DNA from: a virus
Lineage: Duplodnaviria; Caudoviricetes
IMG/VR virus record: IMGVR_UViG_3300006872_000002
Location: 1 to 49,552 of that record
Strand: one strand, 5' to 3'
Length of the DNA stretch: 49,552 nt
Shown: positions 1 through 49,552 of the stretch, in pieces
Layout of the letters: every line of letters begins with the position of its first letter
How positions within the stretch are numbered: the stretch's first letter is position 1
The notes under the pieces: model-generated
The model's database searches: none
What the model saw: the letters and a program-made list of their open reading frames with translations, nothing else
Told to the model about the DNA's origin: nothing
Translations under genes and position numbers: made by a program

Positions 1-687
1 GACAGTCGCATTCGCTTGTGATGTATTCAAGACACCGAATGTCCCACTGTTAACGTTAGCCACGGTTGCATTAGCCACTGATGAATTAAGAACACCAAAA
101 GTTCCACTATTAACGTTTGCAACGGTCGCATTGGCAAAAGAAGAATTTGAAAAGGTAGTAGTACTACTAACAATATTCGCTACAGTAATGTTTGCTATAG
201 AAACACTTAAAGACGAAAGAGTTGCAGTTCCAAATACAATATTTGCCTGTGAAGCATTCAAAACTCCAAAAGTTCCACTATTAACGTTTGCAACGGTCGT
301 GACAAGATTGCTTAGGGTTGCTTTACCACTAGTTATATTTGCAGAAGATGTATTTAATGTCCCTATTGTAGCATTTGAAATATTAGCAGTTGAATTGTTT
401 AATGTGATAACATTTGAGATAGTTGCATTTGACACGCTAACATTGATGGTGGCAAAAGTTGCCCCAACAATATTAGCAACACCAAGATTAAGGGTACCAA
501 CATTAGCAGTTCTTATTATTGCCGTGTTACCTACATTAACACCTACACCAGGATTAGTAAATGTCCATGCGGAATTGGTTTGTGATTGTGGACCATCACT
601 TAAATTATTGGATACCGCAATGACAGCGGATACCGCAGTGACTAACTGTCCAAATGTATTCGCTGTAGATATTTGATTAATGGACAT
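1..687 (-). CDS. Tail fibre/structural protein with ANATVANVNSGTFGVLN-type repeats (3' end runs off the window)
   Basis: Read by hand: ATG at 687 (MSINQISTANTFGQLV...), open to position 1, Asn/Thr/Val/Ala-rich repeats, directly downstream of the baseplate genes. Not in the ORF track because the window contains no stop. Confidence 0.75.
   Translation of the reverse strand, partial: MSINQISTANTFGQLVTAVSAVIAVSNNLSDGPQSQTNSAWTFTNPGVGVNVGNTAIIRTANVGTLNLGVANIVGATFATINVSVSNATISNVITLNNSTANISNATIGTLNTSSANITSGKATLSNLVTTVANVNSGTFGVLNASQANIVFGTATLSSLSVSIANITVANIVSSTTTFSNSSFANATVANVNSGTFGVLNSSVANATVANVNSGTFGVLNTSQANATV
95..299. repeat. 34-bp direct repeat inside the fibre gene
   Basis: ccaaaagttccactattaacgtttgcaacggtcg at 95-128 and 266-299; degenerate copy at about 35-68. 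Confidence 0.8.
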
Positions 688-688
688 A

Positions 689-931
689 TTACCTTCTACT
701 CTTTAAATTTGCAAGTTCACTGATTATGGTTTTTAGTGATTGAACTTCTTGCTCTAAGGAACTAAGACGCTGCTTTGTTTCATGAGCGTCACGTCTATCC
801 TTTAATGCCTTTGTCCTTTGTTCCTTATATTTTCTTAACCCCTCAACATCGGTATTAAGAACCGCTTTGGTTCTTATATCCCTGACTAAATCACTTGTAT
901 TTTTAATTTCTACCGTATTTAGTTGACTCAT
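689..931 (-). CDS. Small conserved T4-like hypothetical protein (coiled-coil C-terminus)
   Basis: 80 aa ORF with DLVRDIRTKAVLNTD motif, tightly packed in the structural operon. Confidence 0.75.
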   Translation of the reverse strand: MSQLNTVEIKNTSDLVRDIRTKAVLNTDVEGLRKYKEQRTKALKDRRDAHETKQRLSSLEQEVQSLKTIISELANLKSRR

Positions 932-940
932 TTTGAATCC

Positions 941-3900
941 TTATGATAGTGCAGGTAACGCAATGATGCGCAAATCTTTAATTCTTGGTACCTTTGTAGT
1001 ATCTTTTGTTGACATAACAATTTTAATAGAGAATTGTTTAAAGGTTGTAAATGAATCGTATTGAACACGATCATCAGCAATATTATTTGAACCTGGAGCA
1101 TACACAAAATCCTTTAAATCACCTGGATTTTGTGAAACATTATTATACCCCTTAATAATGGTCATTAGACTCCAAGTTCTATTATCAAAATTCTGATCGG
1201 GGTCATCAGATGATAGAATCTTATAGTACACATAAATGTTTGCTTCAGATGGTTTGTACGCAGTAAAGAAGATGCGGAAATCTCCAGCATCCATACCATC
1301 GGCAAGTGTGACTTTTCGAGTAATATAACGAGCAATAGCAGGACCACCTGAAGCCTGATCTTCACCAGCAACATGGATATTTGCAGTCAATGCATTGTTT
1401 CCAGATAATGTAATAGATGGTGTGAGGGTATATGAACTACCAGATGCATTAACCACTACATTGGATAGTACTCTATTGTTACTATCAATTTGTGTATTTG
1501 CAACATAAGCATTAGCACCACTTCCATTACCACCACTTATGGTCAATGTTAATCCAGAAGCATCGAACCAATTTGTACTAGAATTGATAACGGTCACTGA
1601 TGAATTATCAAGACCAAGATTATTACAATAGTTTTGAATTGCAAGGACTGATAAACGATCCAAGTCAATAACAGGAGAAACATCTTTACTGTTTGAACCT
1701 AGGAATAATCTAAGTTTGAATGAATTTATATCACTGGTTGCAACTCTTCGACCCAAAGTATCATTGAAGAAGTTGTTTTCACCTAGTTCAACATTAACAA
1801 GTTCTTGTTTTACACCCGATTCAAGAGTGGTTGCAGCAGCAGCAACAATCTCTGTATTTGGTAGAACAAGATTTCCAGATGTCACATAATACAAATCCAT
1901 AGGAACATTGCTAGTAGGTGCTGCGTTTGAATCCAATCTAAATTCGACATTTCCAACAACACTTGAATCAAATTGTGCTCGAATCAAACGGAAACACAAA
2001 TCTTCTTCTTGAATTGGGTTCCATGTTGTAGAGTTTTGAGATTTGAATAATACACCAAGATATGGTTGTTCAGAAATAACACGATCCGTACCAATAATTT
2101 TACTTCCAATATGTGAAATATACACGGTGTACTTGACAGAATTTGCCATCAGGACAACACAGTACTCTGCGCCTTGTTGTAAGAATACTGGACCAGCAAA
2201 ACGAACTTCTGTATATAAAGTTGCATCGTCCAGAGGATTAAGTCCTGCTGTATAGACCTCTGCCATCTTTTCTTCTGATACTATATTACAATCTTCTGGA
2301 TTTATGATAACATCTGATCCAGGAATAACCTGAGAAGAATGTGGGAATCCATTGACCACTGGTCGCAATTGAACCTGTAGTGGGATAACTGGATCCTTAC
2401 TCTTAATGAGTAAACGAACCGCAGTCATCATAACACCAGATGGATATGCAATAGGATCTACTCCAAATGTTTGTGCAAGAGGATCCCAGTATCCAATAAA
2501 TCTAGATCCAACAACGGTGTCAGTAACTTTGGTTGTTACTATAGTTCTATTATCTTCAACATCTGAACGTTGAATAGTTGGAACGCGGGTAGAGATTAAG
2601 GTATTTTCCTTTGTCTCTAATAGACCCTGTGCAAAGTATTTAACTGATCCATTTGTCCCAGATCCCTGAACAACACCATCTATACTATCAGATAACAAGA
2701 ATGGTCTTTCACCAGTTCTAAAACTTAGAGAACTGGATGATGGAATAATGAATATACCAGAAATTTCACCTCGTCTATCTGTTCTAAATGTACCAATAGA
2801 ATATGAAGTATTGGTGCCCAGTGTTGTACTTACTGGGGTAAATCCAATATTTCGTGTGATGAAATTATATGAGGTAATAGTTGATGATTGTCCAGCACCA
2901 GGACCAGATGTGAAATAAATCTTTTGACCAACATAACTGGTGTTTGATACTGATGTATTTGAGTTTGCAGCATCGTGTTGCAAGATGATACTGTTTGTGT
3001 TTGGATTGGTAACAAATCCAGAATTATGATAATAACCAGAAATACGAGAATTTGATCCAGATGTTTCACCAATCAAAAAAGTTGAATTGGTGCTATGGAC
3101 AACATATGAATTTGCAACATTGCTATCATCACCACCCTGAACACTAACAACTGTTACATTGCTATATCCATCTTCATTTCTACTAAACACAACTTGTGCA
3201 AATGCTGTATTTGTGCCACGAGCAGGATCAAATACACGAACAATTTCAGAATTCTGATAATCATCTTTATACTTTATTGTTGGATTATCTACCTTAATAA
3301 CAGCAGGTCTGTTACAGTAGGCTGTCACAGGTGTATCATCAAAGAATGCATACAAATCAGTATTACCCAAGAATCCCTTACCTGCAAAGAGAACTCCACG
3401 TGAACGAATGGTTGGAACCACTGATACATCAACAACTTTATTACCAATAGAGCGGGTGATAGTCTGTGGAACAAATGATGTTTTAACACCAGTACGAACT
3501 TGTCTTTGTGTAAGATCTGTAACCGTTCTATTGATAACAGGTGCAAACACATTAACAACATGTCCCAAAGGACCTAACCAACCTCTCCATTGTGGTTCAA
3601 TTAGTTTTGAAGATTTATTGGTAATACCTGCCCAAGTGGTTTGCCAGGAATTCCATTTAGTACCAAATACATTTGGATTTGCTTGTTCCACGGCTTGGGT
3701 AACCGCAGCCCAAGCATCATTATCACCTTCTAGGTTGACATGAACATCAGGTGCTTGTTTGGTATCAACCCAAGTGTCAGAGGATGGATCAAGTTTAATA
3801 TTACCAATGAATGCAACGGTATTGAATGGATTGACATTAACTGCCTGAGATGCAATAGACTGATCTAAGAATGTTAATTCTGTGAATGGAAGAACCACAA

Positions 3901-6900
3901 ACCCACCAATTCTGGCATAATTTGTAGATCCTACATTGTTCAATTCCAAGAATAGAGAATCAATGTTAAATGATGGTCTGAGTTCCTGTTCTTGTTCATC
4001 GATAGCACATCGATAATCTTGATTTACAACATCCCCAACACCATGACCAGTAAATGAGTCAACAATAATACCATTCTTGAAACGGTTTGCACCAACATCA
4101 TCAGTAATTTCCTGATTCTTTGCTGCTTGTTCGAGTAAATTTAAAGAGGTATAGTATTCTAAATTCTGGATACGTTGTTCCAAAGTTCCGATATCACGCA
4201 TAGTGTATCGGCGATTATCAGTATATTGCTGTCTGATTTCTGTGGTGTTTGCAGTAAACGGAGGCAACATCACAGTATACAATGTCATAGAATTATCTTT
4301 ATCTGCTGGTGGTACAGGTGTTAGTGAAGGAAGACCACGCAACACTTCAAATACTCTATCACGTGTCAAGACAACTTTATCTACACGAGCCAAGTAATAT
4401 GAAAAATCTGTTTCAAAAGTTAATCCAGATACACCAAGGATGGCTTCATCATAGATACCAAGAAAATCACCATCTTGACGGCGAGGACGAAAATCGATTG
4501 AATCTCGCAATGAGTACACGGTTCCTGTTGTTGGTGATGTATATGAAGGAATATTTGCATAAGCAATATTTGCAGACAAATAGGAATCCACAGTCAAATA
4601 CCCCAATCCAGAATGAGCAAGGTAGTCAACATATACAACCACATTTCCAGTTGGACCAGATTGACCTGGCTTCAATCGAATTGATGCATGGTCATACACA
4701 TTATCTCTTTGTCCACTATCAAATGTGTATCGAGTGGTAATATCTGCTGCAATTGCAACGTTCCCATCGGTGATGGGGTTCTGTCCAACATCATACACCT
4801 TTCGTAGAGCAATGACATCAGATGTGAAAATTGATTGAGATTTTGTTGGATCTTTTAAGTTTAGCCATGCAGCGGAGTTAGCATAGAATGTTATCTGTGC
4901 TCCATTGGATCCTGCTGCTTGTGAATACCACTGAACTAACCCATTGTTAGCATCTGGAATTTGTACACCACCTGAGTTCAATCCACTTGCAATGTTTGCA
5001 ATACGAGCAGTTTTGCTTCGTAGAATATTTCCCAATGAATGAGAGTATGGTAGTTTTACTTTTACATACACATCTGCAAGTGAAGCACTACCCATGTTTG
5101 GAACAGTAATGGTCCAGGTTGAAGTGTTTGATGTTGTTGTAATCTGAACACTATTTCCATTTGGGTTACCAGATGAGAAATTAATGACTTGATTATTAGC
5201 AATACTCGATCCAGTGTTACCACGAACAACAACCAACACATTATCAATTGCATCTGAACCAGAAACAGGAGCACCATTAATTGCAGAAACGATACCAGGT
5301 GATGAAGTAATTGAGGTAACATTTTGTGTGAATTGAACACCTGGAAATATTTTTCTTCCAAAATATTCAGTATTTGTGATGGGTGATCCACCGACAACAT
5401 CTTGGGCTGAAATAAATGCGTAAGGTAATTCAAGAATTGCTTTATTGAATTGTGTATCCGTGAGAAATGCACCACGATAAGGATCAATGGAAACATCATA
5501 TTTGCTACTATCAGAAACATCCATCTTTGTAGAGAACACATGTTGATTTGAAACTGTGTTCGCATAAACAATAGATTCTGCATCCTTTAATTCATAATCT
5601 AAACGATATTGTGTTTCTGCAGTTGGGATACCAAAAGTAAATGTGTCAATACCAGGTAAGGTAACTGTGTTTGTTGGACCATTATACGAACCCACCACAT
5701 GAGTTTCATTAAGTGAGACACCAGCATGTTTTGTTATTGTAAATTTGATACCAACATATGCATTAGACACTGGTGAGAAGTTTGTGCCCAAACGCATAGT
5801 GTTTGCTGTGCCAGTAGCAGAGCAGTTTGCGATCAAACTTGCTCCAACATTAGCATCAATGGTATATGCCCTCCAAATAGCAGTGGAAATAGAGGATCCA
5901 TTCGCACCACTCTGGTAATCCACAGCACGAATTCGGACGGTTCCGATTGCAGTATTGACGGCTGCTGCAGCATTTGAAACATTGATGCTTGCATGAGGAA
6001 CACAATGAATTGTTCCAGACTGTAATGTTTTAAATGGGATAGGACCCACCATATTGGTTACTTCGATCCAATTTTGATAATCGATTGTTGTTGCATAATT
6101 AGTAACATTTGCAACACTGCGTGCTCTCTCAACTTTTAAGTATTGTGGAGCAATGGTTTCAAACTCATACCCTTGAATATACGCTTTACCAGGTTCAACA
6201 ACAATATTGAATGCATTAGCATAAGTTTCGTGGGCATCAAATGCAATCTTGAATGGTCTAACGGTAAATGATCCTGATTGATCATTGGTTCTTCTAGCAA
6301 GGGTATCTTCCAAAACGGAGTAGATTGGATAGGTTACTTTCTTAATCAAATTACCATTTTGTACACGAAGTAATTCTATAAACTTAGTATCATCATCAGA
6401 ATCTAACGCTCTTTTTGAGAGTGTTAATGTGATTTTTAGACGATCTGCACCAGGGGCTTGGTAATTGGTTGCGTTTAGTGCAGGGTCAAGTAAAGAAGAA
6501 TCATTGATTGTTGTAACGATAGACTCTTCCTTTTGGAGACCAATTCTGTAAGTTGGTGTAGTCCCATATGCATCAAGGATAATAGTTTGAGGAGCATTTT
6601 GGACAAAGAATCCATCAATGAAGAATACCCCAGTATCGATACTGCAAATAGAAGAATTTCCAATAATAGTATTGCTTGTAACACCAGTTAGTCCACTTAA
6701 ACTTGTAATAATTTTAACAGAAGAAGTTCCATCTTCTGTTGATATGGCATTAGCGGATGCTATATTGAATGTTTGACCTGATGCATACTTGATAACAAGG
6801 GTAACTGGGGTTGTGAGAGTTGCTTCTTGTGCAGCAATGACGTAGGCACGAACCCCCGCACCATCACCATCAACAACAAATTTACCAATATAATCATTTA

Positions 6901-7168
6901 CATCGACTGCATTTCCGTTGATATCGTTGGTTTGAACACAGACATATTTTGTTTTGGAAGTTTCCAACATTGTCTGTCCACCAGTAACGATGGAGCCGTT
7001 TTTGAAAATGTTGTTTCCAAATTTGCTAACCTGATCTTGAAGGATGCTTTGTGATGTAGTCAATTCTCTGGCTTGAACAGGGAAACTTGGACGAAAGAGA
7101 ACTTTGTGAAAGTTCTTTTCAGAATTAAAATCATCAAAATATGGGCTCTGTGATGTATCAATAGCCAT
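941..7168 (-). CDS. Large virion structural/baseplate protein (DUF4815/VrlC-like)
   Basis: 2075 aa; N-terminal SPYFDDF..KNFHKVLFRP..VQARELT, RRYTMRDIG.LE.RI.NLEYYTSL, NRFKNG, DPLAQTF and C-terminal VPRIKDLR.IAL, typical of T4-like cyano/pelagiphage VrlC-like proteins. Confidence 0.85.
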   Translation of the reverse strand: MAIDTSQSPYFDDFNSEKNFHKVLFRPSFPVQARELTTSQSILQDQVSKFGNNIFKNGSIVTGGQTMLETSKTKYVCVQTNDINGNAVDVNDYIGKFVVDGDGAGVRAYVIAAQEATLTTPVTLVIKYASGQTFNIASANAISTEDGTSSVKIITSLSGLTGVTSNTIIGNSSICSIDTGVFFIDGFFVQNAPQTIILDAYGTTPTYRIGLQKEESIVTTINDSSLLDPALNATNYQAPGADRLKITLTLSKRALDSDDDTKFIELLRVQNGNLIKKVTYPIYSVLEDTLARRTNDQSGSFTVRPFKIAFDAHETYANAFNIVVEPGKAYIQGYEFETIAPQYLKVERARSVANVTNYATTIDYQNWIEVTNMVGPIPFKTLQSGTIHCVPHASINVSNAAAAVNTAIGTVRIRAVDYQSGANGSSISTAIWRAYTIDANVGASLIANCSATGTANTMRLGTNFSPVSNAYVGIKFTITKHAGVSLNETHVVGSYNGPTNTVTLPGIDTFTFGIPTAETQYRLDYELKDAESIVYANTVSNQHVFSTKMDVSDSSKYDVSIDPYRGAFLTDTQFNKAILELPYAFISAQDVVGGSPITNTEYFGRKIFPGVQFTQNVTSITSSPGIVSAINGAPVSGSDAIDNVLVVVRGNTGSSIANNQVINFSSGNPNGNSVQITTTSNTSTWTITVPNMGSASLADVYVKVKLPYSHSLGNILRSKTARIANIASGLNSGGVQIPDANNGLVQWYSQAAGSNGAQITFYANSAAWLNLKDPTKSQSIFTSDVIALRKVYDVGQNPITDGNVAIAADITTRYTFDSGQRDNVYDHASIRLKPGQSGPTGNVVVYVDYLAHSGLGYLTVDSYLSANIAYANIPSYTSPTTGTVYSLRDSIDFRPRRQDGDFLGIYDEAILGVSGLTFETDFSYYLARVDKVVLTRDRVFEVLRGLPSLTPVPPADKDNSMTLYTVMLPPFTANTTEIRQQYTDNRRYTMRDIGTLEQRIQNLEYYTSLNLLEQAAKNQEITDDVGANRFKNGIIVDSFTGHGVGDVVNQDYRCAIDEQEQELRPSFNIDSLFLELNNVGSTNYARIGGFVVLPFTELTFLDQSIASQAVNVNPFNTVAFIGNIKLDPSSDTWVDTKQAPDVHVNLEGDNDAWAAVTQAVEQANPNVFGTKWNSWQTTWAGITNKSSKLIEPQWRGWLGPLGHVVNVFAPVINRTVTDLTQRQVRTGVKTSFVPQTITRSIGNKVVDVSVVPTIRSRGVLFAGKGFLGNTDLYAFFDDTPVTAYCNRPAVIKVDNPTIKYKDDYQNSEIVRVFDPARGTNTAFAQVVFSRNEDGYSNVTVVSVQGGDDSNVANSYVVHSTNSTFLIGETSGSNSRISGYYHNSGFVTNPNTNSIILQHDAANSNTSVSNTSYVGQKIYFTSGPGAGQSSTITSYNFITRNIGFTPVSTTLGTNTSYSIGTFRTDRRGEISGIFIIPSSSSLSFRTGERPFLLSDSIDGVVQGSGTNGSVKYFAQGLLETKENTLISTRVPTIQRSDVEDNRTIVTTKVTDTVVGSRFIGYWDPLAQTFGVDPIAYPSGVMMTAVRLLIKSKDPVIPLQVQLRPVVNGFPHSSQVIPGSDVIINPEDCNIVSEEKMAEVYTAGLNPLDDATLYTEVRFAGPVFLQQGAEYCVVLMANSVKYTVYISHIGSKIIGTDRVISEQPYLGVLFKSQNSTTWNPIQEEDLCFRLIRAQFDSSVVGNVEFRLDSNAAPTSNVPMDLYYVTSGNLVLPNTEIVAAAATTLESGVKQELVNVELGENNFFNDTLGRRVATSDINSFKLRLFLGSNSKDVSPVIDLDRLSVLAIQNYCNNLGLDNSSVTVINSSTNWFDASGLTLTISGGNGSGANAYVANTQIDSNNRVLSNVVVNASGSSYTLTPSITLSGNNALTANIHVAGEDQASGGPAIARYITRKVTLADGMDAGDFRIFFTAYKPSEANIYVYYKILSSDDPDQNFDNRTWSLMTIIKGYNNVSQNPGDLKDFVYAPGSNNIADDRVQYDSFTTFKQFSIKIVMSTKDTTKVPRIKDLRIIALPALS

Positions 7169-7194
7169 GAAATATCCTTATTGGGTGATAAAAG

Positions 7195-7202
7195 TATTTA
7201 TA
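7195..7202 (-). promoter_or_regulatory. T4-type late promoter TATAAATA
   Basis: Exact TATAAATA on the minus strand 26 nt upstream of the 2075 aa gene. Confidence 0.75.
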
Positions 7203-7210
7203 CCATTTTA

Positions 7211-8548
7211 TTAGAAGGTTAGAACGATTTTAACCCACTCTGCCTGACCTGATGTTCTAATGACTGGGGATCGATTTTCTGTATATACTAGGTCCCCCGT
7301 TTCCACTTCAAAGTCTGGATTCTTGTATGCAACAACTGTTCGTGAAATTCCAGAATTTGCACCAATTAAAAGATTTCCTGGAATTGGTGTTCCACGTCTA
7401 TTCACACATTCTATTGAATTACTTGTGATATCTAATACATTCGCAGAAAAAGTTGAATTTGATAGTGAAACCCCCTGATAAACTACTTCATCCTTTGTGT
7501 ATGATGGTCCAGAAGTTAAGATAATTTGGGTTGACATCGTAACTGCAATGGACGCATTTGAATACGATATAGGTGTTGTTTCACCATATTTATGGGGTCT
7601 TAGAAGCAGTCCGATCTGCCTAAAATCATTATTTGCACTTATAGTATCCCCTTCGGTTGAATCTGTTTCACCAATTTTAACAGATATCATAACCGCATTT
7701 GCACCCAGTTCTCTTGCGGGATTAAACCCATGTCCACCATAGGGTGACAATATCATACGAACATTTGCACCAGTGCCAGAACCAGTTATAACTGTTCTAG
7801 CATTTTGTCTGACATATCCAACCCCTCTATTTGTCATGGTTATGGAAGAAACATTTCCGCTTGGATGGACATTGATTGACGCATTTCCTAATAAACCAGA
7901 ACCAATAATAGAAATTGTAGTGTTTGTATTTGAGTAACCAGAACCACCAGAGACAAGCAACAATCTTGAAATTGCACCTGCTACCAAGTTATTAGCAAAT
8001 CCAAAATATGATTCTGATTGTGAGATTGGTGCAGGAATCCAAGAAGAAGTCAAAAATTTGCTACTAGTTGGAACTTTATACATATACTTCCATGTATACC
8101 CATCACCAGGACTTGTAAATCCATTTGCTGTGGTGTAATTGTTTGCAGGTTCTATTGTTGATAATGATCCATTAGCATTATCTATACACTTATAAACATT
8201 CCCACCAGAAGCATAGACGTACATGGAATTTGAGGATGAGAATAAAACATTGCTGGTATCATCATATTGTGTGTACACTACATTAGCAGTCCAGTTGACA
8301 CGAGGAATGACAGGAAATACATCATTTCCAGTTATCTTTTTCCCACCGATAAAATTATTAAATGTATCAAACAAGGTAGATTCTGTATCATAGATAGCAA
8401 CTGCATTATCACCATTCGCCCATGCGGTGGGTCTGCCAATCATAATATACCCCACCATAGCGTCATTTGCGCTGGTGACGAAGGTATCATAGAAAATGAA
8501 TGCTCTTTCAAATCCTAATCTGCGTGATGTTGATGAAAAATTTGGCAT
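7211..8548 (-). CDS. gp8: Baseplate wedge subunit gp8
   Basis: VIPRVNW, NVYKCIDN, DGYTWKYMY, GHGFNP.RELG, NDFRQIGLL motifs; synteny. Confidence 0.88.
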   Translation of the reverse strand: MPNFSSTSRRLGFERAFIFYDTFVTSANDAMVGYIMIGRPTAWANGDNAVAIYDTESTLFDTFNNFIGGKKITGNDVFPVIPRVNWTANVVYTQYDDTSNVLFSSSNSMYVYASGGNVYKCIDNANGSLSTIEPANNYTTANGFTSPGDGYTWKYMYKVPTSSKFLTSSWIPAPISQSESYFGFANNLVAGAISRLLLVSGGSGYSNTNTTISIIGSGLLGNASINVHPSGNVSSITMTNRGVGYVRQNARTVITGSGTGANVRMILSPYGGHGFNPARELGANAVMISVKIGETDSTEGDTISANNDFRQIGLLLRPHKYGETTPISYSNASIAVTMSTQIILTSGPSYTKDEVVYQGVSLSNSTFSANVLDITSNSIECVNRRGTPIPGNLLIGANSGISRTVVAYKNPDFEVETGDLVYTENRSPVIRTSGQAEWVKIVLTF

Positions 8549-8576
8549 AATGTTCCTTCCAGATCCATCTGTTTAT

Positions 8577-10925
8577 TTATGATGAAGTCTGGTACGTGTT
8601 AGCGATATTGACAGAGGTAATGTCTGAAACAACTATTTGTGAATCTATTAGATATTCTGCCCTAAGACTCAACCCCAGAGGATGAACCAGTTCTTTCAAT
8701 ACTTCTTTATATTTAACGAGTTCTGTTTGTGATTGTATTACATATGAGAAATTGCTATAATATCCTTCGCTCTGTAATCTTTGGTCTGAACTCAAAAATC
8801 CTTCAGTTGACTGGAACCTTCCTGGTGTCATGAATAAGTTACTAATCATTACAGCAACCGCTTTTGCTTTTCCGTTACCCTTTGTACTCAAATCAATTAT
8901 AGGAGTAGATTGGTATCCATAACCTGGATTAGTAACCTTAATTGATCGTATTTTTCCAACGGGTTCTTGAGTTTGTGAATTTAATTCAAACTGTGCACCA
9001 CCAGACAATACGAGTTCTGCCGCAACCTGAGCACCAGAAGCGAAAGGGTTAGTAGAAATTACATGTCCTATTGGTAGAGCATCTTGTCTATAATTCATCC
9101 CACCGACAAAATATCTTCCATAGACCCCAAGTTTTCGTGAAGTTGAATTCCTAGTGAACGCCGTATTCACTACAAGATGATTGTTATTTGAAATGGTAGT
9201 GATATAACTTGATTCACTATTAATTTCAATCCTATCCCCGATAAACAATTCAGTGGTGAATGAGGTATTAGTTCCAAAAACTTGAGTGTTAGATATAGAA
9301 GTATTAACTGTAACTGTTCCATTGACACGTGAGGGTCTAAACTCAACCGTTTTTATACCAGAGTTTGCGACATGAAGACTAGTAACCTCTGCTGCAGCAC
9401 CTATACCTATTCCAATTCCTGGTATATTCTCAAATGAGACTTCATCACCGACAGAATAATTAACACCACCATCTACAACATTCATTTTTCCCAAAATACC
9501 AAACCAAGATAAAGATACATTTGCTGTGGCTATATTTCCGTTTGCAGTTGTTCCGGTTAAATAAACGATAGGAGCATCAACTGTAAGTGTTGGTGGTGTG
9601 GTGAATACAGATGTGCTGGTAAGTATTGTGACTTCTTTAATTGGTCCAACCCTTTCAGTGGGGGACTTTCCTAATAGAAAATCAGTAAATGCTGAACTCA
9701 TTATAGTGTTAACGTTTTCGGAAAGACCAGGTGTAAAATAATAATTTGGGTCAGAAATAACTGTGTTTGCCCACAAAGATAATACATCTTGATTAATAAA
9801 ATATGAATTAGGGTGGACATTCCCAGATGCATCAACCGATAATATTGCAGCATTTAATCCGGTGTTTGGAGATGATGTGATGTATGTGAGTTGACCTGCT
9901 TGATATCCAACTCCCCCCTTAACAACTTTAATATTAGAAATCAAATCGGTAAATATTTCATCGACAATTGCAGTTGCAGAATTTTGTGGAAATCCACCAG
10001 TGATCGTTACAATGTCTCCAACATTATATGATTGTCCACCATTTGTAATATTAATGTATGACAAGTATGATATCAATTTTGCATAGATGTTTATTGATAA
10101 TCCATTGGGTACGTCATATGTCCATTTACCCTTTATAACTTCTGATTGGGAAAATTCCCCCAATGGATTACTGACCAACAAATCCAATTGTGGTGAACCA
10201 TCCTGAACTATTTGTTGTAAGGTTTCAGAAACAACTGATGCTCCAGAAGATTGACCGATAAACCTTACAATAATTTGTCTAGTTTGAAATAAGTCAATTA
10301 GGTCCACACCGCTGTAGGTGATTTTAATTTGTGCATTAGATGTGGGTGGTGTGTCAAATATAATATATGGATCATTTGGAGAATGTCGATATCCAGAAGA
10401 TTGTAAAACATCATTGACATATACCGTAGCAGTCGCTCCACGAGAATGATCCAATGCTCTATATCTGGTTTCCACACCATTGGACGTTTCTAGTGTCCAC
10501 ATAGTTGTGTCCAATCTTAAAGATGCAGAATTTGCCCAACCACTGGTTGATGCTCTAAGAACACTAGTGTGTGGATAAAATACTTCAATGTCTTGACCAT
10601 AAAGTAACCTGAATAGAAGTTTTACTGATTTTTCTGTGCCCTTTGTTCTATACAACTCTTTTGCATGCTGAATAAAAAACTCTGGGTTTGATAATTGTTC
10701 TTCTGGAAACAGAGGAAGAAATTGTTTCGTAAAGTGTGATATAAAATTATCTAGACTTGCATCCATATCAATGGCATCTGGAAGACTTTTACTGAGATTC
10801 ATGACTTGACCAGTAGAGTCCATCCATTCATAATATGATTCCACGAATGCCACAAAGGTATCGTAATTATTTCTCACAAATTCTGGAAGTTGTTGTCTAA
10901 TTAAAAGAGATACTGTATTTGCCAT
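8577..10925 (-). CDS. gp7: Baseplate wedge initiator gp7-like
   Basis: QLPEFVR..Y..FV.F...YYEW, LYRTKGT..SVKLLFRLLYG, QRLQSEGYY.NFSYVIQS, LVHP.G; lies between gp6 and gp8. Confidence 0.8.
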   Translation of the reverse strand: MANTVSLLIRQQLPEFVRNNYDTFVAFVESYYEWMDSTGQVMNLSKSLPDAIDMDASLDNFISHFTKQFLPLFPEEQLSNPEFFIQHAKELYRTKGTEKSVKLLFRLLYGQDIEVFYPHTSVLRASTSGWANSASLRLDTTMWTLETSNGVETRYRALDHSRGATATVYVNDVLQSSGYRHSPNDPYIIFDTPPTSNAQIKITYSGVDLIDLFQTRQIIVRFIGQSSGASVVSETLQQIVQDGSPQLDLLVSNPLGEFSQSEVIKGKWTYDVPNGLSINIYAKLISYLSYINITNGGQSYNVGDIVTITGGFPQNSATAIVDEIFTDLISNIKVVKGGVGYQAGQLTYITSSPNTGLNAAILSVDASGNVHPNSYFINQDVLSLWANTVISDPNYYFTPGLSENVNTIMSSAFTDFLLGKSPTERVGPIKEVTILTSTSVFTTPPTLTVDAPIVYLTGTTANGNIATANVSLSWFGILGKMNVVDGGVNYSVGDEVSFENIPGIGIGIGAAAEVTSLHVANSGIKTVEFRPSRVNGTVTVNTSISNTQVFGTNTSFTTELFIGDRIEINSESSYITTISNNNHLVVNTAFTRNSTSRKLGVYGRYFVGGMNYRQDALPIGHVISTNPFASGAQVAAELVLSGGAQFELNSQTQEPVGKIRSIKVTNPGYGYQSTPIIDLSTKGNGKAKAVAVMISNLFMTPGRFQSTEGFLSSDQRLQSEGYYSNFSYVIQSQTELVKYKEVLKELVHPLGLSLRAEYLIDSQIVVSDITSVNIANTYQTSS

Positions 10926-12961
10926 TATTTGACCACAACATCAATTGAAATTGCCGTCGCATCATCTGAATCTAATAACAATAATTGGTTTCTTTGTGTT
11001 TCAATGATTGAAGAATCTGGTTGAACATCAATTCTGATATCAGCAGAATCATTAATAGTTTCTACCACAGTTAAGTTATTGATTACTAATTCACCTATTT
11101 GATAATTGATCGTTCCAATTTCTGGAGTTATATCTACTTTTTCTGAATTACTATTATAATAGAATAATCTTAAGGAACCAAATTTAGATTGAACGATTGC
11201 AGATGCACTTGCTTCAGAACCATCACCAGTAATAGTTACAAGAGCCGAAGTGTATCCACTACCCCTCTTGATCACATTAATTGTTTCAACCCGTCCATTT
11301 ACAATAGTTGCTGTAGCGGTCGCACCAGAACCATCACCAGTGATTGTGACATTTGGTGCTTTGGTATAATTAAAACCTGGATTGGTAATAGTGATAGAAT
11401 CTATTCCAGTTGACGAATTAAACACCTCTTCTATGTATGCGGTTCTCAAAACATTCGTTGTATCTCTTGCCATGAAGGCAGTGGATTTCAATGCATGTTG
11501 GATTGGTGCGTGACGAAGTGCTGTACCAAAATTAATTTCATATGTCGTAGATTTGCCCAGAATAGGAGTGAATCGTTTTTCTAATCTCACAGTTGTTTCT
11601 GATCCAATAATAGCAGGAAGAGAATCATCAACTTGTCTTCCAAATTTTGAAATAACAAAACTTGCACCAAATTGATTAAATGTTTCGTTAGCATAATCAA
11701 TGATAGCATCTCGAACAAGAGATGCTACTTGAGTAGAACTAAACAACGTTTCTTTTCCATCAACCTCAACCTTGGTCTCAAATTTCAAGTAAACATAATC
11801 TGGATCCACTAGGACAGGAGTTATGGTCAAAACCGCAAGTGGTGTCAAGATATCAGATACAATTCTACTTTTTTCCGCATCATTTAAAACAACACCATCT
11901 TTTGGAGATATGGATACAAATACTTTTCCATAGACAGGAGGAATATTATCTTCACCACCCCACACAAACACACTTTGGATATTTGGGTATTTTGATTTCA
12001 ATAGAACTTCATAATCATTGTGTGTTACTGCACGTTCTTGTGATGTATATGCAATAGGTGCATTTTTCCTAATAGATTCATCAGTTTCTCTTTCGGATCC
12101 ACCAGAAGCAGAAGATACTGGGGACACTGACACGTTTGAAAACCCACCGATTGAACCAACTGCGAAAGAATTTGCTTTATTCGCACCTTCACCAGAAGTT
12201 GTGAGATAGGTTGCGATAACAATATTTCCATTTGATAGTGATTTTGATATTTTACCATCCCCAAATGTCAATCGATACTTATTATCTGGAGCGGGACTGA
12301 GGAAATAGACTGTACTATTTGATGTTAATGATGTGATATCTTTTGATAAAGTATAAACTTCAGATGCAGTATTTAATGTTGATGGTTGCACAGTAACTAG
12401 TAAAGTACTAGTGTCCACATCATCATTTGGTATGTCGAATTGAGAAGATGGATTTGTTACGGCATCATATGTAAATGTTGCAATCTGTGGTGTACCAGAC
12501 TTGATCTCTAGGTTGTTAAATGTAAATGTACCATTCTCTTTATATACAGTTTGTGCACCATTATTCACAAAGGTATAATTAACCCCATCAATCGCTTCTG
12601 ATTGAAATTGTGTAAAACGTTCAAGTGTCAAAACTGATTGTGTATTTCCACCAGGAGGGGTAACAGTAACATTCACAATTGCAGTTGGTGATCTCCTAGA
12701 GACAGGAAGATAATTTAATGCCTTGGCATGAGACAACAAAGAATTTCTAATTTGTGCACTATCAATAAACAATTCATTTGCCATCATATTGTAATAAAAT
12801 GAATTATAGTAAGTGTTATACGCTAACAAATTGATAAGTATGGATAACGCAGATCCCTCAAAATTGTAATCAAGGAAGGTTTGTTGAGATTGTAGGTATG
12901 CCTTGAGATTGTTTTTAATTGTCTCAAAATCTAATTCCGTGATAATTAATTTCTCTGCCAT
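10925..12961 (-). CDS. gp6: Baseplate wedge subunit gp6
   Basis: ELDFETIK.NLK.YL, DYNFEGS.LS.LI.LLAYNTYY, QERAVT..DY, WGGEDN.PP.YGKVF. Confidence 0.92.
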   Translation of the reverse strand: MAEKLIITELDFETIKNNLKAYLQSQQTFLDYNFEGSALSILINLLAYNTYYNSFYYNMMANELFIDSAQIRNSLLSHAKALNYLPVSRRSPTAIVNVTVTPPGGNTQSVLTLERFTQFQSEAIDGVNYTFVNNGAQTVYKENGTFTFNNLEIKSGTPQIATFTYDAVTNPSSQFDIPNDDVDTSTLLVTVQPSTLNTASEVYTLSKDITSLTSNSTVYFLSPAPDNKYRLTFGDGKISKSLSNGNIVIATYLTTSGEGANKANSFAVGSIGGFSNVSVSPVSSASGGSERETDESIRKNAPIAYTSQERAVTHNDYEVLLKSKYPNIQSVFVWGGEDNIPPVYGKVFVSISPKDGVVLNDAEKSRIVSDILTPLAVLTITPVLVDPDYVYLKFETKVEVDGKETLFSSTQVASLVRDAIIDYANETFNQFGASFVISKFGRQVDDSLPAIIGSETTVRLEKRFTPILGKSTTYEINFGTALRHAPIQHALKSTAFMARDTTNVLRTAYIEEVFNSSTGIDSITITNPGFNYTKAPNVTITGDGSGATATATIVNGRVETINVIKRGSGYTSALVTITGDGSEASASAIVQSKFGSLRLFYYNSNSEKVDITPEIGTINYQIGELVINNLTVVETINDSADIRIDVQPDSSIIETQRNQLLLLDSDDATAISIDVVVK

Positions 12962-12962
12962 G

Positions 12963-13352
12963 TTATCTCACCTTCTCTAGCACAAAGTTAACTGTGAATG
13001 GATTTGGAAATGTGTCAACAAATACTCTCAGAGTTACATCATATCGATTTTCATCTTCATTTGGGGTTACAATCAAAGATTGTACTTTTGCTCTGGGTTC
13101 AAAATTATCTATGGTTTCTTTTATAAATCGAGAAATGTCACGAGCGGTAAAATCTGATACATTTTCAAAGAGCAATTTTCTTACATTTGACCCAATCTCT
13201 GGATGAAAAGGAACTTCATGGTGATTAAGTTGTAAGAGATTTACTATGGATCGAACAACCGAATCTTCATTTCTCTTTAAAACAAGATCCTTCCTAACAG
13301 GATGAATTGTGAAATCGAGGGTAAAGTCTTGATAGATCGTAGTATTCGCCAT
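12963..13352 (-). CDS. gp25: Baseplate wedge protein gp25
   Basis: HPVRKDL, SI.NL, EVPFHPEIGS, NFEPRA (GPW_gp25 family); start moved to the MANTTIY ATG downstream of a CATAAATA late promoter. Confidence 0.9.
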   Translation of the reverse strand: MANTTIYQDFTLDFTIHPVRKDLVLKRNEDSVVRSIVNLLQLNHHEVPFHPEIGSNVRKLLFENVSDFTARDISRFIKETIDNFEPRAKVQSLIVTPNEDENRYDVTLRVFVDTFPNPFTVNFVLEKVR

Positions 13353-13359
13353 AATAAAG

Positions 13360-13367
13360 TATTTATG
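13360..13367 (-). promoter_or_regulatory. Late promoter variant CATAAATA
   Basis: CATAAATA on the minus strand just upstream of the gp25 ATG. Confidence 0.55.
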
Positions 13368-14142
13368 CCGTCCTATTGGCAAGAACGTTCAGAAACCCAC
13401 CTGGATTTGTGTTGCTTATTGTATCAAAAATAAAATGTGCACAAGGATTCTCATTCATAGACTCTAGTGCTAATCCTAGTGCTGCAGATTGGAGTTGATT
13501 TACACAATTGTTGAGGAATTGTGAATCTTTATCCATGATCCCCCTGATTGCATTTGAGATAAGAGCAATTTGATCAGCGATATCTGCCAATGTAGCAGCC
13601 CCTCGTTCAATCTTGTTTAAGAGATTAGCCACATCATTAGTATAAGATTTAAAAGTATCCTGTGAAAATAACCCAGTTGCTCCACCAAGAACCGCCAAGC
13701 ATTCTGATCCTGCACCCAATATGGACATCATATTTTGCATCTGGAGACCAATAGACAATATTTGGGATAGACCTGGTTGTTGAATTCCTTGACTCTTTAG
13801 AATTCCAGATAATCTGCCAGTATGCATTAAAAAATTACCCATTGATGTTCTAACATCTTGAAAAGGGTCTGTTGAAATAAATGTTGATGCATCCGATGCA
13901 GTGAAATTTGGATTGGTGAGTGATCCATTAGAAACATCGGTGATATAAGTTTCCAATCTACTAATAGAGTCACTAAGAAAATTAGTGTCTCTTACCATTG
14001 GGTTGGCAAAAAGTGTACCTGGATTAGTGGTCATTTTATCCAAGAGAGATTGGGTAGTATCTGAGAATCCCTCTGATACAGAAGGAAGTTTTGGTATCTC
14101 AAGACCAGAGGGTATGTGTGAAAAATCTAAATTAAACGCCAT
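13363..14142 (-). CDS. Hypothetical protein between PAAR and gp25
   Basis: 259 aa ORF, tightly packed in the operon; no family recognised. Confidence 0.75.
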   Translation of the reverse strand: MAFNLDFSHIPSGLEIPKLPSVSEGFSDTTQSLLDKMTTNPGTLFANPMVRDTNFLSDSISRLETYITDVSNGSLTNPNFTASDASTFISTDPFQDVRTSMGNFLMHTGRLSGILKSQGIQQPGLSQILSIGLQMQNMMSILGAGSECLAVLGGATGLFSQDTFKSYTNDVANLLNKIERGAATLADIADQIALISNAIRGIMDKDSQFLNNCVNQLQSAALGLALESMNENPCAHFIFDTISNTNPGGFLNVLANRTA

Positions 14143-14144
14143 AG

Positions 14145-14459
14145 TTACCCCGCAAAAACAGTTACAGAACCAGTCATTACAATAGATGAACAGTCTATTT
14201 GGTCAGTTTGTCTAACAAGCGGAACACCATTACAAAATACAGTTGCAGAACCCCCAACACTCACCCCAGAATGAACTTTTATCAAATTGGTGTGTGGTGC
14301 CCATTGATCGGTAACCCTAACTGCAGGAAATCCATTAACAAATACATTGGGTGACCCTGTAATAGCGGGGCGTGGAGGATAGTAAGTGGGCCCTTCTGGA
14401 TGTCCACTACAAACATCTATTCCCATTCGACATACACCTAATGGTACACCACCTGCCAT
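14145..14459 (-). CDS. PAAR spike-tip protein (gp5.4-like)
   Basis: CSGH, GSPNVFVNGFPAVRV.D, GSATVFCNG.P, GSVTVFAG motifs; follows gp5. Confidence 0.9.
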   Translation of the reverse strand: MAGGVPLGVCRMGIDVCSGHPEGPTYYPPRPAITGSPNVFVNGFPAVRVTDQWAPHTNLIKVHSGVSVGGSATVFCNGVPLVRQTDQIDCSSIVMTGSVTVFAG

Positions 14460-14462
14460 GGG

Positions 14463-15497
14463 TTATTCCTCCGAAAACGAACCAGCAGTCACAACGACAA
14501 TTGGTTGTGCTGGTGGAATGACTGATGTTGATGGTCCATTCAAATTTAATGTTAATCCAGTAATATTCATTGGTCCTGTTGCAACATGTGACTGTGTAGC
14601 CGCTTGGGTCTTAATTCCTGTAGTTCCATTTAAGACAATTTCTTTCCCTGCTTCAATATTTACACTTCCCCCGGCTTTCAAATTCAAATTACCACCAGAG
14701 GTAATACTTATATCCCCCTTTACATATACATGCTTGTCAGATAACACAATCTCATATGCACTAGAATGAATACGAGTAACCTTTTTTCCATCTGGGTGGA
14801 TTTCTTCAAATGTCCCAGATCGATGATAAATATGAATTCTCTCAGAACCAGGGGTATCGTCAAATTCTAAAATGTGACCAGATTCAGTTTCCATAACTCT
14901 GTTATAGGGATATACTGCACTATACGAAGTTTGTGGTTCGCTCCAGGTTCCACCACCTGCCTTTGGAACACCTTTTGTCACACTTGTTTTTTTTAGTTGT
15001 ATTGGAGTGTTGGTAATTTTTTCATTTCTTGCTAACCTAGAAAGGGTAGATTCGTTCAATCGTTTGGGGTTCCTTTTTCCATTTCCATTTTTAATTGAAA
15101 CAGATCCACCAACCACAGTAACGGATTCTGGACTTTTTGGTGATTGAGACAATTGTGATGGTGTTCTTGGATCTGCAAACCCTTCAGATTGCCCCCTCTT
15201 CTCAGTAGGAATTCCAGGAACTAACCCCATTACAATTGGAACTTGACTATCAGAACCATCCAAATAAAACCCAACAACATAATCTCCTTCTTTTAAGACT
15301 GGGGAAGATGACCCATCTACAGGGATCATGGGTTGAGCCCAAGGTAAATGATCAGTTGGAAGATCTGCTTTATTTGGGGTGTGGGCACCAACAATACGAA
15401 CACGACAACGACCAACTTTCTTGGGGTCATTCCTATCTTCAACAACACCAACCCACCACACAAACTGTGTTCCAATATTAGGGAATGGTTGATTCAT
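14463..15497 (-). CDS. gp5: Baseplate central spike gp5 (OB fold plus beta-helix, no lysozyme domain)
   Basis: WWVGVVEDRNDP.K.GRCRVRI.G.H, LPWA, YPYNRV.ETESGHILEFDDTPG.ERIH.YH. Confidence 0.92.
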   Translation of the reverse strand: MNQPFPNIGTQFVWWVGVVEDRNDPKKVGRCRVRIVGAHTPNKADLPTDHLPWAQPMIPVDGSSSPVLKEGDYVVGFYLDGSDSQVPIVMGLVPGIPTEKRGQSEGFADPRTPSQLSQSPKSPESVTVVGGSVSIKNGNGKRNPKRLNESTLSRLARNEKITNTPIQLKKTSVTKGVPKAGGGTWSEPQTSYSAVYPYNRVMETESGHILEFDDTPGSERIHIYHRSGTFEEIHPDGKKVTRIHSSAYEIVLSDKHVYVKGDISITSGGNLNLKAGGSVNIEAGKEIVLNGTTGIKTQAATQSHVATGPMNITGLTLNLNGPSTSVIPPAQPIVVVTAGSFSEE

Positions 15498-16804
15498 TAT
15501 AATTCTCTCACTTTATTAACTGCTTGATTTGTACCAACGGGAGACGGCATCCCCACCTTAACAGAATCCTTACTCAATTCAATCGTACAGGTATATTTCG
15601 TTCTATCTATTTTATGATTGATCGCAGTAATTAAATAATTACCACTATAGACATCATCTATTGGTTTTTCATCTTTTGAGGTAATAGCACCAGAAGGAAG
15701 ATTTACAGTCACCACCTGACCAACCCTCATGTACATATTACCTGGAATTTCTATCTTCAACTGAAAATTGTGCAATCCAGACAAATAAGAATTTCTTTGT
15801 ATCATCCAGGTATCAGGTTTTAGAAAACTTGCTGCAACTCGAAAAAATGCATCATGGTGTTCCGTCACAGGAAGTTTTGTTCTATCCTGACCCATATGAA
15901 TATAATTATATGGGTTAGTGTGTTTTGTTTGTGCAAACAACGATGCAGCATTTACAGAACTAACAGAGATTTTTTGTGATAACAAATCAATCATGGTCAA
16001 TTTTCCAGAGTATGCCCCTGTTCCAAATGAACGGATCATATCGGGACTACTGACTAACTCAAAAGTATATGCCCCTTCATATCTTAACTCAGTATCAGAT
16101 TTTTCATTTTTCTCACCATGAAAATTCATAGGACCAAAGTTAATAGACTGTAGAGGCTCCTGCTGCGAAAGCAATTCAATAGAAGAAAAGTGATAGCCTT
16201 CGGAGTCTTCAAAAAACACAAATGAACATCCAGGAGCCTGAGCAGTTCTCGCCATTCTAGACAACCAATTAATTGTATAGAATGGAGTCCAATAAGGAAT
16301 AACTACATCAAAATTCCCCTGTGTTTCTGTAATTGCAGTTGATGGAAACTTTTTAGAATCGATTTTTAAAAACGTAGAACACACATCCTTAATGATGCTG
16401 GAGACGGTTTGCCCTTTATATGATTTTGAAATTTTTTGAGATTCACTGAGAATTGCTTCCTCAGAGCAAAAATGGAGAATGTAACTTTCAGATCCACTTG
16501 ATAGTTTTTTTCTATCTGTTATTTTATAAACCCTAAAAACTTTATCCAATTTCCATGGACTTGATGGTTTAGAAACAGTCACTACCAAAAATTCCATACC
16601 GATTATGGGTAGGATGTTTATTAGATTTTGTGTGTCATTGATTAAGATAGCACCACTCATTGTGTTACCGAACAAATCTTCAGATAAATTTAATTCATAG
16701 ACGATTTGTCTGATATCAACAGGTGTTCCAGATGTACCAATTAATACCAATTGATCAAGACTAAAATCTGTTGCTTTGTCAATTCCATCTGCTGAAGGTG
16801 CCAT
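15497..16804 (-). CDS. Baseplate hub protein (gp27-like)
   Basis: EDLF..TMSG.I.I.D, FVFFEDSEGYHF.SIE.L, IPGN...RVG, SGNYLITAI.H; upstream of gp5. Confidence 0.7.
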   Translation of the reverse strand: MAPSADGIDKATDFSLDQLVLIGTSGTPVDIRQIVYELNLSEDLFGNTMSGAILINDTQNLINILPIIGMEFLVVTVSKPSSPWKLDKVFRVYKITDRKKLSSGSESYILHFCSEEAILSESQKISKSYKGQTVSSIIKDVCSTFLKIDSKKFPSTAITETQGNFDVVIPYWTPFYTINWLSRMARTAQAPGCSFVFFEDSEGYHFSSIELLSQQEPLQSINFGPMNFHGEKNEKSDTELRYEGAYTFELVSSPDMIRSFGTGAYSGKLTMIDLLSQKISVSSVNAASLFAQTKHTNPYNYIHMGQDRTKLPVTEHHDAFFRVAASFLKPDTWMIQRNSYLSGLHNFQLKIEIPGNMYMRVGQVVTVNLPSGAITSKDEKPIDDVYSGNYLITAINHKIDRTKYTCTIELSKDSVKVGMPSPVGTNQAVNKVREL

Positions 16805-16806
16805 AG

Positions 16807-17430
16807 TTAAATTGCCATAATTCTTTCAAGTTCGGAAACAACTTGTGGAATATAATCTGATTTCAACAATTGAATTGTTCTCTTTGATTCATTGTGTTCT
16901 ATCTCATATGTATACGAATCCACAGATGATCGAGTTGTGGTGAGAGTGACAGTTCTTCCATTCTGGAAGGTGTAGACCACAGGAACTAATGATGTCAATG
17001 AATCATATTTTGTTTTATCAATAATACTGGTCTCTGAACTAGTATACCCAGTGGAATCTGCCTTTGTAATAGTCATGGTATAATGATGTGGAGTTGCTTG
17101 TGCAACGGCAATTGATCCATATTTTTCATTTATGAAAGAAACTAGATCTTCATATTTCTTTGGCCAATCTAAGAGAGGATCAAGAATATTATTCAGAAGT
17201 GTGACCACCCAATGATAGTGGGAAGATCCATAATAGGTGTCCGCAATGATTTCTGGGGTGTCTCCATCTAAAATAACATATTCATGAAATAACTCTTTAT
17301 TTTTAAGAATATTCCTAATTGGTGCTGCTCTATGAAATAGATCGGTTGCGTACTCCACTTCACCAGGAGCAACCTTTGGATTTAGAGTATACCCAAATAG
17401 AGGGAAATTGGTAAAATATTCTGCCGGCAT
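16807..17430 (-). CDS. gp53: Baseplate wedge subunit gp53
   Basis: YF.NFP, GDTPEIIA..YYG...YHWVV.LLNNI.DP..DWP, NESKR.I.LL. Confidence 0.9.
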   Translation of the reverse strand: MPAEYFTNFPLFGYTLNPKVAPGEVEYATDLFHRAAPIRNILKNKELFHEYVILDGDTPEIIADTYYGSSHYHWVVTLLNNILDPLLDWPKKYEDLVSFINEKYGSIAVAQATPHHYTMTITKADSTGYTSSETSIIDKTKYDSLTSLVPVVYTFQNGRTVTLTTTRSSVDSYTYEIEHNESKRTIQLLKSDYIPQVVSELERIMAI

Positions 17431-18506
17431 TAGTAGCCCTCTTCTTGTATGAGATCTTTAGTAATGTATTCAAGTTCTCTAAACTGCAATGTTAAACGAG
17501 CATGAACTGGTGAACCATCTGGATAAAATGCCGATCCAGTTGGACCATAATCAACTGTGACATTCTCTAGAACACATGTGGAAATTTTACCCATAGAATT
17601 GACTGAAAATTCAATGTCAAAATCTGATGGTGGGACGAAATAACGACCAAATGCACCACCATTACTAAGAATTTCTGGTGCGGAATGGAACTTAAAAGTC
17701 TTAATAATTTCTTGAACACTTCTTCCTTCGGACGGACTTCTTGGTGCAAATGCAAATTCAAAATTAAATCTTCTGAGTTCTGGTGTTTCATAAATCACAT
17801 CTATTTGTGGATTTAGAGCCAATCCAACAGCAGCAAGACCTTGTTGTGCATCTCCTAGAACCGTACCTAGTCCAAATTCACCCGCAATACCTCTTTTTTC
17901 ATTCGAGGTAATGTTTGCAAGACCACCTTCCAATCCACCCTCCATCACAGATTTAATAAGTGAGGTTCCACCTGCAAGTAACCCCGCTGCTTTACCCAAA
18001 GGATGACCAGATAAACTAACATCTCGATATTGATTCTGATAAGACCATGATAATGTATCCGGCATATACAATCTTATTGCAGTTTTCGTTCTTGATGTTT
18101 TTCTACCAAATCCAATATTGGTACCCTTAAAATTTTTCTGAAGACCTGGACGACCTTGTTGATGAATAGCCACTGTGGATTGAATGGGTTGATTTTTACC
18201 ATTTACTGCAACAACAGATTTACCCTTGCTATCTTTTTTGAATTTTGATAGATCTTGAATGTTAATAAAAAATGTGATGTAATATGGGTGTCTGGTCTCT
18301 TCACCTAGATTAGAAGGGTATTTAATGTAGTTATATTTGTAATTTCTCTGTGATTTTCTTTTTAATGCACCTTGCTCAGGAGTATCTGGTGTAATGGTTT
18401 CTTGAATTGAGCCAATAAGTTTTTTACTTTGTCTATCTGCAAAGTCAACCGCGCCTGTCACGGCTTCCCCTATCTTACCAAAAATTCCATTTTGATCGTC
18501 TGCCAT
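17430..18506 (-). CDS. gp48: Baseplate tail-tube cap gp48
   Basis: AIRLYMP, ALNP....Y..PELR.FNFEF.FAPRS..E, CVL.NV.VDY, LTLQF.E. Confidence 0.85.
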   Translation of the reverse strand: MADDQNGIFGKIGEAVTGAVDFADRQSKKLIGSIQETITPDTPEQGALKRKSQRNYKYNYIKYPSNLGEETRHPYYITFFINIQDLSKFKKDSKGKSVVAVNGKNQPIQSTVAIHQQGRPGLQKNFKGTNIGFGRKTSRTKTAIRLYMPDTLSWSYQNQYRDVSLSGHPLGKAAGLLAGGTSLIKSVMEGGLEGGLANITSNEKRGIAGEFGLGTVLGDAQQGLAAVGLALNPQIDVIYETPELRRFNFEFAFAPRSPSEGRSVQEIIKTFKFHSAPEILSNGGAFGRYFVPPSDFDIEFSVNSMGKISTCVLENVTVDYGPTGSAFYPDGSPVHARLTLQFRELEYITKDLIQEEGY

Positions 18507-18532
18507 AAATACCTCCGATGTCTATATTTATG
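18504..18532. promoter_or_regulatory. Pair of oppositely oriented late promoters (CATAAATA) at the divergent gp48/gp4 junction
   Basis: CATAAATA on + at 18504-18511 (gp4) and on - at 18525-18532 (gp48). Confidence 0.6.
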
Positions 18533-18549
18533 ATGCAAATTGGAGGGTT

Positions 18550-18993
18550 ATGTCCAGAGAATATACCAAAGGTAGGTTCGTTCCCAGATATCCAGAAAAA
18601 TATGCTGGTGACGTGAACAACATCATTTATAGATCTGGATGGGAACTTCAACTTATGACCAGATTGGACATAACCCCCTCGGTAATTTTGTGGAATAGTG
18701 AGGGTCTTGCAATCCCATATCTCTCGCCAGTTGATGGAAAACGACACCGTTATTTTCCAGATCTCTTAATAAAAGTTATGGGTAAAGATGGTAAACATAA
18801 GACATATTTGATCGAGATTAAACCGTATTCCCAAACACAATTGAGAACCCCCAAACGACAAACCAGAAAATTCATCACCGAAGTAGCAACCTTTGCAATA
18901 AACAAAGCAAAATGGCATGCAGCAGAAGAATTTTGTAAGGACCAGGGGTGGGAATTTAGAGTAATTACTGAGAAAGATCACCAATTTATCTAA
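18550..18993 (+). CDS. gp4: Head completion nuclease gp4
   Basis: GRF.P.YPEKY.GD..NIIYRSGWE, IPYLSPVDG..HRYFPD, IEIKP..QT, N.AKW.AA. Confidence 0.92.
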   Translation: MSREYTKGRFVPRYPEKYAGDVNNIIYRSGWELQLMTRLDITPSVILWNSEGLAIPYLSPVDGKRHRYFPDLLIKVMGKDGKHKTYLIEIKPYSQTQLRTPKRQTRKFITEVATFAINKAKWHAAEEFCKDQGWEFRVITEKDHQFI

Positions 18994-18999
18994 TAAATA
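18992..18999 (+). promoter_or_regulatory. Late promoter variant AATAAATA
   Basis: Immediately upstream of the gp2 ATG. Confidence 0.45.
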
Positions 19000-19004
19000 G
19001 AATT

Positions 19005-19601
19005 ATGGCAACAATTATAAAAAAGATAGAAAAGCAGTTAAATGAAGAGGGTCATGCCATCGGTGGGCGAAACGCTAAGAATTGGTTACTTCAGAAAATA
19101 CAACAACTTAATGTACGAGGATCTGATAGAAGAAAAATAATCCAGGAGGGGATACAGAAAAACAAAGCAATTCTTGGTCGATTTTATTTCTTCTTTTATG
19201 ATGCAAAATTAAAAGAAGAACTTCCTTACTGGGATAAGTTTCCACTAGTGGTACCAATACAACAATATCCAGATGGATTTCTTGGATTAAATCTTCATTA
19301 CATTACACCAAGAGACCGTTTGATCTTATTACAACAACTAAAGAAATTTGCAACAGGTTCGTTGGGTGACGAAAAAACTCGGCTAAAACTATCATATCCC
19401 ATATTAAAAGCAACTGCAAATGCATATAGAGCAACCCCATGTATCAAGAGATATCTAGCAAGTCACATTCAATCAAGAGTGATTGAGGTGCCTGCAGATG
19501 AGTGGCAAATTGCTGCGGCACTTCCCTTACAACAATTTAAGAGTATGACCCAAAGCGTTTCAAATCAAAAAGTATGGAACGAGTCAGAGGAAAAATACTA
19601 A
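19005..19601 (+). CDS. gp2: DNA end protector gp2
   Basis: G..Y.F.YDAK.K..LPYWDKFPLV, GFLGLNLHY, PCIKRYL..H. Confidence 0.92.
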   Translation: MATIIKKIEKQLNEEGHAIGGRNAKNWLLQKIQQLNVRGSDRRKIIQEGIQKNKAILGRFYFFFYDAKLKEELPYWDKFPLVVPIQQYPDGFLGLNLHYITPRDRLILLQQLKKFATGSLGDEKTRLKLSYPILKATANAYRATPCIKRYLASHIQSRVIEVPADEWQIAAALPLQQFKSMTQSVSNQKVWNESEEKY

Positions 19602-19602
19602 C

Positions 19603-20265
19603 ATGGCTGGTTTATATCACGAATTCCTTGCTCATTTAAAGAACACAGGTGTTTCAAAAACATCTCACTTCCAAGTACTGATTCCAGTTGATCCAGTATT
19701 AATCAATGATAAAACAACATTTGATTTTGGGAGAGTCCTTGCATTTCGATGTGAAGCAACTGATCTCCCTGGAAGACAACTTGTCACACAGGATAATAGA
19801 ATTTACGGACCAATCTACAAGACCCCCTACCAATCACTCTATCAGGAAGTGACTTTAAATTTCTTAGAAACTCAAGATATGAACATCAGAAAATATTTTG
19901 AATTGTGGATAGATTTTATATTTGAGTCCGCATCGAATAGATTAGCATATCCCAATATGTACAGAAAAGATATTTCCATTACTCAATATGATATATCCCC
20001 TAAACAACAAGATACAGAAATACAAAAAACAATAACTAGACCTAGTAGTTCGGACACACTTGCTCCGATATTAACATGGAATTTAATTTCATCATTTCCG
20101 ACTGCAATTAACCAAATGCCGGTAAGTTGGACTGAAGATGGGTTCCATAGGGTATCTGTAACCATGGCATATGAATACTACTTATTATCAGAACCATCAC
20201 AACCAAAGAAACAAACTAAACCAGAGGGGTCAACAACAAAGAGAAAAACTGGATCTGCAAATTAA
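19603..20265 (+). CDS. gp54: Baseplate-tail tube initiator (gp54/gp19-like)
   Basis: CE.T.LPGR.L.T, YG...K.PY, V.L.F, FE.W, SSFP motifs; synteny after gp2. Confidence 0.7.
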   Translation: MAGLYHEFLAHLKNTGVSKTSHFQVLIPVDPVLINDKTTFDFGRVLAFRCEATDLPGRQLVTQDNRIYGPIYKTPYQSLYQEVTLNFLETQDMNIRKYFELWIDFIFESASNRLAYPNMYRKDISITQYDISPKQQDTEIQKTITRPSSSDTLAPILTWNLISSFPTAINQMPVSWTEDGFHRVSVTMAYEYYLLSEPSQPKKQTKPEGSTTKRKTGSAN

Positions 20266-20278
20266 CAATGAAAGGTGA

Positions 20279-21028
20279 ATGATTATGTCTCTACCTAAAT
20301 TGACTGTGCCATTTTATGACTTGGTGTGTCCATCAGGACAAAAGGTGTCGTTTAGACCATTTTTAGTCAAAGAAGAAAAATTACTACTAATTGCATTAGA
20401 GTCAAAAGATGCAGATACTATTTTTAAAACTGTTTTGCAAATACTACAGAACTGTGTGGGTGATGTATCAGGTATTAAGGTAGAAAAATTACCATTGTTT
20501 GATATTGAATTTCTATTCCTGAACCTTAGAGCAAGAAGCATTGGGGAGCAAGTTCAATTACGATACCAATGTAAAAACACCGTAGCAAATACAGAAACCG
20601 GCATAGAGTCTATTTGTGGTACCATTTCAGAATACCAAATTGATATTTTGAATATTAAACCGACCTTCGGTGCTGGGCATAATAAATACATTGAATTGAC
20701 TGAAACAGTTGGGGTGACTTTAAAATATCCAACATTTCGTTCTTTCCAGAAGGTTGCTAGAAAAGATCTACCACCAGATGAAGCATTTGCATTTTTGTTA
20801 GAGTGTATAGAATCTATCAATGATGCAGATACCGTCACTATGGCATCCGATGTTCATCCCAAAGAACTAGAAGAATTCATTGATATGTTGACACACGAAC
20901 AAATTAGTAAGATGGATAAATTCTTTAATACGATGCCGAAAATTGAAACTGTTGTTAAATTTGAATGTCCAAAATGTGGTGTAAAAGAAAACATTGAGGT
21001 TTCTGGGTTAGATGATTTTTTCGTATAA
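20279..21028 (+). CDS. gp26: Baseplate hub assembly chaperone gp26
   Basis: LPK...P.Y.L..PSG..V.FRPFLVKEEK.LL.A, FDIE.LFL.LRARS.GE, C-terminal CPKC and GL.DFF. Confidence 0.9.
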   Translation: MIMSLPKLTVPFYDLVCPSGQKVSFRPFLVKEEKLLLIALESKDADTIFKTVLQILQNCVGDVSGIKVEKLPLFDIEFLFLNLRARSIGEQVQLRYQCKNTVANTETGIESICGTISEYQIDILNIKPTFGAGHNKYIELTETVGVTLKYPTFRSFQKVARKDLPPDEAFAFLLECIESINDADTVTMASDVHPKELEEFIDMLTHEQISKMDKFFNTMPKIETVVKFECPKCGVKENIEVSGLDDFFV

Positions 21029-21219
21029 CCCTGGCCCATGACAATTTGGCAAATTACTATACCACAACGTTTGCTTTGGTCCAGGATCATAAGTTCACAA
21101 TAACAGAACTTGAAAGTCTATTACCATGGGAAAGATTGGTGTATTTAACATTGGTTAAGCAGCGGGTCGAAAAAGAAAACGCAAGAATTCAACAAGCAAA
21201 TGCTCAGAGGAAAAGATAA
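21016..21219 (+). CDS. gp51: gp51-like baseplate hub assembly catalyst, in the -1 frame relative to gp26, no ATG
   Basis: Read by hand: ...LAHDNLANYYTTTFALVQDHKFTITELESLLPWERLVYLTLVKQRVEKEN, the hallmark NYY..F.L...H...TELE..PWER.VY motif. The frame is open from 21016; the only plausible own start is TTG at 21046. Confidence 0.8.
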   Translation, partial: FFRITLAHDNLANYYTTTFALVQDHKFTITELESLLPWERLVYLTLVKQRVEKENARIQQANAQRKR

Positions 21220-23063
21220 TGGAAGTACAACCAAAAATAGAATTGGGTAAAAAGACTCAAAAAGAAATATTAGATGCCCTCAAAAAAATTAAATCAGAAA
21301 TCTCTGAAGCAAAAAAGAGACAGTCAACTGCTGCAGACGTTGCTGCAGACGTGTTAGCCTCTGGGGGTGGACCATTTGCCGCAGTAAAACAAGCATTATC
21401 ATTTAAAGCAGAAAAAACTAAGAAGAGATTAAAGGATCGTTTTGATCCCCTCAACATCATCAATAAAGCAACAGGATCCAAACTTGCTACCGCTATTGCT
21501 GGTAGAGCAATGGGTAGATCGGAAGAATCAATTCGTTCTGCAGCAGGACTTACTCAAAAAGATAAAGGTCCACAGATACCTACCATCGCAGAACAACTAA
21601 AAGAAACTAAAGATGAAAGTAAAGTAACAAGAATAGAAAATGAAAAGATGATCAAATCTTTGGAGTTTATTGCAAAAACTCTTGCAGTTCTTACAAAAAA
21701 AGTATCGGACATATCAGATAAACTTGGGGCCACGAAAAAATTTCGTGTAGAAGAGGGTGATCGATATCGTGATTTGGTCACTGGTAAATTTGCAAGTAAA
21801 GATATGGTAGAAAACGAAAAAGAACAAGCAGATTTTCTCAAAAAAATTTGGATGGAAATGAAGCAGCAAACTCTTCTGACAGAGAAATTTAGAGATGAAC
21901 AGAGGGATCGCGCATCCGCAGAATTATATAAAAAGGAATTTGGAAACAGAAAAGCGGCTATAGTGAAAGATACTGTTCCACAAGTTCAGCAAGAAAAAGA
22001 AGGTGGAATAGGAAGTTGGTTGTCTACCATTGCTAAATTCATTGGACCTGCACTTCTACCATTAGCAGCAGCAATTGCCCCCGTTGTCGCTGCATTTGGA
22101 TTGTTGGGTGCTGCAACAAAGATGGTCTATGACAAATGGGATGATTTTAAATTGTCATTCTCTCTTTTAAAAGATTCCATGATGGATTTTTATGATACAA
22201 TGATATCGACTGTTGGGAAAATTAAAGATTGGATAGTTGATACCTTAACTGCAGGTGGTGATTTAATTATCGATGCTGGAAGATCTGTTGTTAAGGGAGT
22301 AAAGGGTCTTTTGGGATTTAAACAAACACCAGAAGAAGAGAGAGCAGAATTAGAAAAAGAAGCAGCATCAGGAAGTGGATATGCACAACGAAAACTTGCA
22401 AAAGAGGTTGCTCCACAGGCAAAAGTTGAATCAGCAGCAGAAAAATTAACTCCAACAATCACTAATGATATAGAATCCTCATCACAAACTTCAGTCAATC
22501 AAAAATCAATTGACGATGGAACACTAAAACAAAAAGTAATTGATTCTTTATCTGGTGCTGCAGCACCATCTGGGTCTATGGAAGATAAAGCAGCAGTTGG
22601 GAAGGTGACCCAAGCGGTTGCAAAAGTTTATCGTGATACTTATAAAACAGAAGGTCCATTGCGTTCTGATCCACAATTTGAAAAAAGACTTCCTGGTGTA
22701 GTTGATGCAACATTAAAGTCTCTCTCTGAGGGTCTTAACAAATCCTCATTATCAGAAACATCATCCATACCAAAGGTATCTGAACTTCAACCAATTGCAC
22801 CTAAAACAGGAGAAACATCATCCATACCAAAGGTATCTGAACTTCAACCAATTGCACCTAAAACAGGAGAAATGTTATCAAGTGCTGCAGATTTAAAAGC
22901 CGATGCATCAATGCAGACGATGACTCAACAAATAACTCCAATTATCAATAACATACGAAATAATAACGTGAATAACAATTCATTACAACAATCTTTACCT
23001 AACCCAAGAAGTTCAGAATCCTCTTTTATGAGGACAACAACTAGAGACTTTGCTACCTCATAA
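21219..23063 (+). CDS. Tape-measure/baseplate hub gp29-like protein
   Basis: 614 aa, helical and Ala/Lys-rich, central hydrophobic stretch, NNN-rich C-terminus; follows gp26/gp51 (TAATG overlap). Confidence 0.65.
   Translation: MEVQPKIELGKKTQKEILDALKKIKSEISEAKKRQSTAADVAADVLASGGGPFAAVKQALSFKAEKTKKRLKDRFDPLNIINKATGSKLATAIAGRAMGRSEESIRSAAGLTQKDKGPQIPTIAEQLKETKDESKVTRIENEKMIKSLEFIAKTLAVLTKKVSDISDKLGATKKFRVEEGDRYRDLVTGKFASKDMVENEKEQADFLKKIWMEMKQQTLLTEKFRDEQRDRASAELYKKEFGNRKAAIVKDTVPQVQQEKEGGIGSWLSTIAKFIGPALLPLAAAIAPVVAAFGLLGAATKMVYDKWDDFKLSFSLLKDSMMDFYDTMISTVGKIKDWIVDTLTAGGDLIIDAGRSVVKGVKGLLGFKQTPEEERAELEKEAASGSGYAQRKLAKEVAPQAKVESAAEKLTPTITNDIESSSQTSVNQKSIDDGTLKQKVIDSLSGAAAPSGSMEDKAAVGKVTQAVAKVYRDTYKTEGPLRSDPQFEKRLPGVVDATLKSLSEGLNKSSLSETSSIPKVSELQPIAPKTGETSSIPKVSELQPIAPKTGEMLSSAADLKADASMQTMTQQITPIINNIRNNNVNNNSLQQSLPNPRSSESSFMRTTTRDFATS
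22754..22867 (+). repeat. Perfect 57-bp tandem duplication (ETSSIPKVSELQPIAPKTG x2)
   Basis: Identical units at 22754-22810 and 22811-22867. Confidence 0.95.
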
Positions 23064-23117
23064 TGAGTCAGAATTGACTTATACGCTTAGATTTAGAAAT
23101 ATCCTCTCCAAGATACA

Positions 23118-23154
23118 CAAATGCCCGATCATCCCCTAGGGAGTCGGGCATTTG
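23118..23154. terminator. Hairpin between convergent gp29-like and gp32 genes (likely bidirectional terminator)
   Basis: caaatgcccga ... tcgggcatttg 11-bp inverted repeat. Confidence 0.7.
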
Positions 23155-23168
23155 CATTAAACAACAGA

Positions 23169-24074
23169 TTACTTATCTTCTGCTAGATTCTTGAAAAACG
23201 ACATATCGGCATCATCATCGTCTACAGGAGTTCCTGTGGATTGATTTGGTGTAAGTGATTGTGATGGGACAGACTCCTCATCATCCAGATCAGGCATCGA
23301 ACCTTGTGCCGACTCTGCAGTTGCAGACTGAGGAACTGTACCAATAACCTTTGCTCGACGCGATTCTAGTTGATCGTAAGTCTTGAAGTTCTTCTTGTCT
23401 AAAATCTCCTTTAACGAGTATTCCTGTTTCCAAAGTGATTCCATCTTTTCATCTGAATCCGCAATTGGTGACTGAGAAGAAAATTCACTCTTATCATAAT
23501 TCCTATATCCCTCAACCTTACGAATCTTCAATTTAAAATTAGCACCATCCCACAAATCAAATGGACTGAATGCCTGTTCGTCTGGGAACTCAGGATGCAT
23601 CTTTTCATATACCTTATCGAATATTTTCTTCCCAAACTTAAATAACTTTACCTTTCCATCATTTTCTGGTTTAGCAGGATCCGACACCACTAATACGTTT
23701 GCAATATAATGGAGTTTTCTCTTTCTTACACGAACAATTGTTTGATTGGCTTCGATGCCAGTATTCCAGAGAGTGTTATTCCCCTCACACACTGGGCACT
23801 TTCCTTCAATTGTTGTTGGACAATTATTGATGAACCATCCACCTGGACCTTCAAAACTATGAGAGAATAAACGAACCCAAGGGAGACCATCTTCTCCGTC
23901 CTGTGGTGGAGCAGGGAGAAACCGTAGAATAGCATGACCATTACCGGCTTTATCGACAGTGGGTTCCCAAAACCTTTCATCCTGCTTATTACTCTGTGAT
24001 AGTTTTTGAATTTCTTGGGTGAGTTTTTCTACTGAACCACGTGAACGTTTGAGAGCACTGAAATTGTATGACAT
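23169..24074 (-). CDS. gp32: Single-stranded DNA-binding protein gp32
   Basis: DERFW.P.VDKAGNG.A.LRFLPAP, H.FEGPGGW.I.NC.TT....CPVC, FKFGKKIFDK, NYDKSEF, acidic tail. Confidence 0.95.
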   Translation of the reverse strand: MSYNFSALKRSRGSVEKLTQEIQKLSQSNKQDERFWEPTVDKAGNGHAILRFLPAPPQDGEDGLPWVRLFSHSFEGPGGWFINNCPTTIEGKCPVCEGNNTLWNTGIEANQTIVRVRKRKLHYIANVLVVSDPAKPENDGKVKLFKFGKKIFDKVYEKMHPEFPDEQAFSPFDLWDGANFKLKIRKVEGYRNYDKSEFSSQSPIADSDEKMESLWKQEYSLKEILDKKNFKTYDQLESRRAKVIGTVPQSATAESAQGSMPDLDDEESVPSQSLTPNQSTGTPVDDDDADMSFFKNLAEDK

Positions 24075-24136
24075 ATAACCTCCGTATGATTAATATTAGT
24101 TTATCCACAAACCACATGATATGAACGTATATAGTC

Positions 24137-24736
24137 TTACACCAAATAGGTTCTGACACGAACAGAAAGGGATCGTTTATTAATATCCATGAATGGTAGA
24201 TATCTAGTTAACCTCATTTTCCATGATGGAAAAATAATAGTATCTTGTATTTTTCCATTCCAAAATTCAAAACATTCCGTTAAAACATTTATTGCTATTA
24301 AAGTTTCTGGGTTGATTTCGTTTCTCATAGCATAACGAAGTATCCTAGGATATCCATCCTCTTTGTCTATTTGTAATGAGTCTTTTAAATCATTTAATGT
24401 TTTGATGCCAACCTTTTCCAAATCCTCAATTGTTACATATTCTATTGATTCTTTAATCTTCCTTCTATGCAAATATGCATCATGCATAGTTTCACTAGTT
24501 AATTCTCCAACCCACGCTTTCGGGTTTGTGAAAAAAACAGTAGCAACAAAGTATTCTAATTCTTCCTTTGTACCAAATTTCCTGGACAACTTCTGAAATG
24601 AGTACTTGTCTTTTCGATTCTCAAATGTCTCAACTTTACATTTATACGTTTTGTTATATTTAAAATAATCGTAACTATCTGATGTGAAGTGAAGTTTAAT
24701 ACCCTGGTATACTAAGAATGCATCATATCCAGTCAT
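24137..24736 (-). CDS. gp59: Helicase loader gp59
   Basis: Y..IKLHFT...YDYFKYN, F..RKDKY.F.KL. Confidence 0.9.
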   Translation of the reverse strand: MTGYDAFLVYQGIKLHFTSDSYDYFKYNKTYKCKVETFENRKDKYSFQKLSRKFGTKEELEYFVATVFFTNPKAWVGELTSETMHDAYLHRRKIKESIEYVTIEDLEKVGIKTLNDLKDSLQIDKEDGYPRILRYAMRNEINPETLIAINVLTECFEFWNGKIQDTIIFPSWKMRLTRYLPFMDINKRSLSVRVRTYLV

Positions 24737-24737
24737 A

Positions 24738-24971
24738 CTATAATGGCAACTTTGCCCCTCTCTTTGAATTACCCTTCAGGAGGTTTAATTCTTGAACTTC
24801 TAATTTCAGTTGTTCCTTTAATGCTTTTGTTAACAATGATGCTGCAACAACATGTTCCATTTGAGTCTCTTCACAATAATCAACAAGTGTCTCCCATAAC
24901 CCACTTTTTGTTATATTTGCCCTCTTCTCAATCATATCACTGAATAAAGATATCTCACCCCTATTAGGCAT
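24738..24971 (-). CDS. gp33: Late transcription coactivator gp33
   Basis: FS..IE, L...LKE.L..E..ELNLLK...KLPL; synteny next to gp59. Confidence 0.85.
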   Translation of the reverse strand: MPNRGEISLFSDMIEKRANITKSGLWETLVDYCEETQMEHVVAASLLTKALKEQLKLEVQELNLLKGNSKRGAKLPL

Positions 24972-25227
24972 TCTTGTCCATCCTTCCTATATCCTTCAAC
25001 AGAGTAATAGTATTATTGTAATAGGTGTAATCATCTGGTGTCTCATCTATATCACCAGAATATCCAGGTGCAATAAATTCGGTTATGATCCCTAGAGATT
25101 TAGGTTGTATCGTATCCAAAAATACTATAAACGCTTCTCTGAAAGACCTTGCTTTCACCTTTAAGGAATTACCACCAGTGGAGACCTGAATTTCTATAGG
25201 ATTTTTCAATATTCTTTGTCTCGGCAT
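24964..25227 (-). CDS. Hypothetical protein
   Basis: 87 aa ORF, translationally coupled. Confidence 0.6.
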   Translation of the reverse strand: MPRQRILKNPIEIQVSTGGNSLKVKARSFREAFIVFLDTIQPKSLGIITEFIAPGYSGDIDETPDDYTYYNNTITLLKDIGRMDKNA

Positions 25228-25228
25228 A

Positions 25229-25513
25229 TCAGACCTTAGATGTTGCTTTCAAATACAACTTTTCAAATTCTTCATGTTCCATTTTTTCCTGATCAAAACT
25301 CTGCTTGTGGTGAACTTTTACTAACTTGGATACCATCTTGGTTGACAACCCCAATTCCTTCACGAGGGTCTTCTTAGACTCACGAACATAATCCTTTTCA
25401 CCTTCTGCACGAGCCAGAGCATTAGATGTTTCTTTGAGAACTTCCATCAACTTTGTCCTCTGTTCTGTAGTCAAATTTTCAACATCAACTGGTTGTTTCA
25501 CCTTCTTAGCCAT
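25229..25513 (-). CDS. dsbA: dsDNA-binding protein DsbA-like
   Basis: KL..V.KE.S, K.L..ELG...K...KLVK.HHKQ.F.QE..E.EEFE.LY; T4-like position. Confidence 0.75.
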   Translation of the reverse strand: MAKKVKQPVDVENLTTEQRTKLMEVLKETSNALARAEGEKDYVRESKKTLVKELGLSTKMVSKLVKVHHKQSFDQEKMEHEEFEKLYLKATSKV

Positions 25514-25526
25514 AATAATAATCCTC

Positions 25527-26099
25527 CTAAGTTAAGTTTTGACGATCTGTATAAAATAAATGATTTCCTACTTTACCAATATAAACTTTTTCGGTCCTCC
25601 ATTTTGGGTTTACATAATCAGCATGATAATATAACGCTCTGTGCATAGGTGTGCTTATCAATTCTCTTTGCCAGTAATTAGTTAATACCCTCTTTGCAAT
25701 TTCTTTAGATTGTACCCACACATCTTGAATTGGTTTTCTCAATTCATCATCACACCAATATGAAAATTGGCATATTCTCTTTTCGTTGACTAGGTGGGAT
25801 TGTCTGACAACACCACAGATAGTTTTGGGGTACTTCTTACTATAAACTCGGTTTGTGATAACTAATGCAACTGCTTCTTTACCAAGTTCCGATTGGTTTG
25901 CTGCTTCATAATAAATCGCCTGTGCTAAACATAATGTGTCTTGTTTTGATACTTGAAGTGGTGGGATAAATGGTCTCGATATATATCGAGAATATGATTC
26001 CATCGTTGCTTCGGATTCTTCCGTTATTGTTGGACACCATATCAAAGATGTCACCAAACACACAATAATCACTACTAATTTAGTGACGTAATGAATCAT
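25527..26099 (-). CDS. SleB/Hydrolase_2 cell-wall hydrolase with N-terminal hydrophobic anchor
   Basis: CLAQAIYYEA, VA.VI.NRV...YP.TICGVV.Q, CQFS.WC, ALYYHADYVNP.W, GNHLFY. Confidence 0.9.
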   Translation of the reverse strand: MIHYVTKLVVIIVCLVTSLIWCPTITEESEATMESYSRYISRPFIPPLQVSKQDTLCLAQAIYYEAANQSELGKEAVALVITNRVYSKKYPKTICGVVRQSHLVNEKRICQFSYWCDDELRKPIQDVWVQSKEIAKRVLTNYWQRELISTPMHRALYYHADYVNPKWRTEKVYIGKVGNHLFYTDRQNLT

Positions 26100-26113
26100 T
26101 ATGAATACCCCAC

Positions 26114-26809
26114 TTACTTGTTTTCATCATAAAAGGTATCAATGCATTTTTGCAAAATAGGTAGATACTCCTGCTTTTCTCTCACATATACTGTTGGATG
26201 AAGTTCGGTTTCAACTGCCATCAACACAACCAATCTATTAATTTTTACCCCAGTTCTCTCTTCAAACATTTCTGCATACGCTGCGGCTTGAACAAAATAA
26301 TTTAGAATCCATTCTATTGGTTTTGGTTTTTCTGCAGTTTTAAAATCCAATATTGCAATGACACCATCCCATGATACTATAGCATCTGCTCTACCTGCGA
26401 TCTTTAAACGATCAGAATACAATGCTTGTTCAATAGCATATACTATTTTAACGTGGGTGTCAAGTTTTCCTTGAATCTGTAGGAAAAGTTCCTTTGTGGT
26501 GGGCATCATTCCTGCTCTTTCCATAACAGAAAGACCAGACATCATATATTTTTCACATATTAGATGTACACCAGTACCTCTATTTGCTCCCCTCTTGGTC
26601 TTCTTGTCTGCCGCTTCATTACCCACACGTTTACGCCACGCAGTAATAGCATCCCTATTCAAAATTCTTGATATGGTAGAAACGGATGGGTATTTGTTAC
26701 CTTGTGGGGTGATATATACCCTTCCCCCATCTTCACTGGTAATAGAGGGAAGGGTATAATCCAATCCTGGAACGGTGATTTTTTCAAATTTGGATTTCGT
26801 TTCCTGCAT
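26114..26809 (-). CDS. PD-(D/E)XK (Cas4/RecB-like) exonuclease
   Basis: GRVY.TP.G.KYPSV.T, RGT.VH, AGR.D......DFKT, YF.Q..AYA; alternative GTG start at 26827. Confidence 0.85.
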   Translation of the reverse strand: MQETKSKFEKITVPGLDYTLPSITSEDGGRVYITPQGNKYPSVSTISRILNRDAITAWRKRVGNEAADKKTKRGANRGTGVHLICEKYMMSGLSVMERAGMMPTTKELFLQIQGKLDTHVKIVYAIEQALYSDRLKIAGRADAIVSWDGVIAILDFKTAEKPKPIEWILNYFVQAAAYAEMFEERTGVKINRLVVLMAVETELHPTVYVREKQEYLPILQKCIDTFYDENK

Positions 26810-27491
26810 CTTTATATTCACTTTCACGAATAATAAAATCTTTCACGAGTGCATTTCTCACAATATCAGCATGACCAAATTCAATCTTAGCAAAACATTC
26901 CATATCTCCTATGATATTTAAGAAATGAAGGAGACCTTTTCTATCACTATATCGTTGCAAATCACTTTGTCTATAATCACCACTGAATATCAACCTAGAA
27001 TTATCACCTACTCTTGTTATGACTGTCCTGAGTTCGTCATAATTTAAATTCTGCATTTCATCAACAACAATGATGGAATTCTTAAATGTGATACCTCTAA
27101 GATAGGAGGTTGTTGCAAATGTAATTTTCTTTCTTGCTTTCAATTCTTCATATGCAGTTATTTTTTCAAATAAGTCAGTGCATATTTCTCGATATGGTTC
27201 TTCATACACTGAAATTTTTTCTTTCAAAGTGCCAGGAAGATAACCAATTTCTCTAGTCGGTACAACCGATCTAATTATAATGACCTGCTCATAGGTGGAA
27301 TCAATTGCAAGAACAGCATTTAATGCCATATGCATTGAGATGTAGGTCTTTCCCGTTCCAGCAACACCATGAAGAATAAGATTGTATCCTTTATGAAACT
27401 CCTTATATGCTTTATTTTGGTTAATGGTTATTGGTTTTACACTTTTACATGACAAAGGAGCAACTACAGCGGCTACTGGTTTGCGTCCCAT
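26784..27491 (-). CDS. phoH: PhoH family ATPase
   Basis: GVAGTGKT, GYLPG...EK, YLRG.TF, IVVDE.QN, TRVG..S..IF.GD..Q.D, DIVR..LV. Confidence 0.93.
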   Translation of the reverse strand: MGRKPVAAVVAPLSCKSVKPITINQNKAYKEFHKGYNLILHGVAGTGKTYISMHMALNAVLAIDSTYEQVIIIRSVVPTREIGYLPGTLKEKISVYEEPYREICTDLFEKITAYEELKARKKITFATTSYLRGITFKNSIIVVDEMQNLNYDELRTVITRVGDNSRLIFSGDYRQSDLQRYSDRKGLLHFLNIIGDMECFAKIEFGHADIVRNALVKDFIIRESEYKDAGNEIQI

Positions 27492-27511
27492 GCTTTGCCT
27501 TTTCGTTAAGG

Positions 27512-27769
27512 TTAAATTTCTCTAGGTGTGGTATATCTTGACTCCCTACGTTTTCCAAAATAATGTTTTTCAATTGGTGCGATTACATGATTGATAAAGT
27601 CACTCGGTGGTTTGGTGACACCTAATGCAACAGGGTCACCGACATTCATTTGAAGGAAGGTTACTTCATAGTCTGGATTTTCTTTTAAAAAAATTTCCAG
27701 AGCAGCAATAGTCATAAATCGTTCTGTCACTTCACCTGTGGGTTTATGGAGGATGTCATAAGTTGGCAT
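27512..27769 (-). CDS. FmdB-like small regulatory protein
   Basis: MPTY....TGEV.E.FM.I...E.FL..NP. Confidence 0.7.
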   Translation of the reverse strand: MPTYDILHKPTGEVTERFMTIAALEIFLKENPDYEVTFLQMNVGDPVALGVTKPPSDFINHVIAPIEKHYFGKRRESRYTTPREI

Positions 27770-27915
27770 TACTTCACCTTTACAAAACCTGGTACATCAA
27801 TAACTTGTTCATAATCCCGATTGTCAGATAAAAATTTTTGCAATTGTTCATAAGACATGAGGGGAAGCGATTGAGGTTCACCACCATCTTTTTTACGAAC
27901 AGTATAATACGGCAT
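27769..27915 (-). CDS. Small paralogue of the adjacent FmdB-like protein (48 aa)
   Basis: Read by hand: MPYYTVRKKDGGEPQSLPLMSYEQLQKFLSDNRDYEQV; AGGAG RBS; TAATG overlap. Confidence 0.65.
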   Translation of the reverse strand: MPYYTVRKKDGGEPQSLPLMSYEQLQKFLSDNRDYEQVIDVPGFVKVK

Positions 27916-27930
27916 AATCACTCCTTTTAT

Positions 27931-28596
27931 TTAGACAATATCGATAGTTACAATAGGGTTTGTTGGTTTATAATCTAACGTACACGTTGATACATTGTAA
28001 AATTTTGTTTGGCAAGTATCCACCTGGTAGACACCATATCCTTCATGAATATGACCAAAAATGTGTATACGTGGATCTATTCTATCCACCACAGTTCTAA
28101 GAGTTTCATCCCCAACATTAGGATCTTCCCCAACATGTGGTTCACAAAGAAGGTCTCCAATAAATTTTGGGGGACCATGAGTAATCATGACATCAATAAT
28201 GTTATAGTGTCCATTTATGCTGTTCCAGTACCTCTTCCCACGTTCCCCATATCTAGGATAATCATAACACCAATCTGATGGTTCTTGTATAGATGAAGTA
28301 TATGGGGAACCAAAGAAAACAAGACCTTCAATCTCTACAAAATCATGGACTAAAAACATCGCGGGAGAGAATTCTTCTTTTGCCCACGATTCCTGCCCTT
28401 CACATGCCATGTCATGATTGCCAGGAACAATAATTTTATATTTGTGTGGAAGAGACTTTACCCACGATGCAAATTCGACAACATGCTTCTTCTTTGCTCG
28501 CATGGAAAAATCACCAGCATGAATAAACACATCACCATCTGGTACGGAAAGTTTTTTATGGTAACCGTGGGTATCTGATAGGGCAACAATTCGCAT
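27931..28596 (-). CDS. Metallophosphoesterase (MPPED/calcineurin-like)
   Basis: SDTH, HAGD, GNHD, THGPP, FGHIHE motifs. Confidence 0.9.
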   Translation of the reverse strand: MRIVALSDTHGYHKKLSVPDGDVFIHAGDFSMRAKKKHVVEFASWVKSLPHKYKIIVPGNHDMACEGQESWAKEEFSPAMFLVHDFVEIEGLVFFGSPYTSSIQEPSDWCYDYPRYGERGKRYWNSINGHYNIIDVMITHGPPKFIGDLLCEPHVGEDPNVGDETLRTVVDRIDPRIHIFGHIHEGYGVYQVDTCQTKFYNVSTCTLDYKPTNPIVTIDIV

Positions 28597-28610
28597 AATA
28601 CTCCATTGTA

Positions 28611-28669
28611 TGGTGGGGACGAATCCCCACCAACCAGTTACCCTTGATGAAAGGTCTCGGCTAACTGGA
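28611..28669 (-). other. Twin intergenic hairpins
   Basis: tggtgggga-TTCG-tccccacca (minus-strand reading) and ccagtta...taactgg stem. Confidence 0.55.
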
Positions 28670-28670
28670 T

Positions 28671-28991
28671 TTAATTTGAACTAACCATTAAATCTTCTGG
28701 TTTCAACTGCACTGGTGGGGGTTCTATAAGACCACGATTAATCGCATACACCTTCATCTCATCAACATTGATCAATGCAATACTTACAATATTTCTACCA
28801 TTCTTTTTCCTATCAACTTGCGCCCCCATTTTCTTAAGATCCCAAAAATATGAAGGAAGTTTATACATGGGTAAAGTTGATCCCAATGTTTTTTGTATTT
28901 CATCAATGGTTACATGAGCACCATTTGCACTGATTAAGACGATAAGAATTTTTTCTGCTTGTCTTGGATTCTTTCCTTTTCCACGTCCCAT
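28671..28991 (-). CDS. Hypothetical protein, possibly winged-helix DNA-binding
   Basis: 106 aa with its own sigma70-like promoter. Confidence 0.65.
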   Translation of the reverse strand: MGRGKGKNPRQAEKILIVLISANGAHVTIDEIQKTLGSTLPMYKLPSYFWDLKKMGAQVDRKKNGRNIVSIALINVDEMKVYAINRGLIEPPPVQLKPEDLMVSSN

Positions 28992-29019
28992 GTAAAAACC
29001 CTTTCATAACTAATACGTG

Positions 29020-29047
29020 ATTATATCAATAACATAATAAAAGTCAA
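29020..29047 (-). promoter_or_regulatory. Sigma70-type early promoter
   Basis: TTGACT-16-TATAAT with extended TG. Confidence 0.65.
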
Positions 29048-29053
29048 CATTAC

Positions 29054-29266
29054 TTATTTGGATTTAGAGTTATTATTTTTTGTCTTTCTTAGAACACTCA
29101 TGTTCTTCTGATCCTGAGCGACATCAAGAACGCTCAAACGAAAATTCAATGCAACCCCTTCCGGGCATTGCTTGATCTTTCCTCCCTTAGAAGTATATTC
29201 ATCAACCAAAGACTTCAATTCCTGAGAAGAGATTCCTTGTGGTTCTAACAAATCACGATCACTCAT
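29054..29266 (-). CDS. Hypothetical protein (EY..KGGKI.QCP motif)
   Basis: Start reassigned to MSDRDL with GGAGG RBS. Confidence 0.65.
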   Translation of the reverse strand: MSDRDLLEPQGISSQELKSLVDEYTSKGGKIKQCPEGVALNFRLSVLDVAQDQKNMSVLRKTKNNNSKSK

Positions 29267-29441
29267 AATCAATTTCCTCCCTCTCATCAGCAGATTGTTG
29301 TTGTTTCTTTTCTTGATATTTTCTATTCCCCTCACACCACGGACATCCACCATGATTCCTACAACTAGAATCAATAGACTTTGCTTTTCTATACGGTTTT
29401 CGTTTATCCTTACCAGATTTAATTGATTTGTCCAGACTCAT
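29259..29441 (-). CDS. Small basic conserved phage protein (SCRNHGGCPWC)
   Basis: MSLDKSIKSGK..RKPY..AKSID.SCRNHGGCPWC..NR. Confidence 0.7.
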   Translation of the reverse strand: MSLDKSIKSGKDKRKPYRKAKSIDSSCRNHGGCPWCEGNRKYQEKKQQQSADEREEIDYE

Positions 29442-29598
29442 GGCGTCTATTCCAATTATATCCAAATCCAATTTCGTTAGAGCCCAGTGTACATGAACAT
29501 TCCGTACACTCAATAATACATGACTGTCTTCCTGTACCCTCTCGTACAACTACCGCTTCACCCCCACAAAAAGGGCAAGGTTTAAGAGTTATCAACAT
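29419..29598 (-). CDS. Lar-family restriction alleviation (Zn-finger) protein
   Basis: LKPCPFCGGEA...CxxC...WNRR signature. Confidence 0.75.
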   Translation of the reverse strand: MLITLKPCPFCGGEAVVVREGTGRQSCIIECTECSCTLGSNEIGFGYNWNRRHESGQIN

Positions 29599-29743
29599 CT
29601 TTCTTATCCTTACCACGATATTCTTTTTGAACAGAAGATTTCTTTTCTGGTGTTAGTTTTGTGTATTCGGTATACGTCATATTCTTTTTGGATTCTAACC
29701 ACGAACGAAATACTGCTTTGGTCCCAACATTTTTATTTTCCAT
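29582..29743 (-). CDS. Small basic hypothetical protein (53 aa)
   Basis: Read by hand: MENKNVGTKAVFRSWLESKK... Confidence 0.5.
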   Translation of the reverse strand: MENKNVGTKAVFRSWLESKKNMTYTEYTKLTPEKKSSVQKEYRGKDKKDVDNS

Positions 29744-29772
29744 AATAAAATACCCCCATTATTATAAGTAAA

Positions 29773-29937
29773 TTACCACTGATCTTCCATGCCAATAGAA
29801 CCCTCAACGATATCCTCTATATCCTGATCGATGGTATCCAGATCATCAAGAAGTTCTTCAAGAGAATCAATGTCACTTTCCTCAAGAATAAGTTCATCTT
29901 CACCCAAAATAGCACGTTTTTCTTTCTGTGTCATCAT
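29773..29937 (-). CDS. Small very acidic protein (54 aa, 20 D/E)
   Basis: Read by hand: MMTQKEKRAILGEDELILEESDIDSLEELLDDLDTIDQDIEDIVEGSIGMEDQW; G-rich RBS. Confidence 0.6.
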   Translation of the reverse strand: MMTQKEKRAILGEDELILEESDIDSLEELLDDLDTIDQDIEDIVEGSIGMEDQW

Positions 29938-29946
29938 ACCCCCCAA

Positions 29947-30477
29947 TTAATTAATAAGATCATACTTTGCATGATTGATCATTTGTTTTGCACTATGTAG
30001 TAAGTAAGGATCTCCTTTTGTTAATACTTCAAGAAGTGCTTCTTTTTCTGGAATATATATTTTTGCAAATTTATTATCATATTTAATAATAGATGGGGTA
30101 TTCGATAATAAGTCTGCAAGTTTTATGGTATGTACCTCACCTGGTGCTTTCGCTAAATTCTGTCTATCCAATTCCTTGCGAACACTTCTGTTTCCATCCT
30201 TTGGTTGACTTACATTGGTCAACCATACGACCATATCTGTAACTGTATTACCAAACTCAAATCTAAGAACCTCTTCACTCACATTGGTGTCTTCTAACAC
30301 ATCATGCAATAATGCTGCCGCAATCATTTCTTCTGTACAATAATTGGTTGATTTAACAATTTTAGCAACCTCTACGGGATGTACAATATATGGTTCAAAC
30401 GTATACTTTCTCAATTGACCAACCGCACTATGAGCAGCAGTTGCAAACAATCTTGCACTTTCTACTAAATTAGTCAT
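29947..30477 (-). CDS. Stand-alone HD-domain (p)ppGpp hydrolase-like protein (SpoT/Mesh1 small alarmone hydrolase)
   Basis: A..AH..Q.RKY..EPYI.HP, AALLHDVLEDT, IKLAD..SN. Confidence 0.85.
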   Translation of the reverse strand: MTNLVESARLFATAAHSAVGQLRKYTFEPYIVHPVEVAKIVKSTNYCTEEMIAAALLHDVLEDTNVSEEVLRFEFGNTVTDMVVWLTNVSQPKDGNRSVRKELDRQNLAKAPGEVHTIKLADLLSNTPSIIKYDNKFAKIYIPEKEALLEVLTKGDPYLLHSAKQMINHAKYDLIN

Positions 30478-30664
30478 GAATCCCCCCCAGTTCCTTTATT
30501 TTTTCAACCGCATCTTCTCTTAATAGATATGGTCCATGCTCCGACCAATCCCCATCTCTATCCCAACCAAATACCATATACGAAACCCAATTGCAACATG
30601 GACACGGATCATTTTCTTGACCCTCTATCCAAAGATCTGGTAACTTTTTATCCACATTCTTCAT
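30470..30664 (-). CDS. Hypothetical protein
   Basis: 64 aa, directly behind a sigma70 promoter. Confidence 0.55.
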   Translation of the reverse strand: MKNVDKKLPDLWIEGQENDPCPCCNWVSYMVFGWDRDGDWSEHGPYLLREDAVEKIKELGGIHD

Positions 30665-30670
30665 AATTCA

Positions 30671-30699
30671 ATATTAACATGGGGGTATCTGGATGTCAA
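30671..30699 (-). promoter_or_regulatory. Sigma70-type promoter (leaderless transcript likely)
   Basis: TTGACA-17-TAATAT with TG; ATG 6 nt after the -10. Confidence 0.65.
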
Positions 30700-30716
30700 C
30701 TTCATAAGTCGTTGAT

Positions 30717-30956
30717 TTATTTGAGAACTTTAACATGATAAATTTGAACTTTACTGTTTCCATCAAATTGTTCATTTTTAGAGATAATTTGAATATCGGC
30801 AAGGTAACAAAACCTATCAAATTCAGTTGAAAATGTGGGGTCATCTGCAAATATCACAAGTTCATCATCTTTTTGTAGGGTGTTCAAAGCCAATCTGGTT
30901 TTCACAATTGGTATTGGACATTTCAATCCTCTACAATTTACAGATATAGTTTTCAT
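30717..30956 (-). CDS. tusA: TusA/SirA sulfur carrier
   Basis: CRGLKCPIPIVKT..AL..L...D.L.I.ADDP (CPxP motif). Confidence 0.85.
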   Translation of the reverse strand: MKTISVNCRGLKCPIPIVKTRLALNTLQKDDELVIFADDPTFSTEFDRFCYLADIQIISKNEQFDGNSKVQIYHVKVLK

Positions 30957-31023
30957 AGTATTGCTAGAGCCGCCCACTGTCAGCGGCTCCGTAATCCCTG
31001 ATTACACATGGTAATAGGGGCAA

Positions 31024-31182
31024 TTATCCCTGTAACAATGTTTTACCACCATCTAACTGTCTTGATTGCTCCTGTGTTGCCTGGACCCTTGCTCTACGTA
31101 AGGCACACAAATCAATATTCAACTGTGCAATCTGTCTTTCCACTTCGTGTATTCTTTGGTCTATGTCCCTAACATCCATCAT
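31024..31182 (-). CDS. Small coiled-coil hypothetical protein
   Basis: Start reassigned to MMDVRD with GGAGG RBS; KTLLQG ending. Confidence 0.55.
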   Translation of the reverse strand: MMDVRDIDQRIHEVERQIAQLNIDLCALRRARVQATQEQSRQLDGGKTLLQG

Positions 31183-31342
31183 TGGGGTCATCCTCCCACA
31201 TGTCAAATCCATTGCATTCGTTTTTATTATCATTCCTTTTATGCTTAGTCTTCTTATGGCTATTTTTACGAAATTCCTCTTCTTTGTTACCATGACCAAA
31301 CTTTGTCTTACGAGTGACAACTAACTCACTACTACCATGCAT
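31169..31342 (-). CDS. Small hypothetical protein (57 aa)
   Basis: Read by hand: MHGSSELVVTRKTKFGHG...; GGAGG RBS. Confidence 0.5.
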   Translation of the reverse strand: MHGSSELVVTRKTKFGHGNKEEEFRKNSHKKTKHKRNDNKNECNGFDMWEDDPNDGC

Positions 31343-31353
31343 GATGGTACCTC

Positions 31354-32001
31354 CTAGAATTTAGTAAATAATTTATCTGCCAGTCTAAGTTTTACTGCTT
31401 CCTCCGCTGTCAGCCAGGCATCGGATGGGCGTAACAACTTTTTTTCTACAACACGCTTACTAATCCGGCAGTATGTAGTAAGCAAACTATTAATTCTGTT
31501 TCTACAGAATTCCAATTCTTTCATCCCTGCTTGAAGTTCATGCTCCTTACCCTCCATATCAGAATAAAATTGATGCATCATGATTCCAGCATGTCGAGCA
31601 AGATATCTATGACCTCGTTGACCACATGCAAGTATTAGTGCAGCAGCGGACATAACATTACCAATACCCACAGTTGCAACTGGATACTTTGATGCATGCA
31701 TCACATCAATGAGGGCAAATGCATTATATAAATCACCACCACCAGAATTAATATACAGAGTTAATTGTCTTTTCTTTTCTTTTGGATCTACTTCCTTGAC
31801 ATTTTCTGCAATAATCCATTGAATTGCTTTTCCAATTGTTTCGTAATTTATTTCACCTTGTAAGTAATGTGAGTGGTTATTGATTAGTGCTGCTTGAATT
31901 GGGTCACAGTCATCACCACCCTCACTAATCATGAAAATTGGTTGGTTGTTGTGTTGAATGTCAACATCTTCTTTTTTATCTGGTTGGTTTGTGTTTGCCA
32001 C
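31354..32001 (-). CDS. clpP: ClpP-like protease subunit
   Basis: LYINSGGG, G.VMSAA (Ser), IMMHQ (His), D.WLTAEEAV (Asp). Confidence 0.9.
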   Translation of the reverse strand: MANTNQPDKKEDVDIQHNNQPIFMISEGGDDCDPIQAALINNHSHYLQGEINYETIGKAIQWIIAENVKEVDPKEKKRQLTLYINSGGGDLYNAFALIDVMHASKYPVATVGIGNVMSAAALILACGQRGHRYLARHAGIMMHQFYSDMEGKEHELQAGMKELEFCRNRINSLLTTYCRISKRVVEKKLLRPSDAWLTAEEAVKLRLADKLFTKF

Positions 32002-32690
32002 GGATATGCTCCTTGGTAAAATTCTTGTGTAATTTGATTTCCTTTTAGGAACATTTCCTTATTTGCAGAAGAAGTCTCACCACCAACTCTATAATTGAGA
32101 GTATATGTTCCAGTGCACCCGAAATTTGGTGCAAACTTCTTCACTGCAGAAAAGAATTGTCTATCTGCTCCCCACTGACCATACCAATTGTGACCAACTT
32201 TCACAGCAAGAGACCTTGGAATAGCAAAACAACCAGTATCTATGTGATATGTTCCACTGTTACCAAATACTTGCCAGAGTCCCAAACTTTCACAATTATC
32301 TTGGCATACAAATGAACCGTCTATGTCCACAATATTTCTAAGAGTAAATGCCCATTGATGGGTATTTAGAGTCTTTAATAATGATTCAATATGGTTAGGT
32401 TCCACCCAATTATCTTCATCCAAATAACATAGGTAATCCTCGTTCACCAAAAAAGATGCTGCTGCATACACCCTATGACCATACCACCCTCTACCTACAT
32501 TTTTTTGTAGAGAAATAAGTTTCTGTTGATCTGTGAAACCCACGGTTTTCAAAATATTTGTTATTTTGTCGAAATGTTCTTCTCCATCCATTACGATGTA
32601 ATGAACACAATCTTGACCACGAACCGATTCAATACACTTGGCCAAGTATTTTGTTCCTATTGTTGGAGTGATTACAGCAAATGAAGGCAT
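31929..32690 (-). CDS. Glycosyltransferase family 2
   Basis: VITPT.....LA.CIESV..Q, YLCYLDEDN (DxD), IDT.CF, WGADR. Confidence 0.85.
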   Translation of the reverse strand: MPSFAVITPTIGTKYLAKCIESVRGQDCVHYIVMDGEEHFDKITNILKTVGFTDQQKLISLQKNVGRGWYGHRVYAAASFLVNEDYLCYLDEDNWVEPNHIESLLKTLNTHQWAFTLRNIVDIDGSFVCQDNCESLGLWQVFGNSGTYHIDTGCFAIPRSLAVKVGHNWYGQWGADRQFFSAVKKFAPNFGCTGTYTLNYRVGGETSSANKEMFLKGNQITQEFYQGAYPWQTQTNQIKKKMLTFNTTTNQFS

Positions 32691-32692
32691 GA

Positions 32693-33196
32693 TTACTGTC
32701 CTGTCACCTTTTGAAGATTTGTTTTTTGACCATCATCTTTCTTCTCTTCCATACTCCACGGCATAGTGGGAAACGCCTCTTTTACGAGATTGGCTGTCAA
32801 GTATTTCACTCCCAAATTTTTCTTTAAAAGACCCACCAACAACAAGGCTTCATCTTTATGAAGGGATGTTAGTAGAGCATAAAGAATTCGTGATTCTTTT
32901 TTAGGATCGAGTTTAGCAGTTCTTTTGGGGTGTCCCTGAATAAAAATATACAACCTACGAAGTTCATTATTTAATGATGTGATAGACAAACCAGCAGGAT
33001 CAATCGATGGTGTAAAATCTGGAATAGCATGAATATCAAACTTGATAAGTGGATTAAATGCGTAATTCAAGAATTCCTTAAACCAAATGTTATCGTTTCC
33101 ATACTTCCTCAATACTTCAAGTCGGGATTCTCTATTTTTCTTTTCATTAAACTCTGAAAATATTTCACTGAATAACATATTCGTATACTTTGCCAT
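32693..33196 (-). CDS. Conserved T4-like hypothetical protein
   Basis: L..E.RRLY.F, L..LH.DEA.LL, LVKEAFP; usual neighbour of rnh. Confidence 0.75.
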   Translation of the reverse strand: MAKYTNMLFSEIFSEFNEKKNRESRLEVLRKYGNDNIWFKEFLNYAFNPLIKFDIHAIPDFTPSIDPAGLSITSLNNELRRLYIFIQGHPKRTAKLDPKKESRILYALLTSLHKDEALLLVGLLKKNLGVKYLTANLVKEAFPTMPWSMEEKKDDGQKTNLQKVTGQ

Positions 33197-33207
33197 AGTT
33201 TCCTCCG

Positions 33208-34062
33208 TTAAAAATCCGTTGCAGATGAAGTCAATTCTTTCAATCCAGAAGCAACCAAATAATTGAAAAATTCCAATCGTGATGCTGGTTTGACACTCTC
33301 ATACTGGCTCATGATACTTGTTGAAATATGTAATGGGATGTGTGATAGATCAATAAGTTGTTCATTTCGTCTATAATTCCTAAGCATTTCTGGTGTGGTG
33401 CAAAATTCCTCAGGTTTTTGTTGCAACCATTTAATTACGTTTGTTTCTCGTATTGGTTTTTGTCTTCCCCCACTTACAAATACATCGTCTGGTGACAGGA
33501 TATTCGGAATACCATCACCACTATCACCACGAATAATATGTTGCTTCAAAGTCAAGTCTGGTGTTCTATCAATAATGGGATTCTTGGTAAATGGAGACCT
33601 CTGTTCAACGTTTGCATGTGATAGTTGTAATTGGATAAAATCTTTATCGCCCGACAATATCAGAACTGGTGCCCCCATTCGTTGATTAACTGTCAAACAC
33701 CCAATTATGTCATCCGCTTCTGCTCCTGGAACAGATATTACTTTATAAGGAAGATATGTTTGGAATTCAGTCTTAAGAGTATCTATACAAGTAAAAATAG
33801 ACTTCCAATCAAATTGAGAACTATCCCTTGATTTCTTTCTATTCGCCTTATAGTAGGGGAATTGTTCCTTTCTCCAATAGGTATCAGAGTCAAATGCAAC
33901 TACTACTTCACCATATGCTAATTTACTCTTTTTTACATTTGCACGAATGGTATTTAATATCATATGCCGAACAAGTTCTAGTTCGGCTTTAGTGGTTTTT
34001 GACATCACCAAAAATTCAATAGTACAAGCATACGCAATTTGATTAAAATCTATCAATATCAT
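33208..34062 (-). CDS. rnh: T4-type RNase H / 5'-3' exonuclease
   Basis: ILIDF.Q, YWRK..FP.YK.NRK, EADDIIG, SGDKDF.QL, GD.GDGIPN. Confidence 0.93.
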   Translation of the reverse strand: MILIDFNQIAYACTIEFLVMSKTTKAELELVRHMILNTIRANVKKSKLAYGEVVVAFDSDTYWRKEQFPYYKANRKKSRDSSQFDWKSIFTCIDTLKTEFQTYLPYKVISVPGAEADDIIGCLTVNQRMGAPVLILSGDKDFIQLQLSHANVEQRSPFTKNPIIDRTPDLTLKQHIIRGDSGDGIPNILSPDDVFVSGGRQKPIRETNVIKWLQQKPEEFCTTPEMLRNYRRNEQLIDLSHIPLHISTSIMSQYESVKPASRLEFFNYLVASGLKELTSSATDF

Positions 34063-34856
34063 ATTGTTGCTCTCATAATAATGGTTTGAGAATTAATACG
34101 TCCAGTAACCCTTGAATCCTTTGTAGTCAATTCATTCAACAACCCCTTTAATGCACCATTACTTAGCGCAACAACTTTGGGTAGAACTAACTCCGGTTTT
34201 CTCAATTTTTTTGACTTGGATTTTTCCTCGCAATAATTTTCAATTGAACAACGATTCATCATCAATCCACCATCGGTTTTTGAAACATATTGTGTCAACA
34301 TTCTGGTTGGAACATGATAGGTCCATAATGTTGAGGCGCCAATAATATGTACAGGATCAATAGATTTTACACCAGACTCCTTATCTATTTCTAGATATTT
34401 TACATGCTTAACTTGCATTTCTGGTGAAATATATTTTTTCTTTCTGGGTGTCTTTTGTAGTGTTTGTTTGGGTAGTGTTACATCTGTTGTTTTTTCAGAA
34501 GTAGGTTTGACAACCTTTAATTTTGGTTGGGTGGGTTCTGGAGTATATGCTTTCATCTGAGATAACCGCAACCCAAACCATGTCATAGAACGATCATCCA
34601 AAACAGCACCCCTCATCAACATTCTCGCAACAAATCCCAACGTAGGGACTTGAACACTAATTTGATCGTCCGTGGCATTTATTCCTTGTTCCTTACAATA
34701 CTGCTTTAAATACTTATGAGAATGTTCTTTTTCTTTATTTTGCGAATACCAATTTAATGCAAGAACAATTTGGATTTTTTCTGCAGGAACCATGGGTTGA
34801 AATTCAGGCTCATCCTTATCAACAAGACGATCACTAATCCTTTGTTGCATTATCAT
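34059..34856 (-). CDS. Conserved T4-like hypothetical protein
   Basis: ALNWY, SI.P..I.GA..LW.Y....R.L..Y, K.LRKP, GRIN motifs. Confidence 0.75.
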   Translation of the reverse strand: MIMQQRISDRLVDKDEPEFQPMVPAEKIQIVLALNWYSQNKEKEHSHKYLKQYCKEQGINATDDQISVQVPTLGFVARMLMRGAVLDDRSMTWFGLRLSQMKAYTPEPTQPKLKVVKPTSEKTTDVTLPKQTLQKTPRKKKYISPEMQVKHVKYLEIDKESGVKSIDPVHIIGASTLWTYHVPTRMLTQYVSKTDGGLMMNRCSIENYCEEKSKSKKLRKPELVLPKVVALSNGALKGLLNELTTKDSRVTGRINSQTIIMRATI

Positions 34857-35124
34857 ACCTCACATCAAAAACAACTTCCTCAATCTTCGCTCTCATCACA
34901 TCCAAATCACTGAACCCATGACATTTTAACCAATTTAACTCATTCACTGCACTGACTACTAGACTTTTTGCAACATCTTCTGAAGAAAAATGATTTGTTG
35001 CGTAACACAATATTTTATCTCCATATACGGGATCACCGTCAATGCAGGAAAAAGTCCATCCATTTCCCAATAACTCTACTGCTTTTTTATTTGTTCTCGT
35101 TGTCCCTTTATGGTTATATGACAT
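34834..35124 (-). CDS. Hypothetical protein
   Basis: 96 aa ORF in operon. Confidence 0.55.
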   Translation of the reverse strand: MSYNHKGTTRTNKKAVELLGNGWTFSCIDGDPVYGDKILCYATNHFSSEDVAKSLVVSAVNELNWLKCHGFSDLDVMRAKIEEVVFDVRYDNATKD

Positions 35125-35134
35125 TCAAAATCAT

Positions 35135-35608
35135 TCATAATAATCCCATTACATTAACAGTTTTAATAATAGTTTTGGTATCATCATCCACTGTAATTCT
35201 ATTATGAACCACATCATCTATCAAAACACTTGCTTGGCCAACATGATTATCATGACACCAATCATGAAATGAACACTCTTTTCCATGATCCAGAATAAAA
35301 TCACTGATATCGTTGAAACGTAATCTTGGTTTATTGACCTTATTAGTAGATTTCATCATTTCAGGTACAGTGATAATTCGATCAAACTTACAATCCAACA
35401 AATTCTCAAGGTAACGTCTGAGAATTGTATTAAACCTCAAAATATCTTTGTCATCATAAATCGCAAAACTAAACAGAAAAAACTTATCCTGAGATGTATT
35501 CAATGTATCAATAAAATTTCGTATCGCAACACAATGTTGTGTTTTTACAACTGGAGAATCATGAAACTCATCAATCAGAGTTTCCTCTAAATCCAAAAAG
35601 ATATTCAT
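35135..35608 (-). CDS. HAD-like hypothetical protein
   Basis: IFLDLEETL (DxE motif I) and VLIDD. Confidence 0.55.
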   Translation of the reverse strand: MNIFLDLEETLIDEFHDSPVVKTQHCVAIRNFIDTLNTSQDKFFLFSFAIYDDKDILRFNTILRRYLENLLDCKFDRIITVPEMMKSTNKVNKPRLRFNDISDFILDHGKECSFHDWCHDNHVGQASVLIDDVVHNRITVDDDTKTIIKTVNVMGLL

Positions 35609-35612
35609 AACA

Positions 35613-35963
35613 TCACATGTAAAAATCCATATAATTATAATCTTTATCTTCCTCTTCGGACCAAATTGCCGCCATCAAATCTCCCCATGCACGCCACGAT
35701 AGACACAAATACTTTCCATTTGAAAATTTAGGAACACCTGAATTATTTTGATGTTCCTCTCCAGTAAATTTGTAATTATTCTTTACCACCTCTTCTCGTA
35801 TGGCTTCAAGATATGGATGGGCTTCTGGTTGAAAATGACTCAAATAATCATTCCAACGAAGTCCATATGTCTTAAAATTAAACCATCCACCCGTCCATCC
35901 CCAAACCAATTCATCATTATCTGGAACATCTGATAAATCAACCCATTCCGCAACAATAATCAT
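35613..35963 (-). CDS. Hypothetical phage protein
   Basis: TG.EHQ...GVP.FS.G....LSWRAWGDLMAAIW...Y.DFYM. Confidence 0.65.
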   Translation of the reverse strand: MIIVAEWVDLSDVPDNDELVWGWTGGWFNFKTYGLRWNDYLSHFQPEAHPYLEAIREEVVKNNYKFTGEEHQNNSGVPKFSNGKYLCLSWRAWGDLMAAIWSEEEDKDYNYMDFYM

Positions 35964-35965
35964 GT

Positions 35966-37150
35966 TCACCCCTTTACACAAAGGACTTGACGAAGTTCTG
36001 CAACCACAGTGACCAAATCATTTTGGTCCATCATCACTTGATCGATTGGTTTGTATGCAGCGGGAATTTCATCAACCACACCTGCATCTTTACGACACAC
36101 AATACCTTCTGTCTGCTTAACCACATCCTCTGCAGTGTAAAGTGACTTTGCTTTACCTCGTGACAATTGGCGACCTGCGCCATGTGAACAGGAACAAAAA
36201 GAATCAGGATTCCCTAATCCTTGCACAATGTATGAACGGGTACCCATTGAACCAGGAATAATACCCAAATCATCCATGCGAGCCCTCACTGCACCCTTTC
36301 TAGTAACAATGACATTCTCTCCAAAATGATTCTCACGTTCTGCGTAGTTATGGTGACAATTGACCATTGTGATTGGTTCAAGTCGGTCATCACCAACGAA
36401 ACTTGATATTTCGTCAAGAACTAATGACATCATAATTTCACGATTTTTCATAGCATAAGACTGTGCCCACTGCAAATCCGACCAATAAGCATTGAATAAT
36501 TCATGTCCCTCTGGCAAATATGCCAAATCTGGGTTTTCTAATTTAATCATGAATGTCTTCATTAATTCTTTTGCTCGATCAATGTAATAATTTCCAATAA
36601 CATTTCCAATTCCACGAGAACCAGAATGCAACACTACCCACACATTATCTTGTGTGTCCAGACACACTTCAATAAAATGGTTCCCCCCACCCAATGTTCC
36701 CATCTGTGACAACATCTTATCCTGTCGATCTTTTTTCACTTCCACAGGAAGAGAGTTGAACCCCCTAAGACCCTTCCAGAAAAGAGTATGGTTCACTGGG
36801 GTTTTATGTTGATCCTGCCCAACCGGAACGGCTTTAGAAATATAAGAAAATAAATCATCCAAATTATCTGGTAAATGTTGACCTTTGAGAGGAAGCATCG
36901 CTGCCATCATCCCACATCCAATATCCACACCCACTGCAGCAGGGACCAATGCTCCCTTCGTTGCAACAACAGATCCAACAGTAGCACCCTTACCATAGTG
37001 GACATCAGGCATCGCAGCAACATGTTTAAAGACAAATGGTAGTCCTGCAGTCTGTCTCAATTGGACTTCAGACTGAGAATCCACATTATTGGTCCAGATC
37101 TTAACTGGAACCGTCTGTTTTTCTCCTGTTAACACCTTTGCAACTGGCAT
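35966..37150 (-). CDS. rtcB: RtcB RNA ligase
   Basis: MPDVH.G.GAT.G, GVDIGCGM, GTLGGGNHF.E, LHSGSRG, CHHNY, PGSMG, SCSHGAGR, DE.P.AYK. Confidence 0.96.
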   Translation of the reverse strand: MPVAKVLTGEKQTVPVKIWTNNVDSQSEVQLRQTAGLPFVFKHVAAMPDVHYGKGATVGSVVATKGALVPAAVGVDIGCGMMAAMLPLKGQHLPDNLDDLFSYISKAVPVGQDQHKTPVNHTLFWKGLRGFNSLPVEVKKDRQDKMLSQMGTLGGGNHFIEVCLDTQDNVWVVLHSGSRGIGNVIGNYYIDRAKELMKTFMIKLENPDLAYLPEGHELFNAYWSDLQWAQSYAMKNREIMMSLVLDEISSFVGDDRLEPITMVNCHHNYAERENHFGENVIVTRKGAVRARMDDLGIIPGSMGTRSYIVQGLGNPDSFCSCSHGAGRQLSRGKAKSLYTAEDVVKQTEGIVCRKDAGVVDEIPAAYKPIDQVMMDQNDLVTVVAELRQVLCVKG

Positions 37151-37171
37151 GATATCTCCCTATTCAATTTA

Positions 37172-37199
37172 ATTATACCAAATTCTACGTCTTTGTCAA
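37172..37199 (-). promoter_or_regulatory. Strong sigma70-type promoter of rtcB
   Basis: TTGACA-16-TATAAT with TG. Confidence 0.75.
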
Positions 37200-37505
37200 C
37201 TCCATAAGTCTCTCATAATTGATGAATCGAGTCATATCATCAAGTCTTTGATTTGAGTACATATCTTTACAAAATTCATCAAACAACTCATCTTTCGACA
37301 ATGTTATTGTACCAGATCCACAGCAAAATTCACACTCTTCTAAATTGTCGAATTCATTACGAAATACCCCACGACCAGAACAAGATTCACACTCCCCAGA
37401 AACCTCATCCTCTACTCTATTAGATTGGTCAAACTCTTTCTTCAATTCATAATAATGCAATCGAGTCCAATCTTTTTGGTCCATAGTCTTTGAACTAAAA
37501 GACAT
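37185..37505 (-). CDS. Hypothetical protein with CxxCxGxG zinc motif
   Basis: CESCSGRG...CEFCCGSG. Confidence 0.6.
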   Translation of the reverse strand: MSFSSKTMDQKDWTRLHYYELKKEFDQSNRVEDEVSGECESCSGRGVFRNEFDNLEECEFCCGSGTITLSKDELFDEFCKDMYSNQRLDDMTRFINYERLMELTKT

Positions 37506-37692
37506 AATGGTTCCTCTTGGATTGATAATGTTCCGTAATCCATTTTACTTGACGTGGTGACAGTGCTTCATGAACAAATCCTGTCAATGAGTTAAATAGA
37601 ATCACCTCACCATGTAGGACCTTTAACTCTTGATTATGAAATTCCCAAACCAATGTCAAATCTTTATCTGAATAAACTTCATTCGCTTTCAT
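37495..37692 (-). CDS. Hypothetical protein
   Basis: MKANEV start with GGAGG RBS and TAATG overlap. Confidence 0.55.
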   Translation of the reverse strand: MKANEVYSDKDLTLVWEFHNQELKVLHGEVILFNSLTGFVHEALSPRQVKWITEHYQSKRNHYVF

Positions 37693-38102
37693 TATTGCCT
37701 CCATAGTTTATTAAACTCACTTGTTGCCCAATGCAAAAAGTTCAATCCTGCATCCGTGGTAAAATATTTGTAATTACCCTGTCTCACAGTCTCCCACATG
37801 CACAATGATTTTTTATAATTGTCTTTTTTACTTTTAATTTCTTCCTCTTGCATTTTAACTTTTTCTAACTCTTTTGCAATACATTCTTCTTGTTTATCAG
37901 ACTCACATTCTAATTTTGAAATAGTAGAGTTTAAATTAACAATTTCCTGACGCAAATCAGTAATTATTTTTTCATGTTCAATAACATCAAAAGATTTACT
38001 ATTGGCTATATCCCTGGCTTCCCTAAGATCTATTTTTAGATTATGAATATAATCTTTGAGTTCTTCAATTTCCTCAAGAAAATCTTCATTGGTTTTATTC
38101 AT
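37692..38102 (-). CDS. Coiled-coil hypothetical protein
   Basis: MNKTNEDF start overlapping the ligase stop. Confidence 0.6.
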   Translation of the reverse strand: MNKTNEDFLEEIEELKDYIHNLKIDLREARDIANSKSFDVIEHEKIITDLRQEIVNLNSTISKLECESDKQEECIAKELEKVKMQEEEIKSKKDNYKKSLCMWETVRQGNYKYFTTDAGLNFLHWATSEFNKLWRQ

Positions 38103-39231
38103 AATCCCTAACCACAATACCAACTGGGAAAATTGGTATTCCCTCATCAGAAAGGCTTTGATAACGAACAGTTAATTGTTTCCCAATGAATTCCTTACGA
38201 TTATTCCACTGATGTTCTCGTTCCTTCATGGTCGCTTTACAACGAACATCAAATGTTCCATCACCATACACACCACCAGTCTTACTCTTTGACTGGCAGC
38301 GGAATATTGCTTTGTGTTCGTCTTTACCCTTTCCATCCTTACATCCAACAATCACAAATTCTTCATCAATAAAATCCTTATACTTCTGCAACTGATTATG
38401 TCGATATTGGAAGCAATAGGGGTCATTTGAACCAGATCGTACAATAGATCCCTCATATCCCTTTTCCACATACACCCCATGCAATGCTTTCAACTCAGTC
38501 TCATTTGCAACAAGTTGTGTAGATACGAATGAAAAATATGGAGCATTGATACCATTACGAAGTGCATATTTCCAATCAATATATCGTTCTTTGAACCCAC
38601 CATCACCTGCTCGATCATAACAATGGAAATGAACATACTTTTTCAGTGTGTCAAGATCTGGTGTCTTTTCGTCCTTGATTGCAGAAATTAATTGTTGAAA
38701 TGTCAAATCTCCATGATTATACATTTCACCATCAAGTATTTCACCATCTTTCATGATATTCAAAAATTGTGGATCCATATACAAGGTGAAATTCTTATAC
38801 AATTTTCCTTTCCTGGACAAATAGATAATCTGATCTTTGATACGACAAACCATACAACGAACCCCATTGAGTTTTGGTTGTACATATGCTGGCCAAACAA
38901 TATATTTCTTACGCTCATTATATTTTTGAGCCAGCATAGGAAGAAGTTGCAATTCACCATTCAATTTAGATTCATCCTGAACGTAATTTTTATCAAGTTG
39001 TTTGTTCCACTTAGATTCTGCTTCCATACAAGCCTGTGTAAAATGATTCGTCTCATTAGAACGTCCAATATTTTTCCCCTCGGTGACTTTCTGAGAGGAT
39101 ACTTGAATCTTTCCATTTTTTTGACCATGCTTCACCACAATCAATGAAAAATCATTTTTCTTTTGAACAGAGATTTCCCATTGTTTAATTGCACCACCAG
39201 AAGATTTTCCATACAAAATGGGATACGTCAT
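38095..39231 (-). CDS. lig: ATP-dependent DNA ligase
   Basis: PMLA, QPKLNGVRC (KxNG), LDGE.Y, GYEG.IVR, L.KYK.F.D.EF, LTVRYQ......P.FP. Confidence 0.9.
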   Translation of the reverse strand: MTYPILYGKSSGGAIKQWEISVQKKNDFSLIVVKHGQKNGKIQVSSQKVTEGKNIGRSNETNHFTQACMEAESKWNKQLDKNYVQDESKLNGELQLLPMLAQKYNERKKYIVWPAYVQPKLNGVRCMVCRIKDQIIYLSRKGKLYKNFTLYMDPQFLNIMKDGEILDGEMYNHGDLTFQQLISAIKDEKTPDLDTLKKYVHFHCYDRAGDGGFKERYIDWKYALRNGINAPYFSFVSTQLVANETELKALHGVYVEKGYEGSIVRSGSNDPYCFQYRHNQLQKYKDFIDEEFVIVGCKDGKGKDEHKAIFRCQSKSKTGGVYGDGTFDVRCKATMKEREHQWNNRKEFIGKQLTVRYQSLSDEGIPIFPVGIVVRDYE

Positions 39232-39232
39232 C

Positions 39233-40171
39233 TTATTCCCTTTCTTTATGGTGTAGGTCCATGATCGTATACAATAGATTATCACACTTCTCATCATTTA
39301 CTGTATCAGGAAGTAAAGATTTTTCTGACAATTCTTCCAACTCTACCATCAAATTCTCAAGCATTGGTGAGACATTACTAAAATGTAATTCCCCATTCTT
39401 AATTTGTTTTAGAAAGTCAACTTGTTTTAGTGGATATGTAAAATCTCCATGTGTCAAAATATCTTTCACCTGAAAGGCAGCACGGAATGCATGAGAGATT
39501 GCCTTCCAATCAATACCCTGATTGGTTTCTGCTTGACGTGCTCGTTCACCAAATTCTTTAACAAAATTCTGCAACATACCAACATAATTATCAGTAGTTG
39601 CAGAAAGAGTCATTTTCTTTCCACACACTTCATAAAACTTACTATCGTCCGATGGTCCACAATGTTCTCCAACTGGAAGAAGATGCAACACATCATGGAT
39701 CTTCTTCTTTGGGTGTTGACGAAGAGATTCTAAAACATTTTTTGCATCCGCTAACCGGCTACCTTTTATACCATACTTTGCGGCTTGTGTTCTCGCATAT
39801 CCAACAAATGATGATAATTTTCTGGTATAGAACAAATGTCTGCTCTTATGAATAATCACCCAATCCAAATTGAATGTGATCCAAAACTCACTTGGTGCAT
39901 GGAGCATATCGAGTGCAACAGTTTCACCCTTCTTTGCAAGTTCAAAGAAATAGGGAAGAGAATATAATTCTCTATCCACATCATTAGATGAATTTTTTAC
40001 ACTACTATTTGTCTTAGTATTATTTGAAATGCTCTTTGGAGTTCTGCAGAAGTAGAGTTCTCTTTTTGATGGGATAAACACCCCCTTATAATCCTTGTCG
40101 GATGAGGGGGTGTTGGTTCCATATAGATGGGAACCAAAAATCATCTCAACTAATGTTGTTCTGTTGCTCAT
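39233..40171 (-). CDS. Pol-beta superfamily nucleotidyltransferase (RlaP / T4 NrdC.11-like)
   Basis: FGSHLYGT.TP.SD.DYKGVF, F.GYA..QA.KY, DWKA.SHA.R, L..IK.G. Confidence 0.85.
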   Translation of the reverse strand: MSNRTTLVEMIFGSHLYGTNTPSSDKDYKGVFIPSKRELYFCRTPKSISNNTKTNSSVKNSSNDVDRELYSLPYFFELAKKGETVALDMLHAPSEFWITFNLDWVIIHKSRHLFYTRKLSSFVGYARTQAAKYGIKGSRLADAKNVLESLRQHPKKKIHDVLHLLPVGEHCGPSDDSKFYEVCGKKMTLSATTDNYVGMLQNFVKEFGERARQAETNQGIDWKAISHAFRAAFQVKDILTHGDFTYPLKQVDFLKQIKNGELHFSNVSPMLENLMVELEELSEKSLLPDTVNDEKCDNLLYTIMDLHHKERE

Positions 40172-40178
40172 GATATGA

Positions 40179-40207
40179 AGTATATCAAACCAATCACAAA
40201 TTGTCAA
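40179..40207 (-). promoter_or_regulatory. Sigma70-type promoter (leaderless transcript likely)
   Basis: TTGACA-17-TATACT; ATG 7 nt after the -10. Confidence 0.7.
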
Positions 40208-40228
40208 TATCTTAAGTTATTGATTTTA

Positions 40229-40438
40229 TTACCAACTACCATAATCAGTTAGGTCAAGTATTTCATGGGTCATGATGTTTTCTAATACAACAGTTATACC
40301 AATACCACCACCATTACCAATATGATAAACAAAATCAGTTATACCTTTTTTCTTTTGATCTTTAATAAATTTTGTGTGTTTACTATTGAATTTTATTGGT
40401 ATGAGATGTGAGAGGTATTCGGGAATAGTTATTTTCAT
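40229..40438 (-). CDS. Hypothetical protein (..DLTDYGSW)
   Basis: 69 aa; GIG..V...N......DLTDY..W motif seen in phage proteins. Confidence 0.65.
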   Translation of the reverse strand: MKITIPEYLSHLIPIKFNSKHTKFIKDQKKKGITDFVYHIGNGGGIGITVVLENIMTHEILDLTDYGSW

Positions 40439-40444
40439 AATTAC

Positions 40445-40473
40445 ACCATATCAAAAATAAATGAGAATGTCAA
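40445..40473 (-). promoter_or_regulatory. Sigma70-type promoter (leaderless transcript likely)
   Basis: TTGACA-17-TATGGT; ATG 6 nt after the -10. Confidence 0.55.
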
Positions 40474-41256
40474 CTATCTATTGATACCACCAGTAACAAA
40501 TAATTCTTGATAATCAATATCATATGACTTATCTGCTGCTGCACTGTTTATCAAAGAATATGCCGGTCTAATACCTGCATTCATAGAATTGGTATTTGAA
40601 GTTGATGCAACCAATACATCGTTAATATAATACTTGGTAGTTTGTGTTTCCGAAGATTTGAACACTACTTTAAACGTTGTAAATGAAGTTGTGATAGCAA
40701 CTCCAGTATCAAATCTGGTTTGAGCGGATGCCCCCCTATTAACAGCGAACCAATTGGTATCAGCGTCCAACTTTTCAAAATATCTTCCATTTGACGGTGG
40801 ATTAACAGTACCTCCACCAGTCAAAAACCCAAATCTCAACTGTGTGTTTGTGTCTACATTGTTTAACCTGAGAATTGTTGAGAATTCTAAATCATACGTG
40901 GAATCAAAAAGTTCTCCACCAACCCCCATAAACAAAGAAGTTAATGTGCTTATTGTCGCAGAAGTAGAACTCCTTGTTATACCAATTCTTCCGGCAACAA
41001 ACGTAGTTCCTATATTTCCACCACTTCTACTCCACCAAATTGGTGTTGCACCATTTTGCATACAATCATCTTGATACCTGAATATATTCTTATTATATAC
41101 AAAAGCAAGTGCTGACCTACCACCAGATGTTACCCCATCAGAAACCTTCAATACTGGGGTTGATGGATCAAAAAATATTTCACCATTGTTTCCAATATAG
41201 GTATTTGAATCGGTATTTGCGCCTTTATCTGGTAATATCTTTATCGTTTTTGGCAT
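40474..41256 (-). CDS. Late structural protein with Mtd-N-like attachment domain and beta-rich (lectin-like) C-terminus
   Basis: YIG..GEIFFD.....LKVSDGVT.GG N-terminus; TATAAATA upstream. Confidence 0.7.
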   Translation of the reverse strand: MPKTIKILPDKGANTDSNTYIGNNGEIFFDPSTPVLKVSDGVTSGGRSALAFVYNKNIFRYQDDCMQNGATPIWWSRSGGNIGTTFVAGRIGITRSSTSATISTLTSLFMGVGGELFDSTYDLEFSTILRLNNVDTNTQLRFGFLTGGGTVNPPSNGRYFEKLDADTNWFAVNRGASAQTRFDTGVAITTSFTTFKVVFKSSETQTTKYYINDVLVASTSNTNSMNAGIRPAYSLINSAAADKSYDIDYQELFVTGGINR

Positions 41257-41277
41257 AATTCCCCCATAGATAGGGAG

Positions 41278-41285
41278 TATTTATA
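41278..41285 (-). promoter_or_regulatory. T4-type late promoter TATAAATA
   Basis: Exact match 21 nt upstream of the ATG at 41256. Confidence 0.75.
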
Positions 41286-41291
41286 ATAGTA

Positions 41292-41366
41292 TGGTGGACC
41301 CTGTAGGTGCTGCCCCTACCACCTCTACAGTGTCAATGTAGTGATCTGCTGCTGATCTAAGGGTCC
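41292..41366 (-). tRNA. tRNA-Val(GAC)
   Basis: Cloverleaf, CCA, loop TT-GAC-AC; T-loop GGCAGCA. Confidence 0.85.
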
Positions 41367-41370
41367 AGAG

Positions 41371-41448
41371 TGGTCCGCCTGACAGGACTCGAACCTGCAT
41401 GATTCTGGTGTCGAAAACCAGATGACTTCCAATTGTCATCACAGGCGG
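41371..41448 (-). tRNA. tRNA-Arg(TCG)
   Basis: Cloverleaf, CCA, loop TT-TCG-AC. Confidence 0.9.
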
Positions 41449-41798
41449 CTAATAATCTCCATCCATTCCTGGTCAAGAATACAGTTCTTTGGTGCATTCT
41501 TAAACATAGGTGCTATTTGTTCGTTCGTATATCCTGCAAGACCACACCCAATACGTGTCACAATAAATCTCATCTCTGGATGTGATTCTGCAAACAATAA
41601 AAACACATCAACAAGTACTTTGATATTATTAAGAGGAAGAGGTTTTAAATTATGATCTTTGGTTGCGATGGCATATGCATTTCCTGTTAAACCTAATCCC
41701 TGGCCATATTCTGCTCCATAAAATTTCCGTGCATGAAGTGCAGCACCCTTCCCATGTCTACCAGCAAGATTTGACCCAAACACAAAAATTTCTCTCAT
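41439..41798 (-). CDS. Conserved phage protein (IFVFGSN.AG.HG.GAA; macrodomain-like)
   Basis: MREIFVFGSNLAGRHGKGAA, AYAI.TK, F.VT.IGCGLAG. Confidence 0.8.
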   Translation of the reverse strand: MREIFVFGSNLAGRHGKGAALHARKFYGAEYGQGLGLTGNAYAIATKDHNLKPLPLNNIKVLVDVFLLFAESHPEMRFIVTRIGCGLAGYTNEQIAPMFKNAPKNCILDQEWMEIISRL

Positions 41799-41811
41799 GA
41801 TATAAATTCTA

Positions 41812-41887
41812 TGGTGCCGCTGACAGGACTCGAACCTGCATCATCTTCTTTAGGAAAGAAGTTCCCGTCCAATTGGGCGACAGCGGC
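41812..41887 (-). tRNA. tRNA-Arg(CCT)
   Basis: Cloverleaf, CCA, loop TT-CCT-AA. Confidence 0.9.
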
Positions 41888-42042
41888 AATTTATTTGTTA
41901 TGAATAATATTTTGAATTACCTTTTTATGTTGACCCATTCTCTTAGAAAGAGAAATGAGATAAGATAATTTTTTAGAATTTCCACTTAATTGGTTTTTTA
42001 CTATTTTTAATAGTTCTTGTAAGTATAAAGTATTCATAGTTT

Positions 42043-42118
42043 TGGTGCCCCCGGCAGGACTCGAACCTGCATGATCCTGATTAGAAGTCAGGTGCCTTTC
42101 CAGTTAGACTACGGAGGC
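42043..42118 (-). tRNA. tRNA-Arg(TCT)
   Basis: Cloverleaf, CCA, loop CT-TCT-AA. Confidence 0.92.
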
Positions 42119-42122
42119 AATA

Positions 42123-42211
42123 TGGCGGAAGATGGAGTACTCGAAACTCATCCCCCGAAAGGAACCATCTGTTTTCGAGACAGTGCCAGCGTCCTATCTG
42201 GTTCATCTTCC
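42123..42211 (-). tRNA. tRNA-Ser(CGA)
   Basis: Long variable arm, G73, loop CT-CGA-AA. Confidence 0.9.
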
Positions 42212-42215
42212 AAAT

Positions 42216-42520
42216 TGGTGGAGGTGCAGGGTATTGCAGCCCTGGTCCAAAGAAACTAATAAAGTGGAATCTCCATGCTACTCAATCAATGACACGACAA
42301 TCGAAGGATTGAGACAACGATTGTTTGTGAAACGAAACTTCAACAACCTGAATATCACGCATCCCCACTTACAGGCTTCAGTGGACCAGCGAGCAGCACT
42401 TACGCTGCTAATGCAAAATTAGATTCGACAGTTTCAATTGCTTGTGAGATTAACGTGGACACCAGCACCCACGGCATGTCCCATCTTCTTTCGTATTCCT
42501 TGTCGATACTATTCACCCCC
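42216..42520 (-). ncRNA. ssrA: tmRNA, tag (A)VESNFALAA*
   Basis: 5' GGGGGTG...TCGAC; 3' CACCTCC-A-CCA with G3:U70; internal AACT-GTC GAA TCT AAT TTT GCA TTA GCA GCG TAA. Confidence 0.92.
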
Positions 42521-42526
42521 ATATTA

Positions 42527-42614
42527 TGGCGGAAGGTACAGGATTTGAACCTGTGTGTGTTTTACCACGCATCGCTTTCCAAGCGAGCCGAATAGGCCAC
42601 TCTCGCAACCTTCC
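42527..42614 (-). tRNA. tRNA-Ser(GGA)
   Basis: Long variable arm, loop TT-GGA-AA. Confidence 0.9.
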
Positions 42615-42621
42615 AAAAATC

Positions 42622-42694
42622 TAGGAGCGGATAATCCAGGATCTCTGAAATTATCCGCGTCCCGTATGCCCGCTTTCTCACATGGAGAACGGGT
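42622..42694 (-). ncRNA. Unknown two-hairpin structured spacer RNA
   Basis: cccg-ttctc/gagaa-cggg and gcggataat/attatccgc stems between two Ser tRNAs. Confidence 0.45.
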
Positions 42695-42701
42695 CTTAAA
42701 C

Positions 42702-42791
42702 TGGCGGAGAGCAGAGGACTCGAACCCCATACCCTTTCAGGTACAATCCGCTTTCAAGACGGTTGTGTTAACCCGTAACACTTTACTTTCC
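42702..42791 (-). tRNA. tRNA-Ser(TGA)
   Basis: Long variable arm, loop CT-TGA-AA. Confidence 0.9.
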
Positions 42792-42797
42792 AAAACA

Positions 42798-42872
42798 TGG
42801 TGCTCCTACAGGGTGTCGATCCCTGTCTTCCAGATTGAGAATCTGGCGACCTAGCCGGTAGTCGATAGGAGC
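42798..42872 (-). tRNA. tRNA-Glu(CTC)
   Basis: Loop TT-CTC-AA; T-loop ATCGACA. Confidence 0.88.
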
Positions 42873-42876
42873 ATTA

Positions 42877-42951
42877 TGGTGGACCACCACGGTACTGCCC
42901 CGTATTCCCCAGGTTAAGAGCCTGGTGCATCACTATTAATGCTTGTAGTCC
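42877..42951 (-). tRNA. tRNA-Lys(CTT)
   Basis: Loop CT-CTT-AA; T-loop GGCAGTA. Confidence 0.85.
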
Positions 42952-42956
42952 GTCTA

Positions 42957-43033
42957 TGGTGTCCCCGACTGGATTTCAACCAGTGTCTCCACCTTCGCAG
43001 GGTGGTATGATATGCAGGCTTCACTACGGGGAC
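42957..43033 (-). tRNA. tRNA-Arg(GCG)
   Basis: Loop CT-GCG-AA. Confidence 0.88.
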
Positions 43034-43038
43034 ATATA

Positions 43039-43113
43039 TGGTAGACGGTAGTGGTACTGCCCCACTCTTGTCTCGCGTGTAAGGCGAGTGCATCCCTTCT
43101 CTGCCAACCGTCC
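43039..43113 (-). tRNA. tRNA-Val(TAC)
   Basis: Loop CT-TAC-AC; T-loop GGCAGTA. Confidence 0.85.
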
Positions 43114-43120
43114 GTTAAAA

Positions 43121-43197
43121 TGGAGCCCCTTGTTGGACTTGCACCAACCGTTTCCACTTTACCAAAGTGGCGTGTCAACTACCTCTACTTAAGGGGC
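43121..43197 (-). tRNA. tRNA-Thr(GGT)
   Basis: Loop TT-GGT-AA; T-loop TGCAAGT. Confidence 0.85.
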
Positions 43198-43205
43198 GCA
43201 AAAAT

Positions 43206-43515
43206 CTGAGTCCAACTATACCCGGCATTCTGTATTCTTCTGTCATTTCTCTAGGAGTATCATTACTGATACCCTCAAGCCACCTACCCGTTCGTTTTGT
43301 GCGAGCAGCACACGAACCTATTTGGTGTTGCACCAGATGGAGATTGCTCGTTTCACCCACCACCAACACCGTAGTGCGTCAAATCATTCGGTGGTGACTC
43401 GTCTCTGTGGCTCTAATCATCAGGTCACCCTGTGTGGTTGTTAACCACCATCTTGCTCTTGGTGTGCCGAAGTTCCTCTAGGTCTGTTACCCTAGCGACA
43501 GAATGTTGAACTCAG
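43206..43515 (-). ncRNA. rnpB: RNase P RNA (compact, about 310 nt)
   Basis: P1 ctgagttcaac/gttggactcag; GAGGAACTTCGGCA pairing with ACAGAATGCCGGGTA (P4); AGAGCCACAGAGA and GGTGAAACG (L11/12); P18 with GTAA tetraloop; CCTAGAGAAATGA before P2. Confidence 0.88.
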
Positions 43516-43689
43516 TAGTCCTTTCTTTACTTTAATACTACCTCGTAACAAATGATGTTTTCCACATATATGACAAAGAGAATCTTTATATTTACGCAAT
43601 TTGCATTTTATACAATACGACCAAAATTCTTCTCCGTTCTTTCCAAATCCAAATGAATTATGATTACATAACATTTGTTTTTTAGTCAT
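43492..43689 (-). CDS. Small Cys/His-rich hypothetical protein
   Basis: 65 aa, CxxC pairs; fills the gap between tRNA-Leu and rnpB but overlaps the rnpB 5' end. Confidence 0.4.
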   Translation of the reverse strand: MTKKQMLCNHNSFGFGKNGEEFWSYCIKCKLRKYKDSLCHICGKHHLLRGSIKVKKGLLSSTFCR

Positions 43690-43696
43690 AATAATA

Positions 43697-43773
43697 TGGT
43701 ACCTAGGGTGGGAGTCGAACCCACAGAAACCTGTTTTTGAGACAGGTATGTTTGCCAGTTACATCACCTAGGT
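43697..43773 (-). tRNA. tRNA-Leu(CAA), short variable loop
   Basis: Loop CT-CAA-AA; 77 nt. Confidence 0.88.
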
Positions 43774-43938
43774 ATTAATCTGTGAAAGAACTTCCAACTT
43801 TGCTTCAATAACTCTGATGTCATTTGCCGCGTCACAAACACCATGCCAATCATGCTCATCCATCTTTGTTCTCAAATATGATATCATAACTGATTTTGAA
43901 TGAATAAGAAACTCAATTTGTTTTTCTTTACCATTCAC
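43768..43938 (-). CDS. Small hypothetical protein (YL..K....DWHGV.DAA.D.R)
   Basis: GTG start with GGAGG RBS; 56 aa. Confidence 0.65.
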   Translation of the reverse strand: MNGKEKQIEFLIHSKSVMISYLRTKMDEHDWHGVCDAANDIRVIEAKLEVLSQINT

Positions 43939-43955
43939 AATATACCTCCATAATA

Positions 43956-44033
43956 TGGTGCCGTGGGTGGGAGTCGAACCCACAAACGAATCGTTTTAAG
44001 CGATCCAGGTATGCCAGTTCCCTTCACCACGGC
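43956..44033 (-). tRNA. tRNA-Leu(TAA), short variable loop
   Basis: Loop CT-TAA-AA; 78 nt. Confidence 0.88.
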
Positions 44034-44034
44034 G

Positions 44035-44080
44035 TTATCGAGTTTAACACATATTTACCACTTATCGAGTTTAACACATA
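44035..44080. repeat. 19-bp direct repeat in a tRNA spacer
   Basis: ttatcgagtttaacacata at 44035-44053 and 44062-44080. Confidence 0.9.
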
Positions 44081-44084
44081 AACA

Positions 44085-44159
44085 TGGAGCCGCTTGACGG
44101 AATCGAACCGTCTTATCTGCTTTACGAAAGCAGCACATCACCGTGTATGTTTAAGCGGC
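44085..44159 (-). tRNA. tRNA-Thr(CGT)
   Basis: Loop TT-CGT-AA. Confidence 0.88.
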
Positions 44160-44176
44160 AATGTCTATTAAACTGT

Positions 44177-44251
44177 TGGTGCCGCCGGTAGGAGTCGAAC
44201 CCACCTGAATCCGGTTAAAAGCCGGGAGCATAGCCGCTCTGCCACGACGGC
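44177..44251 (-). tRNA. tRNA-Lys(TTT)
   Basis: Loop CT-TTT-AA. Confidence 0.9.
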
Positions 44252-44258
44252 GTTACAT

Positions 44259-44336
44259 TGGTCTGGATGGTGGGATTTGAACCCACAATTTCTCGTCTCC
44301 GAAACGAGAGGAGTAGCCTGGTTCTCCTACATCCAG
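44259..44336 (-). tRNA. tRNA-Pro(CGG)
   Basis: Loop TT-CGG-AG; C1-G72, A73. Confidence 0.9.
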
Positions 44337-44349
44337 TTATGTTTCTATT

Positions 44350-44426
44350 GATGGTGGCTAGCCATCCTGGGAGATTGCACTATGCCATCTCACTTCGCTA
44401 CAATGGTTAAATTGTGTGAGACCCAG
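44350..44426 (-). ncRNA. Unknown structured spacer RNA
   Basis: Nested ctggg/cccag, tctcac/gtgaga and acaat/attgt stems plus a gatgg/ccatc hairpin. Confidence 0.45.
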
Positions 44427-44441
44427 TATATATTTAAACTT

Positions 44442-44517
44442 TGGAGCGGGTTATGGGAATTGCACCCATACGAACAGGGTGGAAACCTGTCATGCTGCTG
44501 TTGAACATCAAACCCGC
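44442..44517 (-). tRNA. tRNA-Gly(TCC)
   Basis: Loop TT-TCC-AC; U73; T-loop TGCAATT. Confidence 0.88.
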
Positions 44518-44528
44518 ATATTCAATTT

Positions 44529-44603
44529 TGGAGCGGATGGTGGGAGTCGAACCCACGTGATCTTCCTTGGCAAGGAAGCACATAACCGTTCTGTCACATC
44601 CGC
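44529..44603 (-). tRNA. tRNA-Gly(GCC)
   Basis: Loop TT-GCC-AA; U73. Confidence 0.9.
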
Positions 44604-44754
44604 ATTCTTTTTTACGAGGGATTTCACTTTTCTTATTGTTCCGGCTCTTTTTTCGCATAGGATGTAACTCCCATCTCTTTTCCTCATCGGTATCGATGAG
44701 TATTTCGAGCAAACATTACAGTTTGGCTAACCTCGAACCGTCTATCCTCATAAA

Positions 44755-44829
44755 TGGCGCGGAATGGAGGACTTGAACCCCCTCGGCTACCTCTTCAGGG
44801 TAGTGTTCTGCCAGTTAAACTAATTCCGC
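44755..44829 (-). tRNA. tRNA-Phe(GAA)
   Basis: Loop CT-GAA-GA; atypical G37 and G73. Confidence 0.85.
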
Positions 44830-44833
44830 ATAT

Positions 44834-44908
44834 TGGCTCCAGGGGTAGGGATCGAACCTACGATAGCCTGATTAACAGTCAGGTGCCGTACCGCTTGGCT
44901 ACCCTGGA
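44834..44908 (-). tRNA. tRNA-Asn(GTT)
   Basis: Loop CT-GTT-AA; U1-A72, G73. Confidence 0.92.
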
Positions 44909-45111
44909 ATAATATCTTTACATCGTCTCATTACTTTGCATGTTGGACAATATAGCATTGTCCCATATTGTTTTCTATATGGACTATTTGCTGCGTACAC
45001 ATTACCATATACCTTATACCTTAAAATCATTTATACAATATGTGCATCGAACAGTTTTTCTTTTTGGAAACCGTCTTTCACCAAACCATCCCACATATCA
45101 CCAAAATTTTT

Positions 45112-45311
45112 AGGAGAGACACCTTTCATCATAGCGATATAACCGGCATGCTATGACTCTCTGAACTGCTTGTACCATTTAGGAGTATTGCTCTAGCCTT
45201 ATTGAGCACTCCAATCAGGATTATTAACATGTTTGATGGTATCAGATACCATCTCACCTGATCTCAGTTTCGTGTCCCCTCAGAGTAGGTCCAGATTTCT
45301 CTGTTCTCCTT
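45112..45311 (-). ncRNA. Unknown ~200-nt multi-stem ncRNA with its own promoter
   Basis: Ends pair (aggagaaca/tgtctctcct); internal atcagg/cctgat, gatggtat/ataccatc, ggagt/actcc and catagc/gctatg stems. Confidence 0.6.
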
Positions 45312-45318
45312 AATTTTA

Positions 45319-45347
45319 AGAATACCACAATCTAAACTAAAAGTCAA
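45319..45347 (-). promoter_or_regulatory. Sigma70-type promoter within the RNA island
   Basis: TTGACT-17-TATTCT with TGTG. Confidence 0.7.
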
Positions 45348-45348
45348 C

Positions 45349-45424
45349 TGGTAGAGGTATCTAGATTTGAACTAGAACTAAAAGATTCAGAATCTTCTGT
45401 GCTGCCGGGTTACACCATACCTCC
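45349..45424 (-). tRNA. tRNA-Gln(CTG)
   Basis: Loop TT-CTG-AA. Confidence 0.88.
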
Positions 45425-45426
45425 AT

Positions 45427-45957
45427 TTAATTACCAGGTAAATCAATTCCTTCATTAAACCAACGATAGATACTTCTCACTTCTTCAAATGCAATAGGTT
45501 TATACTCTGTCTGCTCAACACAAACACAAATATACCATGGATCCTGTAACTGATTTGCATGTGTGTGTCCATGCACATTTGCTTTAAACCGTCCCTTACT
45601 CTCTGGATGCACAGGAATATGTGACAACAACATCTGATCCATCACATGATACCCACGAACATCACGAAAATACTTTAGGTAATCAGTGATCTTGAAAATA
45701 TCATGATTCCCTTTAATGAGAACCTTGTCACCATTCAATCTATCTAGGATAGCGAGTGCTTTTCTTGCTATGACTACATCTCCCAGGTGATACACTTTGT
45801 CATGGGGTTTAACGATCCTATTCCATTCCTGGACCATGTATTCATCCATTTCCTCTGGATTATCCCATGGTCTCAACTTCGTTCCGTCATTCCGAAGGAA
45901 CTTACAAACCCCTGCATGACTAAAATGTGTATCTGCTGTCAGAAATATGTTACTCAT
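45427..45957 (-). CDS. Calcineurin-like phosphoesterase
   Basis: ADTHF.H, VYHLGD, KGNHD, LSHIP, NVHGH.H; start at MSNIF. Confidence 0.9.
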   Translation of the reverse strand: MSNIFLTADTHFSHAGVCKFLRNDGTKLRPWDNPEEMDEYMVQEWNRIVKPHDKVYHLGDVVIARKALAILDRLNGDKVLIKGNHDIFKITDYLKYFRDVRGYHVMDQMLLSHIPVHPESKGRFKANVHGHTHANQLQDPWYICVCVEQTEYKPIAFEEVRSIYRWFNEGIDLPGN

Positions 45958-46096
45958 CAGATTTACTTTTTGCTGCATTCCATGCCGCAACACATGACCT
46001 AATATTCAGAGTCCTACGATCTTCTAAAGGAAGAGAGAACCACCATTTTTTGAACTCTTCTGAAGTTTTTAGATTTATAATATTCATATTACTCAT
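45950..46096 (-). CDS. Small hypothetical protein (F.KWW...AAWNAA)
   Basis: 48 aa, overlaps the phosphoesterase start. Confidence 0.5.
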   Translation of the reverse strand: MSNMNIINLKTSEEFKKWWFSLPLEDRRTLNIRSCVAAWNAAKSKSDE

Positions 46097-46102
46097 AATG
46101 TA

Positions 46103-46176
46103 TGGAAGGGGGTAGTGGTACTGCCCCACTGTCTGTTGGTTCAAAGCCAACGGTCCTACTATTGAACGAACCCCCT
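46103..46176 (-). tRNA. tRNA-Gln(TTG)
   Basis: Loop CT-TTG-AA; T-loop GGCAGTA. Confidence 0.85.
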
Positions 46177-46191
46177 ATAACCTTTCAACCA

Positions 46192-46279
46192 TGGCGGAAG
46201 TGGAAGGATTTGAACCTTCGTGGGTGTTACCCCGCATCCCTTAGCAGGGGAGCCTATTAAGCCTCTCTAGCACACTTCC
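46192..46279 (-). tRNA. tRNA-Ser(GCT)
   Basis: Long variable arm; loop CT-GCT-AA. Confidence 0.9.
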
Positions 46280-46293
46280 AAAAACATTTACAT

Positions 46294-46393
46294 TGGTGCA
46301 GCCCAGATCCGTTAGGATCTCACCCTAGAACAACCGGAAGTTAATTACGCTCCCTTTATTCTAGGTACAGAGTGGAGCGACCACAAGGACTGC
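46294..46393 (-). ncRNA. CCA-ended tRNA-like RNA with internal pseudoknot
   Basis: Acceptor GCAGTCC/GGGCTGC-A-CCA, stacked agatcc/ggatct hairpin, interleaved cgctcc/ggagcg and cctagaa/ttctagg stems. Confidence 0.65.
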
Positions 46394-46399
46394 ATACGA

Positions 46400-46474
46400 T
46401 GGAGTCGCCGATAGGATTCGAACCTACATACAACCGCTTTGCAGGCGGCGACCTAGCCTTTCAGTCACGGCGAC
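46400..46474 (-). tRNA. tRNA-Cys(GCA)
   Basis: Loop CT-GCA-AA; U73. Confidence 0.9.
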
Positions 46475-46481
46475 ATTAAAT

Positions 46482-46557
46482 TGGCGCACCTGACGGGTAA
46501 CGATCCCGCTTCATTCTTGATTGACAATCAAGCGCCTATCCTACTGGCTCCAGGTGC
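46482..46557 (-). tRNA. tRNA-Asp(GTC)
   Basis: Loop TT-GTC-AA; G73; T-loop ATCGTTA. Confidence 0.88.
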
Positions 46558-46565
46558 AATATTCT

Positions 46566-46631
46566 GATCGGTATCTTTCTACTTGTTACGACCCCCAAAG
46601 GGGGATGGGAATTGCACCCATGTCTCCGACC
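46566..46631 (-). ncRNA. Circularly permuted tRNA-like RNA (YrlA-like domain), copy 2
   Basis: ggtcgg - agac - T arm atggg/TGCAATT/cccat - closed acceptor ccccc/ttt/ggggg - D-like loop - ccgatc. Confidence 0.65.
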
Positions 46632-46643
46632 TTGCTCTGTAAC

Positions 46644-46727
46644 TGGTGGATCATCAAGGAGTCGAACCTTGTGAGAATTAACGACTGCTTTACAGGCAGC
46701 CCCGCCTCCGTAACGGTTTAATGATCC
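46644..46727 (-). tRNA. tRNA-Tyr(GTA)
   Basis: Loop CT-GTA-AA; variable arm. Confidence 0.88.
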
Positions 46728-46735
46728 GTATTTTT

Positions 46736-46764
46736 ATTATAACAAACTATACACTAAAAATCAA
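46736..46764 (-). promoter_or_regulatory. Sigma70-type promoter within the tRNA island
   Basis: TTGATT-17-TATAAT with TG. Confidence 0.7.
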
Positions 46765-46766
46765 GG

Positions 46767-46855
46767 TGGTCCACCCGTAAGGAATCGAACCTTATCGAGA
46801 CACCAATCTAGTGTGAGGGGTTTATAAGACCCCCTTGCCTCCAAGGCGCGGGTGG
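46767..46855 (-). tRNA. Non-canonical tRNA with TAT (Ile) anticodon, long variable arm, shrunken D arm
   Basis: CCACCCG/CGGGTGG-A-CCA; ggggt-CT TAT AA-acccc; V-arm acact/ggtgt; D arm gcct-tgg-aggc. Confidence 0.8.
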
Positions 46856-46861
46856 AAATTT

Positions 46862-46939
46862 TGGTGTCGGTGGGGAGAGTCGAACTCCCAAACACTTGGT
46901 TCTAAGCCAAGTAGGTATGCCAGTTCCCTTCACACCGAC
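46862..46939 (-). tRNA. tRNA-Leu(TAG), short variable loop
   Basis: Loop CT-TAG-AA; 78 nt. Confidence 0.88.
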
Positions 46940-47331
46940 GATTTCTTTCTTCTCCAAGTTGGTGTCTGTGAATGGCAGTTTGGACATAGAAATCTTAAAT
47001 TGTCCCTACTACTATTCTTTTTATTACCATCTTTATGATCCAACTCCAAAACAAGTCTGCCACCCAGCCACTCACTTAATCCACAAAGACACTTGCCACC
47101 CTGTTCCTCTAATACTTTTCTTCTTTTCTCTGGTATATTATACTCGTTCCAAGAAAGAGTGTTATATCGTTTTTCCCGTATTATTTTCTTTTTTTCTACA
47201 GCAAGGCACCAATCATCTTTACCAAAAAGTTTTCTTCTTGAATCATATCCTTTTTTGAAACCAGCCTGGTGAACTCTTCTACCCTTAAGGGAATCTGATA
47301 TCTTTTTGTTTATTGCCTTTTGATCCCTCAT
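46930..47331 (-). CDS. HNH homing endonuclease
   Basis: C.CG..EW....L.LELDHKDGN..N....NLRFLCPNCHSQT. Confidence 0.9.
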   Translation of the reverse strand: MRDQKAINKKISDSLKGRRVHQAGFKKGYDSRRKLFGKDDWCLAVEKKKIIREKRYNTLSWNEYNIPEKRRKVLEEQGGKCLCGLSEWLGGRLVLELDHKDGNKKNSSRDNLRFLCPNCHSQTPTWRRKKSSV

Positions 47332-47344
47332 AATAAATCCTAAA

Positions 47345-47418
47345 TGGTGGCGGTAGAAGGAATTGCACCTTCTAGATAGGACTTATGAAATCCTTCTGCT
47401 TCGCTTGTGCTTACCGCC
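47345..47418 (-). tRNA. tRNA with CAT anticodon (Met elongator or Ile2)
   Basis: Loop TT-CAT-AA; weak D arm; T-loop TGCAATT. Confidence 0.75.
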
Positions 47419-47422
47419 GTCA

Positions 47423-47499
47423 TGGTAGCGGGTCAAGGAGTTGCACCTTGAACTTGAGTTTATGAGACTCAACGGGTCACTGTCCCCTTCCACGCCGCA
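47423..47499 (-). tRNA. tRNA-Met(CAT), initiator-like acceptor
   Basis: 1:72 mismatch plus GCGG/CCGC; loop CT-CAT-AA; lacks the three G-C pairs in the anticodon stem. Confidence 0.7.
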
Positions 47500-47512
47500 A
47501 ATTTTTAAAACC

Positions 47513-47623
47513 GGCACTGTGCTACCCGTTACACTAAACTCTTCATCAGTCTTACAGTCTGCAGCCCGGAATCTTAATTCTATAACTGATTTCTGAGTCG
47601 CGGAATCGAACCGCTCTAGTGCC
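47513..47623 (-). ncRNA. Circularly permuted tRNA-like RNA (YrlA-like domain), copy 1
   Basis: ggcact - ag - T arm gcgg/TTCGATT/ccgc - gactc [extended atcagt/actgat hairpin] gagtt - TA - D arm gtgt/aacgggta/gcac - agtgcc. Confidence 0.78.
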
Positions 47624-47630
47624 TCATTCC

Positions 47631-47708
47631 TGGTGTCGTTGGGGAGAGTCGAACTCCCAAGCAACTGGCTCTCGACCAGTTAGGTATACCAATTCCCTTC
47701 ACAACGAC
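47631..47708 (-). tRNA. tRNA-Leu(GAG), short variable loop, C33
   Basis: Loop TC-GAG-AG; near-paralogue of Leu(TAG). Confidence 0.8.
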
Positions 47709-47716
47709 GATATTAA

Positions 47717-47810
47717 TTGTGTAGGTGCCTAAGTTCACGTCTAGACTCTGTTACTTGGGGCATATGACCTCCCCACCTACAGCAGCGACTATGTTCTACA
47801 ACCTACACAA
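47717..47810 (-). ncRNA. Unknown ~95-nt RNA closed by a 10-bp terminal stem
   Basis: ttgtgtaggt ... acctacacaa. Confidence 0.5.
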
Positions 47811-47817
47811 ATTTATA

Positions 47818-47890
47818 TGGTAAGGTCCTATCTTGGATGACAAACAGTTTCAAGTCTGTTTGCCTGAGCATCGCACTCAGGATTACTTAC
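47818..47890 (-). ncRNA. T-arm-less tRNA-like RNA with CCA and a Ser(TGA)-like anticodon loop
   Basis: gtaag/cttac-ca end; cctgagt/gctcagg hairpin; caaacag-aCTTGAAAa-ctgtttg hairpin; no T arm. Confidence 0.55.
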
Positions 47891-47895
47891 ACATT

Positions 47896-47973
47896 TGGTC
47901 TAGGGGGTGGGATTTGAACCCACGGTTTCTCGCTTCCAAAGCGAGAGGATCAACCAGACTTTCCTACCCCTAG
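47896..47973 (-). tRNA. tRNA-Pro(TGG)
   Basis: Loop TT-TGG-AA. Confidence 0.9.
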
Positions 47974-47979
47974 ATATTT

Positions 47980-48053
47980 TGGTGGACCAGTCGCCGAATC
48001 GAACGGTGTTGACCTTACGCAGAAAGCCCATGGTGTCCACACCATACCAGCCC
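47980..48053 (-). tRNA. Aberrant Ala-identity tRNA-like RNA (8-bp acceptor, G3:U70, 6-nt anticodon loop)
   Basis: GGGCTGGT/ACTGGTCC-A-CCA; long D hairpin atggtgt/acaccat; TTCGATT T-loop. Confidence 0.55.
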
Positions 48054-48062
48054 ACAATAATT

Positions 48063-48137
48063 TGGCGCTCCTTGTGGGTATCGATCCCACTCCGCCGGCT
48101 TGAAAGGCCGGAATCCTAGCCAGTAGACGAAAGGAGC
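48063..48137 (-). tRNA. tRNA-Glu(TTC)
   Basis: Loop CT-TTC-AA; T-loop ATCGATA. Confidence 0.9.
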
Positions 48138-48143
48138 ATAATT

Positions 48144-48218
48144 TGGTGGAGGCTGGCGGTTCTGCCCCGCCGACTTCTCGGTGCAAGTGAGATGGTTTCC
48201 TAATTAGCCTAAGCCCCC
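48144..48218 (-). tRNA. tRNA-Ala(TGC)
   Basis: G3:U70; loop CT-TGC-AC; T-loop GGCAGAA. Confidence 0.85.
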
Positions 48219-48225
48219 ATATTTT

Positions 48226-48512
48226 TAGCCCACATTTTAATCATCCCTAACCGGACAAACACCAAAAAGTGCATGCGGAGTTGCTTACCGGCTTGGGAGT
48301 GTTGCGAGTAGCACTAGCACTTTAACGGCTACGGTACATCTCGCGTCCCAAACCTACATTTTGTTACCCTTTTACCCCACCGTGTGTAGTGAGAACCCCT
48401 TGATATTATCACAAGGTAAGGATAACTCTTTTAAGGTCGCCCCGCCGGAGACATCTTAATGTTGGTCCTGTCATAAGCAGCCGAGCAACATTCTCAATAT
48501 CCCATTGGGACG
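48226..48512 (-). ncRNA. Unknown ~290-nt ornate structured RNA
   Basis: cgtcccaa/ttgggacg closing stem; aatgttg/caacatt; gttatcctt/aagggtaac; gcgag/ctcgc; tccc..gccgg/ccggt..ggga; no ORF of 60 aa or more. Confidence 0.6.
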
Positions 48513-48513
48513 T

Positions 48514-48587
48514 TGGGGTGATCGGTGGGTAACGCTCCCACTTTTCCTGGGCCACAACCAGGCGCATTTCTTTTATGCTACGACCAC
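48514..48587 (-). tRNA. tRNA-His(GTG), no encoded G-1
   Basis: Loop TT-GTG-GC; C73; T-loop AGCGTTA. Confidence 0.85.
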
Positions 48588-48589
48588 AA

Positions 48590-48665
48590 TGGAGCCGCTG
48601 ACTGGACTTGCACCAGCCTAATCCTCCTTACAAGAGAGGTGATCAACTACCTGACCCACAGCGGC
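48590..48665 (-). tRNA. tRNA-Thr(TGT)
   Basis: Loop CT-TGT-AA; T-loop TGCAAGT. Confidence 0.87.
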
Positions 48666-48680
48666 ATTCTTATAATATGT

Positions 48681-48742
48681 ATAGGAGATAGGATTTATGG
48701 GATCAGTTGTATGTCCTGAAAGCCAACCTACACAACTCCTAT
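48681..48742 (-). ncRNA. Small structured element downstream of the HNH gene
   Basis: ataggag/ctcctat terminal stem; shares TTGTGTAGGTTG with the 47717-47810 element. Confidence 0.4.
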
Positions 48743-48783
48743 GCATCTGGAGTATGCTTGGTGTTTACATCACTCCCAACATA

Positions 48784-49308
48784 TTACTTTAACTCACAAT
48801 TCCAATACAAGTAATCTGCCCACGTTTCTGGCATCTTACGCAACCCAATTGTCACGGTCACAACTTGTGACCAGATCGGTTGCTTTGGTTTCTTCAACAA
48901 CTTCATTCCTGCTTGCTCTGGTGTTCTTCCTTCTTTCTTTGAATTACAAGGAACACAAGCAGTTACGATATTTTCCCATGTTTTCACACCACCCTGTGAA
49001 ACTGGTTTTACATGGTCAAAAGTCAATTCTTCTGAATCAAACTTCTGTGCACAATACTGACATGTAAACCCATCTCTTGTAAAAATATTCAAACGAGTAA
49101 ACTTCACAGGTGCTTTTCTACGAAAACGAACCGGAACAAGCATTCTCAAAACTGAAGGAATCTTCATGCTGAAAGAGATTGAATGAATCTCTTCTTCATG
49201 TTCCTCCAAGACCTCAACCTTACCAGTCCAAAGCAACGTAATTGCTCGTTGCCAGTTAACAACTTGTAAGGGTTCATATGAACTGTTTAACAGCAATGTC
49301 ATATGCAT
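48784..49308 (-). CDS. McrA-like HNH endonuclease
   Basis: LLLN.SYEPL..V.WQRAI.L, F.R.NIF.RD..TCQYC, LT.DHV.P.S.GG..TWENIV.AC..CN..K. Confidence 0.92.
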   Translation of the reverse strand: MHMTLLLNSSYEPLQVVNWQRAITLLWTGKVEVLEEHEEEIHSISFSMKIPSVLRMLVPVRFRRKAPVKFTRLNIFTRDGFTCQYCAQKFDSEELTFDHVKPVSQGGVKTWENIVTACVPCNSKKEGRTPEQAGMKLLKKPKQPIWSQVVTVTIGLRKMPETWADYLYWNCELK

Positions 49309-49332
49309 GATGCTTCTCCCAACGTTTCTATC

Positions 49333-49361
49333 ACTATAACAAATCCAAATTCATTTGTCAA
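49333..49361 (-). promoter_or_regulatory. Sigma70-type promoter driving HNH and downstream RNAs
   Basis: TTGACA-17-TATAGT with TG. Confidence 0.75.
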
Positions 49362-49370
49362 CTACAAACT

Positions 49371-49444
49371 TGGCACCGGATGCAGGAGTCGAACCTGCGC
49401 CAACGGTTTTGGAGACCGTCATGCTTCCGTAACACCTATCCGGT
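49371..49444 (-). tRNA. tRNA-Trp(CCA)
   Basis: Loop CT-CCA-AA; G73. Confidence 0.9.
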
Positions 49445-49451
49445 ATATATA

Positions 49452-49525
49452 TGGTACGCCTCCACGGAATTGCACCGCGATCATCCGCTAATCAGGCGGA
49501 GGTACTTCTATTGTACGAGAGGCGT
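49452..49525 (-). tRNA. tRNA-Ile(GAT)
   Basis: Loop CT-GAT-TA (atypical U37); T-loop TGCAATT. Confidence 0.83.
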
Positions 49526-49552
49526 ATATAACAAAAAAGCCGAAGGGGTCCC

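Follow-up and report, generated by a model that had tools for sequence, protein, structure and literature searches.

An uncultured T4-like phage, represented here by a fragment of 49,552 nt (the window), carries on its minus strand an RNA block of about 8 kb (41292-49525). Our best reading of this island is a host-protein-dependent RNA replacement kit of known kind, accompanied by undescribed accessory RNAs. In full, and at a probability of roughly 0.55, we propose that a tRNA operon of a T4-like phage provides RNAs that would replace host RNAs destroyed in infection, acting with host proteins, and that it additionally holds relative-specific folded cassettes predicted to be cut from the same transcripts. 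Directly observed are the genes, their conservation, the missing protein partners, the neighbouring RNA-repair genes and the cassette-like turnover.

Gene order and array backbone are common to four independent relatives, the complete G001 and G006 as well as L306 and L307. A metagenome scan yielded the 99.9% twin L092; among the best 80 of 122 there was no intermediate relative. Genes and promoters of the locus are as follows.

41292..49525 (minus): tRNA array, 40 CCA-ended genes with 38 anticodons for all 20 amino acids (ARAGORN, Rfam, manual reading)
49333..49361 (minus): sigma70-like promoter, 11/12, extended -10; same position in G001
48784..49308 (minus): HNH protein, 174 aa; at the array head in 5/5 clade members
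46930..47331 (minus): second HNH gene, 133 aa, with its stop codon inside tRNA-Leu(UAG); absent at that position in G001
46736..46764 (minus): sigma70-like promoter, 10/12, extended -10; same position in G001 and G006
45427..45993 (minus): phosphoesterase (PHROG 547), a typical resident of phage tRNA arrays
45319..45347 (minus): sigma70-like promoter, 9/12, extended -10, ahead of spacer unit S7
43203..43514 (minus): RNase P RNA, bacterial class A; RF00010, 192.2 bits, cut-off 100
42216..42520 (minus): tmRNA; RF00023, 78.6 bits, cut-off 47; tag frame ends ALAA-stop
39233..40207 (minus): RlaP-family nucleotidyltransferase (PF10127), downstream of the array
35966..37150 (minus): RtcB RNA ligase (PF01139, 409 bits), downstream of the array

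ARAGORN called 30 of the tRNAs and Rfam added six, the one at 47426-47496 with a score under the gathering cut-off. Manual reading and folding contributed the last four, namely Val-UAC, Lys-CUU, Ser-CGA and an aberrant second Ala-UGC. CCA is encoded by all 40, in the aberrant Ala-UGC with its end at 47980, and T loops are non-standard in 16. Where RNA genes are directly adjacent, the median gap is 6 nt. A preliminary description, made from the letters of this DNA, had counted about 39 CCA-encoding tRNAs for 20 amino acids, ssrA, rnpB and two HNH genes; the tRNA number was thus close, both RNAs score above their Rfam cut-offs and both HNH genes are confirmed. Its three internal sigma70 promoters survive as individual sites, two of which recur in relatives, while the number of sites in the scan (22 versus 16.8 +/- 4.4 by chance) is not significant. 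The 133-aa HNH product is likely a homing endonuclease, and distant homologues of the 174-aa protein often lie within tRNA arrays too.

The tmRNA has tRNA-Ala-like ends, CCA included, according to its RF00023 match, and its tag ends in AA-stop in the window, G001 and G006. RNase P RNA shares with cellular class A RNase P RNA (RF00010) a full-length match of 192 bits, spanning model positions 1-367, a P4 helix with bulged U and the GGU of L15. Helix P4 is formed by 8/8 pairs in the window, G001 and G006, four of which are changed on both sides in these orthologues. In contrast to the cellular RNA, this copy is phage-borne and without RnpA, and its P4 departs from consensus and covaries. Helices P13/P14 are missing (43 model positions without match), as also in many cellular copies (75/94 tree rows), and their loss is not unusual (PMC8172020). 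In the tree of 94 rows, the three clade RNAs form a long-branch group (support 100/99) placed loosely (92/96) among Burkholderiales and alphaproteobacterial sequences. Its sequence supports structural selection on the phage RNase P RNA, which is a predicted ribozyme. Strict RNase P sequence pattern had no matches in viral contigs, and the gene none among cultured phages. We found no phage RNase P island in print, where supplementary phage noncoding-RNA tables might hold such calls; the main texts of PMC7162821 and PMC7824862 do not contain the term RNase P.

The preliminary description had regarded the system as self-contained, which proved incorrect. RnpA is absent from both complete genomes (G001, G006) and from 4/4 records, the window's own record being 30% complete. 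SmpB is missing from the two records covered, including complete G001 (G006 was outside this test), and neither a synthetase nor a CCA-adding enzyme occurs among the 165 G001 proteins scanned. G001 further codes for PTH2, an RNA ligase and a protein with an RF-1 domain, which together with the nearby RtcB, RlaP and phosphoesterases correspond to a kit known from large phages (PMC7824862).

Between its genes, the array contains 13 candidate RNA units.

48678..48779 (minus): S1, multi-branched RNA immediately after the HNH stop codon; a stretch of 15 nt is invariant
48440..48504 (minus): S2a, irregular hairpin, unsupported (z -1.6, no homologue match)
48361..48425 (minus): S2b, three-way-junction RNA; three genomes, 6/24 pairs changed on both sides
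48228..48354 (minus): S2c, two domains, a long hairpin with conserved tip and a branched domain; three genomes
47820..47890 (minus): S3a, predicted minimal permuted tRNA mimic of 71 nt: T arm, then an acceptor stem of 7 bp closed by a loop, then D arm, ending in anticodon stem
47720..47808 (minus): S3b, stem-closed RNA; weak homologue only (L306, z 3.1)
47513..47623 (minus): S4, predicted permuted mimic whose acceptor stem carries a structured insert of 53 nt; matches the descriptor
46566..46631 (minus): S5, predicted permuted mimic; its closed acceptor stem is short (5 bp) and its D arm degenerate; no orthologue
46294..46393 (minus): S6, CCA-ended, acceptor-like 7-bp stem stacked on a hairpin; z -4.6, 0/200 shuffles
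45111..45310 (minus): S7, candidate of 200 nt preceded by a promoter-like site of its own; weak fold (z -1.1), no homologue
44612..44754 (minus): S8, branched RNA candidate; z -4.7, no homologue
44350..44426 (minus): S9, candidate with possible pseudoknot by eye, unsupported; z -0.4, no match
42622..42693 (minus): S11, two-hairpin RNA; G001 homologue with z 24, 4/25 pairs changed on both sides

S3a, S4 and S5 are predicted to fold as circularly permuted tRNA mimics that lack the anticodon loop. A descriptor of this layout matched 4 of 371 spacers, with no match in shuffled sequences or on the reverse strand. S3a is the best match of a model built from two relatives alone (41.1 bits, E 2e-11), and 12 of its 21 pairs are changed on both sides (0/500 shuffles); once this model fitted, an earlier view of S3a as a CCA-ended degenerate tRNA was dropped. 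S4 has a G001 homologue (z 11.4), and its pattern retrieved G001 and one chance match from viral contigs. Seven of 25 predicted S4 pairs are changed on both sides, a count that understates the permuted fold because MAFFT put the acceptor stems out of register. S5, likewise not alignable in register by MAFFT, matches the descriptor in the twin L092, and the model from the two relatives gives it no more than 11 bits (E 0.29). The permuted-mimic model R3 also scores adjacent tRNA pairs: when 20 top matches were compared with ARAGORN calls at a relaxed threshold, 10 shared sequence with neighbouring tRNAs, 5 coincided with weak or spurious calls alone, and 5 had no call.

Among the other units, S1 is found in three genomes with 12/28 pairs changed on both sides, and its pattern retrieved G001 and six chance matches from viral contigs. 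It is located on the 3' end of the HNH mRNA. Its role as an obligate HNH partner was dropped, since the HNH gene of L306 and L307 is not accompanied by S1 and no other locus among 59 has S1. In the first domain of S2c, 6/23 pairs are changed on both sides (1/500 shuffles); the covered stretches of L306 and L307 contain neither S2c nor S1, and the S2c pattern retrieved G001, G006 and one chance match. Essentiality of any cassette is thus not supported. S3b has 5/16 pairs changed on both sides, with its pattern matching the L306 record only. S6 has no homologue in about 3.1 Mb of loci and none in cultured phages. Spacer 44909-45099, poor in ORFs and also considered as an RNA, was rejected as a small conserved ORF region.

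Taken as a set, none of the 13 units matches an Rfam family at E <= 10 (41200-49552), and this includes 6S RNA, SRP RNA, GOLLD, ROOL and riboswitches. The preliminary description would have been contradicted had all spacers belonged to known families. On covariation, which it had suggested as a check, compensatory pair changes occur between six units and their homologues, counted on two or three related sequences from which the structures themselves were derived; one unit has a weak homologue, one can be recognised from its layout alone, and five have no homologue to compare in about 3.1 Mb of loci. It had further claimed that spacers fold into defined RNAs whose ends abut tRNA ends. Folding is pronounced for S6, S8 and S11 (z about -4), intermediate for S2 and S3 (about -2 to -3, with an AU-rich coding spacer also scoring -2.8), and only -0.4 to -1.6 for S1, S4, S5, S7, S9 and S2a; three of the five homologue-less units fold little above chance. 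With a 15-nt limit, both ends lie beside a tRNA in 6/13 units, one end in 5/13 and neither in S2b and S7. As to undescribed non-tRNA components, several conserved structures outside Rfam do exist; they do not make up one system, as five lack homologues and each relative has its own set. Given these differing sets, each spacer acts like a slot whose RNA cassette can be exchanged. No record of cultured phages covers the island: queries with S2 and S6 had no match, and the matches listed for two wider spacer queries consisted of tRNA genes and short pieces matching by chance.

Alternatively, the spacer structures might act in cis on processing or stability of the long precursor, or might be remnants of mobile elements and decayed tRNAs, and would be degraded after tRNA release. 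The five units without homologue, the weak folding of S2a, S7 and S9, the position of S1 on an mRNA end and the HNH genes, which enter and leave array spacers between relatives, agree with this. We nevertheless consider it unlikely. S2b and S2c have the same structure in the window and G001 despite different neighbours there, decay would not yield the permuted layout with the doubly changed pairs of S3a, and loop sequences that do not vary suggest a partner.

That the array does no more than raise translation of an AT-rich phage whose host uses codons differently, with RNase P RNA and tmRNA as extra capacity and no role in defence, appears distinctly improbable. The decoding set is complete, G+C outside the array is 36.7%, the RNase P RNAs group loosely with proteobacterial ones, and tRNAs with Arg-GCG, Arg-UCG and Ile-UAU anticodons would, by established decoding rules, decode without inosine or lysidine. 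On the contrary, tRNAs are also present for seldom-used codons (Pro-CCG 3%, Ser-UCG 4% and Thr-ACG 6% of their codon families), RNA-repair and ribosome-rescue genes accompany the array, and mimics without anticodon would be left unexplained.

The permuted layout is that of YrlA Y RNA (RF02553; PMC4201824; 10.1101/312249), which likewise consists of T arm, loop-closed acceptor stem and D arm and ends in anticodon stem. As true Y RNAs, the mimics would bind Ro60 supplied by the host, and would thereby tether PNPase or inhibit it; PNPase is dampened by a phage Ro60 together with Y-like RNAs (PMC12135203), and the distant phage G012 has both permuted mimics and a TROVE gene. For the present RNAs this is very improbable. 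Unlike YrlA, they lack the long Ro60-binding stem (S3a has just 71 nt), the GNCGAAN0-1G motif has no match on the island minus strand, and model RF02553 reaches at best 10.4 bits (cut-off 69), away from S3a, S4 and S5. No TROVE/Ro60 gene was found among the 60 window ORFs or in complete G001 and G006, Ro-like DUF2828 protein is absent from 5/5 records and Thg1 from 3/3. The array also differs from YrlA in having three copies, one with a conserved acceptor-stem insert. Mimics without Ro60 were not found in print, and supplementary phage noncoding-RNA tables might include such motifs.

tRNA-linked HDV-like ribozymes occur in phages. That some spacer RNAs are self-cleaving ribozymes releasing tRNAs is scarcely credible, since their compact folds with invariant loops beside tRNA ends are outweighed by the lack of any Rfam ribozyme except RNase P at E <= 10, of a hammerhead core and of matches to an HDV-like descriptor (one without positive control), and by the CCA already encoded in the tRNAs.

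We return to the replacement kit. The block RNAs likely replace or shield RNA parts of translation in infection, relying on host proteins. The array promoters would drive transcription, and phage RNase P RNA with host RnpA would make tRNA 5' ends, each cut also releasing the upstream cassette at its 3' end; the AU-rich linker behind CCA may be cleaved by an endonuclease of the host. The three mimics would fold into the tRNA L-shape, and their T/D elbow may engage a nuclease or tRNA-binding protein of the host, with the mimic serving as a tether or a competitor; anticodon-nuclease decoys they cannot be, because they have no anticodon loop. The remaining conserved cassettes would be protein-binding accessory RNAs. 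Replacement of tRNAs by phages is known as counter-defence (PMC10264068). PMC9697503 describes host tRNA decay in T4 infection; tmRNA and RNase P RNA of the host remain stable there, so that the need for phage copies of these two is not obvious.

Large phage tRNA arrays with tmRNA are already known (PMC7162821, PMC10264068), with up to 67 tRNAs in huge phages and 36 in phage Rizal of mycobacteriophage cluster C1. Like our island, they combine dozens of tRNAs and tmRNA with an RNA-repair and rescue kit of RtcB, RlaP, PTH2 and phosphoesterases (PMC7824862), and replacement of cleaved host tRNAs is their proposed role (PMC7162821; PMC7824862; PMC10264068). The island differs by its RNase P RNA and many unnamed RNAs, and by the lack of SmpB and synthetase in the complete relative scanned (G001). 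RNAC and RNAD are positioned in the T4 tRNA cluster. PMC9697503 presents RNAC and RNAD as non-tRNA RNAs of unknown function; the island has a dozen units instead of two, and the spacers searched have no sequence match in cultured phages.

A wider proposal is possible, and we put it forward tentatively. Phage tRNA operons may be expression platforms for exchangeable counter-defence RNAs matured by phage RNase P. Their arsenal would include Ro60-free mimics. The phage RNase P may open these, and CCA addition by the host may turn them into tRNA decoys without an anticodon, as has been reported for M. smegmatis YrlA, whose acceptor stem has 7 bp. The arsenal would also include at least four more RNA families not yet described (S1, S2b, S2c, S11), each blocking or recruiting a host protein.

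The role of phage tRNA arrays and their non-tRNA RNAs is an old open question, and T4 RNAC and RNAD are still unexplained. The locus supplies a phage RNase P RNA that appears to be under structural selection, a gene type we did not find in print. Here the tRNA-like half of Y RNA stands alone, so this half becomes testable without Ro60. Four more small RNA families with covarying structures (S1, S2b, S2c and S11) are added, and all of these are short enough for direct synthesis and assay.

The preliminary description of an island of tRNAs, tmRNA (42216-42520) and RNase P RNA (43203-43514) at 41292..49525 proved correct; the island lies on the minus strand. The check with ARAGORN and Rfam was run and recovered 30 + 6 tRNAs, tmRNA (78.6 bits) and RNase P RNA (192.2 bits). 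Together with four tRNAs folded by hand, this gives 40 tRNA genes, every one with a CCA end; their 38 anticodons serve all 20 amino acids. Known RNAs occupy 3,722 and orphan cores 1,288 of the 8,234 bases. The window is the entire 49.5-kb virus record (completeness estimate 30%) and contains T4-like myovirus genes, namely baseplate, tail tube, gp32, gp59 and late coactivator. The contig breaks off within the island, which lacks its upstream end. Downstream of it lie RlaP nucleotidyltransferase, DNA ligase and RtcB, followed farther on by ClpP, TusA, an HD protein and a phosphoesterase; the TusA sulfur carrier and ClpP genes are found at 30717-32001.

No cultured phage matching the island was found. 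Its relatives are a 99.9% twin (L092), two complete 168-kb genomes (G001, G006) and two fragments (L306, L307). The window shares with these relatives the order of the backbone and the HNH gene at the head (80-95% identity for the three relatives listed), while spacers differ. Homologues of the 174-aa HNH protein (48784-49308) have at least three tRNAs nearby in 26 of the 27 best-ranked loci (set L306-L384), which suggests a role tied to tRNA arrays.

Large tRNA arrays, tmRNA and RNA-repair kits are already known in phages (PMC7162821, PMC7824862, PMC10264068), and host RNase P is described to act on phage RNAs as substrates (PMC11143913). The literature searched (mostly open-access, main texts) yielded no account of an RNase P RNA encoded by a phage. 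The RNase P RNA matches the complete class A model except 43 positions of P13/P14, a loss known from cellular RNase P RNAs (PMC8172020). In the window, G001 and G006, helix P4 is paired throughout with its bulged U kept, four of eight P4 pairs are changed on both sides, and the GGU pairing with tRNA CCA is retained.

A 17-base signature was detected in 15 viral stretches, eight in RNase P-like genes within tRNA arrays and seven by chance, and in at least 120 stretches of cellular genes. The eight array-borne stretches represent six distinct sequences; besides that of G001, four of five were confirmed by Rfam, and the gene of L078/L080 was assigned from motifs only. The latter (L078 about 2160-2445, same in L080) is much shorter, has a reduced 3' half and a very long tree branch, and lies within a 21-26-tRNA array. 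Large phages L079, L082, L085/L088 and L090 (G007-G010), L183 and L185 have RNase P RNA without P13/P14; in the stretches seen, their arrays (13-16 tRNA genes apiece) contain only Ala, Asp, Glu, Gly, Val (all GNN codons) and Cys tRNAs. The tree was built from 94 rows, comprising 89 of 120 cellular loci and five phage sequences, with three phage and 31 cellular rows left out. The three clade copies group together at 100/99 on a long branch and are placed loosely (92/96) among Burkholderiales and alphaproteobacterial rows of a sample biased by the signature pattern. Because of this bias, a proteobacterial donor of the clade RNase P RNA is a hint, no more.

Gene content, conservation, missing partners and cassette turnover are observed. 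As to mechanism, we favour, with a probability of about 0.55, the following reading. Array tRNAs and spacer RNAs would be co-transcribed, and RNase P together with a host endonuclease would free the spacer RNAs. The island RNAs would replace host RNAs destroyed in infection, and permuted mimics (circularly permuted, anticodon-less tRNA-like RNAs) would bind protein through their elbow. In T4 infection host tmRNA and RNase P RNA stay stable (PMC9697503), which weakens the replacement idea for these two RNAs. Three internal promoters had been proposed for the island; two have counterparts at matching positions in relatives, and the total of 22 promoter-like sites versus 16.8 by chance is at chance level. 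An 18-nt direct repeat (44034-44084) between tRNA-Thr and tRNA-Leu resembles an extended -10 element, and similar words stand ahead of tRNAs in G001. The octamer TATAAATA (41281-41288, minus strand), the sequence of the T4 late promoter, is located directly past the last tRNA and before a 260-aa gene (40474-41256).

The array spacers contain 13 candidate units, for which homologues were sought by single-sequence alignments versus shuffled controls.

Candidate spacer units, all on the minus strand of the window. Pairs changed on both sides were counted in two or three related sequences, on structures predicted from those same sequences.
48678..48779: S1, homologues in G001 and G006, 12/28 pairs changed
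48440..48504: S2a, unsupported candidate
48361..48425: S2b, homologues in G001 and G006, 6/24 pairs changed
48228..48354: S2c, homologues in G001 and G006, 6/23 pairs changed (reached in 1/500 column shuffles)
47820..47890: S3a, permuted mimic
47720..47808: S3b, weak homologue in L306 (z 3.1), 5/16 pairs changed
47513..47623: S4, permuted mimic, homologue in G001 (z 11), 7/25 pairs changed
46566..46631: S5, permuted mimic
46294..46393: S6, unsupported candidate, folding z -4.6
45111..45310: S7, unsupported candidate
44612..44754: S8, unsupported candidate, folding z -4.7
44350..44426: S9, unsupported candidate
42622..42693: S11, homologue in G001 (z 24), 4/25 pairs changed

Homologues of S1, S2b and S2c reach z 10-34; models of S1 and S2c retrieved nothing convincing beyond the clade. 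The preliminary view of the spacers as defined undescribed RNAs holds in part: none of the 13 matches an Rfam family and several are conserved, but the fetched loci, about 3.1 Mb in total, contain no homologue of S2a, S6, S7, S8 and S9. Folding is much stronger than in shuffles for S6 and S8; no such folding was found for S2a, S7 and S9. Cassettes missing from the window exist in relatives, one example being common to G001, G006 and L306.

Conserved unnamed RNA, about 105 nt, absent from the window:
L002 7180-7285
L172 3538-3645 (minus strand)
L306 13335-13455

Unexplained phage RNAs are already known from T4, namely RNAC and RNAD (PMC9697503). A 43-aa cysteine-containing ORF (44899-45030) has a homologue in L306; the surrounding spacer looks non-coding. 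Alternatively, spacer structures might be cis-elements or relics, which we consider unlikely. The ends of the spacer RNAs were said to abut tRNAs; a tRNA stands no more than 15 nt from both ends in six of 13 units, from one end in five and from neither in two.

A plain translational boost by the array seems less likely still. The T loop differs from TTCxA in 16/40 tRNAs. Arg-GCG, Arg-UCG and Ile-UAU occur in the window and again in G001 and G006; Arg-GCG with Arg-UCG, and Ile-UAU, would allow codon reading without inosine or lysidine. In all five clade members (window, G001, G006, L306, L307) tRNA-His (window 48514-48588) has C73, but T instead of G at -1. Searches for a Thg1 gene were negative in three of three records. 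Since G-1 is the usual identity element of tRNA-His, charging of this tRNA is unexplained.

The elbow binding of our preferred reading concerns the permuted mimics. S4 and S5 display the order anticodon stem, T arm, loop-closed acceptor stem, D arm, anticodon stem. Of 371 distinct spacers, four matched a descriptor of this layout (S4 and S5 as present in the twin, one in G001, one in G006), with no match in three shuffles or on the reverse strand. A 73-nt permuted version in G006 and L306 keeps 21/21 pairs, nine of them changed on both sides. Using a model from these two copies alone, S3a was the best window match (41.1 bits, E 2e-11); like the G006 copy, it directly follows tRNA-Pro. With S3a included, 12/21 pairs are changed on both sides (0/500 shuffles). 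Free-standing matches in other phage arrays make up five of 20 top matches examined.

Further tRNA-derived RNAs and genes in relatives, read by eye (permuted mimic with branched acceptor insert, CCA-ended RNA with an anticodon-like arm and neither D nor T arm, tRNA-like genes with large insertions):
L002 10488-10622
L306 10420-10550, 13995-14130
L172 about 3295-3380, 2895-2985 (minus strand)

S3a, S4 and S5 share their layout with the effector domain of YrlA (PMC4201824; 10.1101/312249). Unlike YrlA, the island mimics have no Ro60 motif, Ro60 gene or sufficient Rfam score, and are not Y RNAs as defined; by analogy, their action may resemble that of the Y RNA half that mimics tRNA. Phage Y RNAs occur beside Ro60 (PMC12135203), and no description of Ro60-free permuted mimics was found in the literature searched (mostly open-access, main texts). 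A TROVE gene was present in one of five further records examined. That the permuted RNAs are Y RNAs of host Ro60 is very improbable. A decoy role against anticodon nucleases was ruled out because the mimics have no anticodon loop. Self-cleaving ribozymes are hardly to be expected among spacer RNAs that match no Rfam family.

The island had been called self-contained, which does not hold: RnpA is absent from 6/6 and SmpB from 2/2 records searched. Among 157 of 205 ORFs of the G001 stretches and eight ORFs of the G001 island, synthetases, CCA-adding enzymes and TROVE proteins were not found; this set has RtcB, RlaP, RNA ligase, PTH2, an RF-1-domain protein, peptide deformylase and NAD-salvage enzymes. 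Besides the peptide deformylase, G001 (L071, L072, L075) encodes NAMPT with PRPP synthetase, ferritin and an autoinducer-synthase-like or N-acyl synthase protein. With RnpA, SmpB, synthetase and CCA-adding enzyme not found, the island is dependent on host proteins; it provides the RNAs and the proteins come from the host. Judged from its sequence, the island is a putative host-dependent RNA kit, in which a phage RNase P RNA is combined with three stand-alone tRNA mimics and with four more conserved unnamed RNAs.

Follow-up and report, generated by a model that had tools for sequence, protein, structure and literature searches.

A matched A18/G55 pair in place of the G18/U55 elbow contact in the tRNAs of a tailed phage

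Introduction

G18/U55 is the near-universal corner contact of tRNA. Comparison of the tRNA genes of an uncultured Caudoviricetes phage with those of its relatives confirms that in this phage a set of tRNAs has replaced the contact with a matched A18/G55. The DNA analysed, here called the window, is the 49,552-nucleotide stretch that covers positions 1 to 49,552 of IMG/VR record IMGVR_UViG_3300006872_000002. Judged from their sequences, these genes probably encode working tRNAs and a working tmRNA, with an elbow predicted to be held by A18-G55 instead of G18-pseudouridine55.

Results

The G55 class of the tRNA array

The tRNA genes were called with a cloverleaf scan that is blind to T-loop sequence, which found 39 on the minus strand of 41292-49525, each followed by an encoded N73-CCA; genes for RNase P RNA and tmRNA lie on the same strand (Table 1). 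G is found at T-loop position 55 in 12 of the 39, exactly the same tRNAs that a preliminary description of this DNA had pointed out, while the other 27 have U55. The G55 T-loops are of three types: TGCAAnT (n = 6; Ile GAT, Thr TGT, two CAT tRNAs, Gly TCC and Thr GGT), GGCAGnA (n = 5; Ala TGC, Gln TTG, Val TAC, Lys CTT and Val GAC) and AGCGTTA, which occurs in tRNA-His alone. Position 18 was assigned by a rule learned from canonical D-loops of equal length, and by this rule 10 of the 12 G55 tRNAs have A18-G19 where the equal-length canonical D-loops have GG. In the CAT tRNA at 47496 the AG sits one base off the expected 18-19 slot, and the CAT tRNA at 47418 has a D-arm that cannot be parsed. 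G18 is present in all 27 U55 tRNAs, 26 with GG and tRNA-Arg (GCG) with G18-C19 and G56, which agrees with the earlier statement that the G55 D-loops mostly show AG and most U55 tRNAs keep GG.

Table 1. Coordinates and elbow features of the G55 tRNAs and other RNA elements of the window (relative, the closest relative, L002)
Feature	Position	Strand	T-loop	D-loop	Remarks
tRNA-Ile (GAT)	49452..49525	-	TGCAATT	AATAGAA (A18-G19)	Ortholog in relative retains loop, stem changes compensatory
tRNA-Thr (TGT)	48590..48665	-	TGCAAGT	AGGTAGTT	
tRNA-His (GTG)	48514..48587	-	AGCGTTA (A54 G55 U58)	AAAAGAA	In relative, identical stems, loop AGCATTA
tRNA-Ala (TGC)	48144..48218	-	GGCAGAA	AATTAGGA	G3-U70; Rfam 37.1 bits; missed by ARAGORN
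CAT tRNA	47423..47496	-	TGCAACT	ACAGTGA	Rfam 27.5 bits, below cut-off of 29
CAT tRNA	47345..47418	-	TGCAATT		Short D-arm; Rfam 29.8 bits
tRNA-Gln (TTG)	46103..46176	-	GGCAGTA	AATAGTA	Rfam 42.4 bits; missed by ARAGORN
tRNA-Gly (TCC)	44442..44517	-	TGCAATT	TCAACAGCA	
tRNA-Thr (GGT)	43121..43197	-	TGCAAGT	GAGGTAGTTGA (region)	Weak D-stem; Rfam 42.1 bits; missed by ARAGORN
tRNA-Val (TAC)	43039..43113	-	GGCAGTA	AGAAGGG	Structure scan only (no call by ARAGORN, or by Rfam at E up to 10); compensatory acceptor changes in ortholog of relative
tRNA-Lys (CTT)	42877..42951	-	GGCAGTA	TAATAGTG	Structure scan only; T-loop CGCAATA in ortholog of relative, TTTGATT with G18-A19 in more distant relatives
tRNA-Val (GAC)	41292..41366	-	GGCAGCA	AGCAGCA	Rfam 45.9 bits; missed by ARAGORN
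tRNA-Arg (GCG)	42957..43033	-	TTGAAAT	AGCCTGCATA	Outer elbow pair C19-G56
tmRNA	42216..42520	-			RF00023 78.6 bits; none reported by ARAGORN
RNase P RNA, type A, without P13/P14	43203..43514	-			RF00010 192.2 bits and alignment
Stray Gly-TCC T-arm copy	46605..46621	-			ATGGG TGCAATT CCCAT, within 86-nt spacer

Covariation of positions 18 and 55

Pooling the window with 65 loci of related phages gave 66 sources with 663 unique tRNAs. G18 is possible in 0 of the 33 G55 tRNAs of this clade, compared to 622 of 629 U55 tRNAs, the remaining seven being U55 tRNAs without G18 (Fisher test, 3e-49, on sequences that are not independent of each other). Both states occur within 14 anticodon families and are always concordant. 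The structural alignment and mutual information analysis proposed earlier gave complete covariation: 122 tRNAs aligned without gaps comprise 110 with G/T at 18/55, 12 with A/G and none that are discordant, and 0 of 10000 shuffles attained the observed mutual information. This concordance and alignment support the original proposal of a compensatory redesign, one that covaries, lies in functional-looking tRNAs and extends to the tmRNA.

The outer elbow pair also covaries in the clade, with A19 accompanied by U56 in 18 tRNAs, U19 by A56 in three, and C19 by G56. The tRNA-Arg (GCG), which has C19-G56 in the window and A19-U56 in its ortholog in the closest relative, provides a positive control for such changes, and the covariation of this pair indicates that selection acts on elbow integrity. 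The 54-58 pair varies as well (U:A, C:A, G:G, A:U and A:A), and a purine at 54 is accompanied by A60 in 40 of 43 unique tRNAs of the clade. Throughout, the G55 tRNAs retain G19-C56 or a covarying pair, the closing G53-C61 and a 7-nt T-loop.

The tmRNA and a stray T-arm

The tmRNAs of the window and the closest relative, compared by their ends, bear out the claim that the tmRNA shares the swap. The 5′ D-loop analogue (...AAYAGTATCGAC) reads AG against GG in the Rfam consensus, and the T-loop, of 8 nt, contains TGCAA. A second claim, that a permuted tRNA mimic lies near 46566, finds no support. The spacer in question (46643-46558) repeats the Gly-TCC T-arm exactly, folds no better than shuffled sequences (z -0.96) and has no counterpart in the closest relative; the element is listed as a stray T-arm copy.

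Evidence that the G55 tRNAs are functional

Stem pairs of tRNAs in the window were set against those of the tRNAs with the same anticodon in its closest relative. In the G55 class 163 of 204 stem pairs are unchanged, seven have changed on one side, 29 on both sides and five are broken, while in the U55 class the corresponding values are 287, 17, 99 and five of 408 pairs, where some of the double changes may come from comparisons of tRNAs that are not orthologs. Each anticodon occurs once in the window array, the only tRNAs of the window for Ala, Val, His and Met belong to the G55 class, and G3-U70 is present in both tRNA-Ala and the tmRNA. As the stems are kept paired and four amino acids are served by this class alone, the genes most likely encode working tRNAs.

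The opposite reading, that they are pseudogenes or act elsewhere than in translation, as does the non-proteogenic tRNA-Gly of Staphylococcus, appears extremely unlikely. It could draw on the weak arms of both CAT tRNAs and on the performance of standard searches, since ARAGORN misses eight of the 12 and a sensitive RF00005 search detects 10, nine of them at or above the 29-bit cut-off, leaving two with no Rfam match even at E up to 10. The S. aureus non-proteogenic tRNAs, which are excluded from translation, are also described in the accessible parts of two reports as lacking G18-G19 and U55 (PMC13443448, PMC4574755). However, compensatory change maintains the stems of the G55 tRNAs, their anticodons are unique, the tmRNA carries the same swap in two phages, and A18 compensates the change at 55, unlike S. 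aureus NP2, which has U19 for G19 (PMC4574755, accessible part). Both CAT tRNAs, with weak acceptor or D arms, could nevertheless be decaying; the one at 47496, with five of seven acceptor pairs, is related to an initiator-like CAT tRNA of 14 related loci.

The phage RNase P RNA

The preliminary description had suggested that the redesign may be matched to an RNase P encoded by the phage itself. Among the relatives, mass recoding is limited to the window phage and its closest relative, and only these two carry a gene for RNase P RNA, found (nhmmer included) in the window and in just one of 40 related records, the genome of that relative. In addition, the specificity domain of the ribozyme lacks P13/P14. 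Still, this is one co-occurrence in a single lineage, and the J11/12 and J12/13 sequences of the ribozyme are kept, the G19-C56 face is unaltered, and 27 canonical tRNAs stand in the same array. Moreover, no RNase P RNA match turned up in the searched records of relatives that have a G55/A18 CAT tRNA, or on the contigs with all-G55 arrays. The link to the ribozyme is weak, and we consider matching to the ribozyme an improbable cause of the swap.

Distribution of the swap

Between the window (12 of 39) and its closest relative (15 of 39) the state differs at two anticodons, Thr CGT and Lys TTT, and 49 of the 66 clade sources yielded no G55 tRNA. The swap itself is widespread in other phages. 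By the same-length D-loop rule, A18 occurs in 55 of 57 G55 tRNAs of an IMG/VR sample from outside the clade and in 28 of 34 of a genome sample. On two phage-like contigs from Verrucomicrobiota bins essentially the whole tRNA array is G55, with A18 in 35 of 43 unique G55 tRNAs, G18 possible in one, C in one and no fitting base in six. Pooling the three samples, G18 is possible in two of 134 G55 tRNAs. Nor is the design confined to phages, since a few G55/A18 tRNAs sit among canonical ones on some Saccharibacteria chromosomes. None of the window G55 tRNAs exceeds 76% identity, over 46 core positions, to a tRNA of the more distant relatives, or 72% to the G55 tRNAs sampled elsewhere, values at which conversion in place and acquisition look alike. 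We found no publication that describes an A18/G55 swap in the tRNA elbow.

Discussion

A proposed elbow geometry like that of other T-loops

The A18/G55 combination likely gives a working elbow built in the way of riboswitch and rRNA T-loops. According to the accessible part of a T-loop survey (10.1101/2022.12.26.521914), tRNA is the exception among T-loops in having U at position 2; UGNRA makes up 88.7% and CGNRA 10.9% of the T-loops of FMN and cobalamin riboswitches, riboswitch T-loops favour (UGHAA)UU with an intercalating base that is almost always adenosine, and GGAAG is named as an rRNA T-loop. A further report, in the part accessible, contrasts a 'G-clamp' in most T-loops with a 'U-clamp' in tRNA (PMC2615604). 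The G55 loops UGCAA, CGCAA and GGCAG fit the non-tRNA classes YGNRA and GGNAG, and A18 would therefore replace G18, with the guanine at loop position 2 clamping an adenosine intercalated between positions 4 and 5 as in those classes. We infer this geometry by analogy to other T-loops; for AGCGTTA (A54, U58) no precedent was found in the T-loop literature examined. The elbow docks via its G19-C56 face (PMC4810234, accessible part), and an A18-G55 contact would preserve both the L-shape and this flat surface.

Chemistry suggests that A18/G55 tRNAs would be unable to receive pseudouridine 55, which a G at 55 makes impossible, or Gm18, and that the GGCAG, AGCGU and CGCAA loops, having no U54, would also be closed to m5U54.

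Comparison with known systems

Compared to the canonical bacterial and phage elongator elbow (G18-psi55, G19-C56, T54-A58; RF00005), the G55 tRNAs share the cloverleaf, 7-nt T-loop, G53-C61, G19-C56, purine 57 and encoded CCA, and differ in U55 to G and G18 to A, five of them with G54 and G58 and one with A54 and U58. The riboswitch modules and rRNA GGAAG share the (YGNRA)NY/GGNAG fit and the adenine partner, going by the same partial survey text (10.1101/2022.12.26.521914), but the predicted module of the window lies inside a tRNA, where the partner is D-loop base 18 and a Watson-Crick 19-56 pair follows. The non-proteogenic tRNA-Gly (NP1-3) of S. aureus and S. epidermidis likewise lack G18-G19, U55 and pseudouridine (PMC13443448, PMC4574755). 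As far as the accessible text goes, they have no strong EF-Tu determinants, are used in cell-wall synthesis and involve one amino acid only, and for NP2, with U19 in place of G19, no matched A18 is reported, whereas the window tRNAs retain A18-G19. The eukaryotic initiator tRNA (A54, A60) has a purine 54 and a purine-purine 54-58 (PMC7912444, accessible part), as do some tRNAs of the clade, but retains U55 and G18. Long bacterial tRNA arrays, such as the Anabaena trn operon (PMC8421152), are large extra tRNA sets treated together with RtcB but belong to bacteria; the main text of that paper mentions neither T-loop, G18, U55 nor G55, so the swap is not described there.

Why the swap may have spread

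One possible, if somewhat doubtful, reason for the pattern is neutral compensatory drift, in which A18/G55 is an equally good elbow and fast-evolving phage tRNAs swap states and copy T- and D-arms without benefit. The wandering of 19-56 and 54-58 in the clade, the mosaic distribution of the state, and the identity of 17-nt T-arms between tRNAs that are not related (Gln TTG with Val TAC, Gly TCC with the spacer copy) all fit this. On the other hand, the switch takes two changes via a mismatched intermediate, and yet discordant tRNAs number none in the clade and hardly any elsewhere; whole arrays are fixed for G55, and free drift would not predict the many sources without any.

The alternative is selection: the swap would spare recoded phage tRNAs from, or make them independent of, a factor that recognises G18 or the T-psi-C loop, be it a nuclease of the host or a rival or a host enzyme of modification or quality control. 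This is the adaptive part of the preliminary description, and we regard it, too, as only tentative. The parallel spread over many isoacceptors, the recoding of essentially whole arrays and the difference in state from the closest relative at two anticodons all favour escape, and genes for RtcB and an RlaP-family RNA-repair nucleotidyltransferase adjoin the tRNA array. Phage tRNAs evade tRNA-cleaving defences via sequence changes (PMC10264068, PMC11464382), and a D-loop base matters for cleavage by the defence tRNase AriB (PMC12409363), as given in the accessible parts of these papers; the escaping tRNAs (mycobacteriophage anticodon-loop variants, T5 against PARIS) likewise come from phage tRNA sets adjoining RNA-repair genes. 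Against this, our analysis identified no nuclease that reads G18/U55. The literature checked concerns the anticodon arm, D-loop U16 or the 3′ tail, the escapes described in the accessible text alter such nuclease-read sites (anticodon arm, D-loop U16) and not the 18/55 contact (PMC12409363), and the Cas12a3 paper mentions neither elbow nor T-loop. The occurrence of the pair in Saccharibacteria also counts against a phage-specific escape, and the 27 canonical tRNAs of the same array argue against an agent active on all canonical elbows.

The weakest step of our reading is why the swap came to occupy a third of the tRNA set of the window phage and whole sets in other phages: it would likely have spread by freeing phage tRNAs from, or hiding them from, host readers of G18 or the T-psi-C loop.

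The RNA gene array of the window

The window comes from a T4-like myovirus whose record is estimated to be about 30% complete, and its genes include those for baseplate wedge proteins, a gp32-like SSB, RtcB, a DNA ligase and an RlaP-family nucleotidyltransferase. Searches with megablast and blastn found no close relatives among isolate phages. On the minus strand lies an array of RNA genes, in which ARAGORN reports 30 tRNAs; Rfam matches bring in more tRNAs, a tmRNA and a type-A RNase P RNA. Both of these tools lean on the canonical T-loop, and we therefore wrote a scan that requires a cloverleaf and an encoded CCA only and ignores the sequence of the T-loop. Scan scores were bimodal within the window (background at most 37, true tRNAs at least 39) and gave a total of 39 tRNAs, one for each anticodon, covering all 20 amino acids.

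The RtcB and RlaP-family genes are directly upstream of the array, and several of its spacers contain neither an open reading frame nor an Rfam match. The four tRNAs with leucine anticodons have 5-nt variable loops; bacterial tRNA-Leu typically carries a long variable arm. A tRNA-like gene with the anticodon TAT is kept in L002, the locus of the closest relative phage, with 16 of 17 stem pairs identical.

Coordinates and properties of the features discussed, in the window and on two contigs outside the clade
Feature	Position	Strand	Remarks
RNA gene array	41292-49525	minus	
RtcB RNA ligase and RlaP-family "RNA repair pathway" nucleotidyltransferase	35966-37150, 39233-40207	minus	RtcB, Pfam 409 bits
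tRNA-Ser (CGA)	42123-42211	minus	canonical T-loop; missed by ARAGORN; in Rfam a weak permuted-tmRNA match only
tmRNA	42216-42520	minus	Rfam 78.6 bits; unreported by ARAGORN
tRNA-Arg (GCG)	42957-43033	minus	C19-G56
Type-A RNase P RNA	43203-43514	minus	Rfam 192.2 bits
Leucine-anticodon tRNAs (TAG, GAG, TAA, CAA)	46862-46939, 47631-47708, 43956-44033, 43697-43773	minus	
tRNA-like gene (TAT)	46767-46855	minus	89 nt; 3-bp D-stem, 6-nt loop, 22-nt variable region
tRNA-His	48514-48587	minus	
Array spacers	48230-48510, 47500-47630, 45130-45350, 44620-44750	minus	100-280 nt
L316 (G041:C25), L317 (G042:C22)			Verrucomicrobiota-bin contigs; about 20 and about 24 tRNAs, nearly all G55

A matched exchange at positions 18 and 55

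G occupies T-loop position 55 in 12 of the 39 tRNAs, with the loop TGCAAnT in six, GGCAGnA in five and AGCGTTA in tRNA-His; these are exactly the tRNAs listed as recoded in a preliminary description of the sequence. Position 18 was called by taking the GG slot for each D-loop length from the canonical tRNAs, as the base that precedes one able to pair with position 56. Under this rule A18-G19 is present in 10 of the 12 G55 tRNAs, while G18 is present in all 27 U55 tRNAs, so that 12 of the window's tRNAs do not have the canonical elbow of G18 and U55. The other two G55 tRNAs are those with the anticodon CAT: at 47496 the AG sits one base away from the expected slot, and at 47418 the D-arm cannot be parsed. 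The outer face of the elbow is retained: C56 is present in 12/12, and in the 10 tRNAs with A18 by this rule the next base is G19. At positions 54 and 58, a U-A reverse Hoogsteen pair in the canonical elbow, six of the 12 have U54/A58, five G54/G58 and one A54/U58; G:G is described as a replacement (1%) for U:A in UA-handles (PMC2615604).

The same exchange is found in the tmRNA, as the preliminary description had also claimed: AG stands in the D-loop analogue, against the GG of the Rfam consensus, TGCAA lies within the T-loop, and both are kept in L002. This T-loop has eight bases, and in the tmRNA one can see a reading frame that ends in NFALAA followed by a stop. A "permuted tRNA mimic" that had been named alongside the tmRNA was dropped, having neither support for its fold nor a homolog. 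The tRNA-His has C73, yet T rather than G(-1) precedes position 1. In bacterial tRNA-His G(-1) is usually encoded.

Covariation across the clade

Using the phosphoesterase gene inside the array we retrieved 65 related IMG/VR loci, which together with the window make 66 sources containing 998 tRNAs, 663 of them unique. Of the unique tRNAs, 622 of the 629 with U55 could have G18, compared with 0 of 33 with G55; A18 is read in 29 of those 33. Both states occur in 14 anticodon families and are concordant in every case. MAFFT aligned 12 G55 and 110 U55 unique tRNAs that share one architecture, 122 in all, with no gap; columns 18/55 read G/T in 110, A/G in 12, and nothing else. Mutual information was chosen for this pair since a pair-counting score treats A-G as unpaired, and none of 10000 shuffles reached the observed value. 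Alignment and mutual information, the check suggested when the recoding was proposed, thus give complete covariation of 18 and 55 without a discordant pair among the 122 tRNAs.

The neighboring 19-56 pair also covaries in the clade, U56 occurring with A19, A56 with U19 and G56 with C19; A19-U56 is found in 18 tRNAs of the relatives and U19-A56 in three. This covariation argues that these genes are under selection for an intact elbow. Separately, a purine at position 54 accompanies A60 in 40 of 43 unique tRNAs of the clade.

Condition of the G55 tRNAs

Judged by their sequences, the G55 tRNAs appear to be working tRNAs. All 12 parse as cloverleafs with a 7-bp acceptor, a 5-bp T-stem, a 7-nt T-loop, and a 5-bp anticodon stem with a 7-nt loop containing U33, the acceptor of the CAT tRNA at 47496 pairing at 5/7 positions. 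Stems were compared between tRNAs that have the same anticodon in the window and in L002, which is from a complete 168,789-bp genome and has a phosphoesterase 86% identical in protein sequence to the window's. Of the 204 stem pairs of the G55 class, 163 are the same, 7 have changed on one side, 29 on both and 5 are broken; 199 of the 204 are thus still paired, and the U55 class behaves likewise. The G55 genes encode CCA, tRNA-Ala and the tmRNA both have G3-U70, and for Ala, Val, His and Met the window has G55 tRNAs only. A search for RNA sequencing runs that contain the stretch found none.

Pseudogenes, which the preliminary description had named as a possible refutation, would have broken stems, lack of conservation and redundancy with intact copies. 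The G55 tRNAs do not have this profile, as their stems are kept and their anticodons unique; pseudogene status could apply to the two CAT genes alone, which have weak arms and may be decaying. Nor do they match the nonproteogenic type represented by Staphylococcus NP tRNA-Gly, in which loss of G18-G19/U55 is uncompensated, restricted to one amino acid and accompanied by weak EF-Tu determinants, whereas the swap in the window is compensated and spans nine amino acids.

Resemblance to T-loops outside tRNA

Riboswitch T-loops are described as YGNRA (UGNRA 88.7%, CGNRA 10.9%), with (UGHAA)UU as the best whole riboswitch T-loop and with an intercalating adenosine nearly always between loop positions 4 and 5; tRNA is the exception, having U at loop position 2, and an rRNA T-loop, GGAAG, is named (bioRxiv 10.1101/2022.12.26.521914). 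An earlier survey contrasts the G-clamp of most such loops with the U-clamp of tRNA, and gives C:A, A:A and G:G as rare stand-ins for the motif's closing U:A pair (PMC2615604). In 11 of the 12 G55 tRNAs loop positions 1–5 fit YGNRA or GGNAG (UGCAA in six, GGCAG in five), AGCGU being the one that does not, and the CGCAAnn loops of L002 also fit known T-loop classes. The adenine partner covaries completely with G at loop position 2. As TGCAAnT, CGCAAnn and GGCAGnA fit known classes and the partner is now adenine, we read the swap as probably replacing one T-loop/intercalator design with the other, in which A18 would be the intercalating partner of G55. The likeness to riboswitch and rRNA T-loops lies in the loop class and the adenine partner. 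From the chemistry of the bases, pseudouridine 55 and Gm18 would be impossible on A18/G55 tRNAs, and m5U54 would be impossible on half of the G55 tRNAs.

Possible reasons for the swap

The altered elbow may plausibly have been selected because it would let the tRNAs escape nucleases or host modification. Genes for RNA repair lie beside the array, evasion of defence tRNases by phage tRNAs is on record, and D-loop bases are reported to be read by one defence tRNase (PMC12409363). Against this, our analysis found no nuclease that reads the elbow, and two thirds of the tRNA set is still canonical. A more ambitious reading, which we consider rather unlikely, is that the A18/G55 elbow marks an orthogonal phage translation kit, made up of tRNAs for all 20 amino acids, tmRNA, an RNase P ribozyme and RNA-repair enzymes, with the tRNA set midway in conversion to an elbow that is not recognised. 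The converted elbow would then be hidden from a nuclease that reads the T-loop or D-loop, or from a host modification and quality-control pathway.

It is far less probable that the recoded elbows are linked to the phage's own RNase P. The RNA lacks 43 model positions of P13/P14, and among the window and 40 of the 65 related records, including four other genomes estimated to be at least 94% complete, its gene was found only in the window and the genome of L002. Its co-occurrence with mass recoding in these two is real and favors a link, but it comes from a single lineage. The J11/12 and J12/13 sequences are kept, and canonical and recoded tRNAs lie in the same array, both of which count against a link. 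The other G55-rich contigs gave no match for RNase P RNA.

Distribution within and beyond the clade

Mass recoding within the clade is limited to the window (12/39) and L002 (15/39). A further 15 loci carry a G55 tRNA, one of them two, and in 14 it is an initiator-like CAT tRNA; in 49 of the 66 sources no G55 tRNA was found. The mosaic of 12, 15 and, in more distant relatives, one means that both designs can be compared in one genetic background. Counterparts of 10 of the window's 12 G55 tRNAs exist in L002, with core identities of 78–100%. The state differs between the two for Thr CGT and Lys TTT, and the Lys CTT loop is GGCAG in the window compared with CGCAA in L002. Over 46 core positions the window's G55 genes have at most 76% identity to their nearest neighbor among tRNAs of more distant relatives, and at most 72% to sampled G55 tRNAs elsewhere; in-place conversion and acquisition are alike compatible with these identities. 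Contigs of four metagenome runs placed on the array were short low-depth pieces with no variant at 18 or 55.

Outside the clade we sampled 3/64 parts of IMG/VR with one restricted sub-pattern, giving 119 stretches, 57 with good cloverleafs. The G55 tRNAs among them are mostly initiator-like CAT, with Tyr and others, and there are some tmRNA-like ends. The same sub-pattern in 2/64 parts of a genome collection gave 126 stretches, about the number that we estimate for chance, 34 of them with cloverleafs. Two contigs binned with Verrucomicrobiota genomes, L316 and L317, have T-loops of the types TGCAA, TGCGA, AGCGT, GGCAG and CGCAC. From their gene content they look like phage, carrying an HNH endonuclease of the window's PHROG family, a tail protein and RtcB, which on L317 adjoins the all-G55 array. 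Four Saccharibacteria genomes have a few G55-type T-arms among many canonical ones, one lying between two canonical tRNA genes. Under the same rule A18 is read in 118 of 134 outside-clade G55 tRNAs and G18 is possible in two. Taken together, these occurrences show that the design is widespread and enriched in phages but not exclusive to them. Four isolate phages considered as carriers of a TGCAA tRNA-Met (Xanthomonas phages Elanor and XbC2, Pseudanabaena phage Pan5, Caulobacter phage CcrColossus) have canonical TTCRA loops.

Implications

In reviews, G18-psi55 is said to be conserved throughout the three domains of life (PMC7912444, PMC4810234). In the literature searched, with few subscription journals and no supplements, we met no account of a tRNA elbow of the A18/G55 type, and the main text of a paper on bacterial tRNA arrays (PMC8421152) does not mention the T-loop, G18 or U55. 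ARAGORN misses 8 of the 12 G55 tRNAs and the tmRNA, and Rfam misses two outright, so phage tRNA complements are under-counted.

What the window contributes is a mosaic, part-converted set with graded relatives, the swap in a tmRNA, three loop classes that match non-tRNA T-loop classes, and a phage RNase P RNA that co-occurs exclusively with mass recoding. If the elbow did mark an orthogonal translation kit, the window, L002 and the relatives with one G55 tRNA would form a natural time series of conversion. The A18/G55 elbow is a second matched solution in apparently working tRNAs and a tmRNA, and its design would be that of riboswitch and rRNA T-loops. As a double-mutant cycle supplied by nature, it lends itself to studies of tRNA folding, of dependence on TruB, TrmA and TrmH, and of how RNase P, EF-Tu and the ribosome recognise tRNA.

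Follow-up and report, generated by a model that had tools for sequence, protein, structure and literature searches.

A full-length RNase P RNA gene with a variant P4 helix in the tRNA cluster of an uncultured T4-like phage

RNase P RNA is the ribozyme that trims the 5' leaders from new tRNAs. It is regarded as a housekeeping ribozyme of cells and is used as a marker in judging whether cell genomes are complete. The closest described relatives of the gene presented here are the bacterial class A RNAs (RF00010; E. coli M1 RNA, gene rnpB, and that of Thermotoga maritima), with which it shares P1-P12, P15-P18, the P4 and P6 pseudoknots, the bulged U, the A248 equivalent and the GGU of L15. In the bacterial enzyme A67 and G68 bind the metal through their phosphates and U69 through its O4 (PMC9433436, PMC3488217), A248 stacks at the cleavage site (PMC9433436), L15 GGU pairs with the 3' RCCA of the tRNA, and the RnpA proteins are interchangeable between bacterial species (PMC4919922). 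Archaeal RNAs are also found without P13/P14, and those of type M lack P8, P16, P6 and the P15 recognition loop (PMC4919922). The P RNAs of CPR bacteria are likewise compact class A molecules, often without P13/P14, but they are cellular genes and about two-thirds of them are without the CCA-binding motif, which the phage RNA keeps (PMC8172020). Another phage catalytic RNA tied to tRNA genes, with a proposed role in processing tRNA ends, is the theta ribozyme of gut phages; however, theta ribozymes are small, HDV-like and self-cleaving, acting in cis on 3' trailers, whereas the phage P RNA is a large RNA of the trans-acting 5' endonuclease type (PMC10879173).

No paper on a phage or viral RNase P RNA was found in the open literature, supplements and most subscription journals lying outside that scope. 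The main texts of PMC7162821, PMC10690425, PMC6784885 and PMC7824862 do not mention RNase P, and no phage RNase P RNA is described in the available passages of PMC8172020, PMC11143913, PMC10879173, bioRxiv 10.64898/2026.09.22.753630, PMC4919922, PMC6565675, PMC9433436, PMC3488217, PMC9697503 and PMC10264068. Rfam or RNAcentral may already list viral P RNA matches. What makes the present locus of interest is its viral setting and the lability of P4: compared with bacterial class A genes, the phage copy lies among the clustered tRNA genes of a lytic-type phage whose complete relatives give no rnpA match, has five P4 pairs changed (C67-G359 and U68.G358 included) and has no P13/P14.

The DNA analyzed (the window, i.e., the whole stretch of 49,552 bases) is a virus record with T4-like baseplate, tail tube, gp32, gp59 and gp33 genes (PHROGs), and its gp32 is about 50% identical to the gp32 of Pelagibacter and Synechococcus myophages. 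Its source is an uncultured T4-like phage, in which the RNase P RNA gene sits within a cluster of tRNA and tmRNA genes. With cmscan and Rfam, RF00010 matched at 43514-43203 on the minus strand over model positions 1-367, all 367 of them, with 192.2 bits against a gathering score of 100 (E 9.8e-61). This is a full-length bacterial class A RNase P RNA gene of 312 nt. A first-pass annotation made from the letters alone had called a phage-encoded RNase P RNA at 43206-43515 and named a covariance-model search as its check; the identity and the location hold, with a score well above the gathering score and phage genes on both flanks, while the ends moved by 1-3 bases. The features of the gene, all on the minus strand, are as follows.

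43203..43514, minus: RNase P RNA gene, class A, 312 nt (RF00010, helix pairing, covariation in relatives), P1-P12 and P15-P18 present
43465..43473, minus: P4 5' strand, with C (43472) and U (43471) at bacterial A67 and G68, and the bulged U at 43470
43220..43227, minus: P4 3' strand carrying the changes that compensate; all 8 pairs form, 7 of them Watson-Crick and 1 U.G
43454..43458, minus: P6 pseudoknot 5' strand, 5 pairs with the P17 loop at 43307-43303
43350..43408, minus: specificity-domain core, regions II (from 43408) and III (from 43356) around P12, rejoining P11 directly without P13/P14
43328..43331, minus: J5/15, containing the A248 equivalent at 43329
43286..43288, minus: GGU motif of the L15 loop (helix mapping)
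43244..43274, minus: P18 (8 pairs, GNRA loop) and J18/2 (helix mapping)

When the Rfam structure was mapped onto the sequence, the 18 helix segments gave 85 base pairs, every one of them standard, and both pseudoknots (P4 and P6) form in it. We used this Rfam-guided structure because the minimum-energy fold, which recovers P1-P3, P8, P9 and P16-P18, misplaces the centre and cannot form pseudoknots. The folding z-score was -3.29, none of 100 shuffles being equally stable. Class A membership is visible in the P6 pseudoknot with P16/P17 and in P18 with its GNRA loop (a GNRA loop also caps P9), and conserved regions II-V, the J5/15 adenosine and L15 GGU are all present. At the position of E. coli G332 there is an A (43248), as in B. 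subtilis (PMC9433436). The reported absence of P13/P14 and P19 was borne out, with 0 bases for the 43 model positions of P13/P14 in the RF00010 alignment and P19 missing, and it is ordinary: loss of P13/P14 is described as not unusual in bacteria (PMC8172020), and many cellular rnpB genes are without P19 (in a sample of 301 genomes of one large phylum). To call the ribozyme minimal, as had been done, was wrong, since its 312 nt keep P6, P12 and P15-P18; it is compact only. The specificity domain, almost wholly missing in the Pyrobaculum-type minimal RNA, is here represented by P7-P12 and regions II/III, and the P8, P16, P6 and P15 loop that are absent from archaeal type M are all in place. A 65-aa basic frame with two CxxC motifs (43492-43689, minus strand) ends 23 nt inside the P RNA gene, with its stop codon in P3. 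As a conserved protein subunit this frame was rejected: it has no PHROG match and there is no room for it in the related locus L356, where a tRNA lies 12 nt upstream.

The P4 strands were where the first-pass annotation had read them, at 43473-43465 and 43227-43220, and the changes it had called compensatory are so: five of the eight pairs differ on both sides from the Rfam consensus line and all remain paired. In E. coli numbers, A67-U359 has become C-G, G68-C358 a U.G wobble, C71-G356 G-C, G73-C354 C-G and G74-C353 A-U, i.e., four Watson-Crick swaps and one change to a wobble. The metal-binding bulged U is kept at 43470, while in place of the consensus A67 and G68 before it there are C and U, which marks a variant (positions 67-69 were assigned from PMC9433436). 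An independent contig, L385, 99.87% identical over 6062 bases, carries the same RNA and the same P4, so that an assembly error is excluded. The expression "rewired core" used in the first reading is right about the five changed pairs but overstated, because positions 67 and 68 give phosphate ligands and the U-U arrangement has precedents in archaea and yeast: the triplets equivalent to 67-69 are G40-U41-U42 in M. jannaschii (type M) and A91-U92-U93 in yeast RPR1, both with a U directly before the bulged U as in the phage RNA (PMC6565675). Unlike type M, the phage RNA has C first, keeps P8, P6, P16, P18 and L15 GGU, and matches the bacterial model. Since known enzymes work with a U in front of the bulged one, the change is likely a tolerated variant and not new chemistry; the geometry and the bulged U are kept, and 67/68 provide phosphate, not base, ligands. 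The C at 67 is without precedent in the structures compared, which have A or G there (available passages of PMC9433436, PMC3488217 and PMC6565675). The two Us before C70 may permit a second register for the bulge, a point that counts against reading the RNA as a working ribozyme.

The surroundings of the gene, also on the minus strand, are those of a phage rich in tRNA genes.

41292..49525, minus: tRNA cluster of at least 37 genes, one strand, reaching the contig end (30 by ARAGORN, 7 more by Rfam and other scans)
43121..43197, minus: tRNA-Thr(GGU) with an atypical T-loop, beginning 10 nt after the end of P1 (Rfam, 42.1 bits)
42216..42520, minus: tmRNA with encoded CCA and a tag frame ending in FALAA (RF00023, 78.6 bits)
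35966..40207, minus: RNA/DNA repair genes, i.e., RtcB ligase (35966-37150), DNA ligase and an RlaP-type nucleotidyltransferase (39233-40207) (PHROGs, Pfam)

The tmRNA is likely a second substrate for the phage RNase P RNA. ARAGORN did not detect it and the alignment is poor across its pseudoknot region, with a score below the 89-119 bits of relatives, yet the acceptor stem, CCA and tag frame are intact. A non-TTC T-loop is present in 13 of 33 scored tRNAs of the window (41292-48665, minus strand), beginning GGC, UGC, AUC or AGC, and seven of these tRNAs are missed by ARAGORN. Two single tRNAs deserve mention. The tRNA-His (48514-48587, minus) has C73 but U, not G, at -1, as it does in the complete relative G003 (L464 1-85), so that the gene does not encode the customary G-1 identity base and a G may have to be attached once the tRNA is processed. 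Also shared with G003 is a tRNA of 89 nt (46767-46855, minus) that combines a UAU anticodon with a long variable arm, odd for isoleucine.

A search with the nucleotidyltransferase found six related loci. The two closest relatives are complete 168-kb genomes with direct terminal repeats, and each has a P RNA in the corresponding region, scoring 208.1 and 191.1 bits; in G003 the tRNA order is largely that of the window. P4 itself differs, the two nearest loci having A67-G68 (L356) and G67-U68 (L357) where the window has C67-U68. RnpA (PF00825) was found in none of four phage genomes, namely the two complete close relatives and two other large phages bearing a P RNA, by a profile that gave matches in 10 of 14 control genomes. 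A motif scan gave no convincing RnpA-like match in the window or G003, and Pfam found no RNase P protein, archaeal-type included, among 111 G003 proteins of at least 90 aa (most structural genes left out), nor any RNase P protein among 14 window proteins. The use of host RnpA, already proposed in the first-pass annotation, is still the best reading with these genomes at hand, whereas the window by itself could not show that RnpA is absent because it is a 49.5-kb fragment. These negatives come from a Pfam profile and a scan for motifs, so there may be a diverged phage partner; borrowing of the host protein is plausible because bacterial RnpA proteins are interchangeable (PMC4919922). Other gene content of G003 includes a cluster with cellulose-synthase-like glycosyltransferase, BcsS-like, PilZ-like and FeeM-like genes (L464 18779 - L465 7100) and, elsewhere, RF-1-domain, Pth2-like and peptide deformylase genes.

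Copies of this gene are widespread among viral sequences. A search pattern made of P18 and conserved regions IV-V, with P4 left unconstrained, gave at least 119 viral loci, of which at least 44 hold a P RNA scoring 100 or more with our own nhmmer profile; 43 were classified. Among the matches listed, 15 copies lie on small, tRNA-poor contigs and 13 of these have the exact canonical P4, so they are probably mostly host DNA at prophage edges. In GenBank, the record "Microcystis phage MaAM05" (MW495066.1; L470 2962-3361) holds an unannotated full RNase P RNA (251.8 bits). We rejected it as a copy from a cultured phage, its rnpB standing among fabI, engB and mtgA, which looks like a bacterial chromosome. 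By blastn the window RNA matched none of 50,697 GenBank phage records, and two other phage P RNAs gave short pieces in 4 and 1 of them, none covering 80%. That rnpB does turn up in virus collections, as in these small contigs and in MaAM05, raises the question of whether the window copy could come from host DNA joined into a chimera, or be a captured fragment that is decaying. We regard this as close to negligible: the near-identical independent contig L385 has been mentioned, the flanks are T4-like genes and phage tRNAs, the position is conserved in the two complete genomes, and the changes are paired and not random.

The large-phage set comprised 28 copies among the matches listed, on contigs of at least 55 kb or among at least five tRNAs, with some duplicates. 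Among these listed matches there were 12 different P4 5' strands, only 5 copies being canonical, in 12 copies the two bases preceding the bulged U were not A-G, and pairing was kept at 195 of 196 P4 pairs (with the 3' strand of L025 and L107 corrected). Across the phage copies, A-G, G-U, C-U, G-C, G-G and C-C are all seen before the bulged U, with pairing kept. Together with further scans requiring G358 there were 108 distinct pairable cores, including 11 with C-U, a tally biased by the patterns and by the pairing filter. We discarded a pattern that covered the two P4 strands together because it was too permissive, with about 640 estimated matches that were mostly chance.

Covariation was followed in 24 RNAs, the nearest among about 105 distinct ones chosen for a pairable P4. 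In these relatives 87.6% of cells pair; the corresponding figures are 63.7% for shuffled controls and 34-42% for slid ones. Of the 85 pairs, 72 show changes on both sides. Kinship alone can beat shuffles, and the structure was derived from one of the rows. Pairing was complete in P4 (192 of 192 cells, in rows chosen for pairing), high in P16 (99%) and P18 (97%), and lower in P6 (66%) and P17 (49%), both poorly aligned, as is P12. The bulged U was invariant in 24 of 24 aligned rows and the J5/15 A and L15 GGU were at least 90% conserved, and on this comparison of sequences the fold and the active-site residues are kept in related phages. This conservation bears on the proposal that the RNA does little catalysis and soaks up host RnpA or a host nuclease, diverting host tRNA maturation. 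An RNA from a phage with no RnpA match would compete for the host protein, and the normally fixed P4 bases are altered; the elements conserved here, however, are unneeded for protein binding, and the phage requires RNase P activity for its own tRNAs. Such a decoy is very improbable.

We consider it likely, from sequence comparison, that the phage class A RNA acts as a ribozyme with borrowed host RnpA, cutting the 5' leaders of the phage tRNAs and tmRNA. The RNA would be made within a long tRNA transcript from upstream sigma-70-like promoters, the nearest strong match being at 45347; the strongest upstream sites are 49361, 46764 and 45347, and they are leads only, as the scan gave 22 sites against 16.8 expected. 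An RNase P cut at the tRNA-Thr 10 nt downstream would then free the 3' end of the P RNA, host RnpA would be its partner, and during infection the enzyme would supply extra capacity to process about 40 new substrates. A tRNA begins at most 25 nt from P1 in 32 of the 41 P RNA copies that lie in clusters, so that cutting that tRNA would free the P RNA 3' end; there was no control for cluster compactness, and the spacing may merely reflect a compact cluster. The phage tRNA leaders have U at -1 in 26 of 37 cases and one of U and A at -4 in 32, which fits the normal RNase P preference and the A at the G332 position, but also AT-rich spacers.

The need for a phage P RNA is not obvious. Two observations speak against a general one: T5, a phage with 25 tRNA genes, gave no P RNA match across its tRNA region, and when T4 infects E. 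coli the host rnpB RNA stays fairly stable (PMC9697503). The phage leaders would also, from their bases, suit a host enzyme. Three candidate reasons may account for the carriage of the gene: capacity, a specialist for atypical tRNAs, and replacement of an attacked host RNA.

The second of these would mean that the host RNase P handles tRNAs with non-TTC T-loops poorly and that the P4 change is part of the tuning. Non-TTC loops, 13 of 33 in the window and 16 of 32 in G003, contrast with 0 of 25 in T5 (where non-TT loops likewise come to 0 of 25), and non-TT loops are present in 38 of 97 tRNAs near C67-U68 RNAs (6 loci), 19 of 197 near G67-U68 (18 loci) and 12 of 58 near A67-G68 (5 loci). Four of the six C-U loci belong to one clade, but L423 and L272, outside the clade of the window, show the same link. 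On the other hand, the closest relative, L356, has the canonical A67/G68 with 7 of 13 atypical loops and L418 is G-U with 8 of 8, whereas other phages with a P RNA have 0 of 15 or 0 of 20. Furthermore, P4 is at the cleavage site, whereas it is the S-domain that reads the tRNA elbow (PMC9433436), and the T-loop scan required C56 and hence was blind to loss of that contact. We find this tuning quite unlikely, and the earlier statement that the ribozyme is for the phage's atypical tRNAs is unproven.

The history of P4 bears on the third. The window RNA falls in a six-row clade (support 100/98) that holds C-U, G-U and A-G versions, and in a tree made without the P4 columns the eight C-U rows need at least five changes, a single clade being rejected (p-AU 0.002, with long branches present). 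On these alignments the C-U version does not form one clade. The RNA trees are short, with weak deep nodes; cores below 205 or above 330 nt were omitted from both, and six archaeal-type rows were omitted from the tree without P4 columns. Repeated change of this kind speaks for the proposal that the host P RNA is destroyed or blocked in infection and that a shifting P4 escapes targeting of the conserved sequence. It has also been proposed that altered sequences let phage tRNAs escape host tRNA nucleases (PMC10264068), and RtcB, RlaP and tmRNA genes lie nearby. Nevertheless, we identified neither a nuclease nor a defence system that targets rnpB, the stability of rnpB RNA in T4-infected E. coli speaks against it, 5 of the 28 phage copies among the matches listed keep the exact canonical P4, and relaxed constraint accounts for the lability equally well. 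We judge replacement unlikely as an explanation in its own right, and it may also underlie the preferred reading, a phage ribozyme working with host RnpA, as its reason. A broader proposal, that tRNA-rich large phages carry a long-diverged RNase P family that takes over host RnpA and in which P4 switches repeatedly under selection, for tRNAs with non-standard T-loops or for escape from host attack, is possible though doubtful.

Variant P4 helices were also sought in cells. The anchored pattern needs P18 and a fixed motif, so that lineages with other flanks are missed; with the canonical ending it matched 96 of the 301 genomes sampled from one large phylum. With G358 it matched four stretches in 185,579 species genomes, two of which are not RNase P, and C67-G359 was in none of the four, i.e., with this one anchored pattern the C-U version was not found in 185,579 cellular genomes. 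One match is a second rnpB in an alphaproteobacterial MAG (L362 / G001:C27) that already has its own rnpB. This second gene groups with the phage copies and stands among 9 tRNAs, right after a truncated efflux gene, which suggests a chimeric contig or an inserted phage. The remaining match, L364 (WOR-3, cellular), has C68-G358 with the canonical A67-U359 and is without P18, and G358 replaces C in 2 of 11 RNase P-like WOR-3 rows (L364; G002, G316). The idea that P4 is invariant in cells was thus rejected, as WOR-3 genes vary at 68-358; a fair statement is that the variant P4 is rare in cells and common in phages.

With dozens of distinct P RNAs in phage tRNA clusters, it would seem that phages carry tRNAs and likely also the enzyme that matures them. 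The phage copies amount to a natural mutagenesis of the active-site helix, with three versions inside one six-member clade, and these variants make it testable why bacteria hold A67/G68 nearly fixed though only the phosphates bind metal. The size of the molecule also varies. Far shorter P-like RNAs, with 152-211 nt between the P4 strands and a fully paired P4, were seen on the viral contigs L269, L278, L291, L303, L311, L312 and L322; several of them stand among 9-24 tRNAs, and L278 scores below the Rfam threshold and L311 above it. At the other extreme, the P4 strands of L071/L386, L310 and L419 are separated by 434-589 nt, which implies that these very long P RNAs hold large insertions.
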